This document shows positions 1-43,550 of a stretch of DNA of 43,550 nt, piece after piece (positions within the stretch are counted from its first letter, which is position 1; every line of letters starts with the position of its first letter). The DNA is from a virus. The position numbers and the translations under genes were made by a program. The notes under the pieces are model-generated. The model was not told where the DNA came from. It was given only the letters and a program-made list of their open reading frames with translations, and did no database searches. The stretch covers positions 1 to 43,550 of IMG/VR virus record IMGVR_UViG_3300017754_002612. One strand, written 5' to 3'.

Positions 1-123
1 GCATCGCCCAGGACAAGCAAGCTAATCGCTTCGTGAGTGTCAGTCAGGACGGTCATACCATGTCCAGGTTGAGCGGCGGGGCTTGTGGGCGAGCCGGTGG
101 AGGTGGAATTATTCTAGCGAGGA
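1..123. repeat. Terminal direct repeat identical to 43428..43550 (circular-assembly overlap or terminal redundancy)
   Basis: Compared base by base: 1-123 equals 43428-43550. The junction lies inside the coupled initiator/helicase gene pair, so the contig start point is arbitrary. Confidence 0.95.
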
Positions 124-691
124 GGTCACCAGCCCAAACACCGACCATTGCGCCTAACTGACGGTCTGCCTCTTCGATGCCTAGAATTTTAATAGCTTCC
201 ATGAGCGCATATTTTTTATCCAGCGTTCCGCCCTTGATCCGAAACGAGTGCCGCTTGAGGCACTGAGCCTCCGGCGAATCCTGGTTACGTGGTTTATTAG
301 TTTTTGGTTTATTCTCTTTATGGATTATTGGATTATTGGATAGGTTCGAGTTTGGTTCGAGGGTCGTTCGAGAGTCGTTCGAGCCACCGTCGAGGGTCGT
401 TCGAGCCACCTTCGATGGCTGAGATGTGCCGTACTTGTCAACTCTGGCCTTTGCCGACATCGCGCCATACTCGGCTTGCCTCTCGTGAAACTTCTCAGCG
501 TGTCCCCTAGCAGATGACCCGTGTTGCCAACCGAGATAGGAAGGGCTTGTGTCAACGAAGCGATTAGCACCACCAGATGCACCAGCCATGAATCCGCGCA
601 ACCATTCCCCACGTTCCTTGTCGTCAACAAGGGTATTTAGGTCAGCTGATACCTCATCCAGGTTAATTCTGACGTGGAAAATGCGCCCCAT
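53..691 (-). CDS. Replication initiation protein candidate (lambda O-like arrangement, iterons inside its own gene)
   Basis: 212-aa ORF. Its stop overlaps the DnaB-like start by ATGA once the contig is circularised (53-56 corresponds to 43480-43483). The low-complexity linker (ARTTLDGGSNDSRTTLEPNSNLSNN) is encoded by the 11-bp repeat array. No family motif recognised; function is inferred from position and the embedded repeats. Confidence 0.45.
   Translation of the reverse strand: MGRIFHVRINLDEVSADLNTLVDDKERGEWLRGFMAGASGGANRFVDTSPSYLGWQHGSSARGHAEKFHERQAEYGAMSAKARVDKYGTSQPSKVARTTLDGGSNDSRTTLEPNSNLSNNPIIHKENKPKTNKPRNQDSPEAQCLKRHSFRIKGGTLDKKYALMEAIKILGIEEADRQLGAMVGVWAGDLLARIIPPPPARPQAPPLNLDMV
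288..339. promoter_or_regulatory. AT-rich tract next to the iterons (candidate DNA-unwinding element of the origin)
   Basis: GGTTTATT occurs twice (291-298, 306-313). TGGATTAT is tandem at 321-328 and 329-336, with a partial third copy. The tract is clearly more AT-rich than its surroundings and directly abuts the 11-bp repeat array. Confidence 0.45.
340..416. repeat. Seven tandem 11-bp iteron-like repeats (candidate origin of replication)
   Basis: Units are ATAGGTTCGAG, TTTGGTTCGAG, GGTCGTTCGAG, AGTCGTTCGAG, CCACCGTCGAG, GGTCGTTCGAG and CCACCTTCGAT. TCGAG recurs exactly every 11 bp (346, 357, 368, 379, 390, 401), about one helical turn. Confidence 0.6.
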
Positions 692-924
692 TATTTTACG
701 GGCCTCTTATTAATCCAAGCCTCAGCTTCGCCCACGTTGGAGAAATAACGGTCAGATTCCCCGGTCCTTGATGCCTCCACTCCGACGTTCGGAGCGCCTC
801 CGGTAGATCCTATAGCCAATTGAATAGTCCAGCCCTTGTAGGTCGTCCGGCTTTCAGCTTGTCGCTGAAGGTCGGCAGCGCGTTTAGCTGCTCTGGCGGC
901 CTGGAGTTCTTGTGGAGTAATCAT
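691..924 (-). CDS. Hypothetical protein (77 aa)
   Basis: ORF in the leftward operon with a 1-nt overlap to the downstream gene and a 4-nt overlap to the upstream gene. Confidence 0.6.
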   Translation of the reverse strand: MITPQELQAARAAKRAADLQRQAESRTTYKGWTIQLAIGSTGGAPNVGVEASRTGESDRYFSNVGEAEAWINKRPVK

Positions 925-1124
925 TGCCCCACCTCCAGCATCACCAAATCATGCTTCACATCCTGGGCATGGTAAGCCGCCTCTTCAAGATCACGCACCC
1001 TCCAAATCAACTTCTCAGCCGCAGCCAAATACCCAATCGCGTGCGAGTGTTGCCCGTACAGCTCGGCCCGATCTGCGTCCAGCAATAGTGCCTTTATTTG
1101 AGCTTTAAGTGATGCGACATCCAT
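921..1124 (-). CDS. Hypothetical protein (67 aa, helical)
   Basis: ORF in the leftward operon with a 4-nt overlap to the next gene. Confidence 0.55.
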   Translation of the reverse strand: MDVASLKAQIKALLLDADRAELYGQHSHAIGYLAAAEKLIWRVRDLEEAAYHAQDVKHDLVMLEVGQ

Positions 1125-1146
1125 CGTCTGCCTCGGTAAACAATTA

Positions 1147-1252
1147 CCCGGATAGGTCTACACAGGTAGAACGCCCCAGCTACAAGGCACTGTGTAGACC
1201 AATCCGGGTAGGATTGGTGTAGCGGTGATTCATCAGAGCGGGTTCTACGCCG
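1147..1252. promoter_or_regulatory. Nested, mutually exclusive inverted repeats in an intergenic gap
   Basis: CCCGGATAGGTCTACACAG (1147-1165) pairs with CTGTGTAGACCAATCCGGG (1190-1208) at 18 of 19 positions. ACCAATCC (1198-1205) pairs with GGATTGGT (1211-1218). GTAGAAC (1167-1173) pairs with GTTCTAC (1244-1250). Confidence 0.4.
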
Positions 1253-1355
1253 TTGGTCCCTGATCCGTGCAAATCTAACGACCAAAACATCATGTCAACA
1301 GCGTTTTATTTCAGACTGCATTGACAAAAAGTGTCAGTCGTCAAGCAATCCTTGA

Positions 1356-1496
1356 CTACTTCCGCCAATCCCTTACAACCTCAACCCCAATCGCAACAGC
1401 AGTGATAATTAAACAGATCAGCAGCACCCAAGCCCAGAAGCCGGATTGGCCCTGATGCGCGACGGTGGCGGTTGCGGAGGCGAGGAGGGAAATCAT
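1356..1496 (-). CDS. Small membrane protein (46 aa, one TM segment)
   Basis: Hand-translated, below the ORF-track cutoff: MISLLASATATVAHQGQSGFWAWVLLICLIITAVAIGVEVVRDWRK. GGGAG lies 7 nt upstream; ATGA overlap with the upstream small ORF. Confidence 0.45.
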   Translation of the reverse strand: MISLLASATATVAHQGQSGFWAWVLLICLIITAVAIGVEVVRDWRK

Positions 1497-1657
1497 GGCT
1501 TACTCCCAATGGCATACGCGCCGGTTACGAAACCGATCAGCCAGTTGTAACCAGTAACGCTAGGCGGACCCAAATCGAAAGATGCGGCAGTAAATTCCAT
1601 TCCAGTGACGACCGCCAAAGCCACCAAGGAGATGATGTAAAATTCAGTACGCTTCAT
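1493..1657 (-). CDS. Small membrane protein (54 aa, two hydrophobic segments)
   Basis: Hand-translated: MKRTEFYIISLVALAVVTGMEFTAASFDLGPPSVTGYNWLIGFVTGAYAIGSKP. ATGA overlap with the stop of 1654..2079; GGAGAGG lies upstream. Confidence 0.5.
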   Translation of the reverse strand: MKRTEFYIISLVALAVVTGMEFTAASFDLGPPSVTGYNWLIGFVTGAYAIGSKP

Positions 1658-2079
1658 GATTTAACCGGCCTCTCCCGCAGCGTGGTGCGCCAGTCGGTGC
1701 CTGGGGCGACGGAGCAGCAACCCAATCTTATATTAGTGACAGCTCGATCGCTTCCCCAAGATAGAAGCCTGGGCTTTGGCTCCACATTCGCACAGTAGAA
1801 TCGTCCATCGCCATCCATCGCCACCCAATCAAACCCCTCCGGCACCTTGTCCCAGTCGATGGTGACGGGGTCGGTGGGTTGGGGGTTCGTGTCTAAAAGT
1901 TTGCTTACCTCATCATAAATATAATCACCAGCAGGGCAGCGCTTTTCTGCAAATTCTCTGATGCGCTCCAACAACTCACGCGGGACGGAAACGTTATCCA
2001 CGGGGAACCTCCCCCGCGTCGCCGCGCTGCTGTTCGGTGGCGTCGGGCTCATGCGTTTTTGTAATTTGTCCGATGGCAT
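1654..2079 (-). CDS. Hypothetical protein (up to 141 aa; true start may be the GTG at 2001)
   Basis: Long ORF. The in-frame GTG at 2001 has GGGGGAGG 6 nt upstream and would remove most of the overlap with 1994..2236. Confidence 0.65.
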   Translation of the reverse strand: MPSDKLQKRMSPTPPNSSAATRGRFPVDNVSVPRELLERIREFAEKRCPAGDYIYDEVSKLLDTNPQPTDPVTIDWDKVPEGFDWVAMDGDGRFYCANVEPKPRLLSWGSDRAVTNIRLGCCSVAPGTDWRTTLRERPVKS

Positions 2080-2236
2080 CGGCGCAATAATGCGATGCGT
2101 CTATGTATTTGATAACATATTCGGACTGCTCACGTAGCATGCGCTCGATTAATTTGCTGATAACATCATCGGCAGCAAGGCTGCAAATGGAGATTTTGTC
2201 GCCGTTCTGCTTGATGAAAATTGATACTGCGATCAT
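1994..2236 (-). CDS. Hypothetical protein (80 aa)
   Basis: ATG at 2236 is preceded by GGGGGAGG and has an ATGA overlap with 2233..3165. The C-terminus DATEQQRGDAGE is shared with the upstream protein. Confidence 0.5.
   Translation of the reverse strand: MIAVSIFIKQNGDKISICSLAADDVISKLIERMLREQSEYVIKYIDASHYCADAIGQITKTHEPDATEQQRGDAGEVPRG
2008..2044 (-). repeat. 37-bp gene-junction repeat, copy A
   Basis: cctcccccgcgtcgccgcgctgctgttcggtggcgtc matches copy B at 36 of 37 positions. On the coding strand it supplies the C-terminal codons of one gene and the Shine-Dalgarno sequence of the next. Confidence 0.9.
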
Positions 2237-3165
2237 TTCGCGGCCTCCCCCGCGTCGTCGCGCTGCTGTTCGGTGGCGTCCACCAAAACGCAGATCCTAC
2301 GGAATAGGTCGATGTGCTGTGCGTTCGCCAGCGGAACATGACCGTATAATCTGGTCTTAACTTCGCCCAGCAATTCCACGGCCTTCACCAACCGCCTCCG
2401 CAGGTCGTCGCGCTCGGCTGTTATATTTTTTATTGCATCCCGATACCCGTCGCGAGCACCAGATTGCGCTTCCTTGGCGACTACGAGCGCATCGCGGCAC
2501 TCTTGTAATCCGGCTTTGAGTTGATCGCGCTCAGCCTGTGCCGCAGCGAGCTGAGCGCGGAGGTCAGCTATCTCAATCTCCTTCTTCGTATTGCTAGCCG
2601 TCGCTACCGACATGGTAATTTCGTGTAAACTTTCTAGACCAGATAGCGCCGTTCTTTTTTCGGCAAGCTGGGCGCGGAGGTCGGCTATCTCGGCCTCTAG
2701 GCGCTTAAACTCAATCTGGGCCTCAGACATCACGGCATGTCCAGGTCCAGAAAAAATACGAGTCATGCCGTGGGTCACTATTGATAGCTCCCCACCGCCC
2801 TGCGTCTGGCCGGATGCTGCGATGGAGGATTCCTTGATGCGGAGGTCGGCAAGAACCTGATGTGCATGCGAAAGCTCAAGCTCCGCCTCCATGCAGCGCG
2901 TATCCAACTGGCGGATTATGGCGTGTAGTTCGTTCTCGGATTGAGGAGGCTGGGCAGATGCGGAGATGGCGGCTCTGATGTCATTGGGAGACTTACCGTC
3001 GCGTGCATACTGTATGTATGCAGCTATGTTAAGCTCCTCTTTCGTGCCACCTTCGCACATAAACTCGATGTCGCGCAGTATGTTTGCTAGATGTTGTTTC
3101 TGAATAATGTCACCAGCCTTCGCATCTTTCGGTATCGGGCAAACCGGCTTATCTTTGTTTTTCAT
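2233..3165 (-). CDS. Coiled-coil protein (310 aa), function unknown
   Basis: Long ORF with heptad-like, A/E/L/R/Q-rich sequence. Internal duplication EIADLRAQLA occurs twice, with DNA repeats near 2548-2580 and 2663-2697. Confidence 0.75.
   Translation of the reverse strand: MKNKDKPVCPIPKDAKAGDIIQKQHLANILRDIEFMCEGGTKEELNIAAYIQYARDGKSPNDIRAAISASAQPPQSENELHAIIRQLDTRCMEAELELSHAHQVLADLRIKESSIAASGQTQGGGELSIVTHGMTRIFSGPGHAVMSEAQIEFKRLEAEIADLRAQLAEKRTALSGLESLHEITMSVATASNTKKEIEIADLRAQLAAAQAERDQLKAGLQECRDALVVAKEAQSGARDGYRDAIKNITAERDDLRRRLVKAVELLGEVKTRLYGHVPLANAQHIDLFRRICVLVDATEQQRDDAGEAAK
2244..2280 (-). repeat. 37-bp gene-junction repeat, copy B
   Basis: cctcccccgcgtcgtcgcgctgctgttcggtggcgtc lies immediately upstream (coding sense) of the ATG at 2236. 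Confidence 0.9.
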
Positions 3166-3187
3166 AATCTTTCCTTAAAGGGTTGGT

Positions 3188-3409
3188 TTAAACTTTCGCC
3201 GCGCTAGTGAGCATCCATATTCCGGAATCGTCTTGGCGGACTAGCCCAGCTGACTTGAGCTTGTTTAGCTCGTCTTGCACCAGGCCTTCAAGCGCCAATT
3301 CTTTCCCTGGCATTACGTCAGTGAGATTGCAGGCGGAGTATGTGAGGTGCTTCACAGACTGGGGGCTGTATCTAAGGCGTGCTAAGATAACTGTGCGGAT
3401 GTCGGTCAT
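3188..3409 (-). CDS. Small protein (73 aa), possibly winged-helix DNA-binding
   Basis: The ORF ends like a wHTH wing (LNKLKSAGLVRQDDSGIWMLT). The fold call is weak. Confidence 0.5.
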   Translation of the reverse strand: MTDIRTVILARLRYSPQSVKHLTYSACNLTDVMPGKELALEGLVQDELNKLKSAGLVRQDDSGIWMLTSAAKV

Positions 3410-3411
3410 AG

Positions 3412-3759
3412 TTACACCACCTTGCCATTACGTATTTCACAGAAGGTGAATTGATTGCCGTATAGAGATAGAAAGAGCTTTTTTTTAATCTCGTAAACAG
3501 GTGTTTTAAAGCCCTTGACGTCCTCGACTATCCAATCTCCGTCAAGCCTGTACTGAAAGTCAGCTACATATTCAATAGCCCTGTAATTCTTTCCGCGACA
3601 TGTAAACTTATCTAAAAGCTTGAATCTAGGCTGTGTCATTAACCCCCAGATATGACCGGATTTCTCCAGCATCCGCAGAGTTGCATACCGCTGCGCCTCG
3701 GCCTTACTGCTGAACTTGATGTCGCCTACCGTGGTGGGCTTTGCTTTGTACTTATGCAT
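3412..3759 (-). CDS. DUF1064-family protein (PD-(D/E)XK nuclease-like fold)
   Basis: KYKAKPTTVGDIKFSSKAEAQRYATLRMLEKSG, YVADFQY and VEDVKGFKTPVYEIKKKLF match my recollection of the DUF1064 consensus. Confidence 0.75.
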   Translation of the reverse strand: MHKYKAKPTTVGDIKFSSKAEAQRYATLRMLEKSGHIWGLMTQPRFKLLDKFTCRGKNYRAIEYVADFQYRLDGDWIVEDVKGFKTPVYEIKKKLFLSLYGNQFTFCEIRNGKVV

Positions 3760-3959
3760 TAGATCCTCCCCAATTCCCGCAACTTGCGTTCAACGCGGTG
3801 CATCTCGTCATCCGGCAGCAAACTGCGAACATAGGTCGGCACGGTGTCCTTGGTAAGCCACTTGGACAAGAGCGGATCAAAGTAGGTAAACTGCCCGTTG
3901 CGGTGGATGGACACGCATGGTCGGCAGGTTTTACCTTGGACTAGGACGGTGTTGGTCAT
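3759..3959 (-). CDS. Hypothetical protein (66 aa)
   Basis: ORF with overlap coupling on both sides. Confidence 0.55.
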   Translation of the reverse strand: MTNTVLVQGKTCRPCVSIHRNGQFTYFDPLLSKWLTKDTVPTYVRSLLPDDEMHRVERKLRELGRI

Positions 3960-4573
3960 TTGTGTACCTGCTTGCTCTTTGGAATCAGGTCATTCTTGCA
4001 GAACTTCTTAAACTTGGCCTGACGTGCGCACTCGCTCTCGAACTGAATGACAATCCCTTCCGGGTCCATAAAGCCTGGGACCAAGACGGATCCGGCAGAC
4101 GAGAGCATGTCAACCATGGAATCAAATAGGCCGGGGTTCCAGGTGCCCTGATAAAGAACCGGCACCTTCTGAACGATCGGTATCAGGTCATCGCGCCACC
4201 ATTCAAAGCTGGCGAATCGCCTCTCGGTTAATCCGTATCGGCGTTGAATGCCTGAGCCGTACCATTCCCCGTAATGATAGCCGGGGCCGAGCTTGACCAA
4301 CTCTGAGGCATGTTCAGCAACCCAGCGAGCGAAGCCAAAGTTGTCCTTCTCGGGGGTAATCCAGCCATTGCGTGCGCCAGCGGTGACAACGCCGTCATCA
4401 GAGACGTGTATCAGGCCGTTGGTGCCGTCGATCTTTTCGGTGATGGTAATTGTCTCCGAGCTTAGGCGCTGGATTGAGGGGAAGGAGGGGTAGGTAGGAG
4501 TGGAGTCAGGCATGTAAGGGGTCCTTGCAGGATGCATGGACCATACGCATGGTCTAGCCATGTCAACAGACAA
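3956..4573 (-). CDS. ATP-dependent RNA ligase family protein (nucleotidyltransferase, KxDG)
   Basis: Motif I TEKIDGTN, then GEWYGSGIQ, EGIVIQ and a KFKKF lysine motif, in the order expected for the Rnl2/PF09414-type ligase core. The start is ambiguous (TTG 4573, ATG 4561 or ATG 4513). Confidence 0.7.
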   Translation of the reverse strand: MSVDMARPCVWSMHPARTPYMPDSTPTYPSFPSIQRLSSETITITEKIDGTNGLIHVSDDGVVTAGARNGWITPEKDNFGFARWVAEHASELVKLGPGYHYGEWYGSGIQRRYGLTERRFASFEWWRDDLIPIVQKVPVLYQGTWNPGLFDSMVDMLSSAGSVLVPGFMDPEGIVIQFESECARQAKFKKFCKNDLIPKSKQVHK

Positions 4574-4610
4574 CCTTGCGCTTGGTCAGAGTTGATATAG
4601 CATACACGAC

Positions 4611-4742
4611 ATGAAGAAAATCTACACCGCATCAGAAATGGCCGCACTGCGATGGGCAAAGACTACACCTGAGGAGCGAATTGCACATAGCAAGAAAATG
4701 ACAAAAGCTCTGAAATTAGCGAGGGAAAAGCGCGGTAAGTAG
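4611..4742 (+). CDS. Possible small basic protein (43 aa)
   Basis: Hand-translated: MKKIYTASEMAALRWAKTTPEERIAHSKKMTKALKLAREKRGK. It fills the divergent gap, but there is no clear Shine-Dalgarno sequence. Confidence 0.25.
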   Translation: MKKIYTASEMAALRWAKTTPEERIAHSKKMTKALKLAREKRGK

Positions 4743-4749
4743 AAACTTG

Positions 4750-4777
4750 TTGACCATGCGCATGGTGTTGCTATGTT
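4750..4777 (+). promoter_or_regulatory. Sigma70-like promoter of the rightward recombination operon
   Basis: TTGACC (4750-4755), 16-nt spacer, TATGTT (4772-4777), about 30 nt upstream of the ATG at 4806. Confidence 0.4.
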
Positions 4778-4805
4778 CCGCCCATCACCCACCCAAGGCC
4801 AGCAA

Positions 4806-5594
4806 ATGACCGACACCTCCCAATCCTTGCCGAACGAAATCAGAAACCGATACACCAACTCGGTGATCTATAAATCGAACACGGCCAAGACCATCAAAGA
4901 TACGCTGGTAGAGGCGGTGGAGTCTGGCGCGAACCTGGGCGACGCGTACCTGGGCGACGCGTACCTGCGCGGCGCGAACCTGCGCGACGCGAACCTGCGC
5001 GGCGCGTACCTGGGCGGCGCGTACCTGGGCGGCGCGAACCTGGGCGGCGCGAACCTGGGCGGCGCGAACCTGCGCGGCGCGAACCTGGGCGGCGCGTACC
5101 TGGGCGACGCGTACCTGGGCGACGCGAACCTGCGCGGCGCGAACCTGCGCGGCGCGAACCTGCGCGGCGCGAACCTGGGCGACGCGTACCTGGGCGGCGC
5201 GAACCTGGGCGGCGCGAACCTGGGCGGCGCGAACCTGGGCGATGACGGCAAAATCCTATCCACCGCCTCAGTCCAGTTCACCGGACACGGCGTCTGCGGT
5301 CGCAATCTGCTGGCCGTACAGGCCGAGAAGACGACGCGCATCTTCTGCGGCTGCTTCAATGGCACGCCAGACGAACTACGTGCATGGATTGATTGCAATG
5401 AAGCCATCTACCGCAAAACGCGAACCCTGGCGCTAGACACCGCCCTAATGCTTTTGTCGGTGGAGAATGACACCGCAGAAGACTTAGAAAAGGCAAAGGA
5501 GGCCGCGCAGGTAGTTATCAGTAAGACAAAAGCCAAGCGCAAATCGGCGGTCAAAAAGATGGCAAAGAAGGCCACTAAGAAGCGGAAGGGCTAA
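4806..5594 (+). CDS. Pentapeptide-repeat protein with a lysine-rich C-terminal tail
   Basis: 21 consecutive [G/R][G/D]A[N/Y]L pentapeptides, then a roughly 90-aa Cys-containing domain and the tail KTKAKRKSAVKKMAKKATKKRKG. ATG 4806 has AAGG 8 nt upstream. The track start at 4773 lies inside the -10 box. Confidence 0.9.
   Translation: MTDTSQSLPNEIRNRYTNSVIYKSNTAKTIKDTLVEAVESGANLGDAYLGDAYLRGANLRDANLRGAYLGGAYLGGANLGGANLGGANLRGANLGGAYLGDAYLGDANLRGANLRGANLRGANLGDAYLGGANLGGANLGGANLGDDGKILSTASVQFTGHGVCGRNLLAVQAEKTTRIFCGCFNGTPDELRAWIDCNEAIYRKTRTLALDTALMLLSVENDTAEDLEKAKEAAQVVISKTKAKRKSAVKKMAKKATKKRKG
4923..5237 (+). repeat. 21 tandem 15-bp units encoding the pentapeptide array
   Basis: Unit is (G/C)GC G(G/A)C GCG (A/T)AC CTG. 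Only three nucleotide positions vary, each between two states, and no synonymous differences were seen. Confidence 0.95.
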
Positions 5595-5596
5595 TT

Positions 5597-6022
5597 ATGA
5601 CCACCTCCGAACTCGACCAACGCACCGAAGCCCTAAACGCCGCCACCGCCCTCTTCACCGAGGACCATAGCCTAGTCGAAGCGTTAAAGGCGTTGCAGTC
5701 CGGCAAGTGGACTTTCACGCCCGACAAGGCATACGGCTCGCTTGCCCCGGCGCTCGACACCACGGAACACCTTTCCGACCTGGCAGACGAGGCGTGGGAC
5801 GTGTCGGTTAAGTGCAACAGCGCTGGACTCACTGCACTGGCCGGTCTCGCCGAGCGTCTGGACCAGTCGATCCGCAAGGTGCTGGTCGATCCCCGGACTG
5901 TGCGCGATTCGCTGGCTGGCTTCTCGGTGCTGACCACCGATGCCCGCAAAACGCTGGACGCCGAGGAGGACAACCTTCAGGCGATGGTTAATCAGGCTAT
6001 GCCGTTTGGAGCTGTGGCATGA
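5597..6022 (+). CDS. Hypothetical protein (141 aa)
   Basis: ORF starting 3 nt after the upstream stop, with a 4-nt overlap to the next gene. Confidence 0.7.
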   Translation: MTTSELDQRTEALNAATALFTEDHSLVEALKALQSGKWTFTPDKAYGSLAPALDTTEHLSDLADEAWDVSVKCNSAGLTALAGLAERLDQSIRKVLVDPRTVRDSLAGFSVLTTDARKTLDAEEDNLQAMVNQAMPFGAVA

Positions 6023-6378
6023 AAATCGACTACTCCGACGACTCCACCCTGATCATGGCCCTAGAAGACGACCACGACCACCTCCGCGACCACTGCGAAC
6101 GCGTCGCAATTGAGCGTGAGGCGAAGAAGGAATGCGAGCCAACGCCGATTCTGAGTATGCATGCAGCGCCAACCCTGAACTGGGATCTCATCATCGACTG
6201 GTGCCTACTGCTTATCGTCACCGTTTCGTTCATCCTGACCATGATGTTGTGCGGTATATGCATCCAGGCGTGGCTTGAACTGGAAGGTTCCGGCCTGATC
6301 GCGTGTGGCGTCTGTGCGGTGCTGAGTGCTGCCGTATGTGGCGTGGCTGGGTGGGTTACGGTTAAGCGCATAACTTAA
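6019..6378 (+). CDS. Membrane protein (119 aa, two C-terminal TM segments)
   Basis: Acidic N-terminal half, then LIIDWCLLLIVTVSFILTMMLCGICI and GLIACGVCAVLSAAVCGVAGWV. Confidence 0.7.
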   Translation: MKIDYSDDSTLIMALEDDHDHLRDHCERVAIEREAKKECEPTPILSMHAAPTLNWDLIIDWCLLLIVTVSFILTMMLCGICIQAWLELEGSGLIACGVCAVLSAAVCGVAGWVTVKRIT

Positions 6379-6411
6379 ATAAACAATGCCCGAATGGGCG
6401 GAAGGAATCAC

Positions 6412-7044
6412 ATGGACAAATCTCAATCAATCGGCGCTCTCGCCACTGCCGTGCTCAAAGCGCGAACTTCATTCAAGCCTGCAATTAAGGACGCAAACAA
6501 CCCGTTTTTCAAAAGTAAGTACCTGACCCTCGAGGGATGCTATGAGGCCATCGATGTCGCCATGGCCGCCAATGGTCTGGTTGTGATTCAATCCACCGAT
6601 GTGGGGGATCATGGCCCGGTGCTGGTCAGTACTCTGATGCACACTTCTGGAGAATGGATCAGCGGAAGCTACCCACTCAAGCCGGTCAAGGATGACCCGC
6701 AGGGAATGGGCAGCGCCATGACGTACGCCCGCCGTTATGCGCTTATGGCAATGGTTGGCCTAGCTGCTGAAGACGACGACGGCAACGCAGCATCTCGGAA
6801 GGTTGCCAAGGTAGCCAGCGCTACTGGCGAAGTGGTTACTAAAATCCCTAAATGGTCGCCGGAACAACTCAAGGAAGTTGGTGGATATTTCGCTGAGGTC
6901 ATCAGGATTGGCGGGGAAACCGGAGAGGCTGAAGTTAAGAAGCTACGGGCTGATATGAAATACGACCAACCATCATCTGTTATTGACGCTGCGGCAGTGC
7001 TTGCCCGCAAGTGGCTTGACATTGAATCACAAGGAAACGGCTAA
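6412..7044 (+). CDS. erf: Erf-family single-strand annealing protein
   Basis: FFKSKYLTLEGCYEAI and GMGSAMTYARRYALMAMVGLAAEDDDGN match the ERF signature as I recall it from P22 Erf. ATG 6412 has AAGGAA upstream. Confidence 0.85.
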   Translation: MDKSQSIGALATAVLKARTSFKPAIKDANNPFFKSKYLTLEGCYEAIDVAMAANGLVVIQSTDVGDHGPVLVSTLMHTSGEWISGSYPLKPVKDDPQGMGSAMTYARRYALMAMVGLAAEDDDGNAASRKVAKVASATGEVVTKIPKWSPEQLKEVGGYFAEVIRIGGETGEAEVKKLRADMKYDQPSSVIDAAAVLARKWLDIESQGNG

Positions 7045-7454
7045 TGCCAACTCTCGCATCCTGTTCGATCATCGGACACCTTTACGAAGCTCCTAAGAAA
7101 ATCGGAACCGGGGAACGAACTGGGGCCTCTTTTCGGTTTTACACTACCGATCGCGTCAAGGGGGATGATGGGGAGTACGGTAAGCAATTCACTTCTCATT
7201 CAGGAGTTATTTGGGGCAAGGAAGCGGAATGGCTGATCCGTGACGGAAAGAAAGGGTCGTTGATCGCCTGCGCTGGAACCTTCCGTGTGCGCAAGTGGGA
7301 GAAGGACGGTAGGGCTGGGGCCGGTACTGACATTCAATGCCAGTCGGCTAAGATCCTGAACCGTGAGGAAGAGGATCAGGCCGAGAAGCCAGCGCCTGCC
7401 CGGGCGCGTCCGGTTGCCCCGGCTGCTGGCGGTGAAGACGAGCCACCCTTTTAG
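7044..7454 (+). CDS. ssb: Single-stranded DNA-binding protein
   Basis: An OB-fold-sized N-terminal region, a Pro/Ala-rich linker and the acidic tail GGEDEPPF typical of SSB C-termini. The gene directly follows erf. Confidence 0.8.
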   Translation: MPTLASCSIIGHLYEAPKKIGTGERTGASFRFYTTDRVKGDDGEYGKQFTSHSGVIWGKEAEWLIRDGKKGSLIACAGTFRVRKWEKDGRAGAGTDIQCQSAKILNREEEDQAEKPAPARARPVAPAAGGEDEPPF

Positions 7455-7510
7455 GGGGTGGCCATGTATAACTCTTATCGTCGCCAGTTGCGGCGGGAGG
7501 TGGCGTCATT

Positions 7511-7939
7511 ATGAATAAAAAAATTATCAAACGATTTGACGCGAAGAGAGATATTTTACTGCAAGTGTTTAAGTCCAAACATCCAAAGGACTACAAGGAA
7601 ATTGTTGTAGAACTTGTGAAGGCAATAACCAGTGATGATGATTATGATGAAGATGGGCTAAATCCGGACCCAGAAAGAATAACCGTCGTAGATCATGGCG
7701 ATTACCAGGGCTCTCTATTGTTTATTATAGCAGCAAAGGGGTATCAGCCTTCTAATTATTGGGCAACAGAATGTAATTATGGCTCATGTTCTGGGTGCGA
7801 TACGTTGCAATCTATTTGCAATTACGACGATTGTCAGCCATCAGATGAACAGGCAAATGATTATTTAACTTTGTCCTTACATTTGGCTCAAAAAATGACT
7901 AAGTTATTTGAAGACCAATCATCAAAAGAAGCCCCATGA
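7511..7939 (+). CDS. Acidic Cys-motif protein (142 aa), unknown function, low-GC gene
   Basis: GGGAGGTGG Shine-Dalgarno sequence. Contains SDDDYDEDG and ECNYGSCSGCDTLQSICNYDDC. Composition is visibly more AT-rich than the flanking genes. ATGA overlap with the next gene. Confidence 0.75.
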   Translation: MNKKIIKRFDAKRDILLQVFKSKHPKDYKEIVVELVKAITSDDDYDEDGLNPDPERITVVDHGDYQGSLLFIIAAKGYQPSNYWATECNYGSCSGCDTLQSICNYDDCQPSDEQANDYLTLSLHLAQKMTKLFEDQSSKEAP

Positions 7940-8301
7940 CCCTAACCCCCACCCAACTACAATCCTACGCCAACAACCAATCCCCGGTTCATGGGGAATT
8001 GGCGGAGGTGGCGCGGGATTCCATTAGGAAGAGCGAAGAGATAGCGATTTTAAGCAAGGCACTGGAAGCGCTCCAACGCCGCACTGCTCGTTACGATCAC
8101 GCCAAAGATCTAGGCCAAGCGGTTGATGGCGATGCTGCAATCATGTCGCGGCTGACGTTTGAACGCGACGCCGCCAAAGCCGCACTTGCCGAGACGGCTG
8201 CGCAACGGGATGCGGCGGTGAAGAGGGTTGCGGAGTTGGAGGCGGGGCATGGGAATGTTTTTCCGCGAAGGAATTTGGAGTGGGCACCATCCAGCAACTG
8301 A
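7936..8301 (+). CDS. Hypothetical protein (121 aa, helical)
   Basis: ORF coupled to the upstream gene. Confidence 0.65.
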   Translation: MTLTPTQLQSYANNQSPVHGELAEVARDSIRKSEEIAILSKALEALQRRTARYDHAKDLGQAVDGDAAIMSRLTFERDAAKAALAETAAQRDAAVKRVAELEAGHGNVFPRRNLEWAPSSN

Positions 8302-8485
8302 TTGCAGAGAAGTCTACTATGCAATGTGACTGCGAATAGGAATAGAATGCACCCCACTGACGACTTCGACCTAATCGCCGGACTGCGCGCGATATGGCTT
8401 TTCAGGCACTTTGATAGGCCTCGGGAGATTGTGCGGTTGTTGCTAAAACGCTTACGTAAACCATGATTCCACGAAAGGAAACCCC

Positions 8486-8776
8486 GTGGCCACTACTGTC
8501 TCAGAAAAACTCTCCCTGTTCATCGACGCCTTGCTCTTGCAGGGCGGACCGAAGCATTTTTCCATTGACGGCGAGGAAGAAGTTGACGTAAGGCAGCTCT
8601 TCGACAAGGCCATCGGAATCATCAAGTTTAAGGAGGAGCAGCAGGTGCAGCTGCTTCAGAAAGTTTCCGCTCCTTCATCGCCTGCTTCACCTGCAAAAGC
8701 TGCTTCATCAAAGCCTGAATCTCAGGGTCTTTCGACTGCTGATAAAAAGACTGGTACGACTGCACATCAGGGCTAG
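8486..8776 (+). CDS. Hypothetical protein (96 aa), doubtful 3' part
   Basis: GTG start with AAAGGAA 6 nt upstream. The first roughly 47 aa look protein-like. The last 149 nt run antisense to the end of 8628..11939 and encode low-complexity S/P/A sequence. Confidence 0.35.
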   Translation: MATTVSEKLSLFIDALLLQGGPKHFSIDGEEEVDVRQLFDKAIGIIKFKEEQQVQLLQKVSAPSSPASPAKAASSKPESQGLSTADKKTGTTAHQG

Positions 8777-11700
8777 CAGCTAGGTAGTCGCTCAGGAGCT
8801 GACGCAACGCAGCTTGTTCATCTACGGTCTTCACCTTGGCCCCGGTTAGGGTGTTCAAGAGTGAAGCGCCGGTGGATTCATCGGGCGAGAAGAGGCTAGA
8901 AAGCGTGCTGATGGGGGAGGCGATGGGCTGAATGACCCCGGTCCCTGCCAGCATGTTGTACAGGGCCGCAGCATCAGACCGTTCATCAGCCCCCAACGCC
9001 TGGGCAATGCCCGGAGCCTTGTCGTAGGATCCCCACTTGGTTCCGAAGTAGGGATCCTCTCCGGTAAATACCGAGTATACGGTCTTTAGTGCAGGGTTGG
9101 CGGAACCAACAACGTTTTGCCGTAGCTGACGGCCAAGCTGCCCTATATCCACGCTGGGGTTAGGCAGGGACGAGAGCACTTCAATGGGCAGGCCAAGGCT
9201 GGTCAGGTACGTGGGATTACCATTAGGTGCATCCCCTAGCGGAATAGCCACCTGCTTCTGAAGCCATGGCGGTAGGGGATTCTCGCCAGCATCGTCCTGC
9301 GTGAAGAGCGGACGCGTTGCCGGGATCAGGAACGGGTTGTCTTTCATGGCCTTGACAACTTGCGGAACTGCCTTAGCCGTGAACTGGAAGAATGGGATAA
9401 TGTCACGCGCCCGACGATTGGCTACGCTGTTGTAGGCGTAATCGTAGAAGGTATCGCTGACCACCTGAGCTGCCTGCTTGGGGTCCATGCCGCTCTTCAA
9501 TAGCCCATCGAATACCGAGAAGCGCATACGCATTTCGGCACCCTGTGCGATCTTGGCAGGCCAATCGCGTAGATCGGCATAGATCTTTCTCCAGCCACTC
9601 TTGGCAATCTCCTTAGAGAGGAGTTCGGAATCAGCAAACGTATTGGCAATAACGCCATGCCGCAGGGCTTCCTGCATAGATCCAGGCGGCAGCGCATTGA
9701 TGGCGTTATCCAGGCTGCCATTGGCTCCTTTGATGGCCGTATTCAATTGTTTAAAGATGTCCTCACTGGCGATGCGTCTGCCCAGGATGTGGTTGATGCC
9801 GTCATTAACGGAGCCCCAAAGCATATCCGCCGATTCCCGTGCATACTTCGGCCACTGTGCGCGGGCGGCTGGATTGGACAGCACCTGGAACATGCCGCCA
9901 ACGATGTTTCTGGTATTGAAATTGATGCGCGGGATAAATGCGCCAGCCGTAGCAAACGGCTTGAACTTGTTGTTGACCATGGCCAAAGCCTGTTCAAAGC
10001 CTCCGCGACCTGGCAGGCCAGACCATGCACGGGCCAGCGCATCGGCTGATGCACGGTCTGTCAGGGCAATTTCATCAATGATCTTGGGGATGGCGTCCTT
10101 CAAGGCTGGACCATTTTCCATACCAAAGAGCGATGCCCCCTTAGCGTCTAGTGCGGCACGTTCAGCGGGAGTCAGTCCGACCAATTCCAGACGTTCCTTG
10201 GCATCCATCTGGGTCCACTTCTCAATGGACTTGCCAGCATTGGCCAGCTTCTCTTCCGCAGAGGCGATGAAGGGGCCAGAAAGCACCTTGGCAAACTCGG
10301 CCTTACCAAGAAGTCCGGCCTGCTGCTGTGCGTACTTGCCCTCAACCTTGGCAATGTCGTACTCTGGAGTCTTGCCACTGGCCTTGATGGCTGCCATGTA
10401 GGCTTCCTCAGTGGGGTACTGACGCGCCATGGCAGTGCTTAGGCTACCGCTACCACTTTGGGCGAAGATCTTTCCGAGATCATCTTCTTCCTTGAGCATG
10501 CGCGGCATGTAGTCGGCAAAGGACTTGGCCGCCGATTCGCCAGGGCCAACGCTCATAACACCGCGCCGGATGCGCTCCTGCCACTGCTGATGCTTCAGGT
10601 CAACGTACTTGGGGATGGCTTCCTTGAGGCGTGCAGCCTGTTCCGGAGGAAGGCCCGATGCGTCCACCCTGGCCAGAATGCCATTGATAACCTGATCCCG
10701 TTCCCCGCGATTAGTGAACAGGGCTTTCTCCAGATCGTCAGGTGCCACACGTACCATTTCCGGTACGGTCTTGGACATGCCGCTGGTGAATGCTGCCGCT
10801 TCGCCTGGGTTCTTGACTAAATCCACGCCTTCACGGGCGGCACGGGGGATGCCAGTGGCACCAAGCATTCCAGCTACGGCGTCGGGGGTAGATCCCGGGG
10901 TAGATACGGTTTCAGCGTTGCGCTTGAAGAGGGTGGCAAAGTCTTCAGGGACGTTGACGGCACCTTTGACAACCGGGCCAATGGGAGTCGATCCCTTGAT
11001 GCGAGGGATCGGCAGGTCAGTCAGGAATGGATCATTGGCGATGTCCACGCCGCTGGAGAACTTGCCCTCAATGGGCCGCACGGCGTACTGTGTGGGGTCG
11101 GCGGCAGCGCCCTTCTGTGGTGCGCGTCCCAGCATCTGATCCAGGTCGGACAGCTCCTCAACGCGGGTTGGCTTGGTTACGCCCTTGTACACGTCCTCAG
11201 CAAGCGGCACCGACCCCGGCGATTGATAGGGCTCCAGGCGCTCCAGTACCTTTTGCGTCTGGACAGCACGGGCTGTATTGGGCACCGATGGCACCAATAC
11301 CCGCTCGCCATCCTGCGACACGTTCCGCATGATCTTACCGAAAGCCTCCAGGTCTTCTGGCGCTAGGCCAGACAGGGCTTCACGGGCACCGGCTGCGGCC
11401 ACTTCGCCAGCGGTTGACGAAGTGTTGTTGAGTGCATCAATGGCGTCACGGGCAACTGGGCTCAACTTCTCAGCGCCAGCGAGACGCTTGACAAAAGCAG
11501 AGGTGGAATCAATTCCGCTGTCCATCTTAGCTAGTGCTTCAGCGCCTTTCGGGATCTTACTGATACCCGTACGCGCACTAGATGCGGCAGCTTTGAGCGG
11601 GGTCGTGAATAGGCCGGTGCCGACGTAGGTCAGCGGATCAGTGGCGATACCACCAAGGATGTCAACGCCCGTTTTGAGTAGGCCGGGGTCCATCTTGGGA

Positions 11701-11939
11701 GCGCCCCACTTCGCCAGCATGTCGCTGAACTCTGGGCTATCTTCTTGCTGGCTGAGTTCGGGGATCAGGTCGCCGGGGAGGAATGCATCTACCGTATCGC
11801 CAACCAAGTCAGCCCCCTGACGTAACGCGCCACCGAGATTACCAGTGGCGATATTACGTACAGAGTAGGCCGGACGACCAAGATACCTTAAAACTTCTTC
11901 AAAGGCGCTTGGCTGATCGAGGTCTAGTGCATTGGGCAT
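8628..11939 (-). CDS. Large internal virion / DNA-ejection protein candidate (1103 aa)
   Basis: Longest ORF and last gene of the late operon, in the position of T7 gp16. No lysozyme or transglycosylase motif recognised. Confidence 0.5.
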   Translation of the reverse strand: MPNALDLDQPSAFEEVLRYLGRPAYSVRNIATGNLGGALRQGADLVGDTVDAFLPGDLIPELSQQEDSPEFSDMLAKWGAPKMDPGLLKTGVDILGGIATDPLTYVGTGLFTTPLKAAASSARTGISKIPKGAEALAKMDSGIDSTSAFVKRLAGAEKLSPVARDAIDALNNTSSTAGEVAAAGAREALSGLAPEDLEAFGKIMRNVSQDGERVLVPSVPNTARAVQTQKVLERLEPYQSPGSVPLAEDVYKGVTKPTRVEELSDLDQMLGRAPQKGAAADPTQYAVRPIEGKFSSGVDIANDPFLTDLPIPRIKGSTPIGPVVKGAVNVPEDFATLFKRNAETVSTPGSTPDAVAGMLGATGIPRAAREGVDLVKNPGEAAAFTSGMSKTVPEMVRVAPDDLEKALFTNRGERDQVINGILARVDASGLPPEQAARLKEAIPKYVDLKHQQWQERIRRGVMSVGPGESAAKSFADYMPRMLKEEDDLGKIFAQSGSGSLSTAMARQYPTEEAYMAAIKASGKTPEYDIAKVEGKYAQQQAGLLGKAEFAKVLSGPFIASAEEKLANAGKSIEKWTQMDAKERLELVGLTPAERAALDAKGASLFGMENGPALKDAIPKIIDEIALTDRASADALARAWSGLPGRGGFEQALAMVNNKFKPFATAGAFIPRINFNTRNIVGGMFQVLSNPAARAQWPKYARESADMLWGSVNDGINHILGRRIASEDIFKQLNTAIKGANGSLDNAINALPPGSMQEALRHGVIANTFADSELLSKEIAKSGWRKIYADLRDWPAKIAQGAEMRMRFSVFDGLLKSGMDPKQAAQVVSDTFYDYAYNSVANRRARDIIPFFQFTAKAVPQVVKAMKDNPFLIPATRPLFTQDDAGENPLPPWLQKQVAIPLGDAPNGNPTYLTSLGLPIEVLSSLPNPSVDIGQLGRQLRQNVVGSANPALKTVYSVFTGEDPYFGTKWGSYDKAPGIAQALGADERSDAAALYNMLAGTGVIQPIASPISTLSSLFSPDESTGASLLNTLTGAKVKTVDEQAALRQLLSDYLAASPDVQSYQSFYQQSKDPEIQALMKQLLQVKQAMKERKLSEAAAPAAPP

Positions 11940-11948
11940 GGCTATGTT

Positions 11949-13106
11949 TTATGGAAGCGTGTCGAAGAATGAAGGGCTTCTTGCGACTGATCCGGGAAGA
12001 CCAATGCCCATAACGGTTGCCTGCCGTGAAGCCTGTTTGAGCTTGGTGCGGAGAGCTGCTTTAGCCTGCTCCAGTTGCGCCTCATCCAGTCCGGTTTCCG
12101 CCAGAGCCTGGACGACATCCTGCCATGCGCTTTGGATGCTTGCCTTGTCAGCGTCAGAGAACGAGAAGTTTTGTTTCGCCACAAAGTTGACGAGTTCATC
12201 TACGACAGACGCAACCTGTGCAACAGCCGCAGCCGGTGACGCCTTGGCCGCATCAATGCGACTCGCCCGTGCATCCTGTGGGCTCGGCTGGCCGAAGGTA
12301 TCTGGCAATTGAACGCCTGCCAGTTGTGCCAGCCCCTGCATGCCAATGGCACGTGTTTGCGGATCCGGGCTCTGAGAGGCAGCACGGTAGAAAGCCTCCC
12401 GTCTGGCAAACGAGTCTCTCTGAGACTGCAAGGCCAGCGCAGCCGCTGCGTCCTCTTTCTTAGCGTTACGGTCACGCTCCCATTTCGCCTGCTCAATGGC
12501 AGTCTGGTCCGGCTTCAAGCCGATGGTGTCCCGCACGGTTTCTTGAACGAGCTTCTGATCCAGAGGCTCAGGATCCTGTGGGAGATAGATTTCGTTGTTG
12601 AAGTAAGCGCGTTTAGCAGCCCCAGTAACGCCCCCCATTCTTTCCTTAAACTGCGCAATGCGCTCAGGGGAAGCCATGGTACCGTCAGGGTTTTTAAGGC
12701 TGCTTGAAATTTGATCCTCTAATTCGCTAAGATTTACAATGGATCGGCGTTCATCCGCCAGCTTCTGCTCCCTGGTCTTGGGCTTGCCAGGAACCAAGCC
12801 AGCTTCTTGCAGAATACGCTCACGCACCCGGTCAGCGGCAGACTTCTCCTCGCCAGCAACGACCGGGGCAGGCATCGGCTCAGGCTCTTGTTCAGCGCCC
12901 ATGCCACCGCCCATACCACCGCCCATGCCACCAACAGGCTGCGAGGCCAGTCGCTCATAGGATGCTCGGGCCGCTTCCTGATTCCGCTGCTGACGATCCG
13001 CCAACTCTTTACGGAATAGGAAGTCGCGCATGCGCTCTGCCGCAGCTTCCTGCTCAGTCTGTCGATCGCTAACGCCGCCATTGGGGTCAAAGGTAGTCCA
13101 CGGCAT
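11949..13106 (-). CDS. Internal virion protein candidate (385 aa)
   Basis: Charged helical protein with a GGMGGGMGGGMG tract; gp15-like position. Confidence 0.45.
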   Translation of the reverse strand: MPWTTFDPNGGVSDRQTEQEAAAERMRDFLFRKELADRQQRNQEAARASYERLASQPVGGMGGGMGGGMGAEQEPEPMPAPVVAGEEKSAADRVRERILQEAGLVPGKPKTREQKLADERRSIVNLSELEDQISSSLKNPDGTMASPERIAQFKERMGGVTGAAKRAYFNNEIYLPQDPEPLDQKLVQETVRDTIGLKPDQTAIEQAKWERDRNAKKEDAAAALALQSQRDSFARREAFYRAASQSPDPQTRAIGMQGLAQLAGVQLPDTFGQPSPQDARASRIDAAKASPAAAVAQVASVVDELVNFVAKQNFSFSDADKASIQSAWQDVVQALAETGLDEAQLEQAKAALRTKLKQASRQATVMGIGLPGSVARSPSFFDTLP

Positions 13107-13108
13107 GA

Positions 13109-13891
13109 TTAAAATTCCCAGGGCTTTTTAGGCTTCTTGGTGCTGTTAAGGAATTGCTGATATGCGTCGCCAGAGTTTAACGCGCCAAGCTGATAGCCGG
13201 GCTTGGTCGCCTGCGTGGCATTGATGGCAGCTTGAGCGCCAGCCGATCCGGTGGCACCATTGACGTTCGCGGTAGGGCGGGCAGTGACAGGCTTAGATAG
13301 CTGCTGATTGGTGGCATTGGTGGCCTGGAGGCGCTGGCTATTTAGCCCGCTCTGGTAGCCAATTGCCTGCCCAGTCGCGCCCTGGGTCATGTTCGCAGCC
13401 CCTAACTTGGCATTCAGGGCAGCTTTCTGAGCATCCTGCTGACGCTGCCCCATGTTCTGATTCATGGCAGCCTGTGCAGCCGGATCATTCATGGACATGC
13501 CACGGCGACCCATCTGCTCTTGTAGCTGCTGGCCACGGGCGGTTTCGGATGCCGCCGCCATGTCCGCACCCTGCGTGAACAGGGCATTCTCATAGCCAGG
13601 GCCAGACGTATTGCGGATATTGTCCAGGATCAGCTTATCAATATCAGAGGTGCCCAGGCTCCCCTGCATCTGCTGGGAGTTCTCAAGCGCAGCCTGCTGA
13701 TTGGCCTGCATCTGGTTATAGGCTTGCAGGTTGTTGGCGTTTGCCCAATAGCCCTGATTGAAATTGGCCTGATCCGATCCTGCTGGAGGTACGTAGTTTT
13801 CAGTAAAAGCCGCATTCAATTCACGGTTAAATCCGCCGCCGCTATTGCGGTTGCGGGTAAAGAACGGGTCGTCTTTCCAGTTGCGTGCCAT
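13109..13891 (-). CDS. Q/N-rich internal virion protein candidate (260 aa)
   Basis: Strongly Q/N/A/M-rich low-complexity sequence; gp14-like position. Confidence 0.45.
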   Translation of the reverse strand: MARNWKDDPFFTRNRNSGGGFNRELNAAFTENYVPPAGSDQANFNQGYWANANNLQAYNQMQANQQAALENSQQMQGSLGTSDIDKLILDNIRNTSGPGYENALFTQGADMAAASETARGQQLQEQMGRRGMSMNDPAAQAAMNQNMGQRQQDAQKAALNAKLGAANMTQGATGQAIGYQSGLNSQRLQATNATNQQLSKPVTARPTANVNGATGSAGAQAAINATQATKPGYQLGALNSGDAYQQFLNSTKKPKKPWEF

Positions 13892-13903
13892 GATGGTTGT
13901 ATC

Positions 13904-14560
13904 CTATGTCAATGGTTTAGTTGGGGAAGCGGTTTGATGCTCTGGCCATTTGTCTTCAGGACACTTACGCCATGGACTCATGGATGCTTCGCGCATGGTG
14001 GAGGAGCATCCACAAGTGCCGCATTTGTCGGATATTGGCTGGTACTTAGGGCAAGACTTACAGATGGCATGCCGCTTATCTGATTGTTCGGATGGCACCA
14101 ATTTAAGGCCATCGCGCTTAATGCTGGCAACCCGGCCCTCTTTTATGTTAGCCATGTGATGGCAAAGTAGAGCGCTGGTATCAACAGGAGTAACCAAATG
14201 ACGTAATGGCCGTAGGGCATCGGCATCAAACCGCACGCGCTCCATTTCTTGTCGCCAGGATTTTAGCGTATTCAGTGATCTTTCGCACGGGCTTACTGAA
14301 ATATAGTATGTGTCGTATCCGCGACCTACAAAAATATGTCCTTCCGGAGCCACGAATGAGTCGATTATTCCATGAATTTCAGTATCCGCGTCAACCCACG
14401 TGGCATGTACTCCCGACTCACAATATTCAATGAGTGAGTCTATTTTATCAGAATATGCAAATGATTCTACCCTAATGGCTTTTACCGCTGCGTGTGAAGC
14501 TCTAAGGCCATCGGCATATGCCGAATAATTTTCTGTGTATTGTGTAAATAGAAAGGTCAT
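13904..14560 (-). CDS. Hypothetical protein with a C-terminal Cys-rich zinc-ribbon-like motif (218 aa), low-GC gene
   Basis: CKSCPKY(x8)CGTCGC(x14)CPEDKW. ATGA overlap with the upstream gene. AT-rich relative to its neighbours. Confidence 0.7.
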   Translation of the reverse strand: MTFLFTQYTENYSAYADGLRASHAAVKAIRVESFAYSDKIDSLIEYCESGVHATWVDADTEIHGIIDSFVAPEGHIFVGRGYDTYYISVSPCERSLNTLKSWRQEMERVRFDADALRPLRHLVTPVDTSALLCHHMANIKEGRVASIKRDGLKLVPSEQSDKRHAICKSCPKYQPISDKCGTCGCSSTMREASMSPWRKCPEDKWPEHQTASPTKPLT

Positions 14561-15366
14561 TTGTAGTATACCTGACCAACAATAACATTTGAATTTGTTA
14601 AATCAAAATCAAATCTACAATGTTTTGGAATGTTGGCAGCATTCGAAATGGTAAGCTCAGGATACACACCTGGAGTATACGATATACAATTACCGGAAAG
14701 TGCCTTTATAGCACCACCGGCGGTTGTTGATGAAGCAGGCGTTACAAAGGACCGGCAATTGAAAGTGCTTTCACTAAATGCAGCCTGCCAAATACTGCCA
14801 GACCCGCCTCCACAATAAAATGAATTTACACAACTAGCACATGGCGTACTAAATATAGCAGATGATATATAGTTATTTATTTCAGTTAGATTTGTTATCG
14901 ACCTTGAAAAAACATGGACATAAATTGAAAACGTTGTTCCGACTAACCCAGCCTCATAAAGACCGTAAACATCTACAAATATATCCAGGTCGCTTATACC
15001 TATGGACACAAACGGGCTTGAAGGCAAAACTGTAGTAAATGATGTAGGTAGCGATGATACGTAGTACATTGTCCCAGCAGCACAAATTCCATATGCAGGT
15101 GCTGCATAAGTCAAAACTCCTGCCGTCCCTGGGTAATACTTTGCAAATAAAAAATCTGAATCTGACGAAGGTGATGCGGTTAGTGTAAATCCGCAACTAA
15201 CAAATCCGTAGGCATAAGGTAATGAGGCACCTACATTTACCTTTAGGCGGCATGCCGAACTATCAGATGCTGTGCAACATGGAGCGCATCTGCTCTGAAC
15301 TGTAATGCTAGTGCCGCTTGGATTTTTCACACACGCATTTTGAATGCTCCCTGCAAAAGTTGGCAT
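14557..15366 (-). CDS. Cys-rich, S/T/G-rich, charge-poor protein (269 aa), low-GC gene
   Basis: Many cysteines (CAPCC, CASC, YCGGG), very few K/R/D/E residues, and a beta-strand-like composition. TAATG overlap with the upstream gene. Confidence 0.7.
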   Translation of the reverse strand: MPTFAGSIQNACVKNPSGTSITVQSRCAPCCTASDSSACRLKVNVGASLPYAYGFVSCGFTLTASPSSDSDFLFAKYYPGTAGVLTYAAPAYGICAAGTMYYVSSLPTSFTTVLPSSPFVSIGISDLDIFVDVYGLYEAGLVGTTFSIYVHVFSRSITNLTEINNYISSAIFSTPCASCVNSFYCGGGSGSIWQAAFSESTFNCRSFVTPASSTTAGGAIKALSGNCISYTPGVYPELTISNAANIPKHCRFDFDLTNSNVIVGQVYYK

Positions 15367-15644
15367 TAGTAAGGCCCTCTAGCTATAACATCAAGAGATT
15401 TTACTACGCCAGCAATGCAAACCTGAATTGTAACGATGCCAAATCCATCTGGGACACCGCCGCCGTCAACTCCTACGTTTGTGTTCTGGTTATTGGTGCT
15501 GGCAATAGTGGACTGATTAGACGCGCTATCACCCGTATTCACCAAAGAATCCAGAATAAGCTGATGCCGCTCCAAGTCACGGATGACAGCAGCCTGTCCT
15601 TCCTCTTTAGAAAGGTCCGCATTAGAAGAGAGGATGCCAGCCAT
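15366..15644 (-). CDS. Small virion-module protein (92 aa)
   Basis: ORF coupled on both sides, in the position of T7 gp13. Confidence 0.55.
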   Translation of the reverse strand: MAGILSSNADLSKEEGQAAVIRDLERHQLILDSLVNTGDSASNQSTIASTNNQNTNVGVDGGGVPDGFGIVTIQVCIAGVVKSLDVIARGPY

Positions 15645-18061
15645 TACGCCTGACTCCGCTCTTTAAGGTTGCTGTCAGCCGACTCGCTAAACGACGCATC
15701 CAAGAGCTGCAAGGTTCCGGCTGGTTTTTCCTGTACCAGGCTGAACTGGATAAAGCGATTGTAAGACGATGGGACTGGCACGGCCACGACCACCGGGGAA
15801 AGATCAGCGTACACGGTATTCCCACTGATGGACGTGACACCATTGGGATTGGTGCCGCCGACAGGATTGGCGATTGCAGCCGGGGTTGTGCTGGAATCAG
15901 TGTAATACTGTACGCCAACTTCCGGTGCGGTCGTTTCGTTGACCTGTTCAAGCATGAGGTAATTCGGGCGACCGCGCGTGACCTTGTCCCCGGAGAGTGT
16001 GTTCCGGTCGGACAGGAATCGGGTCCGCACGCTGCCGATATACACCGCAACGCCTGCCGCTGGAGCCGTGGCTAAGGCTGACGCTAAGGTAATCGTGCTA
16101 CCGGCAGATACCGTGATGCGCCGTTCCTCACCAGTGGCCGGTAAGTAGGCGATAGCGCCAAGGCAATCGCCGGGGTTGTCAGTCAACTGGATGATCGTCG
16201 TCGTGCTGCCTGCGGTTGTGGTCATTGCGGTAGACGTGGAGCCAGTCGGAACACAGTCAGCAATCCCGGTTTGCTGCCAATTCCAGACGTAACCACCATC
16301 ACCGTCCGCGATGTACGGAGTGGCATTGGTGGCGGCAGTTGAGACGAGGGCAGCGGCATTCAGCACATTGCGGAAACGTTTGATAAACCAACGTTGGCCA
16401 TCAATGTCAAAAGCGATTGCGCCGCGTACGCCAGTATCTCCAAGTCGTGCGTAGTAGAACGTGACGCATCGGTCGGTCGGGTCGTAGTCGGCAAAAAACA
16501 AGCTCGACTGCGCAAAGTCGGCATCGGCACGCCAGAAGGGGTCAATTGGCTGGCTGATCCGTTGCGGAGAGATACCAGCCAAGCGCCAGATGCCAGTACG
16601 GCCAAAGCCGTAGACGGAATTGTCCACGCGCACGATGCATTGCTGATTGAATGCGCCGAGATCAGTAGGGATAGGCACCAGCATGCCGTTGGCGGGATCA
16701 AAAGTATAGACCAGACGGCGCATGGACTGGCGGCCACATAGATACAGATCGTCCTGGAAAGCGAAGAGGGCGGACGGAGAATCGAACGTGCCGTTCAAGC
16801 CACGCCGCGCCCATTCGTTGGCCTTGTACGATTCTGGGAAGTCTACTCGCGACCAGTACAGCATGTCAGGGACGGTGCCCTGAGTCGGCCCCCATGAGAA
16901 AGTGCGGCCACGGCATTCGGCTACGAGGCGGCAGACGGGCGGCACTTCGTGGCCGAAGCCGTCCGGGCCAGCATAGGAATTGGCTGCCAATTGAACTGAC
17001 AGCGTGCTGTCATTAATGGAGACGACAATGGCAGCGGTGGAGTTTGGGCCAACGGTGGCGCGGAAGTATTCAGATCCTGATGCCAGAGTGACTTCCAGCA
17101 GGATTGTGTCCACCGATGCGGTTGTTGAGGCAACACACACAGCGCTCAGCGTCTGACTGGTGCCAGCCGTAACCGAGGTGGAAGGGCTGGGGTTTGAATA
17201 CCGCTGCCGTACACTGTCGTAATAACGATAGCGAACGAGGTGCGTCCCAGCGGTAACGGACCCTGACCCAGTGGCCGTGACCGTGGGGGCAATGGCCGGA
17301 GCAGGGATGCCAGCCGCATAGCCCGTGGCATTCCCACGATCGACCACCTGCATGGCGTCAATGCCATTCTGGAGATAGAGCTTCCCAGCGCTAAATGCAA
17401 ATGTTGGTCCGTAAGTAGAATTGGTCAGGCCAGTCAACACATTCTGCGTGGCGAACGTCGCGAGATTATAGCTGGCTACGGTGGTTGAGGTGGTGCCAAC
17501 GAGCCAATTACCAGCCGGAAGCAAGGACGTGGGAGCATTGACAGTGCCAGAATAGGCCAGCCCGTTTCCTGTCAGCGTAGCGTCCGAGGCGGAAGAGGTG
17601 ATGCGAGTGATAGCCACTTCTCCAGCGGCATAGAAAGTCACCCCAGCGGCAAGAGTGATTTCTAGCATCAGTCTATCTACATAGGGCGGGAATGCGTCTG
17701 AAGTCACATCCCAAATAGCGTTTGCCGCTACTGTAAAGGTATACTCTACCGACGGCGGGCCATACATCCCAGAGATGGTGGATCGGAAGCGAGCGCGGAT
17801 CTTATGCGTGCCAGCGGTGACAGATCCGCCAGTAAGCGCAGCGCCAACAAAAATCAGTGTTGGAGCTGGTAGGCTTGGGTAATTGCTCGATGCGCTTTCC
17901 ACATACGATAGCCGATTCCACGGACCGCCAACCGCCTTCCGATTTGCCAACACGGGGCGACGCCGCATTTCCCCGTCAACCGCATAGCTGACATTTTCAA
18001 TGGAGGTGAAGCCGGAGCCAACCGCCGTCTTGTTCTCCTCCATGCCGGGCCACTGGCGCAT
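15644..18061 (-). CDS. Tail tubular protein B / nozzle-like structural protein (805 aa)
   Basis: Size and position match T7 gp12 (794 aa). Beta-rich sequence. No motif-level proof. Confidence 0.5.
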   Translation of the reverse strand: MRQWPGMEENKTAVGSGFTSIENVSYAVDGEMRRRPVLANRKAVGGPWNRLSYVESASSNYPSLPAPTLIFVGAALTGGSVTAGTHKIRARFRSTISGMYGPPSVEYTFTVAANAIWDVTSDAFPPYVDRLMLEITLAAGVTFYAAGEVAITRITSSASDATLTGNGLAYSGTVNAPTSLLPAGNWLVGTTSTTVASYNLATFATQNVLTGLTNSTYGPTFAFSAGKLYLQNGIDAMQVVDRGNATGYAAGIPAPAIAPTVTATGSGSVTAGTHLVRYRYYDSVRQRYSNPSPSTSVTAGTSQTLSAVCVASTTASVDTILLEVTLASGSEYFRATVGPNSTAAIVVSINDSTLSVQLAANSYAGPDGFGHEVPPVCRLVAECRGRTFSWGPTQGTVPDMLYWSRVDFPESYKANEWARRGLNGTFDSPSALFAFQDDLYLCGRQSMRRLVYTFDPANGMLVPIPTDLGAFNQQCIVRVDNSVYGFGRTGIWRLAGISPQRISQPIDPFWRADADFAQSSLFFADYDPTDRCVTFYYARLGDTGVRGAIAFDIDGQRWFIKRFRNVLNAAALVSTAATNATPYIADGDGGYVWNWQQTGIADCVPTGSTSTAMTTTAGSTTTIIQLTDNPGDCLGAIAYLPATGEERRITVSAGSTITLASALATAPAAGVAVYIGSVRTRFLSDRNTLSGDKVTRGRPNYLMLEQVNETTAPEVGVQYYTDSSTTPAAIANPVGGTNPNGVTSISGNTVYADLSPVVVAVPVPSSYNRFIQFSLVQEKPAGTLQLLDASFSESADSNLKERSQA

Positions 18062-19542
18062 TAGGTTATCCGCGCATTGTAACGAAGGTTGTCGAGCGAC
18101 GAGCCGCTACCACCGAGGCCGATGCGTGCAGTGGTCGAAGTGCGATCCTGTTGCGCGGCGCGGCTGTATGCTTCCTCAAAAGCTGCAAGGCAAGTCTTGC
18201 GGTCGCCAGCGACACAGGTTCCACGGGCGGCAACAGCGTAATCAATGGCTCGCTCCAGGACTTCCAGGCGCAACGGATCCCAATCGGCAGTGTCCGAATC
18301 GCTGACCAGGCGAGCCGGGGCGCGGTAATAGAGTAGGTTGACCGCAGAGGTGGTAGTCGAGTAGGGCCAGATGACGATGCGATCGCGCTCGATAGACCAG
18401 AGGCTGATGCCGCTGCTACCCAGCACCCAAGTCTGCTTGTTCATCTCCAGCAAAGCGCGGGATACGGGGTCAGGGCCCCAGATCCAGTACTGCGAGCGGA
18501 TGACTTCACTGATCTTGCGGCAGTCGCTGGGCAACGTGATTTGCATTTGCGCCAGCGTGTAGGACAGGCCGGTTCCGGTATTGCCCTGGAATGGCTGTGC
18601 CAGGGTCAGGGCGGTACCTGAATCACGTGTCAGGATCTTATACCAGACGCCATCAGTCAGGAGGATTTCGGCATTGGTCGCAGCCCATGAAGGCCACGTA
18701 CCACTGGTCAGGGTGACGGTGGCAGACAGGTTGGTGACCGCAACGGTGCCGGTCTGATAGGCGGCATTGAGTGCCACCCCGCCAAGCGTGAGATACCACG
18801 GATCCGGCATCGGCTGGGATGCGATGAGGTAGAGGGCGTCATCCACGGCTTCACGGACTTCCGTGTCAGCCTTGGTGCCAACGTGGTCCTGGTACTGACG
18901 CCGGGCATAGCCCCAGAGCGCCGATGCGGTAACGCCAGACGCAGTGATAGTGCCGGTCAAGCTGAGGTCAGCGCCAGATCCGGTTGCAGTAGATCCGGAA
19001 ACAAGGATGGTTCCTTGCGCAGCAGTATAGCTCGATTTTTGAGCAACTACCGTATAGGTACCGGCCACATCCATGGCAATGGTGCCCCATAGGCCGTTGG
19101 TGTCCGTAATCTGCTGCGTCAGGACAGTGCCAGTAGGCCGCGTGACGGTTACCGTTGCGCCTGCCAGTGGCGAGCCGCCAGACATGACACGCAAGTTGGA
19201 GGCGGATGCAGTAAACACCGCAACTGGCTGATTAAACCCGCCTTGTACTTGGTAGTAGGCCGGAGTCACATCATACGTGGCAATCCAGCGGTTCGTTGGG
19301 CTTGCCGTTACATAGACAACAAGGTCGTAGATACCTGCCGTTGCGGGGAAGCCAGTCGCTCCATTGATGTCGATCTTATATTCCCAATCCGTTACGTAAG
19401 TGACCGTGATGCCGGTATTGGCAACAGCCACGCCATTCTTATAGACCAACTTGGTAAACGACCCATCCGCAACGGAAGCCGTCGAATACTGGAAAGAATC
19501 GGTGATGGCAACACCTACGGGCTTGGCTGCGGGAGGTGGCAT
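18061..19542 (-). CDS. Adaptor / tail tubular A-like structural protein with an N-terminal Ig- or CarboxypepD_reg-like extension (493 aa)
   Basis: Lies between the capsid cassette and the nozzle-like gene. The segment ATVTVTRPTGTVLTQQITDTNGLWG resembles carboxypeptidase-regulatory-like beta-sandwich domains. Confidence 0.35.
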   Translation of the reverse strand: MPPPAAKPVGVAITDSFQYSTASVADGSFTKLVYKNGVAVANTGITVTYVTDWEYKIDINGATGFPATAGIYDLVVYVTASPTNRWIATYDVTPAYYQVQGGFNQPVAVFTASASNLRVMSGGSPLAGATVTVTRPTGTVLTQQITDTNGLWGTIAMDVAGTYTVVAQKSSYTAAQGTILVSGSTATGSGADLSLTGTITASGVTASALWGYARRQYQDHVGTKADTEVREAVDDALYLIASQPMPDPWYLTLGGVALNAAYQTGTVAVTNLSATVTLTSGTWPSWAATNAEILLTDGVWYKILTRDSGTALTLAQPFQGNTGTGLSYTLAQMQITLPSDCRKISEVIRSQYWIWGPDPVSRALLEMNKQTWVLGSSGISLWSIERDRIVIWPYSTTTSAVNLLYYRAPARLVSDSDTADWDPLRLEVLERAIDYAVAARGTCVAGDRKTCLAAFEEAYSRAAQQDRTSTTARIGLGGSGSSLDNLRYNARIT

Positions 19543-19648
19543 CGTTGGTCATTCGTCCTAGAGAAGTGGATGCGGGGACCGGAGTCGAGCCGGTGTCCTC
19601 GGCGCATGAAGCCGATCAGGTAGCCCTACCTTGCCCTCCCGCAATGAA

Positions 19649-19676
19649 GCCGGGGTAATCTAGTGACTACCCCGGC
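19649..19676 (-). terminator. Stem-loop after the capsid/decoration genes (partial terminator)
   Basis: GCCGGGGTA (19649-19657) and TACCCCGGC (19668-19676) form a 9-bp stem with a 10-nt loop, 7 nt downstream of the stop at 19683. Only a weak U-tract (TTCATT) follows on the minus strand. Confidence 0.5.
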
Positions 19677-19682
19677 AGGTCA

Positions 19683-20189
19683 TTACGCGGGGAGAGCCGC
19701 GATCACGGCCACGGTCGAAGCGCCGGCAACCGCAGCGCGGGTGTAGGCGATCGAGGTGTCCGAGGTTACCGTGGTGTCATCCAAGCCGTTACCGGCATGG
19801 ACAGCAGCACGGACGTTGGCCGCAATAGCACCAACACACAGAGCCAAGCACGGTCCCTGGAAGGCGACCCAGAAATACGTGCCGGAGGCAATCGAAGTGG
19901 TGCCAGTCGGCACAACCGCGAAACCAGCCACAATCGCACGATCAGCGGCAGCGCCCGAAAGCGTGCCAACCGTGTAGTTGTTGGTAGCGGAGTAGCTGAC
20001 CGGCGAACCAGGAACCACTGAAATGGTGGCCGAGGCTTTCACCAGACGCAGGTTGGTAGTGCCAAGAATAACCGTACTGGACGGCACGGTACCGAGGAGG
20101 TTATCCACCTCGGTCACGGTGCCCAGCAGGCCTTCGAGGGATGCATCGGTGGAGGTCTGCCCCACCGTAAGCGGTTGAATATCAGACAT
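19683..20189 (-). CDS. Head decoration / cement protein candidate (168 aa)
   Basis: Start taken at MSDIQPL, because the track start at 20276 overlaps the capsid gene. G/A/T/V-rich beta-type protein immediately after the major capsid gene. Confidence 0.4.
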   Translation of the reverse strand: MSDIQPLTVGQTSTDASLEGLLGTVTEVDNLLGTVPSSTVILGTTNLRLVKASATISVVPGSPVSYSATNNYTVGTLSGAAADRAIVAGFAVVPTGTTSIASGTYFWVAFQGPCLALCVGAIAANVRAAVHAGNGLDDTTVTSDTSIAYTRAAVAGASTVAVIAALPA

Positions 20190-20218
20190 GGGATAATTCT
20201 TTCGTAGTGGGTGGTTAA

Positions 20219-21430
20219 TTAGGCGAAGTTGTACGCAGCGCCGTGGTAGAACGGGTTGCCCCACAGGTTTGCGCACAGGACAGCAGCCGCGAGGTGGCCA
20301 CCTTGCTTGATGTCGTAATCCGAACGAACGCTGAAAATCTCGGTCCCTTCGCCAGTGCCGGTTTCAATGGCCCCCTGCTGGATGATCGACTTCTGGGGGA
20401 AGTAATCGAACTCCAGGTAGTTGGTGTTCAGGAAGTACATGACGTTGGCAGGCATGCTCACGTCCCACACAATTTCCGCGTTGCCGTAAGGAATGCGGTT
20501 GTCCTTGTACAGGCGGGCATTCGGAGCCTGGCTTTCCGCGCTAAACACCACGCGGCCACCAAGGCCACTGGGCCCACCAGAGATGAAAGCCTGCGAGATG
20601 TCGGTGAACATCGTACGGGTCGCCAGGATCAGGTCCACATTGTCCATCGCTTCAGGCGAACGGGCAAGGCGGTTGATCGTGTGATCGAGCACGTTCAGAC
20701 AGGTGCTGCGGAAGGTCGCAGTGCCGGTCCAGGCGGTCGAACTCCAGTTGACCAGCACGGGGCTGGTGGCTTCCGGGGTCTTATTATCGACACCGGCAAT
20801 GGGGCTGGTCGGATGGGTGCTGATGCCGCAATAGCTGACGTTGGGCAGCGCCTCGCGGTCGGTGGCACCGATGTTACCAGAGGTGGTCTGCGTGTCCGAA
20901 TTGTAGTTCTGGGCGGTAGCACCGTAACCAAACATGGTCGGAAGACCGAAGATCGGCACCGGCGAACCGGCAACAGCGGCCTGGCCAAACACGACGTTGG
21001 CACTAGCGTTGTTGCGGAGAAGATCGGTAACGATGTCCTTGCGGAAGTCGTCAGCCATGTTCTTCATCATGACGGCGTTCAGCTTGACGAGCGCCTGCTC
21101 GCCCGAGTTGAAAACCACGTCCTGCTCACCGATGGCACCGGTGACTTCCTTCCAGGCCCACGGGCAGGCCCAGGTGACGCGCTGCTGCCTGCGAGCGAAC
21201 TGACGCTCGACCAGATCGGCACGAGTGGTGGACTGGAACTGGCCGACGCGGGCATTGCGTTCGAAGAACTTGCCAGCGGCATCAGCCTTGATGTTGCCCT
21301 TCTCGTCGAGCTTGGAGAGGAGGACGTTGTGCTTCTTGGTGTTGTCGAACTCACCCCGCATGAACTGCTGGGTCGTTACAACGTCGACGATGGACGAATA
21401 GTTGTTATTGGTGGGAGCGGCTGCGGGCAT
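20219..21430 (-). CDS. Major capsid protein
   Basis: 403-aa ORF directly after the scaffold-like gene and bracketed by terminators. Size is typical of HK97-fold coat proteins. Confidence 0.7.
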   Translation of the reverse strand: MPAAAPTNNNYSSIVDVVTTQQFMRGEFDNTKKHNVLLSKLDEKGNIKADAAGKFFERNARVGQFQSTTRADLVERQFARRQQRVTWACPWAWKEVTGAIGEQDVVFNSGEQALVKLNAVMMKNMADDFRKDIVTDLLRNNASANVVFGQAAVAGSPVPIFGLPTMFGYGATAQNYNSDTQTTSGNIGATDREALPNVSYCGISTHPTSPIAGVDNKTPEATSPVLVNWSSTAWTGTATFRSTCLNVLDHTINRLARSPEAMDNVDLILATRTMFTDISQAFISGGPSGLGGRVVFSAESQAPNARLYKDNRIPYGNAEIVWDVSMPANVMYFLNTNYLEFDYFPQKSIIQQGAIETGTGEGTEIFSVRSDYDIKQGGHLAAAVLCANLWGNPFYHGAAYNFA

Positions 21431-21441
21431 GATTGACTTTC

Positions 21442-22500
21442 TTAACGGCGATTAGCCGCGTTGATTTTTTGGAGTTGGACAGAAAACTCTTCGGTTCCCT
21501 GTTTGAAGCCCTTGGCGATGAGATGCGCCACGGGGTCACGGATCGGAACTGACGTTCCACGGGCGGTTGCCGGACTGCGGGGTCCGCGTGACAGTGCGTC
21601 ACGTTGCGCCTCGGAATGCGCCTGAGTCTCCATCTGAGTGCCAAGTTTGGCCTTGAGCGCATCCAATTCGGCCCGCATACGGGCGAACTCCACAGCCTTT
21701 TCACGGGCTGGGATTTCCGGGTCCAGCATGCGCTCCATGTCGGGGGCATACTTATCAAGCAGCTGGTTATTCGTGGGATCAGACAGCCAGTTTTGAGCGG
21801 CCATCTGGGTTTGCTGGAACTGCACAAACTGCTGAATCTCATTGCGAATCAGGGGAGTGACCTGTTCTGCAAGGAATCCACGAGGGTCAGATTGCAGCTG
21901 ATAGTTCAGTTGCTTGGCGTCTCGCTCAGCTTCTTGGATCAATGCAATGTCTTCAGGAGTGAAGTCATCGGCATAGAGTTCCTGCACCATGGCCTTCTTT
22001 TCAGGGGTATCAGCCCTGGCAAGTTTGGCCCGGAAATCCTCGGCCTTAGAACGCAGCTGCTGAAAGCGGCTGTGCTCCTGATGGCCAGAGTTCCACGGTT
22101 TGAGACGGGCGGCTTCTTCCTGCTTCTTACGTTCTGCCATGATGGCGCGTAATTCGTCAGGCTTGCCGAGTCCGTCATACTGCTTGCGGACTTGTTCCGC
22201 TTCAGCCTTCAGCTTCTGGGCATAACTCTGGAGGTCGCCATAGCGACGCTTCCAGTCATGCTCAGGTTGGGCTGCACCAGCGGCTTCCGGATCAGGGGAA
22301 GTCGGCGTGGCGGATGCGGCATTGACTACCGCCCGATCAGGGGCAGCAGCAGACGCGGCATCAGAGGCGGGGGATGCGCTACGTGTCTCAGATTGAGAAG
22401 GAGCGGGTGGAGTGGCGGTAGAAACCGCGTCCGGAGTTGGCGAGGCCGTGGACGTAAGGGAGGTAGCTTCCGCGCTCCCGGTATCAGTCATGGTATCCAT
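21442..22500 (-). CDS. Scaffolding protein candidate (352 aa)
   Basis: S/T/A/P-rich N-terminus followed by long charged helical sequence. Lies between the portal and capsid genes. Confidence 0.6.
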   Translation of the reverse strand: MDTMTDTGSAEATSLTSTASPTPDAVSTATPPAPSQSETRSASPASDAASAAAPDRAVVNAASATPTSPDPEAAGAAQPEHDWKRRYGDLQSYAQKLKAEAEQVRKQYDGLGKPDELRAIMAERKKQEEAARLKPWNSGHQEHSRFQQLRSKAEDFRAKLARADTPEKKAMVQELYADDFTPEDIALIQEAERDAKQLNYQLQSDPRGFLAEQVTPLIRNEIQQFVQFQQTQMAAQNWLSDPTNNQLLDKYAPDMERMLDPEIPAREKAVEFARMRAELDALKAKLGTQMETQAHSEAQRDALSRGPRSPATARGTSVPIRDPVAHLIAKGFKQGTEEFSVQLQKINAANRR

Positions 22501-22556
22501 AATGGGTCCTTGGTGAAAATCAAGACGTTTATGTATAAAAATTGGACATCATATGA

Positions 22557-22589
22557 CAAAAAAATATACAAACATGCGTGTTTGTATAT
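22557..22589 (-). terminator. Rho-independent terminator before the scaffold/capsid cassette
   Basis: On the minus strand: ATATACAAACA-CGCA-TGTTTGTATAT (perfect 11-bp stem) followed by TTTTTTTG, directly after the stop at 22591. An AT-rich promoter-like stretch follows (TTGTCA, 16 nt, TATACA). Confidence 0.75.
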
Positions 22590-22590
22590 A

Positions 22591-22809
22591 TTAGCCACAT
22601 AATCTAAATACGATTCGTTCTATGCACCGGGCTCCGCAGACGTGACAGGCTGGCAACGGGGTGCTGTCAGCATTACTTTGAATAAAGCCGGAATGCTCCA
22701 TGCCGCATCCGCTACAAACCACGGCATCGTACCGGGTCTGTTTTAGCGTGAAAACCCGATGGACGAGGTCGTCGCGAGTCACCGATTTGTATTGATCGTT
22801 AAGCCTCAT
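22591..22809 (-). CDS. Small zinc-binding protein (72 aa)
   Basis: CSGCG(x21)CHVCGARC four-Cys arrangement. Confidence 0.55.
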   Translation of the reverse strand: MRLNDQYKSVTRDDLVHRVFTLKQTRYDAVVCSGCGMEHSGFIQSNADSTPLPACHVCGARCIERIVFRLCG

Positions 22810-23080
22810 CTAGCACCCCCCATCCCTTTTTGGCTGCCTTGGCCTTGGCGTCATCAACCGAGGTGACGTACTGCTTGAGTTGATGATTGAATCGACCCTT
22901 GCCTCTGTTCTCGGTATGAAAATCGTTGAGGTCGGGGTAGGTCATTGCGCAGGTGCGAATATCACGCGTACACCTGCCGCCGCATTTGATGCAATCAGAT
23001 ACTTGATCGCGGTTGGCGATGGTCTGGAAATACTCCTGCTCTAGGCCGCAGGTGAGGCAGACGCTCTCGAATGTGGGCAT
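22799..23080 (-). CDS. Zinc-ribbon protein, FmdB-like N-terminus (93 aa)
   Basis: MPTFESVCLTCG(x18)CIKCGG resembles the FmdB/CxxC-CxxC ribbon. Confidence 0.55.
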   Translation of the reverse strand: MPTFESVCLTCGLEQEYFQTIANRDQVSDCIKCGGRCTRDIRTCAMTYPDLNDFHTENRGKGRFNHQLKQYVTSVDDAKAKAAKKGWGVLDEA

Positions 23081-23083
23081 ATA

Positions 23084-24916
23084 TTATGCTACTGGTTGTC
23101 CGGTGGGTGGTTGCACGACAGGAGGAGGAGTGGTGCGCAACATTTGAGCAAGCTGCTTGACCTGTTCGACCATTTCGGCATCAGCGCCGATGAGCCGCAG
23201 ATACGCAGCCTGCATCTCAAATCCGAGCGCCTGCATCTGCGGATTGACGGATTGCACCAGGGTCGGGATCAGCTGATTCGACATTTCCTTGAAAGCCGAC
23301 ACCTGCGTATCCGAGTTGGGCTTTTGCAAGCTATCCGGCTCAATGTCGTACTCGGTTTCCCGTGCCCATTTGGTCAGGTCTACCGCGTCTTTCAGCTTCT
23401 CCTGGACCATAGCCATGGCTTCTTCAGGAGGGAGTCCACCCTGGACAAGCTGGTCCATCCAGATTTTGCCATTGGCCATTTCCGGCTTGATGAGGAAGCC
23501 CCAGGCTTTACCAGCCTCTTCGCCCATTACATCGGTAATTTCCTGGCGACCCAGGAGATACCGAGCGCCCAGCGCTTCCTTGCGCGCCACCTCGCCCTGC
23601 CAGCGAATGATCTGGTCGCGCATGAAGTTGATGCGGGACTGGCTATTGCGGTCCTTCATCGTGGCGTCAGTAGCAGAGCGAACCTGGGTCGGGGTCTCGC
23701 CGGCATAGAGGATGCCGTACAGGCCAGTCGATTTTTCGTACCGTTCTTGGAACACAGACATCATCTGCATGGATGCGCCGATCCATTCATTCGACCAATC
23801 GAATTGCTGGATGAAGTCCTGGAGCCGTTTTTGCTCGCCATTCACCTTGACGGATATGGCCTCAATATCATTGCCCATGAGGACTTTATCACGGTCAGCA
23901 TCGCCAATTCCCTGCTCATTCTGATTAACCAAGGCGAGCGTTGTACGCGAGGTAAAGCGGTACTTGCCCATCATCAGGGTCATTAGCCAATTGATGGCAC
24001 GTTGATAGCCGAGCCCGTCAGCGAGTGGCGATACCGACCACGATCCTTCCGGATGCTGGTAGTAATCCAGCAACGAGCACGGGAATGCGTTGTCGAGGTA
24101 ATACGGGATTTCCCAATCGCCCGACCAGAGCAATTCGCCCTGAGCTGATACCACATACTTCTGTGGGCGATCCACTACGGCTCCGGCCTCTGCCAGGTCT
24201 GATCCGCCTTCAAACGAAGTCAGCGGCAACAGGCTGTAGCACTCGTAGTATTCGACACCTTCACCCGATAGAGTGTTTTCCTCGCCTGGAATCAGGAGGT
24301 TCGCCTGCCAACGCTGCGTGCATTTGGGCAACGCTGCGATCTTTTTCTGCGCTTCCGGATACTGCGCATATTCCGCTATCGCTTCAGCGCGCAGCTTGAC
24401 GCAGCGACGCCAGACGCGGGTGCAGCTGTCGGGAGACAAAGCATCGCCATCAACCCACAGGTTCCGCACGCTGTCCTGGGTCGATACGATGACGCTTTTC
24501 TTGGTCGGGTGCCGATGCGTCCAGACCACGCCACGACCCCAAGACAGGGAATCATCAATGGCCCGGCGCGAATTGCCAAAGTAATCGTACTCGCTGGGAG
24601 TGTAGTTCAGGTACGATTCAATAAGGGAAGCCTTGGCCTGAAGCTGCTGGTCAGCCCACGGCTTGAGCGACACCGTGCGATGTGGGTTATTCTGGTACAG
24701 GTACGGCCCGAAAACCTTGATAGCCTCGGCTGTAAGCGCGACCTTGGCCCGGAAAAAAGCCTGTGCTGGCAGTGTCTGGTATTCAAAGCCATAGTCAGGT
24801 GCCCATCCGTAACGGGCTATCTCTAGCCCCTGAGTGGCGAATCGCTTCTTGGCCCGCTTATCGGAGTCCAAGAGGCGCTTGAGGATTGCGCCCTGCGTAT
24901 CTCTTGGATTTTTCAC
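23084..24916 (-). CDS. Portal protein candidate (610 aa)
   Basis: Size and position (upstream of scaffold and capsid) fit a portal. No motif-level confirmation. Confidence 0.55.
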   Translation of the reverse strand: MKNPRDTQGAILKRLLDSDKRAKKRFATQGLEIARYGWAPDYGFEYQTLPAQAFFRAKVALTAEAIKVFGPYLYQNNPHRTVSLKPWADQQLQAKASLIESYLNYTPSEYDYFGNSRRAIDDSLSWGRGVVWTHRHPTKKSVIVSTQDSVRNLWVDGDALSPDSCTRVWRRCVKLRAEAIAEYAQYPEAQKKIAALPKCTQRWQANLLIPGEENTLSGEGVEYYECYSLLPLTSFEGGSDLAEAGAVVDRPQKYVVSAQGELLWSGDWEIPYYLDNAFPCSLLDYYQHPEGSWSVSPLADGLGYQRAINWLMTLMMGKYRFTSRTTLALVNQNEQGIGDADRDKVLMGNDIEAISVKVNGEQKRLQDFIQQFDWSNEWIGASMQMMSVFQERYEKSTGLYGILYAGETPTQVRSATDATMKDRNSQSRINFMRDQIIRWQGEVARKEALGARYLLGRQEITDVMGEEAGKAWGFLIKPEMANGKIWMDQLVQGGLPPEEAMAMVQEKLKDAVDLTKWARETEYDIEPDSLQKPNSDTQVSAFKEMSNQLIPTLVQSVNPQMQALGFEMQAAYLRLIGADAEMVEQVKQLAQMLRTTPPPVVQPPTGQPVA

Positions 24917-24922
24917 GGCAGA

Positions 24923-25213
24923 TTACCCGACTACCAGGATGTCAACGGTAGTGCCAGCGACCGAATACAGGTAGAACGTGCTATCTGCGTTTACCGGCAG
25001 CGTCAGGCCCTGCGATGCGCCCTGGACGGTCAGGCCGTCAGTGGCAGCCTGTCCAGCCGTCGAATGGTAGAGCACGTTGGCCAGCGGCACGATTTGCAAC
25101 ACCACAGTGCCGCTCTGTCGCGAGGTGCGCACAGTCAGCGCAATCTCAGAGGTCGCGCCAATGGTTTGACGGGTGATTTTCTGCCCAAGCGCATTGCAGG
25201 TGATGTCCGGCAT
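24923..25213 (-). CDS. Hypothetical structural-module protein (96 aa)
   Basis: Beta-rich ORF with TAAGGA upstream. Confidence 0.6.
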   Translation of the reverse strand: MPDITCNALGQKITRQTIGATSEIALTVRTSRQSGTVVLQIVPLANVLYHSTAGQAATDGLTVQGASQGLTLPVNADSTFYLYSVAGTTVDILVVG

Positions 25214-25222
25214 GATGAATCC

Positions 25223-25393
25223 TTACTTGTAGTTACGAAGGCCAGCTGATGGGGATACGACGCCGAGGCGGCGGTAGGGGGTGAGGCCGGGGGTGACACG
25301 CGGGTCGAGGAGGCCAAGACCGCTCTCAGGCGGGATAACAGGGCCGAACCACACGCCGAACCAAGACCCGTTCCAATGGCTGAACCAGCTCAT
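25223..25393 (-). CDS. Small Trp-rich protein (56 aa)
   Basis: Hand-translated: MSWFSHWNGSWFGVWFGPVIPPESGLGLLDPRVTPGLTPYRRLGVVSPSAGLRNYK. ATGA overlap with the stop of 25390..26979. Confidence 0.45.
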   Translation of the reverse strand: MSWFSHWNGSWFGVWFGPVIPPESGLGLLDPRVTPGLTPYRRLGVVSPSAGLRNYK

Positions 25394-26979
25394 GGCCCGT
25401 AACTCACTGCTGTGCGGTTTCCGCTCGCGTCAACTGTCCCATATATCTGGTCCTGACTATCGTCTACGCTGCGGAAAACCGGGTTGCTGGGCGCGCCACT
25501 TACCTTACCGGCGACGGAAGCGGCAAGAATGCGCAACAGGCGCTCCGCCGTGAATCCAGAGATGATTTCGTAATTCCAGACCGCAGCAGGGTCCGCCGAC
25601 CCACCGCTCCCTGTGGAGGTGACTGCAATCGCCGTGATGTTTGGCACACCCGCCAGCATGTCTTGCACGACCGCTGCGATTTCGGTAGTTGCCAGGATTT
25701 GTTCGATGGTCGCAGCCCCGGCTAGCACCTCTTGCGTCGCTGCTAAGTAGTCCAGCACCAGGGCGAGCTGATCGACCACGGGAGCCCCGGTGGCGAGGTC
25801 CTGCGCTCCTACGGCGTAATCAATGGCCCCGGTGTTTTCCGTGGCCGTGATCTGGTCCACGACCGGAGCACTTGTCGTGATGCCCTGCGGCGCAAGGACG
25901 GCATCCGTGGCGGCCGTGATCTGATCCACGACCGGGGCGACCGTGACAACAGCCTGCACACCCGCGACGTAATCCAGAGCCAGTGCCAGTTGATCAATGA
26001 CGGGGGTGCCTGCTGTGATGTCTTGCGCGCCTATGGCGTAGTCAATCGCCCCCGTGTTTTCCGTGGCCGTGATCTGGTCCACGACCGGAGCACTTGTCGT
26101 GATGTCCTGCGATCCTGCAACCACGTCCTGCGCAACAGCGACTTGATCGACGACGGGGGTGCCGGTGAGGACAGTCTGAACGTCCGCAGGATAGTCGGTG
26201 GGGGAACCCGACGCAGCCTTGATCGCCAGCAGATACGGTTGCAGATTGGCGCTGATCGCGATGGGATCGTTAGTGACGGGCAACGAGCCGGCAATCGTGC
26301 CCTGGCACATGGGCGCGACAACGTTTACGACCACCTCGCCTGCATTGAGGCTAGTCAGCGGATAGTAGACGCGAGGCCGGAGGACACGGGGATCGAGGCC
26401 TTTGGAGATGCGCGCAATCTCGGTCTCAGTGAGCTGCCTATTCCAGACTGCGAAGTGCGCAAGATCACCGGCGAATTGCGTGCTGGTAGTGGTGGACTGA
26501 TTTCCCGCTTGGCCGATTCGGAGGCTGCCGGCATTGGTAAACGTGTCGATTCGATCGAGTGACCAGCCCGAAGCCGAGGTTGATCCGACAAAGACGCCAT
26601 CCGCAAAATACCGCACGCGACGCGAGGCGAAGTGGAAGATCGCAACGAGGTGAACCCAGCGCTCAGTCGGCAGTTTGTAGGTCGTGTAGCCGACCTGATC
26701 GCTGTCAAAATAATATGCGCGACTCGACGACCCGAGATTGCCAGAGGCGTCGGTTTTCAGAGTGATGTGCGCCGTGCTCGAAGAGCCCAGGCCGCACAGT
26801 CCGTCCGTCAGTGCAGTCGCCGTGGCGGCGTACGTTCCGCGTGCCCTGGCCCAGATCGAATACGTGATCGCTGTCGGCCCGCTGCCGCTGGCTCGCCCCG
26901 TTCCAAACGTGGAATTGTCGAAAAACCCACTTGCGGTGGTGAACGTGTTCGACGTGTTTTTTGTGAACGTGCGGGCCAC
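25390..26979 (-). CDS. LamG/concanavalin-like domain protein with a tandem-repeat stalk (fibre or host-recognition candidate)
   Basis: The N-terminal WVHLVAIF...YFADGVFVG...LRIGQ...FAGDLAHFAVWNRQLTETEI pattern is typical of Laminin_G_3-type jelly rolls. About eight xPVVDQ(I/L)(T/A)... units follow. Confidence 0.55.
   Translation of the reverse strand: MARTFTKNTSNTFTTASGFFDNSTFGTGRASGSGPTAITYSIWARARGTYAATATALTDGLCGLGSSSTAHITLKTDASGNLGSSSRAYYFDSDQVGYTTYKLPTERWVHLVAIFHFASRRVRYFADGVFVGSTSASGWSLDRIDTFTNAGSLRIGQAGNQSTTTSTQFAGDLAHFAVWNRQLTETEIARISKGLDPRVLRPRVYYPLTSLNAGEVVVNVVAPMCQGTIAGSLPVTNDPIAISANLQPYLLAIKAASGSPTDYPADVQTVLTGTPVVDQVAVAQDVVAGSQDITTSAPVVDQITATENTGAIDYAIGAQDITAGTPVIDQLALALDYVAGVQAVVTVAPVVDQITAATDAVLAPQGITTSAPVVDQITATENTGAIDYAVGAQDLATGAPVVDQLALVLDYLAATQEVLAGAATIEQILATTEIAAVVQDMLAGVPNITAIAVTSTGSGGSADPAAVWNYEIISGFTAERLLRILAASVAGKVSGAPSNPVFRSVDDSQDQIYGTVDASGNRTAVSYGP
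25813..25882. repeat. 70-bp direct repeat, copy 1, inside the LamG-repeat gene
   Basis: The 3' 50 nt are identical to copy 2 and the 5' 20 nt differ at 3 positions. The offset is 222 bp (74 codons). Confidence 0.9.
26035..26104. repeat. 70-bp direct repeat, copy 2
   Basis: See copy 1. Confidence 0.9.
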
Positions 26980-26991
26980 GCTGGGTGGCCT

Positions 26992-27363
26992 TTACTGCGG
27001 GGTCACAACGAGGTCATACCAAGCCGCGACTGTGACCGCCTGCCCGGTGTGACTGCCAGCATTGACGCGCCAAGTGCCGATCGGGAATGGCACGTCGAAC
27101 GAGAATTGAAACACACCGCTATTCGCGCCGCCGCCAGAGAACCCAAGTCCCGTGTCGATCCAGGTCGTTCCGCCATCTGGCGTTACCTCCAGGGCGACGC
27201 GCATCGGGATCGTCGGTCCGGTTGCGCCGTTGGTGATACGACCATAGACCGTGGCCGCGAAGTTGGTGTCTAGCATCGTCACACTCGACGACTGCACCGA
27301 CGAGCCGGCAGACACCGATTGGCTGGAGATTGCTACCGTTCCGGCAGTGCGATCGATTGGCAT
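26992..27363 (-). CDS. Hypothetical structural protein (123 aa, beta-sandwich-like)
   Basis: ORF with a TAATG overlap to the upstream gene. Confidence 0.6.
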   Translation of the reverse strand: MPIDRTAGTVAISSQSVSAGSSVQSSSVTMLDTNFAATVYGRITNGATGPTIPMRVALEVTPDGGTTWIDTGLGFSGGGANSGVFQFSFDVPFPIGTWRVNAGSHTGQAVTVAAWYDLVVTPQ

Positions 27364-27806
27364 TAGAGGCTCCTGGCGTGGGCCACGTCGTAGACGGTGA
27401 TTTGGGGCCAGCCGATCTGCGCTGCCCTAGTAGTGGTCGAGTCCCCGAGCGCAAGGATCGCAGTCTTGTCGGCTTGGCTCAGGAGTCCCGCCGCGACGAC
27501 GACATCGAGCATTGCAGTCAGCGCTGCGTACACGTCGGGCGAGGTGTATTCGAGAGTTTCGAATCCACCCGGCGCAAGCGCCTCAAAGGCCGTCCGGCAC
27601 ACGGCAGCCGCGCTATCGGTCCCCTCTGCGGCAATTTTCATCAGACCGATCTTGCCGGTCGTGATTAGATACCGGCGCAGGGCCTTGACCTCGGGGTTGA
27701 TCCTGATCGGGATCGGAGCCAGCAGGGCCTCAAGCGCCTGCTGGTTGGTGAGGCCACTGTAGTCGGGGTCAGCAAGCTCTGCGGCGAGTGTGCTGTAGGT
27801 GGACAT
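27363..27806 (-). CDS. Hypothetical protein (147 aa)
   Basis: ORF in the late operon. Confidence 0.6.
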   Translation of the reverse strand: MSTYSTLAAELADPDYSGLTNQQALEALLAPIPIRINPEVKALRRYLITTGKIGLMKIAAEGTDSAAAVCRTAFEALAPGGFETLEYTSPDVYAALTAMLDVVVAAGLLSQADKTAILALGDSTTTRAAQIGWPQITVYDVAHARSL

Positions 27807-27824
27807 GCGGCCTCCTGTAGCTGA

Positions 27825-28223
27825 TTAGGTTGGCGCTGGGATGCCCATCTTATGCGATGAGCAAGACCATGTGTTCGTGCCGGGGCTGGCCAAGGCCACG
27901 CTGGACGACAGCTGGCGCACAGCCAGCAGGCGCGTGTTGACCGTGTCGACGTAGGCAGCGTGGGTGGCGGTGCCGGCGCTTGTGATCGTGCCGCCGCTCA
28001 CCGCCGGGGCGGTCACCTCGCGCCCGCCGCCGGAGCGGTTTGCTGGCGATCCGATAGCGTAGCTGGTTTTTTCCGCGAGTTTGTAGGTGGTGTTTGCCTC
28101 GGTGTAGGTCGTCGGGCTGGCCGAGCACAGCACGATCTTGTCCACTTCGGTGTCGAGGATTGACAGGCCGGAATCGAATACCCGATCTTCAAGCGCGTGG
28201 TTGGTGGTGCCTTGCAGTGCCAT
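27825..28223 (-). CDS. Hypothetical protein (132 aa)
   Basis: ORF in the late operon. Confidence 0.6.
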   Translation of the reverse strand: MALQGTTNHALEDRVFDSGLSILDTEVDKIVLCSASPTTYTEANTTYKLAEKTSYAIGSPANRSGGGREVTAPAVSGGTITSAGTATHAAYVDTVNTRLLAVRQLSSSVALASPGTNTWSCSSHKMGIPAPT

Positions 28224-28226
28224 GGG

Positions 28227-28469
28227 TCAAGCCTCCAGAATTGCAGTGAGTTCGGCAATATAGGCGGATAGCCGCTGCTGCGCTGTCTCTGCGTCTGCCT
28301 CTTCGGCCAGGGCTTGCTCTAAAGCCGATTTTGCAGCGACGGAGGCAGCGCGAGCCGCAATCACTCGCTGCTGCTGTGCTGGAATGCGCTTCTGATAGCG
28401 ATTCAGCGCTATTTGTAATTCTTCCCGAGTAGGCGGCGTGGCTGGACGGTCTTGGATAGTCACCTGCAT
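28227..28469 (-). CDS. Hypothetical coiled-coil protein (80 aa)
   Basis: ORF in the late operon. Confidence 0.55.
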   Translation of the reverse strand: MQVTIQDRPATPPTREELQIALNRYQKRIPAQQQRVIAARAASVAAKSALEQALAEEADAETAQQRLSAYIAELTAILEA

Positions 28470-28525
28470 AGCTCAGTCTTTTCGTATGGTAAACCAGCCC
28501 ACGGGAATGTAGGGCGAGTCATGGG

Positions 28526-28999
28526 TTAGCGCCCTGCAATGGCGGCGATGGCCGCGTTGATGTCGGCGAGCTTCTTCTCCGCCACGACAATGGCGGCTTC
28601 GGTGTCGGCCAGCTTCTTCTCCGCCGCTGCGTTCTTCGACTCGTAGGTCTTAACGGCGGTATCGGTGGCTTCCTTGATGTCTTCCAGCTTGTCCTTGGCC
28701 TTCTTGATCTCGTCGGCGTGCTTGGCCTTGAGGGCCGCCACCTCGGATTGGACTGCGGCAGCGTGGTCGTCCGCGCCCTTGACGATCTCCGCCGCCCGCG
28801 CAGTGGCGTCGGCAACCGCTTTGGCGGCGGCGGCGTTTGCGTCCTCTACCGCTTTGCGGGAGGTGGCAAACTCAGCCACGACGGCCTTCTGTCGGGATTC
28901 AGCGGTGGCGGCCACTTCGACGATCTGCTCCAACGACGCCAGGGCCGAGAAAGCACGCCCGATGCGCTGGAGTTCAGAGATAGCTTCGGAAGCGGTCAT
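28526..28999 (-). CDS. Alanine-rich coiled-coil protein (157 aa)
   Basis: A/K/E-rich ORF with repeated AEKKLAD. Confidence 0.6.
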   Translation of the reverse strand: MTASEAISELQRIGRAFSALASLEQIVEVAATAESRQKAVVAEFATSRKAVEDANAAAAKAVADATARAAEIVKGADDHAAAVQSEVAALKAKHADEIKKAKDKLEDIKEATDTAVKTYESKNAAAEKKLADTEAAIVVAEKKLADINAAIAAIAGR

Positions 29000-29069
29000 G
29001 GCGTTGCTTTCTTAGACGTATGACTACCAAGTTCGTTTAAAAAATCAACAAATAATTTCTTTTAATGCG

Positions 29070-29276
29070 CTAGTCGTCTAATTTTTTGGCAATGATGATG
29101 GTTGTGGCTTCCTGAGCCTTGCGCTTACGTAGGATGACGGCTGTACCGTCTCGACCGGCTCCTGCTGCATCACGGGCCATCTGGCGGGCGATAGCGATAT
29201 GGGGATCGCCAGGGCGCGACACGCTCCGGATTAAATCGGCCAGCACGTCAGAGCCCTGGCTTTGATGGTGCGACAT
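29070..29276 (-). CDS. Hypothetical protein (68 aa)
   Basis: ORF with a 29-nt overlap to the upstream gene. Confidence 0.45.
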   Translation of the reverse strand: MSHHQSQGSDVLADLIRSVSRPGDPHIAIARQMARDAAGAGRDGTAVILRKRKAQEATTIIIAKKLDD

Positions 29277-29706
29277 TCGTTTTGCCGCGTTTCAAGCGAC
29301 TCAGGAATTTCGGAAGCGGCGCGTCTGGATTATGGACACGCGACAAAGCCAGATAACCGATGCCACCAACGGCAAGCACCAAGCTGGCAATAAAGGCCCA
29401 TTTGGTGGCGGCAACAATGGTTGGCAGTACGAGGAAGCATGCTGCCAGGCCGACGCAGCCAAGGCTGGCAGTGGCGGCGGCTGCGTATTCTCGGAGGAAG
29501 GCAAAGACGACGAAGCACCCGATGGCGGCAAGACCGGCGATTCCGGCGAGCCATTCACTGATGCCCCAGGTGGCCACTTCGGGGCGCAACTCCCCAGGCC
29601 CAGGTTCGATGCGGGGCGCGCATCCGCACAAGAGCACAGCAAGCAGAATAACGCCAATGCTGGCAATAACCAACTCGCGAAATGGCGGCTTTTGTGCATC
29701 ATTCAT
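29248..29706 (-). CDS. Four-TM membrane protein, holin candidate (152 aa)
   Basis: Four hydrophobic segments and a charged C-terminus (RLKRGKTNVAPSKPGL). The N-terminal segment ends in LLCGC. Third-codon usage fits this frame. Confidence 0.5.
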   Translation of the reverse strand: MNDAQKPPFRELVIASIGVILLAVLLCGCAPRIEPGPGELRPEVATWGISEWLAGIAGLAAIGCFVVFAFLREYAAAATASLGCVGLAACFLVLPTIVAATKWAFIASLVLAVGGIGYLALSRVHNPDAPLPKFLSRLKRGKTNVAPSKPGL

Positions 29707-30008
29707 TTCTTCACATCCATGGAGTAAGCTTCTATGAAGCTGGATCTGCTTTCCCTGGCTGTCCTGACATCGATGCGATTGATGGTGATTTCCATATTAG
29801 CGAGACGGGCCGACATCTCTTCCATTTTTGCGGCCTGCTTTTCTTTTGAGTCACGCAAATCGCTCAGATTGTTATGTACATTTGTGCACCAGATAACTGC
29901 GCCAATAAGCGTGCTGCCTATGCCAATGATGGTCTTTATGTTGGTTTTGACCCGCGTGTCTTCAGTGAGGGCTGGAAGAGCGCCGGGGGTGAGGCTGGGC
30001 TTAGTCAC
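29703..30008 (-). CDS. Type II membrane protein with a coiled-coil ectodomain (i-spanin-like or holin-like, 101 aa)
   Basis: One TM segment (IIGIGSTLIGAVIWC) followed by about 55 aa of charged helical sequence. ATGA overlap with the next gene. Confidence 0.4.
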   Translation of the reverse strand: MTKPSLTPGALPALTEDTRVKTNIKTIIGIGSTLIGAVIWCTNVHNNLSDLRDSKEKQAAKMEEMSARLANMEITINRIDVRTARESRSSFIEAYSMDVKK

Positions 30009-30415
30009 GGTAGTTGTACCTGTGGAAGTTCTTTAAGGAGTGATTCAATGGTCGGCTCAGTTCGACGACCGCTCAAAACGTCATCGAGTACCTGATACGC
30101 CGCAGCCCAGACCAACGAGCGCCAAGCGCGGAAGGCGCGGCCCTCGGTCTGGAATTTCAATACGGCGGATTCGTCGGCGTAGGTGACGGCGGTCGAAATG
30201 TCATCGTAACCACGAGCCTGGGCGGCACTGTCGAGGAGACGTTGAATGGATGCGACAAACGCGGCGCGTTTAACTGGAATTGGATCGACCGCTGAAGCTG
30301 GATTGATTGTGCCGCTTTTCAATGCCTCTTGATAATCGCGGTTGGCAGGATCTTTGGGAATGCTTGCCTTATCGGATTCACGACGGATAGAATTTGTGTA
30401 ATCGGTATAAATCAT
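30005..30415 (-). CDS. DUF4376-like tail-fibre-associated protein (136 aa)
   Basis: Start taken at MIYTDYTN (ATGA overlap with the fibre stop). ARGYDDISTAVTYADES...FQTEGRAFRAWRSLVWAAAYQVLDDVLSG...LLKELP matches my recollection of DUF4376. Confidence 0.5.
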   Translation of the reverse strand: MIYTDYTNSIRRESDKASIPKDPANRDYQEALKSGTINPASAVDPIPVKRAAFVASIQRLLDSAAQARGYDDISTAVTYADESAVLKFQTEGRAFRAWRSLVWAAAYQVLDDVLSGRRTEPTIESLLKELPQVQLP

Positions 30416-32811
30416 AATTCCGCCGAGAATGCCAGCCAAGCCGTTAGACGATTTGCCGCTTCAAGTCGCATCGAGCGAAATTGAGTAAGTCCGCCGCCAG
30501 TGCTCATTTGCACTTGTTGCAATTGTCGGCCTGCTTGTGTCCCGCTGAAACTAATGCTGGTGACAGCCGTAATCGTGCTCGAATCGCTGACGTTAAAATC
30601 AGCAAGGGCTGAGAAGCTCAAAGTAGGGCTTGCACGCATTTCGACATCTGGCGGAATCAGCACATCCACAATGGCAGTAGTTGCGGCAAGGCCGTATCCG
30701 AATGTCTGGAAAAGTCCGTCGGAACTATTAATTCTGCGGTAATACCTTTTGCATAATGCCAGCTCGACCTGCGGTGGACGAATCTCCATCGGCGTATTGA
30801 CCTGACCTGAAGCGGCAACTTCTTTGACTTCTACTTCTGAAAAGTCGATCGTGCACGTGGTGTTGAGAGGCAGATTCAGCAGGAGCGCCAGGTAGTCGTC
30901 GCGGTTTGTGCCGACCGTTTTCCCGCTGATCGATGGAAGGGTGATGGTCTGAGTGAATTGCTGCCACGATGTCGTCAGTGCGCAGGTTGTTCCGCTTGTG
31001 GTCACGGCTCCAGATGGAGTGCCGCCAGTGCCGAAAACCTGTGCAAGCTGCGGCAGGACATTGCGAGCCGCGTCGGCCTTTGCCCAAAAAGTGACTTGTA
31101 CACGCTTGCCCGCCAAGGTTCGCACTGATTCAATGGCTTGAATGAGAGTCCTAAACGTACCGCCTGCCCCGGCACTCGTCACCTGATAGCGCAGGAAGTA
31201 CTCGGGCTCGGTTGGGATAGCCGCCAACGTGTGAGCCTGACGGCTGATAGTTGCTACGCCGGTTCCGTCGAAGTTTTGCGTCCACCGATCAGCGTGGTAG
31301 GTATTGGTGGCAAAGGCTGCAAAACTCGTCCCTCGCTGCCAAATATCAAAACGCGGATTTATCAGCTTGTTTTGGAAGCTGGCGCATGGTTGGACTTCGA
31401 TAAGTGGAATGGTGCCGGTGACGTCTTGTGCAGTATAGGTGCGGGGGGCGGTGAAGTCACCGGAGAGGGTGATGGAGCCGCCTGAAGAATTTGCTGCATT
31501 GCTGGTTGAGGTAGCGATTGCCGCGAATACTCCATTGCCGCAGGCTATAGCTTGCCAGTTGTTTGTTCCAATAAGTGTGCGTGCAGTCCAGGTGACGCCG
31601 TCTGGAGACGATGCGGCAAAAGTACCAGATGTCGAAGCTATGGCTACAAAAACACCATTTCCGAATGCTATTGCCTGCCAGTCCCTTGAACTTGGCAAAG
31701 TGCTTGATGACCAATTAATTCCGTTCGCTGAATAAATAACGGTATTTGTGGCTCCGGTGGCAACAGCTACGAAGGTTCCATTGCCGTAAACAACCGATGA
31801 TAAACTGAGGGAGCCAGGAAGCGTGCGAGCTGTCCAGATTAATCCATCAGATGAAGTTGCACCATTGGACGTAGTGCCGACTACAAGAAAAATGCCGTTA
31901 CCATACGTAACAGCGCTCCATACGCTTGAACTTGGCAGGGTGCCTGATGTCCAGGTGACGCCGTCTGGAGATGTAGCGGATAGGGTTGATGATGCGGCTA
32001 CTGCGACAAATACACCGTTGCCAAAAGTTACAGACGCCCACGTAGACGAAGCTGGGAGCGCCTGAGTGGTCCAGGTTGCTCCGCCATTTGTGCTTTTTGC
32101 CACTACCCCATTTTGGGCAATTGCTAAAAATATGCCGTTACCATAGGCAATAGAGATCCATGGCGATACACTTGGCATCGTTCTGGAGGTCCAGCTAGTC
32201 CCATTGGTCGAAGATGCGGCTGAGGTAGAATTATACGCAACGGCTACAAAGGTGCCGTTACCATGTGCGATTGCCTGCCAGTTTGCTGAACTTGGAAGTG
32301 TATTTGATGCCCAGGTGTATCCGCCGATTTGCGTGAGCGGATTGGAAAACTCTTGGAGCGTGCAATTCCAACCAAATGCGTTGGGAATTTGCGAAGTCAG
32401 CGCAATAGTACCGGACGCATCGGGAGCGGTCAGGGTTCGCGATGAGGTAAGCGTCGTCGGCGTAATAGTCGTGGTGAATGACGACGTTCCACCAGCGCGA
32501 CCCACGAGCGCAACGCCGTCTTGGGTCGCCGCCTGGCGCGTAGTGACGCCACTGGAGTTTTGAAATGTATTGGCCCCGGTGTATGTGCTGCCGACTTCTA
32601 GAAGCGGAACGGTTCCGGTCGCATCCTGAAATGTCACCGTGCGAAGCGCAGTGAGAGTGCCGGTAAAGGTAAGAACATTGCCGGATACCGTGCTGCCCAG
32701 AAAGGTATCGCCAAGAGTCAGTAAGCCCGTGGCAATCGGAATCCGTCCGGAAGTCAGCGACCCGCTAGATGGCGTAATTGTGTTGCCAGTACCAACGGCG
32801 TCTAGTGACAT
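30412..32811 (-). CDS. Tail fibre / receptor-binding protein with a seven-blade beta-propeller-type repeat region (799 aa)
   Basis: Seven copies of W-x-(A/S)(I/V)-x-(Y/F/H/C)GNG-x-F-(V/L/A)-A/V-(V/I), each followed by DG/NG-x-(T/I)-W-(T/S). A distinct C-terminal domain of about 330 aa follows. Confidence 0.6.
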   Translation of the reverse strand: MSLDAVGTGNTITPSSGSLTSGRIPIATGLLTLGDTFLGSTVSGNVLTFTGTLTALRTVTFQDATGTVPLLEVGSTYTGANTFQNSSGVTTRQAATQDGVALVGRAGGTSSFTTTITPTTLTSSRTLTAPDASGTIALTSQIPNAFGWNCTLQEFSNPLTQIGGYTWASNTLPSSANWQAIAHGNGTFVAVAYNSTSAASSTNGTSWTSRTMPSVSPWISIAYGNGIFLAIAQNGVVAKSTNGGATWTTQALPASSTWASVTFGNGVFVAVAASSTLSATSPDGVTWTSGTLPSSSVWSAVTYGNGIFLVVGTTSNGATSSDGLIWTARTLPGSLSLSSVVYGNGTFVAVATGATNTVIYSANGINWSSSTLPSSRDWQAIAFGNGVFVAIASTSGTFAASSPDGVTWTARTLIGTNNWQAIACGNGVFAAIATSTSNAANSSGGSITLSGDFTAPRTYTAQDVTGTIPLIEVQPCASFQNKLINPRFDIWQRGTSFAAFATNTYHADRWTQNFDGTGVATISRQAHTLAAIPTEPEYFLRYQVTSAGAGGTFRTLIQAIESVRTLAGKRVQVTFWAKADAARNVLPQLAQVFGTGGTPSGAVTTSGTTCALTTSWQQFTQTITLPSISGKTVGTNRDDYLALLLNLPLNTTCTIDFSEVEVKEVAASGQVNTPMEIRPPQVELALCKRYYRRINSSDGLFQTFGYGLAATTAIVDVLIPPDVEMRASPTLSFSALADFNVSDSSTITAVTSISFSGTQAGRQLQQVQMSTGGGLTQFRSMRLEAANRLTAWLAFSAEL

Positions 32812-32860
32812 GTCGTATTTCTATACATCATCGTATAAAAACACAACAAACGATTGAAAA

Positions 32861-34543
32861 TTACCACCCTAGCGGCACTGTAGGTAGACTCCTCATGCCG
32901 TTCTGCTCAAACATTGAGCGATTTGCTGACTCGCGTAGCCGTATGACATGGAGGCGCTGCTCTGGGTCCATGTCGTCGGTGAGGCGGAAAGGATCTGGTT
33001 TTTCGGGATGGCGGGGCTTGCCGGGGCCTTGGGAAAGTCGGACGGAGCGCTGGGTATTCGGCTCCCGGTCAGCCCAGGCGGGTTGCCGGCTAATGAGGTA
33101 GCGCACCGGGTCAACGAGATCGTCGTCTTGGCGGTAGATGTTGTGACCGCGTAGGGATGCACCCTTTTGTTCGATCTTGCGCCGGTACTTGGCCAACTGC
33201 TCCACCAGCATGCCGGTACCATTCTTCTCGTCCGGTGTGTCAATGACCAGGAGGGGATCGCGGGTCTTATCCACCGGATCGGGGTCCAGGTAACGCTGCA
33301 TTAGGGGCAGGGTGTCCTCATAGCGATTGCGGCCCATCATAACGCCGCGCATGGACTTCACCTCCATACGGCGCAGGAGTTCTTCCATCTGATAGGCAAG
33401 TGATTCGCCGCGGCTGTGCTCGGTCTTGAGGGAGGCGGGGTCAAAGACAAGCCCTTCAAGCCAGCGCCCATTGAGCCACATGGCAATTTGATTGGCGACG
33501 TAATCCAGGGTTTTCTTGCGGTCGCGGTAGCACTGGACAACCCGGAGACGGTTCGGGTGGAACTGATCCTGGACGGCGAAGACGAGGCCGTATGGGTGAT
33601 CCCACCCCGGATCCCAGGCGCACCAGATATTCTGCTTAGGGTGATACTCTTCAGCGGGAATGACGTGGCGCTCGCGGCTCCATTGGTTGCGGAAGATCAG
33701 GAGGTCATGGGTTGCCCCGGCGGTGCCATCGAGGCGGATTGCAGCCTCCTCATCCGACATGGAATTACGCATCGCATTGCGCACATCCATGGAAACGGCG
33801 GGGTTTTCGGAGGGATGGATCCAGAACACCCGGTGATCGGGAAGATTCTGATCGCAACGGCGCTTAAACTCCTCAAATTCATCGTTGACGAGGGTTGCGG
33901 TTGCTACCCAAGTGCGACTTCCGCCCCATGAACGATTTTCACGGGCCCTGGTGGTACGCGCCTTGGAGAGACGCAGGGTGATTTCAACGCCCAGGCTTTC
34001 ATTCCCGACTGCTTCGTCTTGAAACACTTCATCGAACGGGAAGCCCTGGATGCGTTCCCAGGCGTGGGGATCCGCTGAGAGCATAATGAGGAGTTCGGAT
34101 TCGTTTTTTAGGACCAACTTACCGGGGAATTTACCCTGAGGGCTGTAATTCCAGGAGATGTGCTGGATTTCTGACTTGGGAATGAGCGGACGGCCAGCAA
34201 GTGAGACATCCCCCACCTTGTGCTGGATGTCAGAGGCAGTCATCAGGCGCTTACCCCAGATACCGGCAGCCTGGGTGCGTGATGGAACGATGACCAGGAT
34301 GGAGACGGGGCCAAACCAGGGCTTGTGGATATGGATCCCACGGAGCATGGCCGCGCATTCAGCAACAGCGACGGTCGTTTTACCGCCCTGATTGGCCGTG
34401 GTGACCAGCCGATTGAGAGTGGAGTCCTTGAGGATTTCCTGCTGAGTCGTCGTTGCCAATTCTTCCATGAAGCGACGGCAGGGATCGAGCGAGCGCATCT
34501 CCTGGAGACGCTTGGCCGCTTCCGCCTTGGTGGGCCTACCCAT
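32861..34543 (-). CDS. terL: Terminase large subunit
   Basis: Walker A-like NQGGKTT, Walker B-like VFQDEAVG and a C-terminal nuclease-like WDPGWDHPYGLVFAV. 560 aa, overlapping the small upstream gene. Confidence 0.8.
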   Translation of the reverse strand: MGRPTKAEAAKRLQEMRSLDPCRRFMEELATTTQQEILKDSTLNRLVTTANQGGKTTVAVAECAAMLRGIHIHKPWFGPVSILVIVPSRTQAAGIWGKRLMTASDIQHKVGDVSLAGRPLIPKSEIQHISWNYSPQGKFPGKLVLKNESELLIMLSADPHAWERIQGFPFDEVFQDEAVGNESLGVEITLRLSKARTTRARENRSWGGSRTWVATATLVNDEFEEFKRRCDQNLPDHRVFWIHPSENPAVSMDVRNAMRNSMSDEEAAIRLDGTAGATHDLLIFRNQWSRERHVIPAEEYHPKQNIWCAWDPGWDHPYGLVFAVQDQFHPNRLRVVQCYRDRKKTLDYVANQIAMWLNGRWLEGLVFDPASLKTEHSRGESLAYQMEELLRRMEVKSMRGVMMGRNRYEDTLPLMQRYLDPDPVDKTRDPLLVIDTPDEKNGTGMLVEQLAKYRRKIEQKGASLRGHNIYRQDDDLVDPVRYLISRQPAWADREPNTQRSVRLSQGPGKPRHPEKPDPFRLTDDMDPEQRLHVIRLRESANRSMFEQNGMRSLPTVPLGW

Positions 34544-34910
34544 TGGCGATCTTCTCTAGCTCGGCTTCGGATGGCTCCGCGTCGCCGTCCTTCTTATCGC
34601 GGGCCAAGATCGCCTTTAATACTTGGTCAAACATCTTCTGGTCACCAGCATCGAGCGAGGAGGAGAGATTCGCCATGGCGGTGAGGAGCTGGACCCGGAG
34701 CTTCTGATCAGGGACTTCCTCAAACTCCTTGGCCATCTGAAGGAGGACCTGGACAACCGGGGGATCTTCGGCGGTGACTACGCTGCGATCAGCACCGAAG
34801 AGCTTGAGAGTGGTGAGGCGCTTAGCGAGAGCATGGGTAGACCGCATGCGCCGGAGGAGGTTGGCCTCACTGATGCCACGGTCGGTGATGGAAGTTGCAG
34901 ATACGCTCAT
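34536..34910 (-). CDS. Terminase small subunit candidate (124 aa)
   Basis: First gene of the late operon, with an 8-nt overlap to terL and AAGGAG 10 nt upstream. The call rests on position only. Confidence 0.45.
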   Translation of the reverse strand: MSVSATSITDRGISEANLLRRMRSTHALAKRLTTLKLFGADRSVVTAEDPPVVQVLLQMAKEFEEVPDQKLRVQLLTAMANLSSSLDAGDQKMFDQVLKAILARDKKDGDAEPSEAELEKIANG

Positions 34911-35347
34911 GCCTACTGGCTCCTTGTGTTTCTACCCACCCCACCCCTCTTGCGAGATCATAAAATCCCGCTACCAGCCTCCCCTTAGCGACACAACGGC
35001 TTTGGTCAGTGTACTTGGTATCCGGCGTCTGAGCGCCACCGGCTTCCCCTGGTTGTTCAGGGCTACACTTCCCGCGTCCGTCATGTCAATGCATCCCTCA
35101 CCTGCCGGGACGGGTCCATTCCTGGATTGCCGCTCCACCCTTTAGGGTCATCGGGACACTTCGCACACGGCAGACTGTGCTCCCCTTACGTGCTAATCAC
35201 CAATCTCGCTCAGAGAAACAGTGACCGCTTAGAGAGCTTTTACCGTACTGGGTGGTAGTCAGGATACGGCAACTGCTGCGGATGTGCTATTGGGCATGTT
35301 GTGCGAAAATTCAACACGTCAACCGTCTATTGGGCGCGCGTGCGCGT

Positions 35348-35376
35348 AAAGTAAGCGATCACTCACTTATTGTCAA
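35348..35376 (-). promoter_or_regulatory. Sigma70-like promoter candidate for the late/packaging operon
   Basis: On the minus strand: TTGACA (35376-35371), 17-nt spacer, TACTTT (35353-35348). It would give a roughly 430-nt leader before the ATG at 34910. Confidence 0.35.
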
Positions 35377-35651
35377 TGTGGAAAACTTCTGGTATGTGGA
35401 TAACTCGGTAAGTACATGGAATGAAAGTGGTTGGAAATGGTAGGAAATTTTTAGAGGGGGGGCTAGATTATATATAACCGCAAATGGGGTGGACCCCCGG
35501 GTTGGGATCGGGCCAGGCGGGAACGGCGAGGCTAAAATTACCTACTAAGGCCTATGAAGTCCGATAATGTGCAATACGTAACTTCTTAAAAACTCATTAT
35601 ATATATGCAATTCAACGACTTACAGCTTTACATATTATTATGCAGGGGGGG

Positions 35652-35680
35652 TTGGCTGTATTATGATGCCTATTGATAAT
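35652..35680 (+). promoter_or_regulatory. Promoter-like element
   Basis: TTGGCT, 17-nt spacer, GATAAT, immediately after a G7 run (35645-35651). Confidence 0.3.
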
Positions 35681-35690
35681 GCAATTGCAT
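35679..35690. promoter_or_regulatory. Perfect 12-bp palindrome ATGCAATTGCAT (operator-like)
   Basis: Overlaps the -10 box and predicted start site of the 35652-35680 element. A second palindrome, CATCGATG, follows. Confidence 0.35.
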
Positions 35691-35708
35691 CGATGAATGG
35701 CATCGTTC

Positions 35709-35729
35709 CACCCGCCCGTGGGTGTTTTT
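35709..35729 (+). terminator. Short hairpin plus T-run (weak intrinsic terminator); a twin hairpin lies at 35736-35753
   Basis: CACCC-GCCCGT-GGGTG followed by TTTTTATTATT. The near-duplicate is CCACCC-GCCGAT-GGGTGG. Confidence 0.4.
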
Positions 35730-35768
35730 ATTATTCCACCCGCCGATGGGTGGAGCTGTGAACCCAAT

Positions 35769-35812
35769 CCCCTCCCCATTCCCCATCCCCCATCCTTAAT
35801 CCCCCCATCCCC
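35769..35812. repeat. C-tract: six runs of C4-C6 (G-quadruplex on the minus strand, i-motif on the plus strand)
   Basis: Reads CCCCTCCCCATTCCCCATCCCCCATCCTTAATCCCCCCATCCCC. It ends 10 bp upstream of the -35 box at 35823. Confidence 0.6.
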
Positions 35813-35822
35813 AAAATACCTC

Positions 35823-35850
35823 TTGCGCTATTACAATCGGGGGCTATAAT
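35823..35850 (+). promoter_or_regulatory. Sigma70-like promoter of the rightward small-gene/methyltransferase operon
   Basis: TTGCGC, 16-nt spacer, consensus TATAAT (35845-35850). Confidence 0.55.
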
Positions 35851-35898
35851 ACATTCATCGCAATGCCGCGACAGGTCCAAGCGACCAAGGAGCACGCC

Positions 35899-36240
35899 GT
35901 GTTTTATACCACTCACTACCGACTGATCATAGAATCTGATTGCCTTGGACCGCAAGCAGAGGCACGCGACCTGGCAGAGACTGCCCTGGATGCTGCCATC
36001 CGCGCCCTCCCCGACGGCGGCCTAGCTGCCTGCCGCGCCCGCGCCATCTGTGCCTACGCTCGTGGCGAGCTGGAGGAGGTCTACGTAGATCACGTCGAGA
36101 CCCGCGCCCCTACCGTAGAGGAGTGCGCCGCATATCGCGATTGGCTCGCCTGCGAGCGAGCAGCGGACGATGCTGCCTACGCCGGCTGGGCCCAGCGCCC
36201 TCGGCGCGGTGGTCTGGTCTACGGCGTAGAGGGGGTGTGA
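35899..36240 (+). CDS. Hypothetical protein (113 aa from GTG 35899; the track ATG at 35863 would be nearly leaderless)
   Basis: AAGGAG lies 6 nt upstream of GTG 35899. The ATG at 35863 lies only about 6 nt from the predicted transcription start. Confidence 0.6.
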   Translation: MFYTTHYRLIIESDCLGPQAEARDLAETALDAAIRALPDGGLAACRARAICAYARGELEEVYVDHVETRAPTVEECAAYRDWLACERAADDAAYAGWAQRPRRGGLVYGVEGV

Positions 36241-36242
36241 TC

Positions 36243-36611
36243 GTGATCACCCACTACGCACTCCCCACCGACGCCACGGCATCAGCTCGTCAGCGGGCTG
36301 AGATCGTCGCACGATGCGCGCTCCGACCCCGGACAGCCCAGAAGGCTGCACAGATCGCCCTCGCGAGCCATCAGCACACCTACGTCATCCCTCGCGACGC
36401 CACCGGCGGATCGATTGCAGTACGGTGCTGTGAATGCGGAGCGGTCTCGGAGCTGACGATCCACGAGACCACCTGGACCGGCGTGCCCTACTCGCGTGCC
36501 GACGCCGCCGCGCTGGTGCACATCCTCTCCGACATCCATCTGAACCGCACGGTGGCACCGTGTACTTTAACCGCTAAGGAACCGCACCATGAAGCCTATA
36601 ATTTCGATTAG
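36243..36611 (+). CDS. Hypothetical protein (122 aa) with a CCECG motif
   Basis: GTG 36243 has GAGGGGG 7 nt upstream. The 223-aa track ORF is an Arg-rich off-frame extension of this gene. Confidence 0.6.
   Translation: MITHYALPTDATASARQRAEIVARCALRPRTAQKAAQIALASHQHTYVIPRDATGGSIAVRCCECGAVSELTIHETTWTGVPYSRADAAALVHILSDIHLNRTVAPCTLTAKEPHHEAYNFD
36563..36593 (+). repeat. 31-bp duplicated translation-initiation block, copy 1
   Basis: TACTTTAACCGCTAAGGAACCGCACCATGAA is identical to 38710-38740. Confidence 0.95.
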
Positions 36612-36834
36612 CGCAAAAATCGCCTCGCTGCCTCGCGCTGAGGATGCAATCGCCTACGCCACTGGTGCACTAGACCGGATAGAGGCGCTCTACCGGCGCG
36701 CGCGCCCCCTGGCACCTGGCCGTCTGAGGCGGCCCTGGACCTGCGGAGAGCAGACCTACAGAGCAATATCGAGCCTGGGCCGGCAGGTGGGAGAGATCAA
36801 GAGCGCGGCTATCAGCCGGGGGGAGGAGCTGTGA
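36589..36834 (+). CDS. Hypothetical protein (81 aa)
   Basis: The ATG lies inside the duplicated block, with AAGGAA 8 nt upstream. Confidence 0.6.
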   Translation: MKPIISISAKIASLPRAEDAIAYATGALDRIEALYRRARPLAPGRLRRPWTCGEQTYRAISSLGRQVGEIKSAAISRGEEL

Positions 36835-36994
36835 GCACATCTACCATGGACAGCTACATAGCTAACCTCATCAACACGGCAGTCAGGGCAATAAAATACC
36901 TTTTGATTCATTTCGGGACGCTTCATAATCCCAGCATCAGCAACCGCTGACATTCCCACGAGTGATTGACTCGCAAGCCCTGAAAGGGCAAAAC

Positions 36995-38374
36995 ATGCTG
37001 CAAACTATCGTCAACCCCATTAATGCAGTCACCGGCAAGCCATACTCTGGCGGCAATGTCGCTAAGCTCATAGACGCGATGGATAGCGACTTGCGCTTTG
37101 TCACTGGCGCATTTGCCACCTTCCGCCAATGGCTGGCGATCGGTCGTTGCGTGCGCAAGGGGGAAGCGTGTGCCGCTCGTCTCTTGGCCTTTAGTGACGG
37201 CCAGACACAGGAGACAGATTCCGGCAAAGTGAAGGGCAAGGGCAAGGCCAGGTTCAAGAAAGGCTTTTGCGTGTTCGCCATCGAACAAACTGACGCGATT
37301 GAAGGCTGGACACCCGATCAGTCTCCCACCATCACAAGGGAGGAAGATACGGGCGAGGCTCCAGCCGTTGCAGTGGCGCAGATAGCCAAGCCAAGCCCTA
37401 CCATCGACCTTGCCAAGATCAGCGCGAAAGCCGATAAGCTCATCATTAAAGCCGAGGCATGCTTTGCTGATCGTCTCCAGAATACCGCCAAGCGTCTCGC
37501 GCAAGCCATGCACAAGCGGATGGAAGGCCAGCGCATGGAACGACAGGCGCACATCCTCAAGGCTTTCGTGCTCGCCAGTAAAGATGGCCAGAACCCATTG
37601 CCAGGTGCTACCATTAGCGACCTGTTCCAATGGTCTGAGGAAGCCGCTATCTATAAGGCCACCCCGGTTTCAAATGGCTATTATGGCTATCACGTCGAAA
37701 CTACGGACGCGCAATACACGGAAGCGCATCACGTCGCTTTGCGCGGGCTGCTTGACCCTCGCGCCGTTGCTGCATCGGCTGAAAAGATAGCCAAGGAACG
37801 GGCAGAGGCTGACTTGCGCACTTGTGACTTTCCCGGTTTCTTCCCGACTCCTGCTAGCGTTGTGCAAATCATGCTGGAACAGGCGGGCGACCTACGGGGT
37901 AAGGCAGTCTTGGAACCGTCGGCAGGAAAGGGGGACTTAGTTAGAGCCGCACTTGAGGCCGGGGCAAAGTCTGTCAAAGCATTTGAGATTGTTCCGAAAC
38001 TGGCCGACTATCTGGCAACCTTCGTGCGTCCCACTGGTGCGCAATGCGTCGTCTCTCAGCAAGCCGACTTTCTGAATGAATTGCCGGTCGGACCACATGC
38101 ACGGGTTGACGTTGTTTTGATGAATCCGCCTTTTGAGCGAGATGCAGCACCCGCCCACGTATTGCACGCGCTTTCATGGCTCAAGCCGGGGGGAAAGCTC
38201 GTCTCGGTTATGCCTCTGAATTGGTCAGAAAAGAAAGCCGCAGACTACCTCTTGCGCACGATTGAAAACATGGGGTTGTCAATGCTGGAGGTAGAAGTGG
38301 ATGGGCCAGCATTCAATGGTGCTGACAGCTTCAGACAGACGGCTGTCCGTACCTGCATCCTCGTAATCGGATAA
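36995..38374 (+). CDS. ArdC-N-like ssDNA-binding domain fused to an N6-adenine DNA methyltransferase
   Basis: The N-terminus NAVTGKPYSGGNVAKL...ATFRQWLAIGRCVRKGE matches the ArdC N-terminal (DUF1738) pattern. The C-terminus has SAM motif I VLEPSAGKGDL and catalytic motif IV VLMNPPFE. ATG 36995 has AAAGGG upstream (the track GTG is at 36962). Confidence 0.75.
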   Translation: MLQTIVNPINAVTGKPYSGGNVAKLIDAMDSDLRFVTGAFATFRQWLAIGRCVRKGEACAARLLAFSDGQTQETDSGKVKGKGKARFKKGFCVFAIEQTDAIEGWTPDQSPTITREEDTGEAPAVAVAQIAKPSPTIDLAKISAKADKLIIKAEACFADRLQNTAKRLAQAMHKRMEGQRMERQAHILKAFVLASKDGQNPLPGATISDLFQWSEEAAIYKATPVSNGYYGYHVETTDAQYTEAHHVALRGLLDPRAVAASAEKIAKERAEADLRTCDFPGFFPTPASVVQIMLEQAGDLRGKAVLEPSAGKGDLVRAALEAGAKSVKAFEIVPKLADYLATFVRPTGAQCVVSQQADFLNELPVGPHARVDVVLMNPPFERDAAPAHVLHALSWLKPGGKLVSVMPLNWSEKKAADYLLRTIENMGLSMLEVEVDGPAFNGADSFRQTAVRTCILVIG

Positions 38375-38451
38375 CCCATGCGCCTCCACCTCTTCCTATC
38401 CTCAGCCCACATCCTCTCCCGTATCCATCGGAACCGCAAAGTAATCTAATC

Positions 38452-38691
38452 ATGCAAGCCAAGATATATATATCGGGCATTACGCTTCGCCAAGCCCGCA
38501 TCCTCCGTTATATGGTCCATATCTGCGGAGGGTGCCGTTGCAATGCCATCCGCTCCTATGGGACGCACTGTGCATCCATCGATATCGACATGGATGGACC
38601 AAGGGCAAAGCAACTCGCCAAGTTGGTCCTAGATTGCCCTCCCCGTTGGCAATGGGCTGCTAGGCAATGCATGGTTAGCTACCATCCATAA
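38452..38691 (+). CDS. Cys-rich small protein (79 aa)
   Basis: ORF with an ATCGGAACCGCA motif copy 12 nt upstream. Confidence 0.55.
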   Translation: MQAKIYISGITLRQARILRYMVHICGGCRCNAIRSYGTHCASIDIDMDGPRAKQLAKLVLDCPPRWQWAARQCMVSYHP

Positions 38692-38709
38692 AACAACCAG
38701 CACGCCGTT

Positions 38710-38740
38710 TACTTTAACCGCTAAGGAACCGCACCATGAA
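38710..38740 (+). repeat. 31-bp duplicated translation-initiation block, copy 2
   Basis: Identical to 36563-36593. Confidence 0.95.
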
Positions 38741-38942
38741 AGCTAAACTCAATATCGCGATTACCTCTTACGGAACCCCCTGGGATATGGCTGGCGCTAT
38801 TGCCTGCAGAAACGCGCTAAAAGAAGCCGCGGCAAAAGAAATAGATACGAATCTAGCTAAAAAATTGCAGGTTCGCGCCGAATGGTGGGACGCTGTCATA
38901 ATGGAGCTACGCCACCAGCCGCCCCATCCTGGCGCGAGCTGA
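38736..38942 (+). CDS. Hypothetical protein (68 aa)
   Basis: The ATG lies inside the duplicated block. Confidence 0.6.
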   Translation: MKAKLNIAITSYGTPWDMAGAIACRNALKEAAAKEIDTNLAKKLQVRAEWWDAVIMELRHQPPHPGAS

Positions 38943-39015
38943 TGCGACCCGTCCCCCGCGTCAGTGGGGACCCAAAGCGCCACCAGTCGCAACCACTGGC
39001 ACCAAGGAACACACC

Positions 39016-39165
39016 ATGAAGCCCAAGTATGACGAACTCGTTGACGCCATCTACAAGCTGATTCCATATATGGAAGAAGTGGAATCAGACGAGACGTACA
39101 AGCCCGGAGTCGTCAAAGCGATGAACGACAAAATCAAGGCCATGCTGGAAAAGGCTACGGCTTGA
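39016..39165 (+). CDS. Small protein (49 aa)
   Basis: Hand-translated: MKPKYDELVDAIYKLIPYMEEVESDETYKPGVVKAMNDKIKAMLEKATA. The upstream sequence AAGGAACACACCATGAAGCC is a diverged copy of the same initiation block. Confidence 0.5.
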   Translation: MKPKYDELVDAIYKLIPYMEEVESDETYKPGVVKAMNDKIKAMLEKATA

Positions 39166-39470
39166 TGATGATCAAAAAGAAACGCGCCATAACGTACTCC
39201 AAACGCGAGGGAAACCCTAGAGTAGATTATTGGATATTAGATGCAGATGATCGGATAACGGCATGTTCTCCGACTAAGTGGCATCACTACGCATTACCAG
39301 ACCAGACCACGCCAGAAACGCTGGCAGAATGTGCCGACATACGCTACCGTGCGACTCAAAAGCAATTGAATAAAATCATAGATGATAACGCTTGGCTCCG
39401 CAATAATCCACCCCCGGCAGGAGTAGACCGCATGGTCCACTTGTGCCAACACTTAGGGATAACCGTATGA
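39165..39470 (+). CDS. Hypothetical protein (about 101 aa)
   Basis: ORF with a TGATG overlap to the upstream small ORF. Confidence 0.6.
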   Translation: MMIKKKRAITYSKREGNPRVDYWILDADDRITACSPTKWHHYALPDQTTPETLAECADIRYRATQKQLNKIIDDNAWLRNNPPPAGVDRMVHLCQHLGITV

Positions 39471-39733
39471 GCACCAAACCCCATCCATGCGCCACCCTAT
39501 CGTCCTTACTCCAGTCGCTACGGCCATCCTCTGAACCGCACGCCACGGCAATGATAGCCTCAAAAATCCACTCCCTAACCAAGGGCAACAACCGAGACAC
39601 GACCGGCTTTAAGAACGCCATATGCCGTTGGTCCATCCGACTCCAGGATGACTACGGTGTGGAACTCGACCAAGACCAGCAAGGCCGGCTTCTCCTGACT
39701 CTTCCTGGGGGCTTGGCGTTGGATCTGGAATAG
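39467..39733 (+). CDS. Hypothetical protein (88 aa)
   Basis: Start taken at MSTKPHP (ATGA overlap). Confidence 0.55.
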   Translation: MSTKPHPCATLSSLLQSLRPSSEPHATAMIASKIHSLTKGNNRDTTGFKNAICRWSIRLQDDYGVELDQDQQGRLLLTLPGGLALDLE

Positions 39734-39760
39734 CGATCCTCTGAACCGCACCGCCGATTC

Positions 39761-39800
39761 ACGACTTCCCCCAGGTTTATAGCCTGGGGGAAGTCGTTTT
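39761..39800. terminator. Strong bidirectional rho-independent terminator between convergent operons
   Basis: ACGACTTCCCCCAGG (39761-39775) and CCTGGGGGAAGTCGT (39783-39797) form a perfect 15-bp stem with a 7-nt loop, followed by TTTT. Confidence 0.85.
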
Positions 39801-39987
39801 ACAAGGTCCCAATTAAATATTTATGTGTATTAATTATTCGATCACGCTCAAACTGGTTTTTCTCATTTAATAACTGTCTGTCACGTAAATAATCAAATAA
39901 CATAGTCATATACATTTTATATTTTTCCTTGCGTATCGGGCAATTATAACGCTTCTCCCTGTGTTTGAACCTCATGGATGGTTTCAT
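39799..39987 (-). CDS. Small very basic protein (62 aa), low-GC gene
   Basis: GGGAGAGGG Shine-Dalgarno sequence 3-4 nt upstream. K/R-rich with AT-rich codon usage, unlike its neighbours. Confidence 0.5.
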   Translation of the reverse strand: MKPSMRFKHREKRYNCPIRKEKYKMYMTMLFDYLRDRQLLNEKNQFERDRIINTHKYLIGTL

Positions 39988-40049
39988 ATTCCCTCTCCCT
40001 CAATGTACTCACGCACGATATGTAAACGTAACTTGAAATTGAATGATTC

Positions 40050-40313
40050 TCACGATCTCCACCCCATCGCAACCGCCACCGCATCCCGATCCACAACCCG
40101 ACTCCTCCGCTCTTCCAGGCTCGGAAAGGTCGTAGTCGCACGCTTGATGATCAGAGCACGCCGATTGCAGACGATGCCGCGATTAATCTTCAATCTAGCA
40201 GCAATGGCAATGTCCTTGATCCCAGTCGCCCAAAGATCGCAGATTTTTCGGTCCAAGTCGTCTTTGCACCCCTGTAGGTAGTGCTCGTGGTATTCTTGGC
40301 GTTTAGTCGGCAT
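40050..40313 (-). CDS. HTH DNA-binding protein candidate (87 aa)
   Basis: AGGAG lies 6 nt upstream of ATG 40313. ICDLWATGIKDIAIAARLKINRGIVCNR looks like a sigma-r4/LuxR-type HTH. Confidence 0.5.
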   Translation of the reverse strand: MPTKRQEYHEHYLQGCKDDLDRKICDLWATGIKDIAIAARLKINRGIVCNRRALIIKRATTTFPSLEERRSRVVDRDAVAVAMGWRS

Positions 40314-40485
40314 GATCTTCTCCTGGTTCATTTGGCATCACCTTCCGCTGATTCCTTTTCTCCACCACAACCGAATAATAAGCTGGGCGGTGCACCGCAT
40401 GCCAAGCCGCATCCAGCCTCCGAATTGGCTTTACCGGCATCGCATCCAGGACCTGTTGGGCGCGGGCTACGTCGGCTTTCAGCAT
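40303..40485 (-). CDS. Hypothetical protein (60 aa)
   Basis: Start taken at MLKADV, which overlaps the upstream stop (ATGCTGA). Confidence 0.45.
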   Translation of the reverse strand: MLKADVARAQQVLDAMPVKPIRRLDAAWHAVHRPAYYSVVVEKRNQRKVMPNEPGEDHAD

Positions 40486-40910
40486 AGCAATCTGGTCTTC
40501 ATTTTTCCAATGGCTAGCTCCTTCTTCAGTTCCTCGGTTAATTGCTCCGACAACTCCCACTTCTTCCAGAGAGAATCATCTCCCCATTGGGCTTCCGCGC
40601 ACCATAAAGCATTGGCCAAGTCGTTGCGTTGCAATCGCATTTTGTTTAATTCTTCCTTTAGTTTTCTGATCTCATCTAAACGGGATGCCGATCCCATCAT
40701 GTAGGCTGTCGTTAAATCGTCATCAGCCATGGTATGGCTGGCATTCACGTCTCTTTCAAGCTCCTCCTTGACCTCTGCCAGTGTATCAATCGCCACGCCG
40801 ATCTTGTGGGGGTTATGCATCTCCTTCTCCTCCCCACGTCGCCATCGATTGTGCTCAGTCAGCAATGCGATGGCTTCCAGGATGCGTTCGCGTCTTGTTG
40901 GGTCAGGCAT
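40479..40910 (-). CDS. Hypothetical protein (143 aa)
   Basis: Start taken at MPDPTRR, which overlaps the stop of the 57-aa ORF. The track start at 40973 is an off-gene extension. Confidence 0.6.
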   Translation of the reverse strand: MPDPTRRERILEAIALLTEHNRWRRGEEKEMHNPHKIGVAIDTLAEVKEELERDVNASHTMADDDLTTAYMMGSASRLDEIRKLKEELNKMRLQRNDLANALWCAEAQWGDDSLWKKWELSEQLTEELKKELAIGKMKTRLLC

Positions 40911-41076
40911 GTGGCACCTCTTCTGCCGACTTCTTAGCGAGCCAAACCGCAGCCTGCTTGATGCGGCTATCAAGATGCACCATGCGGGCTAAATAGTTTT
41001 CACTCGTGGTTTCCATATTTATTTCCAATACAAGTTCACGGATGAACTTTTCCAGGTTTTCGTTTTTATTAATCAT
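40903..41076 (-). CDS. Small protein (57 aa)
   Basis: Hand-translated: MINKNENLEKFIRELVLEINMETTSENYLARMVHLDSRIKQAAVWLAKKSAEEVPHA. Preceded by copy C of the GC-rich junction motif. Confidence 0.5.
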   Translation of the reverse strand: MINKNENLEKFIRELVLEINMETTSENYLARMVHLDSRIKQAAVWLAKKSAEEVPHA

Positions 41077-41085
41077 TTCCCCTGC

Positions 41086-41103
41086 CCCCCGCGTCGCCGC
41101 GCT
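41086..41103 (-). repeat. Gene-junction repeat, copy C (18-bp core)
   Basis: cccccgcgtcgccgcgct is identical to 2011-2028. It is intergenic and lies 10 nt upstream (coding sense) of the ATG at 41076. Confidence 0.85.
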
Positions 41104-41117
41104 TACTAAGTAAGATA

Positions 41118-41321
41118 TTAGGCATGATTGGTTCCCGCCTTCCGCACGTCTTCAAGGGCTATGCTCATGCGGAACATCCTAGCGGAATTGCCCAGCTCAA
41201 GATATGCCTCCACCGCCCGTTGCAGCCTCACATACGCATCAGAAAGCTCCGCGGAAATGGTCACGGTCTTAGGACGCATGTCCAAAGTGTTAGGATCCGG
41301 CTGCGTGGTGGGGTTAGTCAT
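41118..41321 (-). CDS. Hypothetical protein (67 aa)
   Basis: ORF in the leftward operon. Confidence 0.55.
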   Translation of the reverse strand: MTNPTTQPDPNTLDMRPKTVTISAELSDAYVRLQRAVEAYLELGNSARMFRMSIALEDVRKAGTNHA

Positions 41322-41538
41322 GGTTGGCCTCCCTAAAGTCTCCGGCGGAATAAAGGTATTTCTCTAGATCTACGATATTATCAACCTGCCACGCCCTCTG
41401 TGCTTTACCAAGAGCCTCCCGCCGCTTCTCCAGCTCGTCGAGGACAGAGTTAAGATCACGGCGATTTACCATTACCCTACCAAAGTCCCAATCAACTTGT
41501 CCGCGCAGGCGCTTAATCGTCTCGTTTAGGTCGGTCAT
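41314..41538 (-). CDS. Hypothetical protein (74 aa)
   Basis: ORF in the leftward operon. Confidence 0.55.
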   Translation of the reverse strand: MTDLNETIKRLRGQVDWDFGRVMVNRRDLNSVLDELEKRREALGKAQRAWQVDNIVDLEKYLYSAGDFREANHD

Positions 41539-41548
41539 GGCTAGTCTT

Positions 41549-41920
41549 TCAACGACTCACAGTGATAAGTGCATTGGGATTGGCCTTGCATGCATCTAGG
41601 TACTTCTCAACAAACGGAACGAAGTGCTCGTACATACCCCACCCATTCGGGCTATTGAATTTCTCGTAATGCGCAGGATCAGCCTTGAGCTTGGCAAGTC
41701 CTTCCGTCAGAGGATTGATTAACTGATGCGCCTTGGTGTAGCCCTTCTCTTCCGGTCGCCACAACGCTTCGTAGATACCAGCCGCATCAGCCATCTTGTT
41801 TAGGTTGTGGGTGATGTTTGCCCAATAGACCTCATCTCCTCCCTGTTTACCAATGGCTCGGCAGCAGTGGGGGCAGCATTCATCCTCGATTGGATTGGTC
41901 AGGTTTACGTCTAGGCTCAT
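41549..41920 (-). CDS. Conserved-looking phage protein of unknown function (123 aa)
   Basis: CCPHCC motif, NITHNLNKMA and NGWGMYEHFVPFVEKY. I have seen similar sequences in phages, without an assigned function. Confidence 0.65.
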   Translation of the reverse strand: MSLDVNLTNPIEDECCPHCCRAIGKQGGDEVYWANITHNLNKMADAAGIYEALWRPEEKGYTKAHQLINPLTEGLAKLKADPAHYEKFNSPNGWGMYEHFVPFVEKYLDACKANPNALITVSR

Positions 41921-41956
41921 TTTCTTTCCTTGGTCTGGGGTTGGGGTTGGAATGGG

Positions 41957-43483
41957 TTAAAAAACGTTTTCAGTTTCGCTGGGTGGCGCGTCCATTCGCT
42001 TCTTTCTTTCTTGAACCTCCTCCGAAACATCCGCATCACTCGCCGCATCCTGGAAATGCTGCCATTTGCCATAAAACCACATTGGTAGCGTAATCGGGAA
42101 AGGTCCGCGCCGGTTTTTTGCGATAATGCAATCAACCCTTCTTTCCAAGCCTTCACGATCTATGGGGTGAAGCATAACAACGCCATCGGCATCGGCTTCG
42201 ATTGATCCGCCGCCGTATAGATCCTCAACACGAGGAACGGGGTCGGCTTCAATTTTGCCATCTGCTGAACGTGGCGGCTTGCGACCTTCACGGGTAAGTT
42301 GGCTCAGTAAAATGATTGCCACGCCTTCAGCTAGAGCGATTTGTTTGAGGGTGGAAGTGATTTCCGTTGTGCGATCGGTGAGAAATTGCTTAGGGTTTGA
42401 TCCTTTGATGAGTCCAAGGTAATCTATCACCACAAGTTCAAGCGCCCCGTGTCTTGCCCGTTGCGAACGGATCCAAGCCCCGACATGCGCTACCGTCTGA
42501 GGTCCAGCGGTCGAATCACGGAGCCACATGGAGCCACTTTTTTGCCATTCCCTAGCCAACTGATGCAACGCCTGCCGATCAGCCTCTAGGAGCGTTTCCC
42601 ATGCGTTCGCTACCTTGTCCCGTGGCACCTTGGCGTCCCGGCAGGCAAGGACGGTAGCCAGTTCTTCGGATGACATCTCCAGGGACAAATAAGCCACTGA
42701 GCGCCGACCGAGATTCTTGGCAGTGCTGTGTGCCGCCTGAATCGCCAACGAGGTCTTGCCTCCACCTGGCCTAGCCCCGACTACAAAAAACCTCCCCTTA
42801 GACAATGGTAGATGCCTGTCGAGCGAAGACAGGCCCCATGTAGCTGGCCGATCCTTGCCAATTGCGCGCAAAGCCGCCTCCTTGGCAGAATTATCGAGAG
42901 CGGTAGCCAGGGAGTCACCTAAAGACCGTTCGCCCGCCGTTGTTCCCGTATCGCGCAGTAGATCGGCAAGGGATGCGATGAGAGGGGTGGCGTCCTCGGT
43001 CACGGAGACCTTGGCCAGGGCGGAAGTCGTCTTGGCCAGCTTGTCGATCAGGGTAACACGGTCGGCCAGATGACGCAGCATCCGAATAGCCCGCTTGGGA
43101 GGTCCGTAGGTCAGTCCTGAGCCAGCCAGACGAGCACCAGCCGCGTCAATGACCAGGGAGGCGGCCTGAATCGCAGCCATGGCCGTATCTGCATGACTCT
43201 TGCCTGCCGACATGGCGAGAGGCTTGCCAGCAAGATGGTCCAATGCGTCATGCCAGGTAATCCGGCTCAGGTATTCCAGTGCCGCCCCCTGATCGTGGGG
43301 AATCTCGCCACGTTCCATGGCGTCCAGGGCAAGCGATAAGATCTTGTTCCGTTGGCCAGCAAAGAACCGATGGGACGGGGCTGGGCAGGACTCTGCCAGG
43401 AGGTGGAGCGATTCTACGCTTTCGAGCGCATCGCCCAGGACAAGCAAGCTAATCGCTTCGTGAGTGTCAGTCAGGACGGTCAT
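41957..43483 (-). CDS. dnaB: DnaB-family replicative DNA helicase
   Basis: Walker A GARPGGGKTSLA, SLEMS, Walker B VVIDYLGLI and LLSQLTREG, with a DnaB-like N-terminal domain. 508 aa. Confidence 0.9.
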   Translation of the reverse strand: MTVLTDTHEAISLLVLGDALESVESLHLLAESCPAPSHRFFAGQRNKILSLALDAMERGEIPHDQGAALEYLSRITWHDALDHLAGKPLAMSAGKSHADTAMAAIQAASLVIDAAGARLAGSGLTYGPPKRAIRMLRHLADRVTLIDKLAKTTSALAKVSVTEDATPLIASLADLLRDTGTTAGERSLGDSLATALDNSAKEAALRAIGKDRPATWGLSSLDRHLPLSKGRFFVVGARPGGGKTSLAIQAAHSTAKNLGRRSVAYLSLEMSSEELATVLACRDAKVPRDKVANAWETLLEADRQALHQLAREWQKSGSMWLRDSTAGPQTVAHVGAWIRSQRARHGALELVVIDYLGLIKGSNPKQFLTDRTTEITSTLKQIALAEGVAIILLSQLTREGRKPPRSADGKIEADPVPRVEDLYGGGSIEADADGVVMLHPIDREGLERRVDCIIAKNRRGPFPITLPMWFYGKWQHFQDAASDADVSEEVQERKKRMDAPPSETENVF

Positions 43484-43550
43484 ACCATGTCCAGGTTGAG
43501 CGGCGGGGCTTGTGGGCGAGCCGGTGGAGGTGGAATTATTCTAGCGAGGA
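43428..43550. repeat. Terminal direct repeat, second copy (identical to 1..123)
   Basis: See the first copy. It contains the duplicated 3' end of the initiator gene. Confidence 0.95.

Follow-up and report, generated by a model that had tools for sequence, protein, structure and literature searches.

What does an ultra-regular pentapeptide-repeat protein do for a virus that encodes it upstream of an Erf annealase and an SSB? The gene in question lies in a stretch of viral DNA of 43,550 nt (IMG/VR record IMGVR_UViG_3300017754_002612), which is called here, over its whole length, the window. The original prediction had seen in its product a possible DNA mimic occupying the slot of lambda Gam or P22 Abc next to the annealase, and in this way a candidate counter-defence factor.

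The gene is real and its product is an early phage protein (Table 1). Translation starts at the Met at 4806, from which the homologs P0001 and P0003 align; the alternative in-frame ATG at 4773 falls within the -10 hexamer of a sigma-70-like promoter candidate located 29 nt upstream of the 4806 start. The exact protein was found again in a second sample whose independent assembly (L044) is 100% identical to the window over 4346 nt, array included, and therefore the array of the window is no assembly artefact. An antisense ORF of 179 aa (4868-5407) was taken as a by-product, its PRFAP-type translation mirroring the array. By inspection, the N-terminus is without a hydrophobic stretch and the protein is apparently cytoplasmic.

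The gene had been described as the first one after a sigma70-like promoter. The match to the promoter consensus stands, yet the number of promoter-like matches in the region (6, against 3.2 ± 2.0 expected from shuffles) is near chance level, and the label "first gene" is approximate because a small ORF adjoins upstream. This 43-aa ORF matched no family in Pfam or PHROGs, and from 4625 onward it lies within a 96%-identical block common to the sister phage L004. The paired palindromes support regulation of the candidate promoter: ACCAT-N4-ATGGT has only two perfect matches across the 43.5 kb of the window, both in the control region, one filling the promoter spacer and the other being its only perfect twin.

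Table 1. Features of the repeat gene, its control region and its operon (window coordinates)
Feature	Position	Strand	Remarks
Operator-like perfect palindrome ACCATACGCATGGT	4540..4553	.	twin of the promoter-spacer palindrome
Small basic ORF, 43 aa	4611..4742	+	directly upstream of the repeat gene; own promoter-like site 4592-4621
Promoter candidate, sigma-70-like	4750..4777	+	TTGACC-16-TATGTT with upstream TG (TG-n-TATGTT); consensus match only
Perfect palindrome ACCATGCGCATGGT	4753-4766		fills the promoter spacer
Pentapeptide-repeat protein gene	4806..5594	+	262 aa; stop codon counted in
N-terminal cap, residues 1-39	4806..4922	+	beta-hairpin plus helix, IRNRYxNSVIY...TLVEAVESG
Array of 21 pentapeptide units (15-nt units), residues 40-144	4923..5237	+	evidence for repeat, fold and hypervariability
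Conserved C-terminal domain, residues 145-222 (78 aa)	5238..5471	+	topology beta-beta-beta-alpha-alpha
Acidic helical linker (residues 223-239, net -2) and Lys-rich tail (240-262, net +13)	5472..5591	+	lineage-specific appendage
Two presumed co-transcribed ORFs	5597..6378	+	141 aa; 119 aa with hydrophobic segments; tightly packed
Erf annealase	6394-7044	+	PF04404 E=8.6e-23
SSB	7044-7454	+	PF00436 E=4e-7

As originally described, the body of the protein consists of exactly 21 uninterrupted pentapeptides, the first being SGANL and the others following [G/R][G/D]A[N/Y]L. At the DNA level, Tandem Repeats Finder reports a period of 15, with 21.1 copies, 92% matches and a score of 492, and the unit, when up to two mismatches are allowed, occurs 20 times (0.22 expected) and is absent from the rest of the window. 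The Pfam Pentapeptide model (PF00805) matches with E=3.4e-34 and 116.4 bits, the cut-off being 20.2. The superfamily requires a run of eight or more A(D/N)LXX pentapeptides that scores above the Pfam gathering threshold, and the window protein has such a run. In the AF2 model of the full protein, built on a 4-sequence alignment, a strand recurs every 5 residues; pLDDT is 72-87 across residues 11-90 and falls off beyond. The top 20 Foldseek matches of this model in the PDB are all pentapeptide-repeat structures or designed pentapeptide solenoids, each with a probability of 0.99 or more. The structure prediction and the profile search thus bear out the expected fold: the repeat body is, as modelled, a genuine pentapeptide-repeat beta-helix, right-handed and quadrilateral (Rfr fold). 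In front of it, the N-cap is modelled with strands at 10-14 and 20-24 and a helix at 30-39 (pLDDT about 87), and represents one of the two N-cap types distinguished by eye among family members.

The Cys-containing domain and the Lys-rich tail announced after the array are both present. The AF2 model of the domain is confident (pLDDT 90.5, pTM 0.81). Invariant residues are H161, G162, G165, R166, C181-G182-C183, G186 and L191, and the window protein carries the family signature HG..GR/CGCF as H161, G165-R166 and C181-G182-C183-F184-x-G186; its Cys residues are C164, C181, C183 and C197. No Pfam, NCBIfam or PADLOC model matched the domain, its fold found no match in the PDB (Foldseek best E 0.86), and in the BFVD viral library it retrieved only other phage pentapeptide or solenoid proteins (best E 3.9e-3). 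A relationship of the CGCF motif to MsrA was considered and rejected, as the resemblance is local, covering 24 residues of the GCFWG strand-helix (E=0.008), with no Pfam PMSR hit and no fold match for the domain. A catalytic reading is weak for the window protein because it has Val163 where 90% of the members carry Glu (HGE(C)GR motif), and no compensatory covariation pattern was seen that would make the Glu and Cys of HG-E-C-GR alternative metal ligands. The tail, in which 13 of the 23 residues are K or R, is carried by P0001, P0016 and P0065 and is missing in the complete ORFs P0002 and P0003; overall, about 6 of 137 family members have it and about 95% do not. In the pairing of a DNA-mimic-like body with a polycationic tail, which had seemed odd, the tail is lineage-specific and the helix is neutral.

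A profile of the C-terminal domain retrieved 283 clusters (50% identity) at E<=1e-3, the domain lying at the C-terminus of the members or close to it, behind 0-24 repeats. By these searches, it marks out an uncharacterised family that is nearly confined to viral and metagenomic sequence and whose conserved parts are the N-cap and the new C-terminal domain and not the helix. The median repeat number is 9-11 units, without any mod-4 preference, and because some members consist of the C-domain only or have 1-3 repeats (P0024, P0034, P0003), the helix cannot be essential to the core function of the family. Among 185,579 bacterial and archaeal species representatives (GTDB), scans with two motif-pattern sets found no close relative and one MAG contig, and a motif-pattern scan of 72,556 plasmids found no relative, both results being limited by the patterns used. 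This near-absence from cells and plasmids argues for a function during infection rather than in lysogens or cells. In GenBank phages the full protein found nothing by megablast or tblastn, and among cultured phages the C-domain search gave Vibrio phage EniLVp02, a carrier of two paralogs, as sole match. The PHROG matches (phrog_7713, E=8.6e-35; phrog_31265, E=2.2e-32; phrog_923, E=2.6e-21, the last reaching into the C-domain over protein residues 20-211) are phage pentapeptide proteins without assigned function and add no mechanism, and PADLOC recognised no known defence component in the repeat protein.

Which part of the protein evolves, and how? The beta-helix is the fast-evolving part, its unit number and order differing between phages that are otherwise 96-99.7% identical. 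Between the window and L004, the C-flank is identical at 357 of 357 nt and the N-flank at 113 of 117, and the arrays have 21 and 23 units in different order, a Cys codon variant occurring in L004 only. Likewise, three phages sharing 99.4-99.7% identity over 8.5-11 kb (L018, L019 and L021) have 25, 21 and 21 units in different order, and two others with flanks 99.6-100% identical (L035 and L036) have 18 and 31. Short-read metagenome assemblies can misplace unit order or number, a doubt that is partly answered because independent assemblies share arrays (L044 and the window; L019 and L020, identical) and some unit types are private to one phage.

Substitutions concentrate on those three residues of every pentapeptide that face outward, while the inward Ala and Leu and the flanking domains are conserved. 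In the window array, the 15-nt units vary at just 3 nucleotide positions, every one nonsynonymous. Across 20 lineages, single-step variant codons within the arrays were 91 nonsynonymous against 4 synonymous at exposed positions (pN/pS 5.8, binomial P=6.5e-6) and 5 against 15 at the core Ala/Leu positions (pN/pS 0.19; exposed versus core, Fisher P=2e-11), counts whose neutral expectation is complicated by duplication and gene conversion. A strong codon preference could also lower synonymous variation, yet the core codons do show synonymous variants. Both flanks are under purifying selection: the C-domain has dN 0.10 and dS 0.76 (dN/dS about 0.13), and the N-cap, compared with that of L001, dN 0.235 and dS 1.245. 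A helix whose length and surface change between nearly identical phages, with diversifying selection on its exposed positions by these codon counts, argues for an arms race involving a host protein and against simple DNA mimicry.

Within the units, positions 1, 5, 10 and 11 vary, by G/C, G/A, A/T and A/G respectively. The gene was considered as the target of a diversity-generating retroelement (DGR) and rejected, as the window ORFs include no reverse transcriptase, no template copy was found and the variation is not adenine-specific; in these respects the array also differs from dedicated diversification systems. A role of the 15-nt repeat in the DNA itself (iterons or an in-gene origin) was rejected for the family. 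Different lineages encode the same pentapeptides with GCG, GCC, GCT or GCA and with CTG, CTC or CTT, so that conservation is at the protein level, although the unit is common to the window, L004 and L001.

In lambda, gam stands upstream of bet/exo as the repeat gene stands upstream of its annealing module. Erf and SSB do lie downstream in the same operon, on the same strand with two packed ORFs in between, and no + strand terminator-like site was found in the 4800-8300 gene block. In the sister phage L004, both intervening ORFs remain linked to the repeat gene (the 96%-identical block corresponds to window 4625-6414), and the Erf/SSB module gives way to a Sak4-like annealase together with an SSB-like protein and an endonuclease. 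The repeat gene is therefore found upstream of a single-strand annealing module in both phages, and a related pentapeptide gene precedes Erf and a RecE-like gene in Vibrio phage 1.184.A. Other recombination-type neighbours are DUF669 in L009-L012 and AAA_24 with PDDEXK in L013. However, most of 27 viral loci lack a recombinase at a distance of up to 3 kb, and none of the neighbour families is conserved; when 323 neighbour ORFs were clustered, no partner was common beyond near-identical phages, and similarity among the ORFs downstream of more distant homologs was not detectable. The location in an early-type operon ahead of an annealing module is thus correct for this phage, but the Erf linkage seems to be loose and not a property of the family. 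Overall, family members sit in early replication/recombination regions of viral contigs, mostly among small ORFs without known function. Among the neighbours is one Acb3 CBASS inhibitor; neither a conserved neighbour nor a known anti-defence domain links the family to a particular host system.

Is the protein, then, a DNA mimic? According to this reading, it would inhibit RecBCD, a restriction enzyme or another enzyme that acts on DNA ends or tracks along DNA, a dimeric rod filling the DNA channel of the enzyme and shielding linear phage DNA for Erf, in functional analogy to Gam and Abc. The early-operon location recalls that of lambda Gam, P22 Abc1/Abc2 and T7 gp5.9. The pentapeptide-repeat fold and the placement ahead of an annealase in three separate contexts, with differing annealases, speak in favour of this reading, as does the fact that the window encodes Erf and yet has no recognisable Gam, Abc or Ocr homolog among its 59 other ORFs searched against Pfam; the arms-race signature is also compatible with an inhibitor. 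However, established DNA mimics are strongly acidic, whereas at the sequence level the beta-helix has 7 K/R and 6 D/E (net +1), the whole protein has a net charge of +10 and a pI of 9.4, the tail contributing +13, and the pI of family members spreads from 5 to 10. A repeat number ranging from 0 to 24 in no preferred register is hard to square with a fixed DNA channel, RecBCD is conserved so that hypervariation would be unexpected, and recombinase adjacency recurs in the family but is not conserved. Pfam and PHROGs return pentapeptide families only and no similarity to Gam, Abc1/Abc2 or gp5.9. BREX exclusion of T7 persisted in the presence of McbG or QnrB, both of them pentapeptide proteins (PMC7261183). 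Classical DNA mimicry is unlikely in view of charge, length and profile scores, and we regard inhibition of a DNA-end enzyme by such a mimic as improbable.

The fold also recalls Qnr, MfpA, AlbG and McbG, small cytoplasmic pentapeptide beta-helices with a distinct C-terminal element that may dimerise, and one might imagine that the phage protein, dimerised through its C-terminal module, binds GyrB/GyrA or topoisomerase IV as a mimic of the T-segment, redirecting host topology or protecting gyrase during infection. Qnr, MfpA and EfsQnr structures are among the Foldseek matches, and phage-encoded gyrase inhibitors are known, Igy and Gip among them, in a paper that also notes the charge distribution of MfpA (PMC10886550). 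The differences weigh more heavily. NCBIfam models of the Qnr/MfpA/AlbG type score 21-37 bits against cut-offs of 240-500 (MfpA 37 bits against 360, Qnr 26.4 against 240, QnrA 30.9 against 450, QnrB 24.1 against 460), and membership in Qnr, MfpA, HetL or PipB was rejected with every score far under its cut-off. In the Foldseek ranking, cyanobacterial and synthetic solenoids come ahead of Qnr and MfpA; the phage helix is neutral in a basic protein, runs through 21 uninterrupted units without the surface loops of Qnr, and is followed by the new 78-aa domain and a Lys-rich tail instead of a short C-terminal helix. Moreover, repeat number is hypervariable and the family was virus-restricted in the searches run, and a variable length with a diversifying surface is ill-suited to a highly conserved essential target. 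We consider this gyrase reading the least probable of all. The best structural matches are the designed "Beta1" consensus solenoids (4YCQ, 5DI5, 5DQA) and the cyanobacterial Rfr proteins HetL (3DU1), Rfr23 (2O6W), Np275 (2J8I) and Alr5209 (6OMX), with 34-55% identity over 92-123 aligned columns and probability 1.00. The natural phage array equals the engineered solenoids in regularity, but the HG..GR/CGCF domain, this type of N-cap and a tandem repeat at the DNA level are all absent from the designed and cyanobacterial proteins, whose functions are unrelated or unknown.

Two further readings take the variability of the array into account. The function could reside in the C-domain, for instance as a small His/Cys metal-binding, redox or enzymatic module, with the helix as a tolerated, slippage-prone spacer whose variation is mostly a by-product of repeat instability in an annealase-encoding genome. 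This domain is the only universally conserved part, with its invariant H, R and CGC under strong purifying selection; members with few or no repeats exist, coil number follows no multiple of four, and there is the local likeness to the MsrA active site. Pure neutrality, though, fails on the contrast between exposed and core codons, and since most members retain long arrays with intact Ala and Leu, a folded helix is selected. The domain is also without a fold match and too small for MsrA, and the clade of the window lacks the conserved Glu. We hold this reading to be unlikely. Alternatively, the protein might be the target sensed by host immunity, or an exclusion or defence factor against competing phages, the array varying in order to evade recognition or to track rival phages and not to inhibit a host protein. 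The selection and copy-number evidence applies equally here, and in L001, as in Vibrio phage 1.184.A, the gene adjoins a region of the control or immunity type. A defence role expressed in lysogens is nevertheless unlikely because the family is essentially absent from the bacterial genomes and plasmids searched and the window has no integrase; a gene that was purely a liability would be lost and not diversified, and a sensor could still recognise the N-cap and the C-domain, which are conserved. This alternative seems very unlikely to us.

We therefore come to favour, with a probability of roughly 40%, the reading of the protein as a rapidly evolving binder whose target is a variable host factor, possibly in counter-defence. 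This modular early phage protein is built of a conserved N-cap, a beta-helix array and a conserved alpha/beta C-domain with His161, Arg166 and Cys181-Gly-Cys183, and in the favoured reading the helix would offer a variable binding surface. Duplication, deletion and shuffling of units, by unequal recombination between the 15-nt repeats, would retune this surface so that it follows, or escapes from, a rapidly changing partner, most likely a host protein encountered soon after infection begins, for instance one of defence or of DNA processing, on which the protein would act stoichiometrically as binder or inhibitor. The C-domain would supply a constant function, either dimerisation or anchoring (compare the C-terminal helices of Qnr and MfpA) or a His/Cys metal or redox site, and the Lys-rich tail may tether the version of this lineage to DNA instead of mimicking it. 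A role in counter-defence or host takeover is plausible, though not proven; the conflict role proposed at the outset gains plausibility from the strong signature of diversifying selection on the helix surface, and the DNA-mimic mechanism proposed with it is not supported.

In TAL effectors, with their repeat-variable diresidues, and in variable tandem-repeat contingency proteins, variation is confined to specificity residues. The phage array resembles them in its near-identical DNA repeats, in recombinational change of copy number and in exposed residues that vary on a fixed scaffold, but fold, unit size (5 aa in the phage) and biology differ, and a residue code in the phage protein is without support. 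A bolder version of the preferred reading, which we think rather unlikely, would make this protein the founding example of virus-specific, "shuffle-able" binding proteins that track variable host immune proteins. Exposed residues and coil number of a pentapeptide beta-helix, borne by an invariable N-cap and a novel C-terminal His/Cys domain, would be re-assorted by recombination between 15-nt repeats, possibly aided by the phage annealase, as a repeat-based counterpart of DGR-driven diversification in an intracellular early protein.

Why does this matter? In the papers and family libraries searched, we found no function given to any phage pentapeptide-repeat protein. Four advances result. The first three are a family defined by a previously unrecognised and confidently modelled C-terminal domain, a helix that, unlike its flanks, is the copy-number hot spot between near-identical phages, and a signature of diversifying selection exactly at the solvent-exposed pentapeptide positions. 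The fourth is that the question shifts from whether the protein mimics DNA to which variable partner its helix surface binds, and the natural array variants allow this question to be tested directly. Should the signal reflect neutral repeat instability, the family would still be instructive, as a protein fold able to take any number of coils. A defence protein as the partner would instead make the family a new type of counter-defence and, at the same time, a natural, evolvable beta-solenoid scaffold for binders.

The main new result of this analysis is a hypervariable pentapeptide array whose surface is apparently under diversifying selection. It belongs to a three-module protein in which a variable, predicted beta-helix is flanked by conserved caps, and our searches show that the family of this protein is nearly confined to viral and metagenomic sequence and that its genes lie in early-type operons. 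The intact reading frame, the 21-unit array, the Cys-containing domain and the Lys-rich tail were found as originally predicted, and the observation is confirmed by an independent assembly from a different sample (L044), which is 100% identical to the window across 4346 nt, all 21 units included. The Met at 4806 is the point from which the homologs P0001 and P0003 align, and an alternative in-frame ATG at 4773 falls within the -10 hexamer of a promoter-like site. The antisense ORF is not counted as a gene; it is taken to arise mechanically from the 15-nt repeat.

Features of the window, by nucleotide position or by residue of the repeat protein
Feature	Position	Strand	Description
DUF1064/Holliday-junction-resolvase-like protein	3412-3759	-	divergent from operon
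RNA-ligase-family protein	3956-4573	-	205 aa, PF09414; divergent from operon
Upstream palindrome	4540-4553		perfect ACCAT-N4-ATGGT
Palindrome in promoter-like site	4753-4766		ACCATGCGCATGGT, perfect ACCAT-N4-ATGGT
Repeat-protein gene	4806-5594	+	intact ORF, 262 aa
N-cap	residues 1-39		beta-hairpin and helix, AF2 pLDDT ~87
Repeat array	residues 40-144		exactly 21 pentapeptides: SGANL, then 20 x [G/R][G/D]A[N/Y]L
C-terminal domain	residues 145-222		four cysteines
Linker and tail	residues 223-262		acidic helical linker, then tail KTKAKRKSAVKKMAKKATKKRKG, net charge +13
Antisense ORF	4868-5407	-	179 aa, PRFAP-type repeats
Erf and SSB	6394-7454	+	Erf, PF04404, E=8.6e-23; SSB, PF00436, E=4e-7
Largest ORF of the window	8628-11939	-	1103 aa; no PHROG match at E<=1e-5
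ArdC-N/methyltransferase fusion	36962-38374	+	470 aa, ArdC-N N-terminal; PF08401, 1.4e-10; phrog_7245

Downstream on the same strand follow a 141-aa ORF, a 119-aa ORF, Erf, SSB and two further small ORFs, and no terminator was predicted between the repeat gene and these ORFs, in agreement with the proposed operon. The sigma-70 promoter proposed in front of the gene stands only in part: a site TTGACC-16-TATGTT does end 29 nt from the ATG and its spacer is occupied by a perfect palindrome, but the site taken alone is not above chance. The second palindrome, close to the divergent gene for the RNA-ligase-like protein, is 213 nt farther upstream; the window contains no other perfect copy, and the two look like an operator pair for some repressor. 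A scan of the window found no reverse transcriptase, integrase, Gam/Abc/Ocr family member or tRNA. The ArdC-N/methyltransferase fusion is a separate candidate counter-defence gene.

The array is hypervariable among closely related phages. Between the window and its sister phage L004, 357 nt on the 3′ side and 113 of 117 nt on the 5′ side are identical; the arrays have 21 and 23 units in different orders, and L004 has a private unit type with Cys at i-1 (TGC). Three other loci (L018, L019 and L021), 99.4-99.7% identical across 8.5-11 kb, carry 25, 21 and 21 units, again in different orders, and a further pair (L035 and L036) with flanks 99.6-100% identical carries 18 and 31; L019 and L020, at 99.95% identity, have identical arrays. 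Short-read assemblies may misplace the order or number of units, but the recovery of identical arrays from independent assemblies, and the existence of private unit types, speak for much of the variation being real. The variation is found at the outward-facing positions i-1, i+1 and i+2, and the inward-facing Ala (i-2) and Leu (i) are fixed. In the window, the array DNA repeats in tandem every 15 nt (21.1 copies, 92% matches, score 492), its units differ at three nucleotide positions only, all nonsynonymous, and the unit was not found elsewhere in the window. DGR mutagenesis was ruled out by the absence of a reverse transcriptase and of a template repeat and by variable bases that are not adenine-specific. 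A DNA-level role of the repeat across the family was ruled out as well, because lineages encode the same pentapeptide with different codons.

Selection was measured by counting, in 20 lineages, the distinct single-step variant codons relative to the consensus of each array. Exposed positions (i-1, i+1, i+2) had 4 synonymous and 91 nonsynonymous variants (pN/pS 5.8) whereas core positions (i-2, i) had 15 and 5 (pN/pS 0.19), with a synonymous deficit at the former (binomial P=6.5e-6) and a difference between the two (Fisher P=2e-11), figures to be read knowing that repeat arrays break independence assumptions and that codon preference may lower synonymous change. What these counts show is an array surface apparently under strong diversifying selection; the turnover in copy number is shown by the arrays compared above. 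The flanks are under purifying selection: between the window and the homologous locus L001, dN and dS are 0.10 and 0.76 in the C-domain and 0.235 and 1.245 in the N-cap.

The C-domain is new and is the conserved part of the family. A word-indexed search of 5.8 billion proteins with residues 141-262 gave three relatives only: P0001, with 8 repeats and a basic tail, and two complete ORFs without tail, P0002 (~9 repeats) and P0003 (2 repeats). An exhaustive profile search of 1.84 billion representatives returned 283 clusters at E<=1e-3 and 118 at E<=1e-10, with the domain at or close to the C-terminus. Read by eye, the common architecture is an N-cap, pentapeptides and a C-domain of ~75 aa, the N-cap being of the type 'MKIEIKSxxGxVLF...AV' or 'xxELxxILxxHxxWL..GGxRAxL'. 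Members have 0-24 pentapeptides (median 9-11), no mod-4 preference being seen in their number, and a few, such as P0024 (80 aa), consist of the domain only. Its motif is HG-E(90%)-C(63%)-GR ... CGCF-x-G, in which H161, G162, G165, R166, C181, G182, C183, G186 and L191 (window numbering) are invariant and the Glu is replaced by Val, Ala or Gln in the window clade. AF2 confidently modelled the domain as beta-beta-beta-alpha-alpha (68-sequence alignment, pLDDT 90.5, pTM 0.81), a fold with no Foldseek match in the PDB (best E 0.86) and, in the BFVD viral library, with matches to phage pentapeptide/solenoid proteins only (best E 3.9e-3). No Pfam, NCBIfam or PADLOC model matched. Homology to MsrA was not accepted, the likeness being local and limited to 24 residues of the 'GCFWG' strand-helix (E=0.008). 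The Lys-rich tail is lineage-specific. Of 137 members, only ~6 reach far past the domain. Another protein from the representative search, P0150 (888 aa), matched the CGCF segment (profile positions 21-45) nine times over, each time in a different stretch, and may be made of repeats of this motif.

Nearly all members come from metagenomic and viral contigs. A pattern-limited scan covering 185,579 species of bacteria and archaea, one genome each, yielded a single MAG contig but no close relative, and no member was found among PLSDB plasmids. In 50,697 GenBank phages the C-domain occurs only in Vibrio phage EniLVp02 (PP209424), the only cultured phage found with it, as two adjacent tandem paralogs (3176-4255 and 4260-5135) whose solenoid regions are long, degenerate and not regular. 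The homologous loci are early replication/recombination regions: in L001 an HTH repressor gene of divergent orientation precedes the family gene, in L009-L012 DUF669, helicase and primase-polymerase adjoin it, and in L013 PDDEXK, AAA_24 and DnaB are nearby. L004 is 96% identical to the window across window positions 4625-6414 and 8346-11915 and retains the repeat gene together with the ORFs of 141 and 119 aa; where the window has Erf and SSB, L004 has a Sak4-like annealase, an SSB-like protein and an endonuclease instead (L004 2174-4059). Vibrio phage 1.184.A (MG592550) has a related gene that shares the N-cap and repeats, has a different C-terminus (phrog_37032) and is flanked by a Cro-type HTH gene on one side and, immediately downstream, by Erf with a RecE-like exonuclease. 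A place beside an annealase module thus recurs, whatever the annealase type, yet it is no family rule. In 1.184.A, a frameshift inside the repeats splits the pentapeptide gene (4986-5457), and the GenBank annotation calls part of the array 'CRISPR spacer'. A census of 147 same-strand ORFs within 3 kb, at 27-28 loci with a detectable gene, revealed no conserved partner gene; replication and recombination genes were scattered (two each of AAA_24, DUF669 and DUF3799, one ERF, DnaB, primases), and the majority of the rest were unknown small proteins. No similarity was detectable among the downstream ORFs of distant homologs. At one of the loci L001-L042, an ORF no more than 3 kb away from the family gene matched the CBASS inhibitor Acb3 (PF25187, E=3.4e-43), which would mean a known anti-defence gene sharing the neighbourhood of a member.

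Does the array act as a DNA mimic, as the original prediction held, blocking RecBCD, restriction enzymes or a topoisomerase? The fold agrees: Pfam Pentapeptide matches at E=3.4e-34, the full-length AF2 model (4-sequence alignment, mean pLDDT 56.6; residues 11-90 at 72-87) has one strand per five residues, and the top 20 Foldseek matches in the PDB are all pentapeptide-repeat or designed pentapeptide solenoid structures (probability >=0.99 each). Synteny with annealases also speaks for it. However, the engineered 'Beta1' consensus solenoids match best (42-55% identity), HetL, Rfr23, Np275 and Alr5209 come next, Qnr and MfpA rank below these, and the curated NCBIfam MfpA and Qnr models score 21-37 bits against cut-offs of 240-500. 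The body is thus modelled as a pentapeptide beta-helix, though not of Qnr/MfpA type, and homology lends the mimic no support. Established DNA mimics have acidic surfaces; in the repeat region, on the contrary, 7 basic residues stand against 6 acidic ones (net +1), and the pI of the whole protein is 9.4. Array length is unconstrained, and RecBCD and gyrase are conserved targets, against which hypervariation would not be needed. BREX exclusion, moreover, was relieved by neither of the pentapeptide proteins McbG and QnrB (PMC7261183). Taking all its targets together, we consider a DNA mimic unlikely. We are similarly doubtful of a reading in which the C-domain acts as effector and the array is a tolerated spacer, and a role of the protein as immune target or in exclusion between phages is quite improbable.

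The general reading that we favour, with a probability of about 0.4, is that the helix surface would bind, or have to avoid, a fast-evolving partner. For this partner, the simplest candidate would be a host protein engaged early in infection, in which case the repeat protein would be a counter-defence or host-takeover binder. The C-domain would serve a function that does not vary, in that it may dimerise or anchor the protein or may form a His/Cys metal or redox site, and the Lys-rich tail of the window lineage may tether the protein to DNA. In the literature searched we found no function for any phage pentapeptide protein; a Listeria phage transcriptome paper only notes an HHpred likeness to gyrase-related ones, and the PHROGs matching the repeat protein carry function-less annotations only. 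What is new is the joining of a known fold to a C-terminal domain not recognised before, along with an unusual way of evolving; the phenomenon is real, seen reproducibly across lineages and open to testing.

Follow-up and report, generated by a model that had tools for sequence, protein, structure and literature searches.

The window, that is, the whole 43,550-nt stretch of viral DNA analysed, carries a gene for a 459-residue protein of three domains. The gene and its surroundings are laid out as follows.

35845 to 35850, + strand: TATAAT, candidate −10 element of an operon promoter (read from the sequence)
35896 to 36886, + strand: upstream variable cassette of four small open reading frames, GC about 63 % (blastn against L015, Pfam and PHROG scans, composition)
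36982 to 36988, + strand: Shine-Dalgarno-like GAAAGGG, 6 nt before the ATG (read from the sequence)
36995 to 38374, + strand: coding sequence of the three-domain protein, 459 aa plus stop (open reading frame list and translation)
38455 to 38976, + strand: downstream variable cassette with open reading frames of 79 and 68 aa, absent from the sister phage (blastn against L015)

The reading frame is real. The open reading frame list and the translation place its ATG at 36995 and its stop codon at 38372–38374. The other possible start, GTG at 36962, lacks a Shine-Dalgarno sequence, and the homologue P0003 has the same N-terminal MLQT residues as the protein that begins at 36995. The protein is 98 % identical to P0001 of the sister phage, and blastn aligns the DNA from 36887 to 38454 with contig L015 of that sister at 97 % identity; another homologue shares 79 % identity with the full-length protein. 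Megablast of positions 36000–39500 against GenBank phages returned no match, and the phage has no relative among sequenced isolates.

On either side of the gene, the two phages part company. The sister phage lacks the upstream cassette and holds different genes in its place (blastn against L015), and none of the cassette's reading frames matched a family in Pfam or PHROG scans. Swap-in cassettes on both flanks are typical of accessory counter-defence loci, and the Pfam and PHROG scans of the neighbours found no defence gene flanking this one. The earlier note had placed the gene in an operon of early appearance behind a consensus −10 promoter. The TATAAT hexamer exists, 1.1 kb upstream of the gene and ahead of the cassette that the sister phage lacks, but its −35 partner is weak (TTGCGC at 35823–35828, matching at 3 of 6 positions, with a 16-nt spacer) and the hexamer was not among the sites called by the promoter scan. 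The region has 2 promoter-like sites, fewer than the 5.4 found in shuffled sequence. A 0.95-kb conserved intergenic region of regulatory appearance adjoins the gene. The window closes as a circle through a 123-nt overlap, far from the gene, and Rfam and tRNA scans of all 43,550 nt found nothing.

The gene is an orphan, as had been proposed from the sequence: no neighbouring reading frame is conserved across loci. When all operon reading frames were compared by tblastn with loci L001–L010, the matches were confined to the methyltransferase and one structural-block gene. No nuclease or other partner gene is conserved beside it in any locus examined, and a conserved partner, whether nuclease or specificity subunit, was rejected on the tblastn result. 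Genes for an ERF annealing protein and a DnaB helicase lie elsewhere in the phage genome; single-stranded DNA intermediates are therefore expected. Moreover, several 6-bp palindromes are avoided in the phage, among them the EcoRI, PstI, HindIII, and SalI sites, which indicates restriction pressure.

The protein itself is divided as follows.

36995 to 37297, + strand: ArdC-N domain, residues 1–101, basic (Pfam PF08401, domain profile, AF2 model)
37271 to 37288, + strand: VFAIEQ, residues 93–98, counterpart of the ArdC/Rad4 'squiggle' V121-FNADQ (HMM alignment to ArdC)
37298 to 37408, + strand: acidic disordered connector, residues 102–138 (pLDDT, identity, pI)
37409 to 37822, + strand: MID domain, residues 139–276, basic, helices plus a beta hairpin (pLDDT, alignment, homologues)
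37466 to 37504, + strand: MID signature ADRLQNTAKRLAQ, residues 158–170 (alignment A1)
37823 to 38371, + strand: class I SAM-dependent amino-methyltransferase core, residues 277–459 (PHROG, PADLOC, Pfam, Foldseek)
37838 to 37852, + strand: TP-helix FFPTP, residues 282–286 (alignment, motif positions)
37913 to 37939, + strand: motif I EPSAGKGDL, residues 307–315, SAM-binding loop (alignment, motif positions)
38123 to 38137, + strand: motif IV NPPFE, residues 377–381, catalytic loop (alignment of 43 sequences)

Both domain assignments made in the earlier note, ArdC-N at the amino terminus and methyltransferase at the carboxyl terminus, are correct, with scores far past chance in Pfam, PHROG, PADLOC, and the PDB profile search. 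The motifs that it quoted are all in place: TGKPYSGGN at residues 13–21, TFRQW at 42–46, and VRKGE at 53–57, along with the two carboxyl-terminal motifs EPSAGKGDL and NPPFE listed above. Its proposed profile searches gave a divided result. The Pfam ArdcN model PF08401 matches at 41.3 bits against a cut-off of 22.6 (E = 2.2e-10), whereas the N6_Mtase model PF02384 finds nothing in the 459-residue protein at E ≤ 1. Some homologues do carry weak PF02384 matches.

The PF08401 match spans profile positions 34–123 of 123. A profile built from 19 of these amino-terminal domains and run against the whole PDB sequence set has a sole match, ArdC (6I89/6SNA; E = 3e-13), to which it aligns over ArdC residues 46–134. 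The head is thus a truncated version, in which the equivalent of ArdC residues 1–45 (helices α1–α2) is absent: the protein begins only 6–7 residues ahead of the matched region. The more distant fusions P0021, P0026, and P0037 retain a longer amino terminus. In the AF2 model the elements run helix 20–31, strand 39–41, helix 43–48, strands 51–53 and 61–67, loop 68–85, and strands 86–95 and 99–101, residues 68–85 forming a long hairpin of low confidence. This order fits the ArdC-N topology, yet Foldseek, given a model of residues 1–280, retrieved neither ArdC nor Rad4.

The squiggle motif of ArdC has been described (PMC7213743). Its counterpart in the phage head is well kept (alignment A3): V93 and F94 are conserved at 90 % or more, and Q98 is invariant. 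ArdC prefers single-stranded over double-stranded DNA, and it counters HsdRMS without need of its own protease activity (PMC7213743). Homology with ArdC suggests that the head, whose pI is 9.6, binds single-stranded DNA or single-strand/double-strand junctions without sequence specificity. DNA binding by the truncated version is assumed, because helices α1–α2 are absent and the fold search returned neither ArdC nor Rad4.

The region between head and core had been taken for a helical linker of about 200 residues. It is mostly helical, and about 175 residues long, but residues 139–276 form a conserved folded domain, MID, with pLDDT above 90 in the AF2 model. The sole true linker of the protein is the segment from 102 to 138, where pLDDT falls below 50 at residues 115–130, mean pairwise identity is 0.20–0.22, the pI is 4.1, and the length varies among homologues. 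MID carries two signatures, ADRLxNTxKRxAQ and NGYHxYxVE. T164 is invariant, and R160, N163, K166, R167, R183, and R250 are conserved at 90 % or more. Both MID and ArdC-N have a pI near 9; that of the core is about 5.4.

MID belongs to the methyltransferase module. Local HMMs place it directly amino-terminal of the core in the query and in all 120 of the closest homologues retrieved, with or without ArdC-N. A phmmer search of 1.84 billion representative proteins with MID returned 79 at E ≤ 1e-3, and Pfam holds no significant family for it. Foldseek found nothing significant in the PDB for the model of residues 1–280 (best E = 0.4); for that reason MID is not assignable to a known fold, and the ArdC-N fold is without structural confirmation. 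MID is a domain without earlier description.

The core is identified by several comparisons. PHROG families annotated as DNA methyltransferase match the carboxyl-terminal part at 1e-32 to 1e-16, and the PADLOC model mad2, also a DNA methyltransferase, at 6e-21 (72.7 bits). Foldseek matches the core to HsdM, TaqI, and METTL5/PH1948 at 4e-9 to 5e-8, and TaqI and HsdM turn up in sequence and fold searches alike. The TP feature is common to EcoKI- and TaqI-like adenine methyltransferases (PMC5512222). The motif order, TP-helix (X), then motif I, then motif IV, is that of the gamma class, as the earlier reading had it (EPSAGKGD at 307–314, NPPF at 377–380). In the AF2 model the last core strand occupies residues 453–458 of 459 and the chain then ends, leaving no target-recognition domain. 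By fold, the core stands just as near to the rRNA m6A and m2G enzymes METTL5, PH1948, and RsmD-like proteins, a point against the counter-restriction model proposed below.

The catalytic motifs are intact. The core holds 16 of the 18 positions invariant across 43 aligned sequences; G281, F283, P284, P308, G311, G313, N377, P378, P379, and E381 are invariant in these sequences, and T285, P286, E307, S309, A310, and F380 are conserved at 90 % or more. Mean pairwise identity is highest here, 0.44–0.47 as against 0.31–0.38 in the other domains. The concentration of invariant positions in the core, with its other motif residues at 90 % or more, argues for an active enzyme under selection. The assignment as a methyltransferase stands; the more specific label N6-adenine cannot be read from NPPF alone, which is no proof when the fold matches include rRNA m6A and m2G enzymes. 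The NPPF and TP motifs are present in rRNA amino-methyltransferases as well. The evidence that favours DNA as the substrate consists of profile scores and genomic context.

Several more specific names were tried for the core and rejected. RsmD, the name given by JGI, fails on NCBIfam TIGR00095 (22.1 bits against a cut-off of 117.5) and on the presence of two extra domains; RsmD-type models score only about 1e-5, and Pfam Cons_hypoth95 (PF03602) is marginal at 26.3 bits against a cut-off of 24. The MADS methyltransferase mad2 is a core-only match, confined to profile positions 270–431 of 492, with 18.8 bits to NCBIfam NF047738 against a cut-off of 720 and no system genes. A BREX-like defence methyltransferase was likewise set aside, with no system genes beside the gene. 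Beyond ArdcN and the methyltransferase models, all further Pfam matches lie at E ≥ 0.05, below cut-offs, with no LPD or helicase family among them.

The module formed by MID and the methyltransferase core, MID-MT, is an orphan enzyme module of mobile elements. It is present in 324 IMG/VR contigs, and more than 5000 plasmid records contain a relative. Several contigs have the gene within 0.5–2 kb of a contig end, in inconsistent orientations. A genome-end position was considered as a counterpart of entering the cell first, and set aside in view of these orientations and of the circular closure of the window. Stand-alone MID-MT proteins are common in phages. The heads vary, from none to ArdC-N, LPD29/30 (domains of polyvalent proteins), and others, and they have been swapped: a neighbour-joining tree of the core, drawn without support values, implies at least 12 head changes. 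One plasmid protein, P0071, fuses ArdC-N, MID-MT, and DUF3560. Most MID-MT proteins have no ArdC-N head, so the head is dispensable for core activity. MID itself is conserved across very distant hosts.

Relatives of the core extend further, into polyvalent proteins and into plasmid leading regions, where they adjoin ssb, psiB, and antirestriction genes. In IncF plasmids the leading region encodes a bare core, a 187-residue methyltransferase that scores 119 bits on the methyltransferase profile; its gene has DUF3560 on one side and ssb/ParB-like/psiB on the other, all oriented alike. The possibility that IncF plasmids split MID and methyltransferase between the DUF3560 protein and this enzyme was rejected: the DUF3560 protein has no match to the MID profile. 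By analogy, the leading-region and polyvalent settings of these relatives point towards anti-restriction. In the literature we found no ArdC-N–methyltransferase fusion, and no functional data for any MID-MT member or for the IncF class I 187-residue enzyme.

These results suggest a model, to which we give about an even chance: the protein is an orphan DNA N6-adenine methyltransferase that lacks a recognition domain, is tethered to single-stranded DNA or forks, and protects phage DNA from restriction. The head would gather the enzyme where phage DNA is single-stranded or unwound, at replication forks and at ERF-type recombination intermediates. A flexible acidic tether of 37 residues would link it to MID-MT, in which MID would provide a nucleic-acid-binding surface serving the acidic catalytic core. 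That core would act as a minimal gamma-order amino-methyltransferase, with neither target-recognition domain nor specificity subunit. MID-MT would then methylate adenines at N6 with little specificity, or with that of a short motif. Progeny genomes would as a result be released with many sites at least hemimethylated, which would shield them when the next host restricts DNA by type I, II, or III systems; replicating DNA would be shielded during the ongoing infection. A rationale drawn from the single-stranded DNA of conjugation does not transfer directly, because a tailed phage injects double-stranded DNA.

A broader form of this proposal is more tentative, and we think it rather less probable than not. 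MID-MT would constitute a widespread, undescribed family of mobile-element adenine methyltransferases in which swappable heads, in place of a sequence-reading domain, set the substrate, and MID would be a new nucleic-acid-binding fold. An ArdC-N head would make the enzyme a self-targeting methyltransferase of single-stranded DNA and forks, yielding replication-coupled, promiscuous, and possibly strand-asymmetric methylation in tailed phages. The protein would then be the phage counterpart of the plasmid leading-region single-stranded-DNA methyltransferases, derived from a different enzyme class.

Four other explanations deserve consideration. The one that survives best, though unlikely, is an ordinary sequence-specific orphan methyltransferase of double-stranded DNA (Dam-type), in which MID is an amino-terminal recognition domain for one fixed motif and ArdC-N does no more than concentrate DNA locally, or shields it independently in the manner of ArdC. 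The basic MID accompanies the core in all close homologues, it is placed like the helical amino-terminal domains of HsdM-type enzymes, and MID-MT often stands alone in phages, all of which would suit a recognition domain. HsdM (3ufb) is also the top Foldseek match, with 425 columns aligned; however, the TM of 0.36 and rmsd of 12.9 make this alignment not credible beyond the core, and no HsdM-N or recognition-domain fold matches MID significantly. Moreover, the recognition domains of specific enzymes diversify, whereas MID stays conserved between very distant hosts, and the bare IncF core does without MID, its adjacent DUF3560 gene supplying no MID-like domain.

Less probable still is a methyl mark that serves the phage's own biology: discrimination of self from host DNA (by a nuclease or in packaging), transcription timing, or superinfection exclusion. 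Orphan methyltransferases can be regulatory (PMC7736820), M.EcoGIX-type enzymes alter replicon copy number and suppress M13 replication, and the conserved, regulatory-looking 0.95-kb region lies next to the gene. Against this, a nuclease or other partner is conserved next to the gene at none of the loci examined, plasmid versions of the core sit among anti-defence genes, and the variable flanking cassettes are of the kind found at accessory counter-defence loci.

We consider it slightly more improbable again that the protein methylates RNA, acting on host rRNA or tRNA or on phage transcripts in takeover or translation tuning, with ArdC-N and MID binding single-stranded RNA. Among small domains, the fold search matches PH1948, METTL5 (18S m6A), and RsmD-like proteins best, Cons_hypoth95 is above its cut-off, and JGI annotates the gene as RsmD. 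However, DNA methyltransferase models are far stronger than the NCBIfam RsmD model with its 22 bits against 117.5; the partners and neighbours (ArdC-N, LPD29/30, DUF3560, ssb, psiB) serve DNA entry and establishment; and ArdC-N is a documented DNA binder.

Finally, protection without catalysis, through ArdC-like coating or occlusion of DNA or as a decoy for the restriction complex, with methyltransferase activity dispensable or lost, would suit the dispensable enzymatic domain of ArdC (PMC7213743) and the two basic, putatively DNA-binding domains, but it is very improbable, because dispensable activity is not expected to leave most catalytic and SAM-binding residues invariant across 43 diverged sequences, and the rest at 90 % or more, in what is also the most conserved part of the protein.

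In phages and plasmids, few counter-defence genes are as common, or as little characterised, as orphan methyltransferases, and this protein is a compact, experimentally tractable member of a large family. Its relatives include those of the IncF plasmids that spread resistance genes, as well as those of hundreds of viral contigs. If protective methylation of single-stranded DNA and forks is indeed its function, then targeting a form of DNA can stand in for sequence recognition in a protective methyltransferase, the abundant class I enzyme of IncF leading regions would gain a function, MID would be defined as a new domain, and ArdC-N would reach from conjugation to tailed phages. A promiscuous adenine methyltransferase directed to single-stranded DNA might also be usable as a reagent for footprinting or replication mapping. 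Should the model fail, the gene is one more phage orphan methyltransferase.

How does the protein compare with known systems? In catalytic fold and motifs the core resembles TaqI (24–26 % identity) and EcoKI HsdM, as well as METTL5, PH1948, and RsmD. It differs from TaqI in having no carboxyl-terminal recognition domain, and from HsdM in lacking an HsdS partner and any detectable HsdM-N domain. It differs from the RNA amino-methyltransferases in adding MID and ArdC-N, and in residing on mobile elements.

P1 DarB is packaged in the virion and defends phage DNA against restriction; its methylase core is likewise of the gamma adenine type and capped by a TP helix. A DarB-like dyad, LPD36-methylase-SWI2/SNF2, with LPD36 (GxGU motif) at the amino terminus and the helicase at the carboxyl terminus, has been described for polyvalent proteins (Iyer et al. 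2017; PMC5512222). MID-MT, too, occurs inside large proteins of the polyvalent type, as in PHROG 15406, a 2789-position profile. However, the alignment to DarB is confined to the Rossmann core (hhalign probability 94 %, DarB residues 114–277, motif IV NVPF), and the phage protein has 459 residues against 2255 and lacks both LPD36 and the helicase. Membership of the DarB clade was rejected: hhalign leaves MID unaligned, and no LPD or helicase Pfam family is present.

Two leading-region orphans, M.EcoGIX and M.BceJIII, show promiscuous methylation of single-stranded DNA and guard DNA on its entry (PMC7736820). Our proposal takes them as its functional model (Fomenkov et al. 2020): they are small orphan enzymes of mobile elements, without a recognition domain, whose m6A on single-stranded DNA is promiscuous, incomplete, and strand-asymmetric. 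In contrast to the phage protein, they are beta-type, with permuted motif order and DPPY, and have neither ArdC-N nor MID; their activity is associated with DNA polymerase I, with no built-in DNA-binding head. In an IncF enzyme of this type (227 residues), motif IV precedes motif I, and permuted pieces match the methyltransferase profile at 14.9 bits. Assignment to the M.EcoGIX class was rejected on this ground, since motif I of the phage protein precedes NPPF and the beta class has DPPY first (PMC7736820).

Closer in sequence is the IncF 187-residue methyltransferase (WP_001348621-type), an orphan of the same core family, with about 36 % identity and the same TP, LEPSAGxG, and NPPF motifs. 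Its gene neighbourhood is one of establishment and anti-defence (DUF3560, ssb, ParB-like HerB, psiB, antirestriction); in F and IncI1 plasmids the incoming single strand serves as the template for transcribing this region. It differs in lacking MID and ArdC-N, and in belonging to a conjugative plasmid.

ArdC itself (R388, pSa; IncW/IncN; 6I89/6SNA) shares the homologous amino-terminal domain PF08401, with a VFxxxQ squiggle and, as predicted for the phage head, a long β-hairpin region. The overall plan is also alike: a head that binds DNA in ArdC and putatively does so in the phage protein, a flexible loop, and a carboxyl-terminal enzyme, on mobile elements that face restriction. However, the enzyme of ArdC is a zincin/SprT-like metalloprotease, where the phage protein has MID and methyltransferase; no peptidase family (HExxH zincin) matches in Pfam at E ≤ 1, and a full-length ArdC orthologue was accordingly rejected. 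The phage head lacks ArdC helices α1–α2, residues 1–45. ArdC is plasmid-borne, whereas the 459-residue protein belongs to a tailed phage, and ArdC-N is reported to be rare in tailed phages (Iyer et al. 2017).

The open reading frame at 36995-38374 (+) encodes a protein of 459 residues. GAAAGGG lies upstream of the ATG at 36995 with a spacing of 6 nt, and the first residues of a homologue, P0003, are those of the phage protein. All of the motifs quoted in the earlier note were found (residues 13-21, 42-46, 53-57, 307-315 and 377-381). What it took for a helical linker of 200 residues proved instead to contain, at residues ~139-276, a conserved and confidently folded domain, here termed MID. Alignment of the protein with 42 homologues revealed two strongly conserved signatures in this region, ADRLxNTxKRxAQ and NGYHxYxVE; T164 is invariant, and R160, N163, K166, R167, R183 and R250 are conserved in at least 90 % of sequences. 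The AlphaFold2 model built from this alignment has a mean pLDDT of 90.2, and forms residues 139-276 into five helices plus a beta hairpin (pLDDT >90); values fall below 50 only at residues 72-80, in the long ArdC-N hairpin, and 115-130, in the connector. Local HMMs for the three parts, run on the 120 best database homologues, placed MID directly before the methyltransferase (MT) core in all 120. Because MID is conserved, folded, and always precedes MT, the protein is divided as follows:

Residues 1-101: head, ArdC-N.
Residues 102-138: true linker, acidic, low conservation.
Residues 139-276: MID, with conserved signatures and AlphaFold2 model.
Residues 277-459: MT, the catalytic core.

The linker is of variable length (pI 4.1, identity about 0.2). 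Both ArdC-N (pI 9.6) and MID (pI 9.0) are basic, and the core, the best conserved part of the protein, is acidic (pI ~5.6). MID is an undescribed domain: it has no significant match among Pfam models, and its fold has no significant neighbour in the PDB (best E=0.4, with a model of residues 1-280, pLDDT 87). With MID alone as the query, an exhaustive phmmer search of 1.84 billion representative proteins recovered 79, and in nearly all of these ~180 residues follow the match.

The head is recognized by the Pfam ArdcN model with 41.3 bits (curated cut-off, 22.6; E=2.2e-10), upholding the earlier assignment. A profile derived from 19 N-terminal domains of homologues, searched against the whole PDB, matched two entries only, 6I89 and 6SNA, both of them ArdC from plasmid R388 (E=3e-13; ArdC residues 46-134). 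The ArdC "squiggle" motif VFNADQ aligned with VFAIEQ at residues 93-98. The two-domain observation therefore is real, and far beyond chance. Compared with ArdC, however, the head is truncated, lacking alpha1-alpha2.

The methyltransferase call likewise holds: the C-terminal part matches PHROG "DNA methyltransferase" families (1e-32 to 1e-16), along with several class I SAM-methyltransferase Pfam models and the PADLOC mad2 profile (6e-21). The motifs follow the gamma-type order: the TP-capped helix FFPTP (282-286), motif I EPSAGKGD, and motif IV NPPF; acidic residues E331 and D358, between motifs I and IV, are conserved. As described by Iyer et al. (PMC5512222), a TP helix cap that touches the NPP(Y/F) asparagine is common to EcoKI/TaqI-like adenine methylases. 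In the model, the C-terminus comes right after the last strand of the core. A target-recognition domain is absent, and the loci compared showed no specificity gene conserved beside the methyltransferase gene.

Could the core act on RNA? This is a less likely alternative. Fold matches (E 4e-9 to 5e-8) include HsdM (3ufb), PH1948, TaqI (24-26 % identity) and METTL5, an 18S rRNA m6A enzyme; because they span all of these, the predicted fold indicates an exocyclic-amino methyltransferase, without deciding between DNA and RNA. Profile scores lean clearly toward DNA enzymes: RsmD-type models reach only about 1e-5, and the NCBIfam RsmD equivalog gives 22 bits where its cut-off asks for 117.5. Since DNA methyltransferase profiles outscore these models, the JGI name "RsmD" on close homologues is an over-annotation, and RsmD is rejected as an identity.

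The family is large, and its heads vary. Among the 120 best homologues plus the phage protein itself, about 50 (~320-340 residues) have no further N-terminal domain; 28, counting the phage protein, carry ArdC-N; 29 carry other N-terminal regions of 150-450 residues; and 14 have short extensions. Further heads include LPD30 and LPD29, domains of polyvalent proteins (P0046); additional partners are DUF3560 (P0071) and an AAA/DnaC-like module (P0077). On a rough neighbour-joining tree of the MID-MT region, drawn without support values, ArdC-N is patchy and requires at least 12 changes, which suggests that the head was gained or lost repeatedly. Relatives occur in 324 IMG/VR contigs and 171 bacterial-genome loci (many from Planctomycetota and Proteobacteria), with ArdC-N in only four of the best 80 contigs and five of the best 80 loci. 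Nine contexts of ArdC-N-MID-MT fusions were examined. Seven are phage or prophage-like (the window, its sister phage, P0013, P0021, P0038, P0048 and P0025), the phage-type contexts holding portal, primase-helicase, RecT/YqaJ, lysozyme or integrase genes; two are plasmid-like, P0071 (TrfA, ParAB) and P0037 (ParA/VirC1, resolvase). The compact phage fusions are an unusual use of ArdC-N. The phage encoding P0038 (31 % protein identity) has the gene in the same place, adjoining a homologue of a 560-residue structural-block gene.

Plasmids are connected through the core only. A tblastn search matched at least 5000 plasmid records, mostly conjugative and from Escherichia, Klebsiella and Salmonella. 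The IncF match is a 187-residue "class I SAM-dependent methyltransferase" in the leading region, oriented like its neighbours: a beta-type DNA methylase, an antirestriction gene, DUF3560, ssb, a ParB-like gene, and psiB. This enzyme resembles the phage core (119 bits against the MT profile; TP, LEPSAGxG and NPPF motifs), but lacks MID, which is absent also from the DUF3560 neighbour. In IncF plasmid pMNCRE44_6 (5556-7528), the 453-residue DUF3560 protein lies directly upstream of the methyltransferase; the two are fused in P0071 and in Burkholderia plasmid matches annotated DUF3560. They form a conserved, putatively functional pair. Since P0071 joins ArdC-N, MID-MT and DUF3560 in one chain, it places the phage protein in a single functional neighbourhood with the IncF gene pair and ArdC-N. 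Separately, two relatives of the core lie within a few kb of each other on a conjugative Shinella plasmid: a stand-alone MID-MT-like methyltransferase (6304-7137), and part of a 1490-residue strawberry-notch-like, polyvalent-type protein (8475-12947).

The genome itself is that of a tailed phage. Its products include a major head protein, tail fibres and a portal or adaptor-like protein, as well as DnaB, a ligase-like protein, an ERF annealing protein, and Laminin_G and pentapeptide-repeat proteins. Nucleotides 1-123 recur exactly at 43428-43550; the window therefore is a complete, circularly closed genome of 43,427 bp, and its repeated ends could reflect either overlap in the assembly or a short terminal repeat. 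A megablast of 36000-39500 found no DNA-level relative among GenBank phages; metagenomes yielded one sister genome (IMG/VR, 43,179 nt), whose protein is 98 % identical. One pentapeptide-repeat protein (273 residues; 4773-5591, +; PF00805, 1e-33) is shared with the sister phage. Because such proteins can mimic DNA (Qnr and MfpA, for example), this could, by analogy, be another counter-defence or gyrase-directed gene.

The methyltransferase gene belongs to a short unit on the plus strand (35863-39733) that converges with the replication block; on the other side, 0.95 kb of non-coding DNA separates the unit from the divergent structural block of 26 kb. The segment made up of the gene and 108 nt upstream of it (36887-38454) is 97 % identical to the sister phage, which has unrelated sequence in place of both flanks (35896-36886 and 38455-38976). 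The nine small ORFs of the unit match neither Pfam nor PHROG, and have no homologue in the other loci compared. The methyltransferase thus is an orphan gene with swap-in cassettes on both sides, which is how accessory counter-defence loci usually look, and its flanks look like a hotspot of accessory-gene exchange. The upstream cassette has a GC content of about 63 % (genome average, about 55 %). As for the "consensus -10" promoter proposed earlier, TATAAT is indeed present (35845-35850), but its -35 is weak, a promoter scan did not call it, and it precedes the variable cassette rather than the methyltransferase gene; the region also has fewer promoter-like sites than shuffled sequence does. 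Early expression of the gene is an assumption. The first ORF (35863-36240) probably starts at GTG 35899, after AAGGAG (35887-35892), not at ATG 35863, so that TATAAT would give a leader of ~40 nt, not a leaderless mRNA.

The non-coding region (34911-35862; 93 % conserved in the sister phage) contains a sigma70-like site (TTGGCT-17-GATAAT, 35652-35680) and, downstream, two 19-nt direct repeats (TTCCACCCGCC..TGGGTG, 35706-35724 and 35734-35752) that fold as one long hairpin (-34.3 kcal/mol, z=-3.5), together with AT-rich runs and poly-C/CCCAT-rich tracts. The region could serve as a leader or attenuator, encode a small RNA, or be an origin. Beside it, in the sister phage and that of P0038, the minus-strand block begins with a Phage_T4_Y07C-family gene (71-86 residues), missing from the window through an indel of ~240 nt (34907 versus 985-1224 of the sister contig).

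What might the protein do? It combines three parts and a flexible tether, with two basic domains upstream of an acidic core whose motifs are intact; its distribution is orphan, accessory and mobile-element-borne, with interchangeable heads and no recognition domain or partner. An anti-restriction role is plausible. ArdC-N of R388 prefers ssDNA over ss/ds junctions over dsDNA, and ArdC does not need its protease activity to counter HsdRMS (PMC7213743). By the proposed mechanism, the head would gather the enzyme on phage DNA that is single-stranded or unwound, at replication forks and in the intermediates of ERF-mediated recombination; MID would provide a DNA-binding surface; and the core would N6-methylate adenines with a specificity that is low or limited to a short motif. 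The resulting progeny DNA, broadly and at least hemimethylated, would thereby escape restriction. Hemimethylated sites generally are spared by type I, II and III enzymes.

Precedent comes from plasmids. Leading regions are rich in orphan methyltransferases and anti-defence genes (PMC11541004), and those of F and IncI1 plasmids are transcribed off the entering single strand (PMC12672017). M.EcoGIX and M.BceJIII place m6A on ssDNA, in promiscuous, incomplete and strand-asymmetric fashion, and protect entering plasmid DNA (PMC7736820). Both are beta-class DPPY proteins of a different family, and so are functional precedents rather than relatives. Literature searches found experimental data for neither the IncF class I enzyme nor any MID-MT protein.

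Across the window, GAATTC (0 observed, 8.1 expected), CTGCAG (1, 12.9), GTCGAC (2, 12.9) and AAGCTT (2, 8.1) are strongly avoided, pointing to a lineage under restriction pressure; GATC, CCWGG and GCGC occur slightly more often than expected. The phage therefore seems to pair the avoidance of sites with a methyltransferase. Taken as a whole, the reading as a counter-restriction DNA methyltransferase stands at about an even chance. Promiscuous methylation directed to ssDNA or forks through swappable heads, a narrower and more novel model, is less likely than that. Several points weaken the proposed mechanism: tailed phages inject dsDNA, most family members have no ArdC-N head, the head here is not only truncated but received no confirmation of its fold from a Foldseek search, and the substrate may be RNA.

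Conflict systems are well known to include both orphan methyltransferases and fusions of ArdC-N. Interest is raised by the large, wholly uncharacterised family and by the undescribed MID domain, in a construct small enough for decisive experiments. Several identities were rejected: an ArdC orthologue, for want of the metallopeptidase; a DarB-like protein, since hhalign to P1 DarB aligns the Rossmann core only, with no LPD36 and no helicase; an M.EcoGIX-like enzyme, being of a different class; and a MADS component. The protein shares its catalytic core with gamma-class adenine methylases, but not the recognition domain expected of them. It fits the logic of polyvalent proteins (Iyer et al. 2017), an ArdC-N "header" plus an effector, in a minimal phage-borne form whose methylase type and companion MID go beyond the descriptions in the main text of that study.
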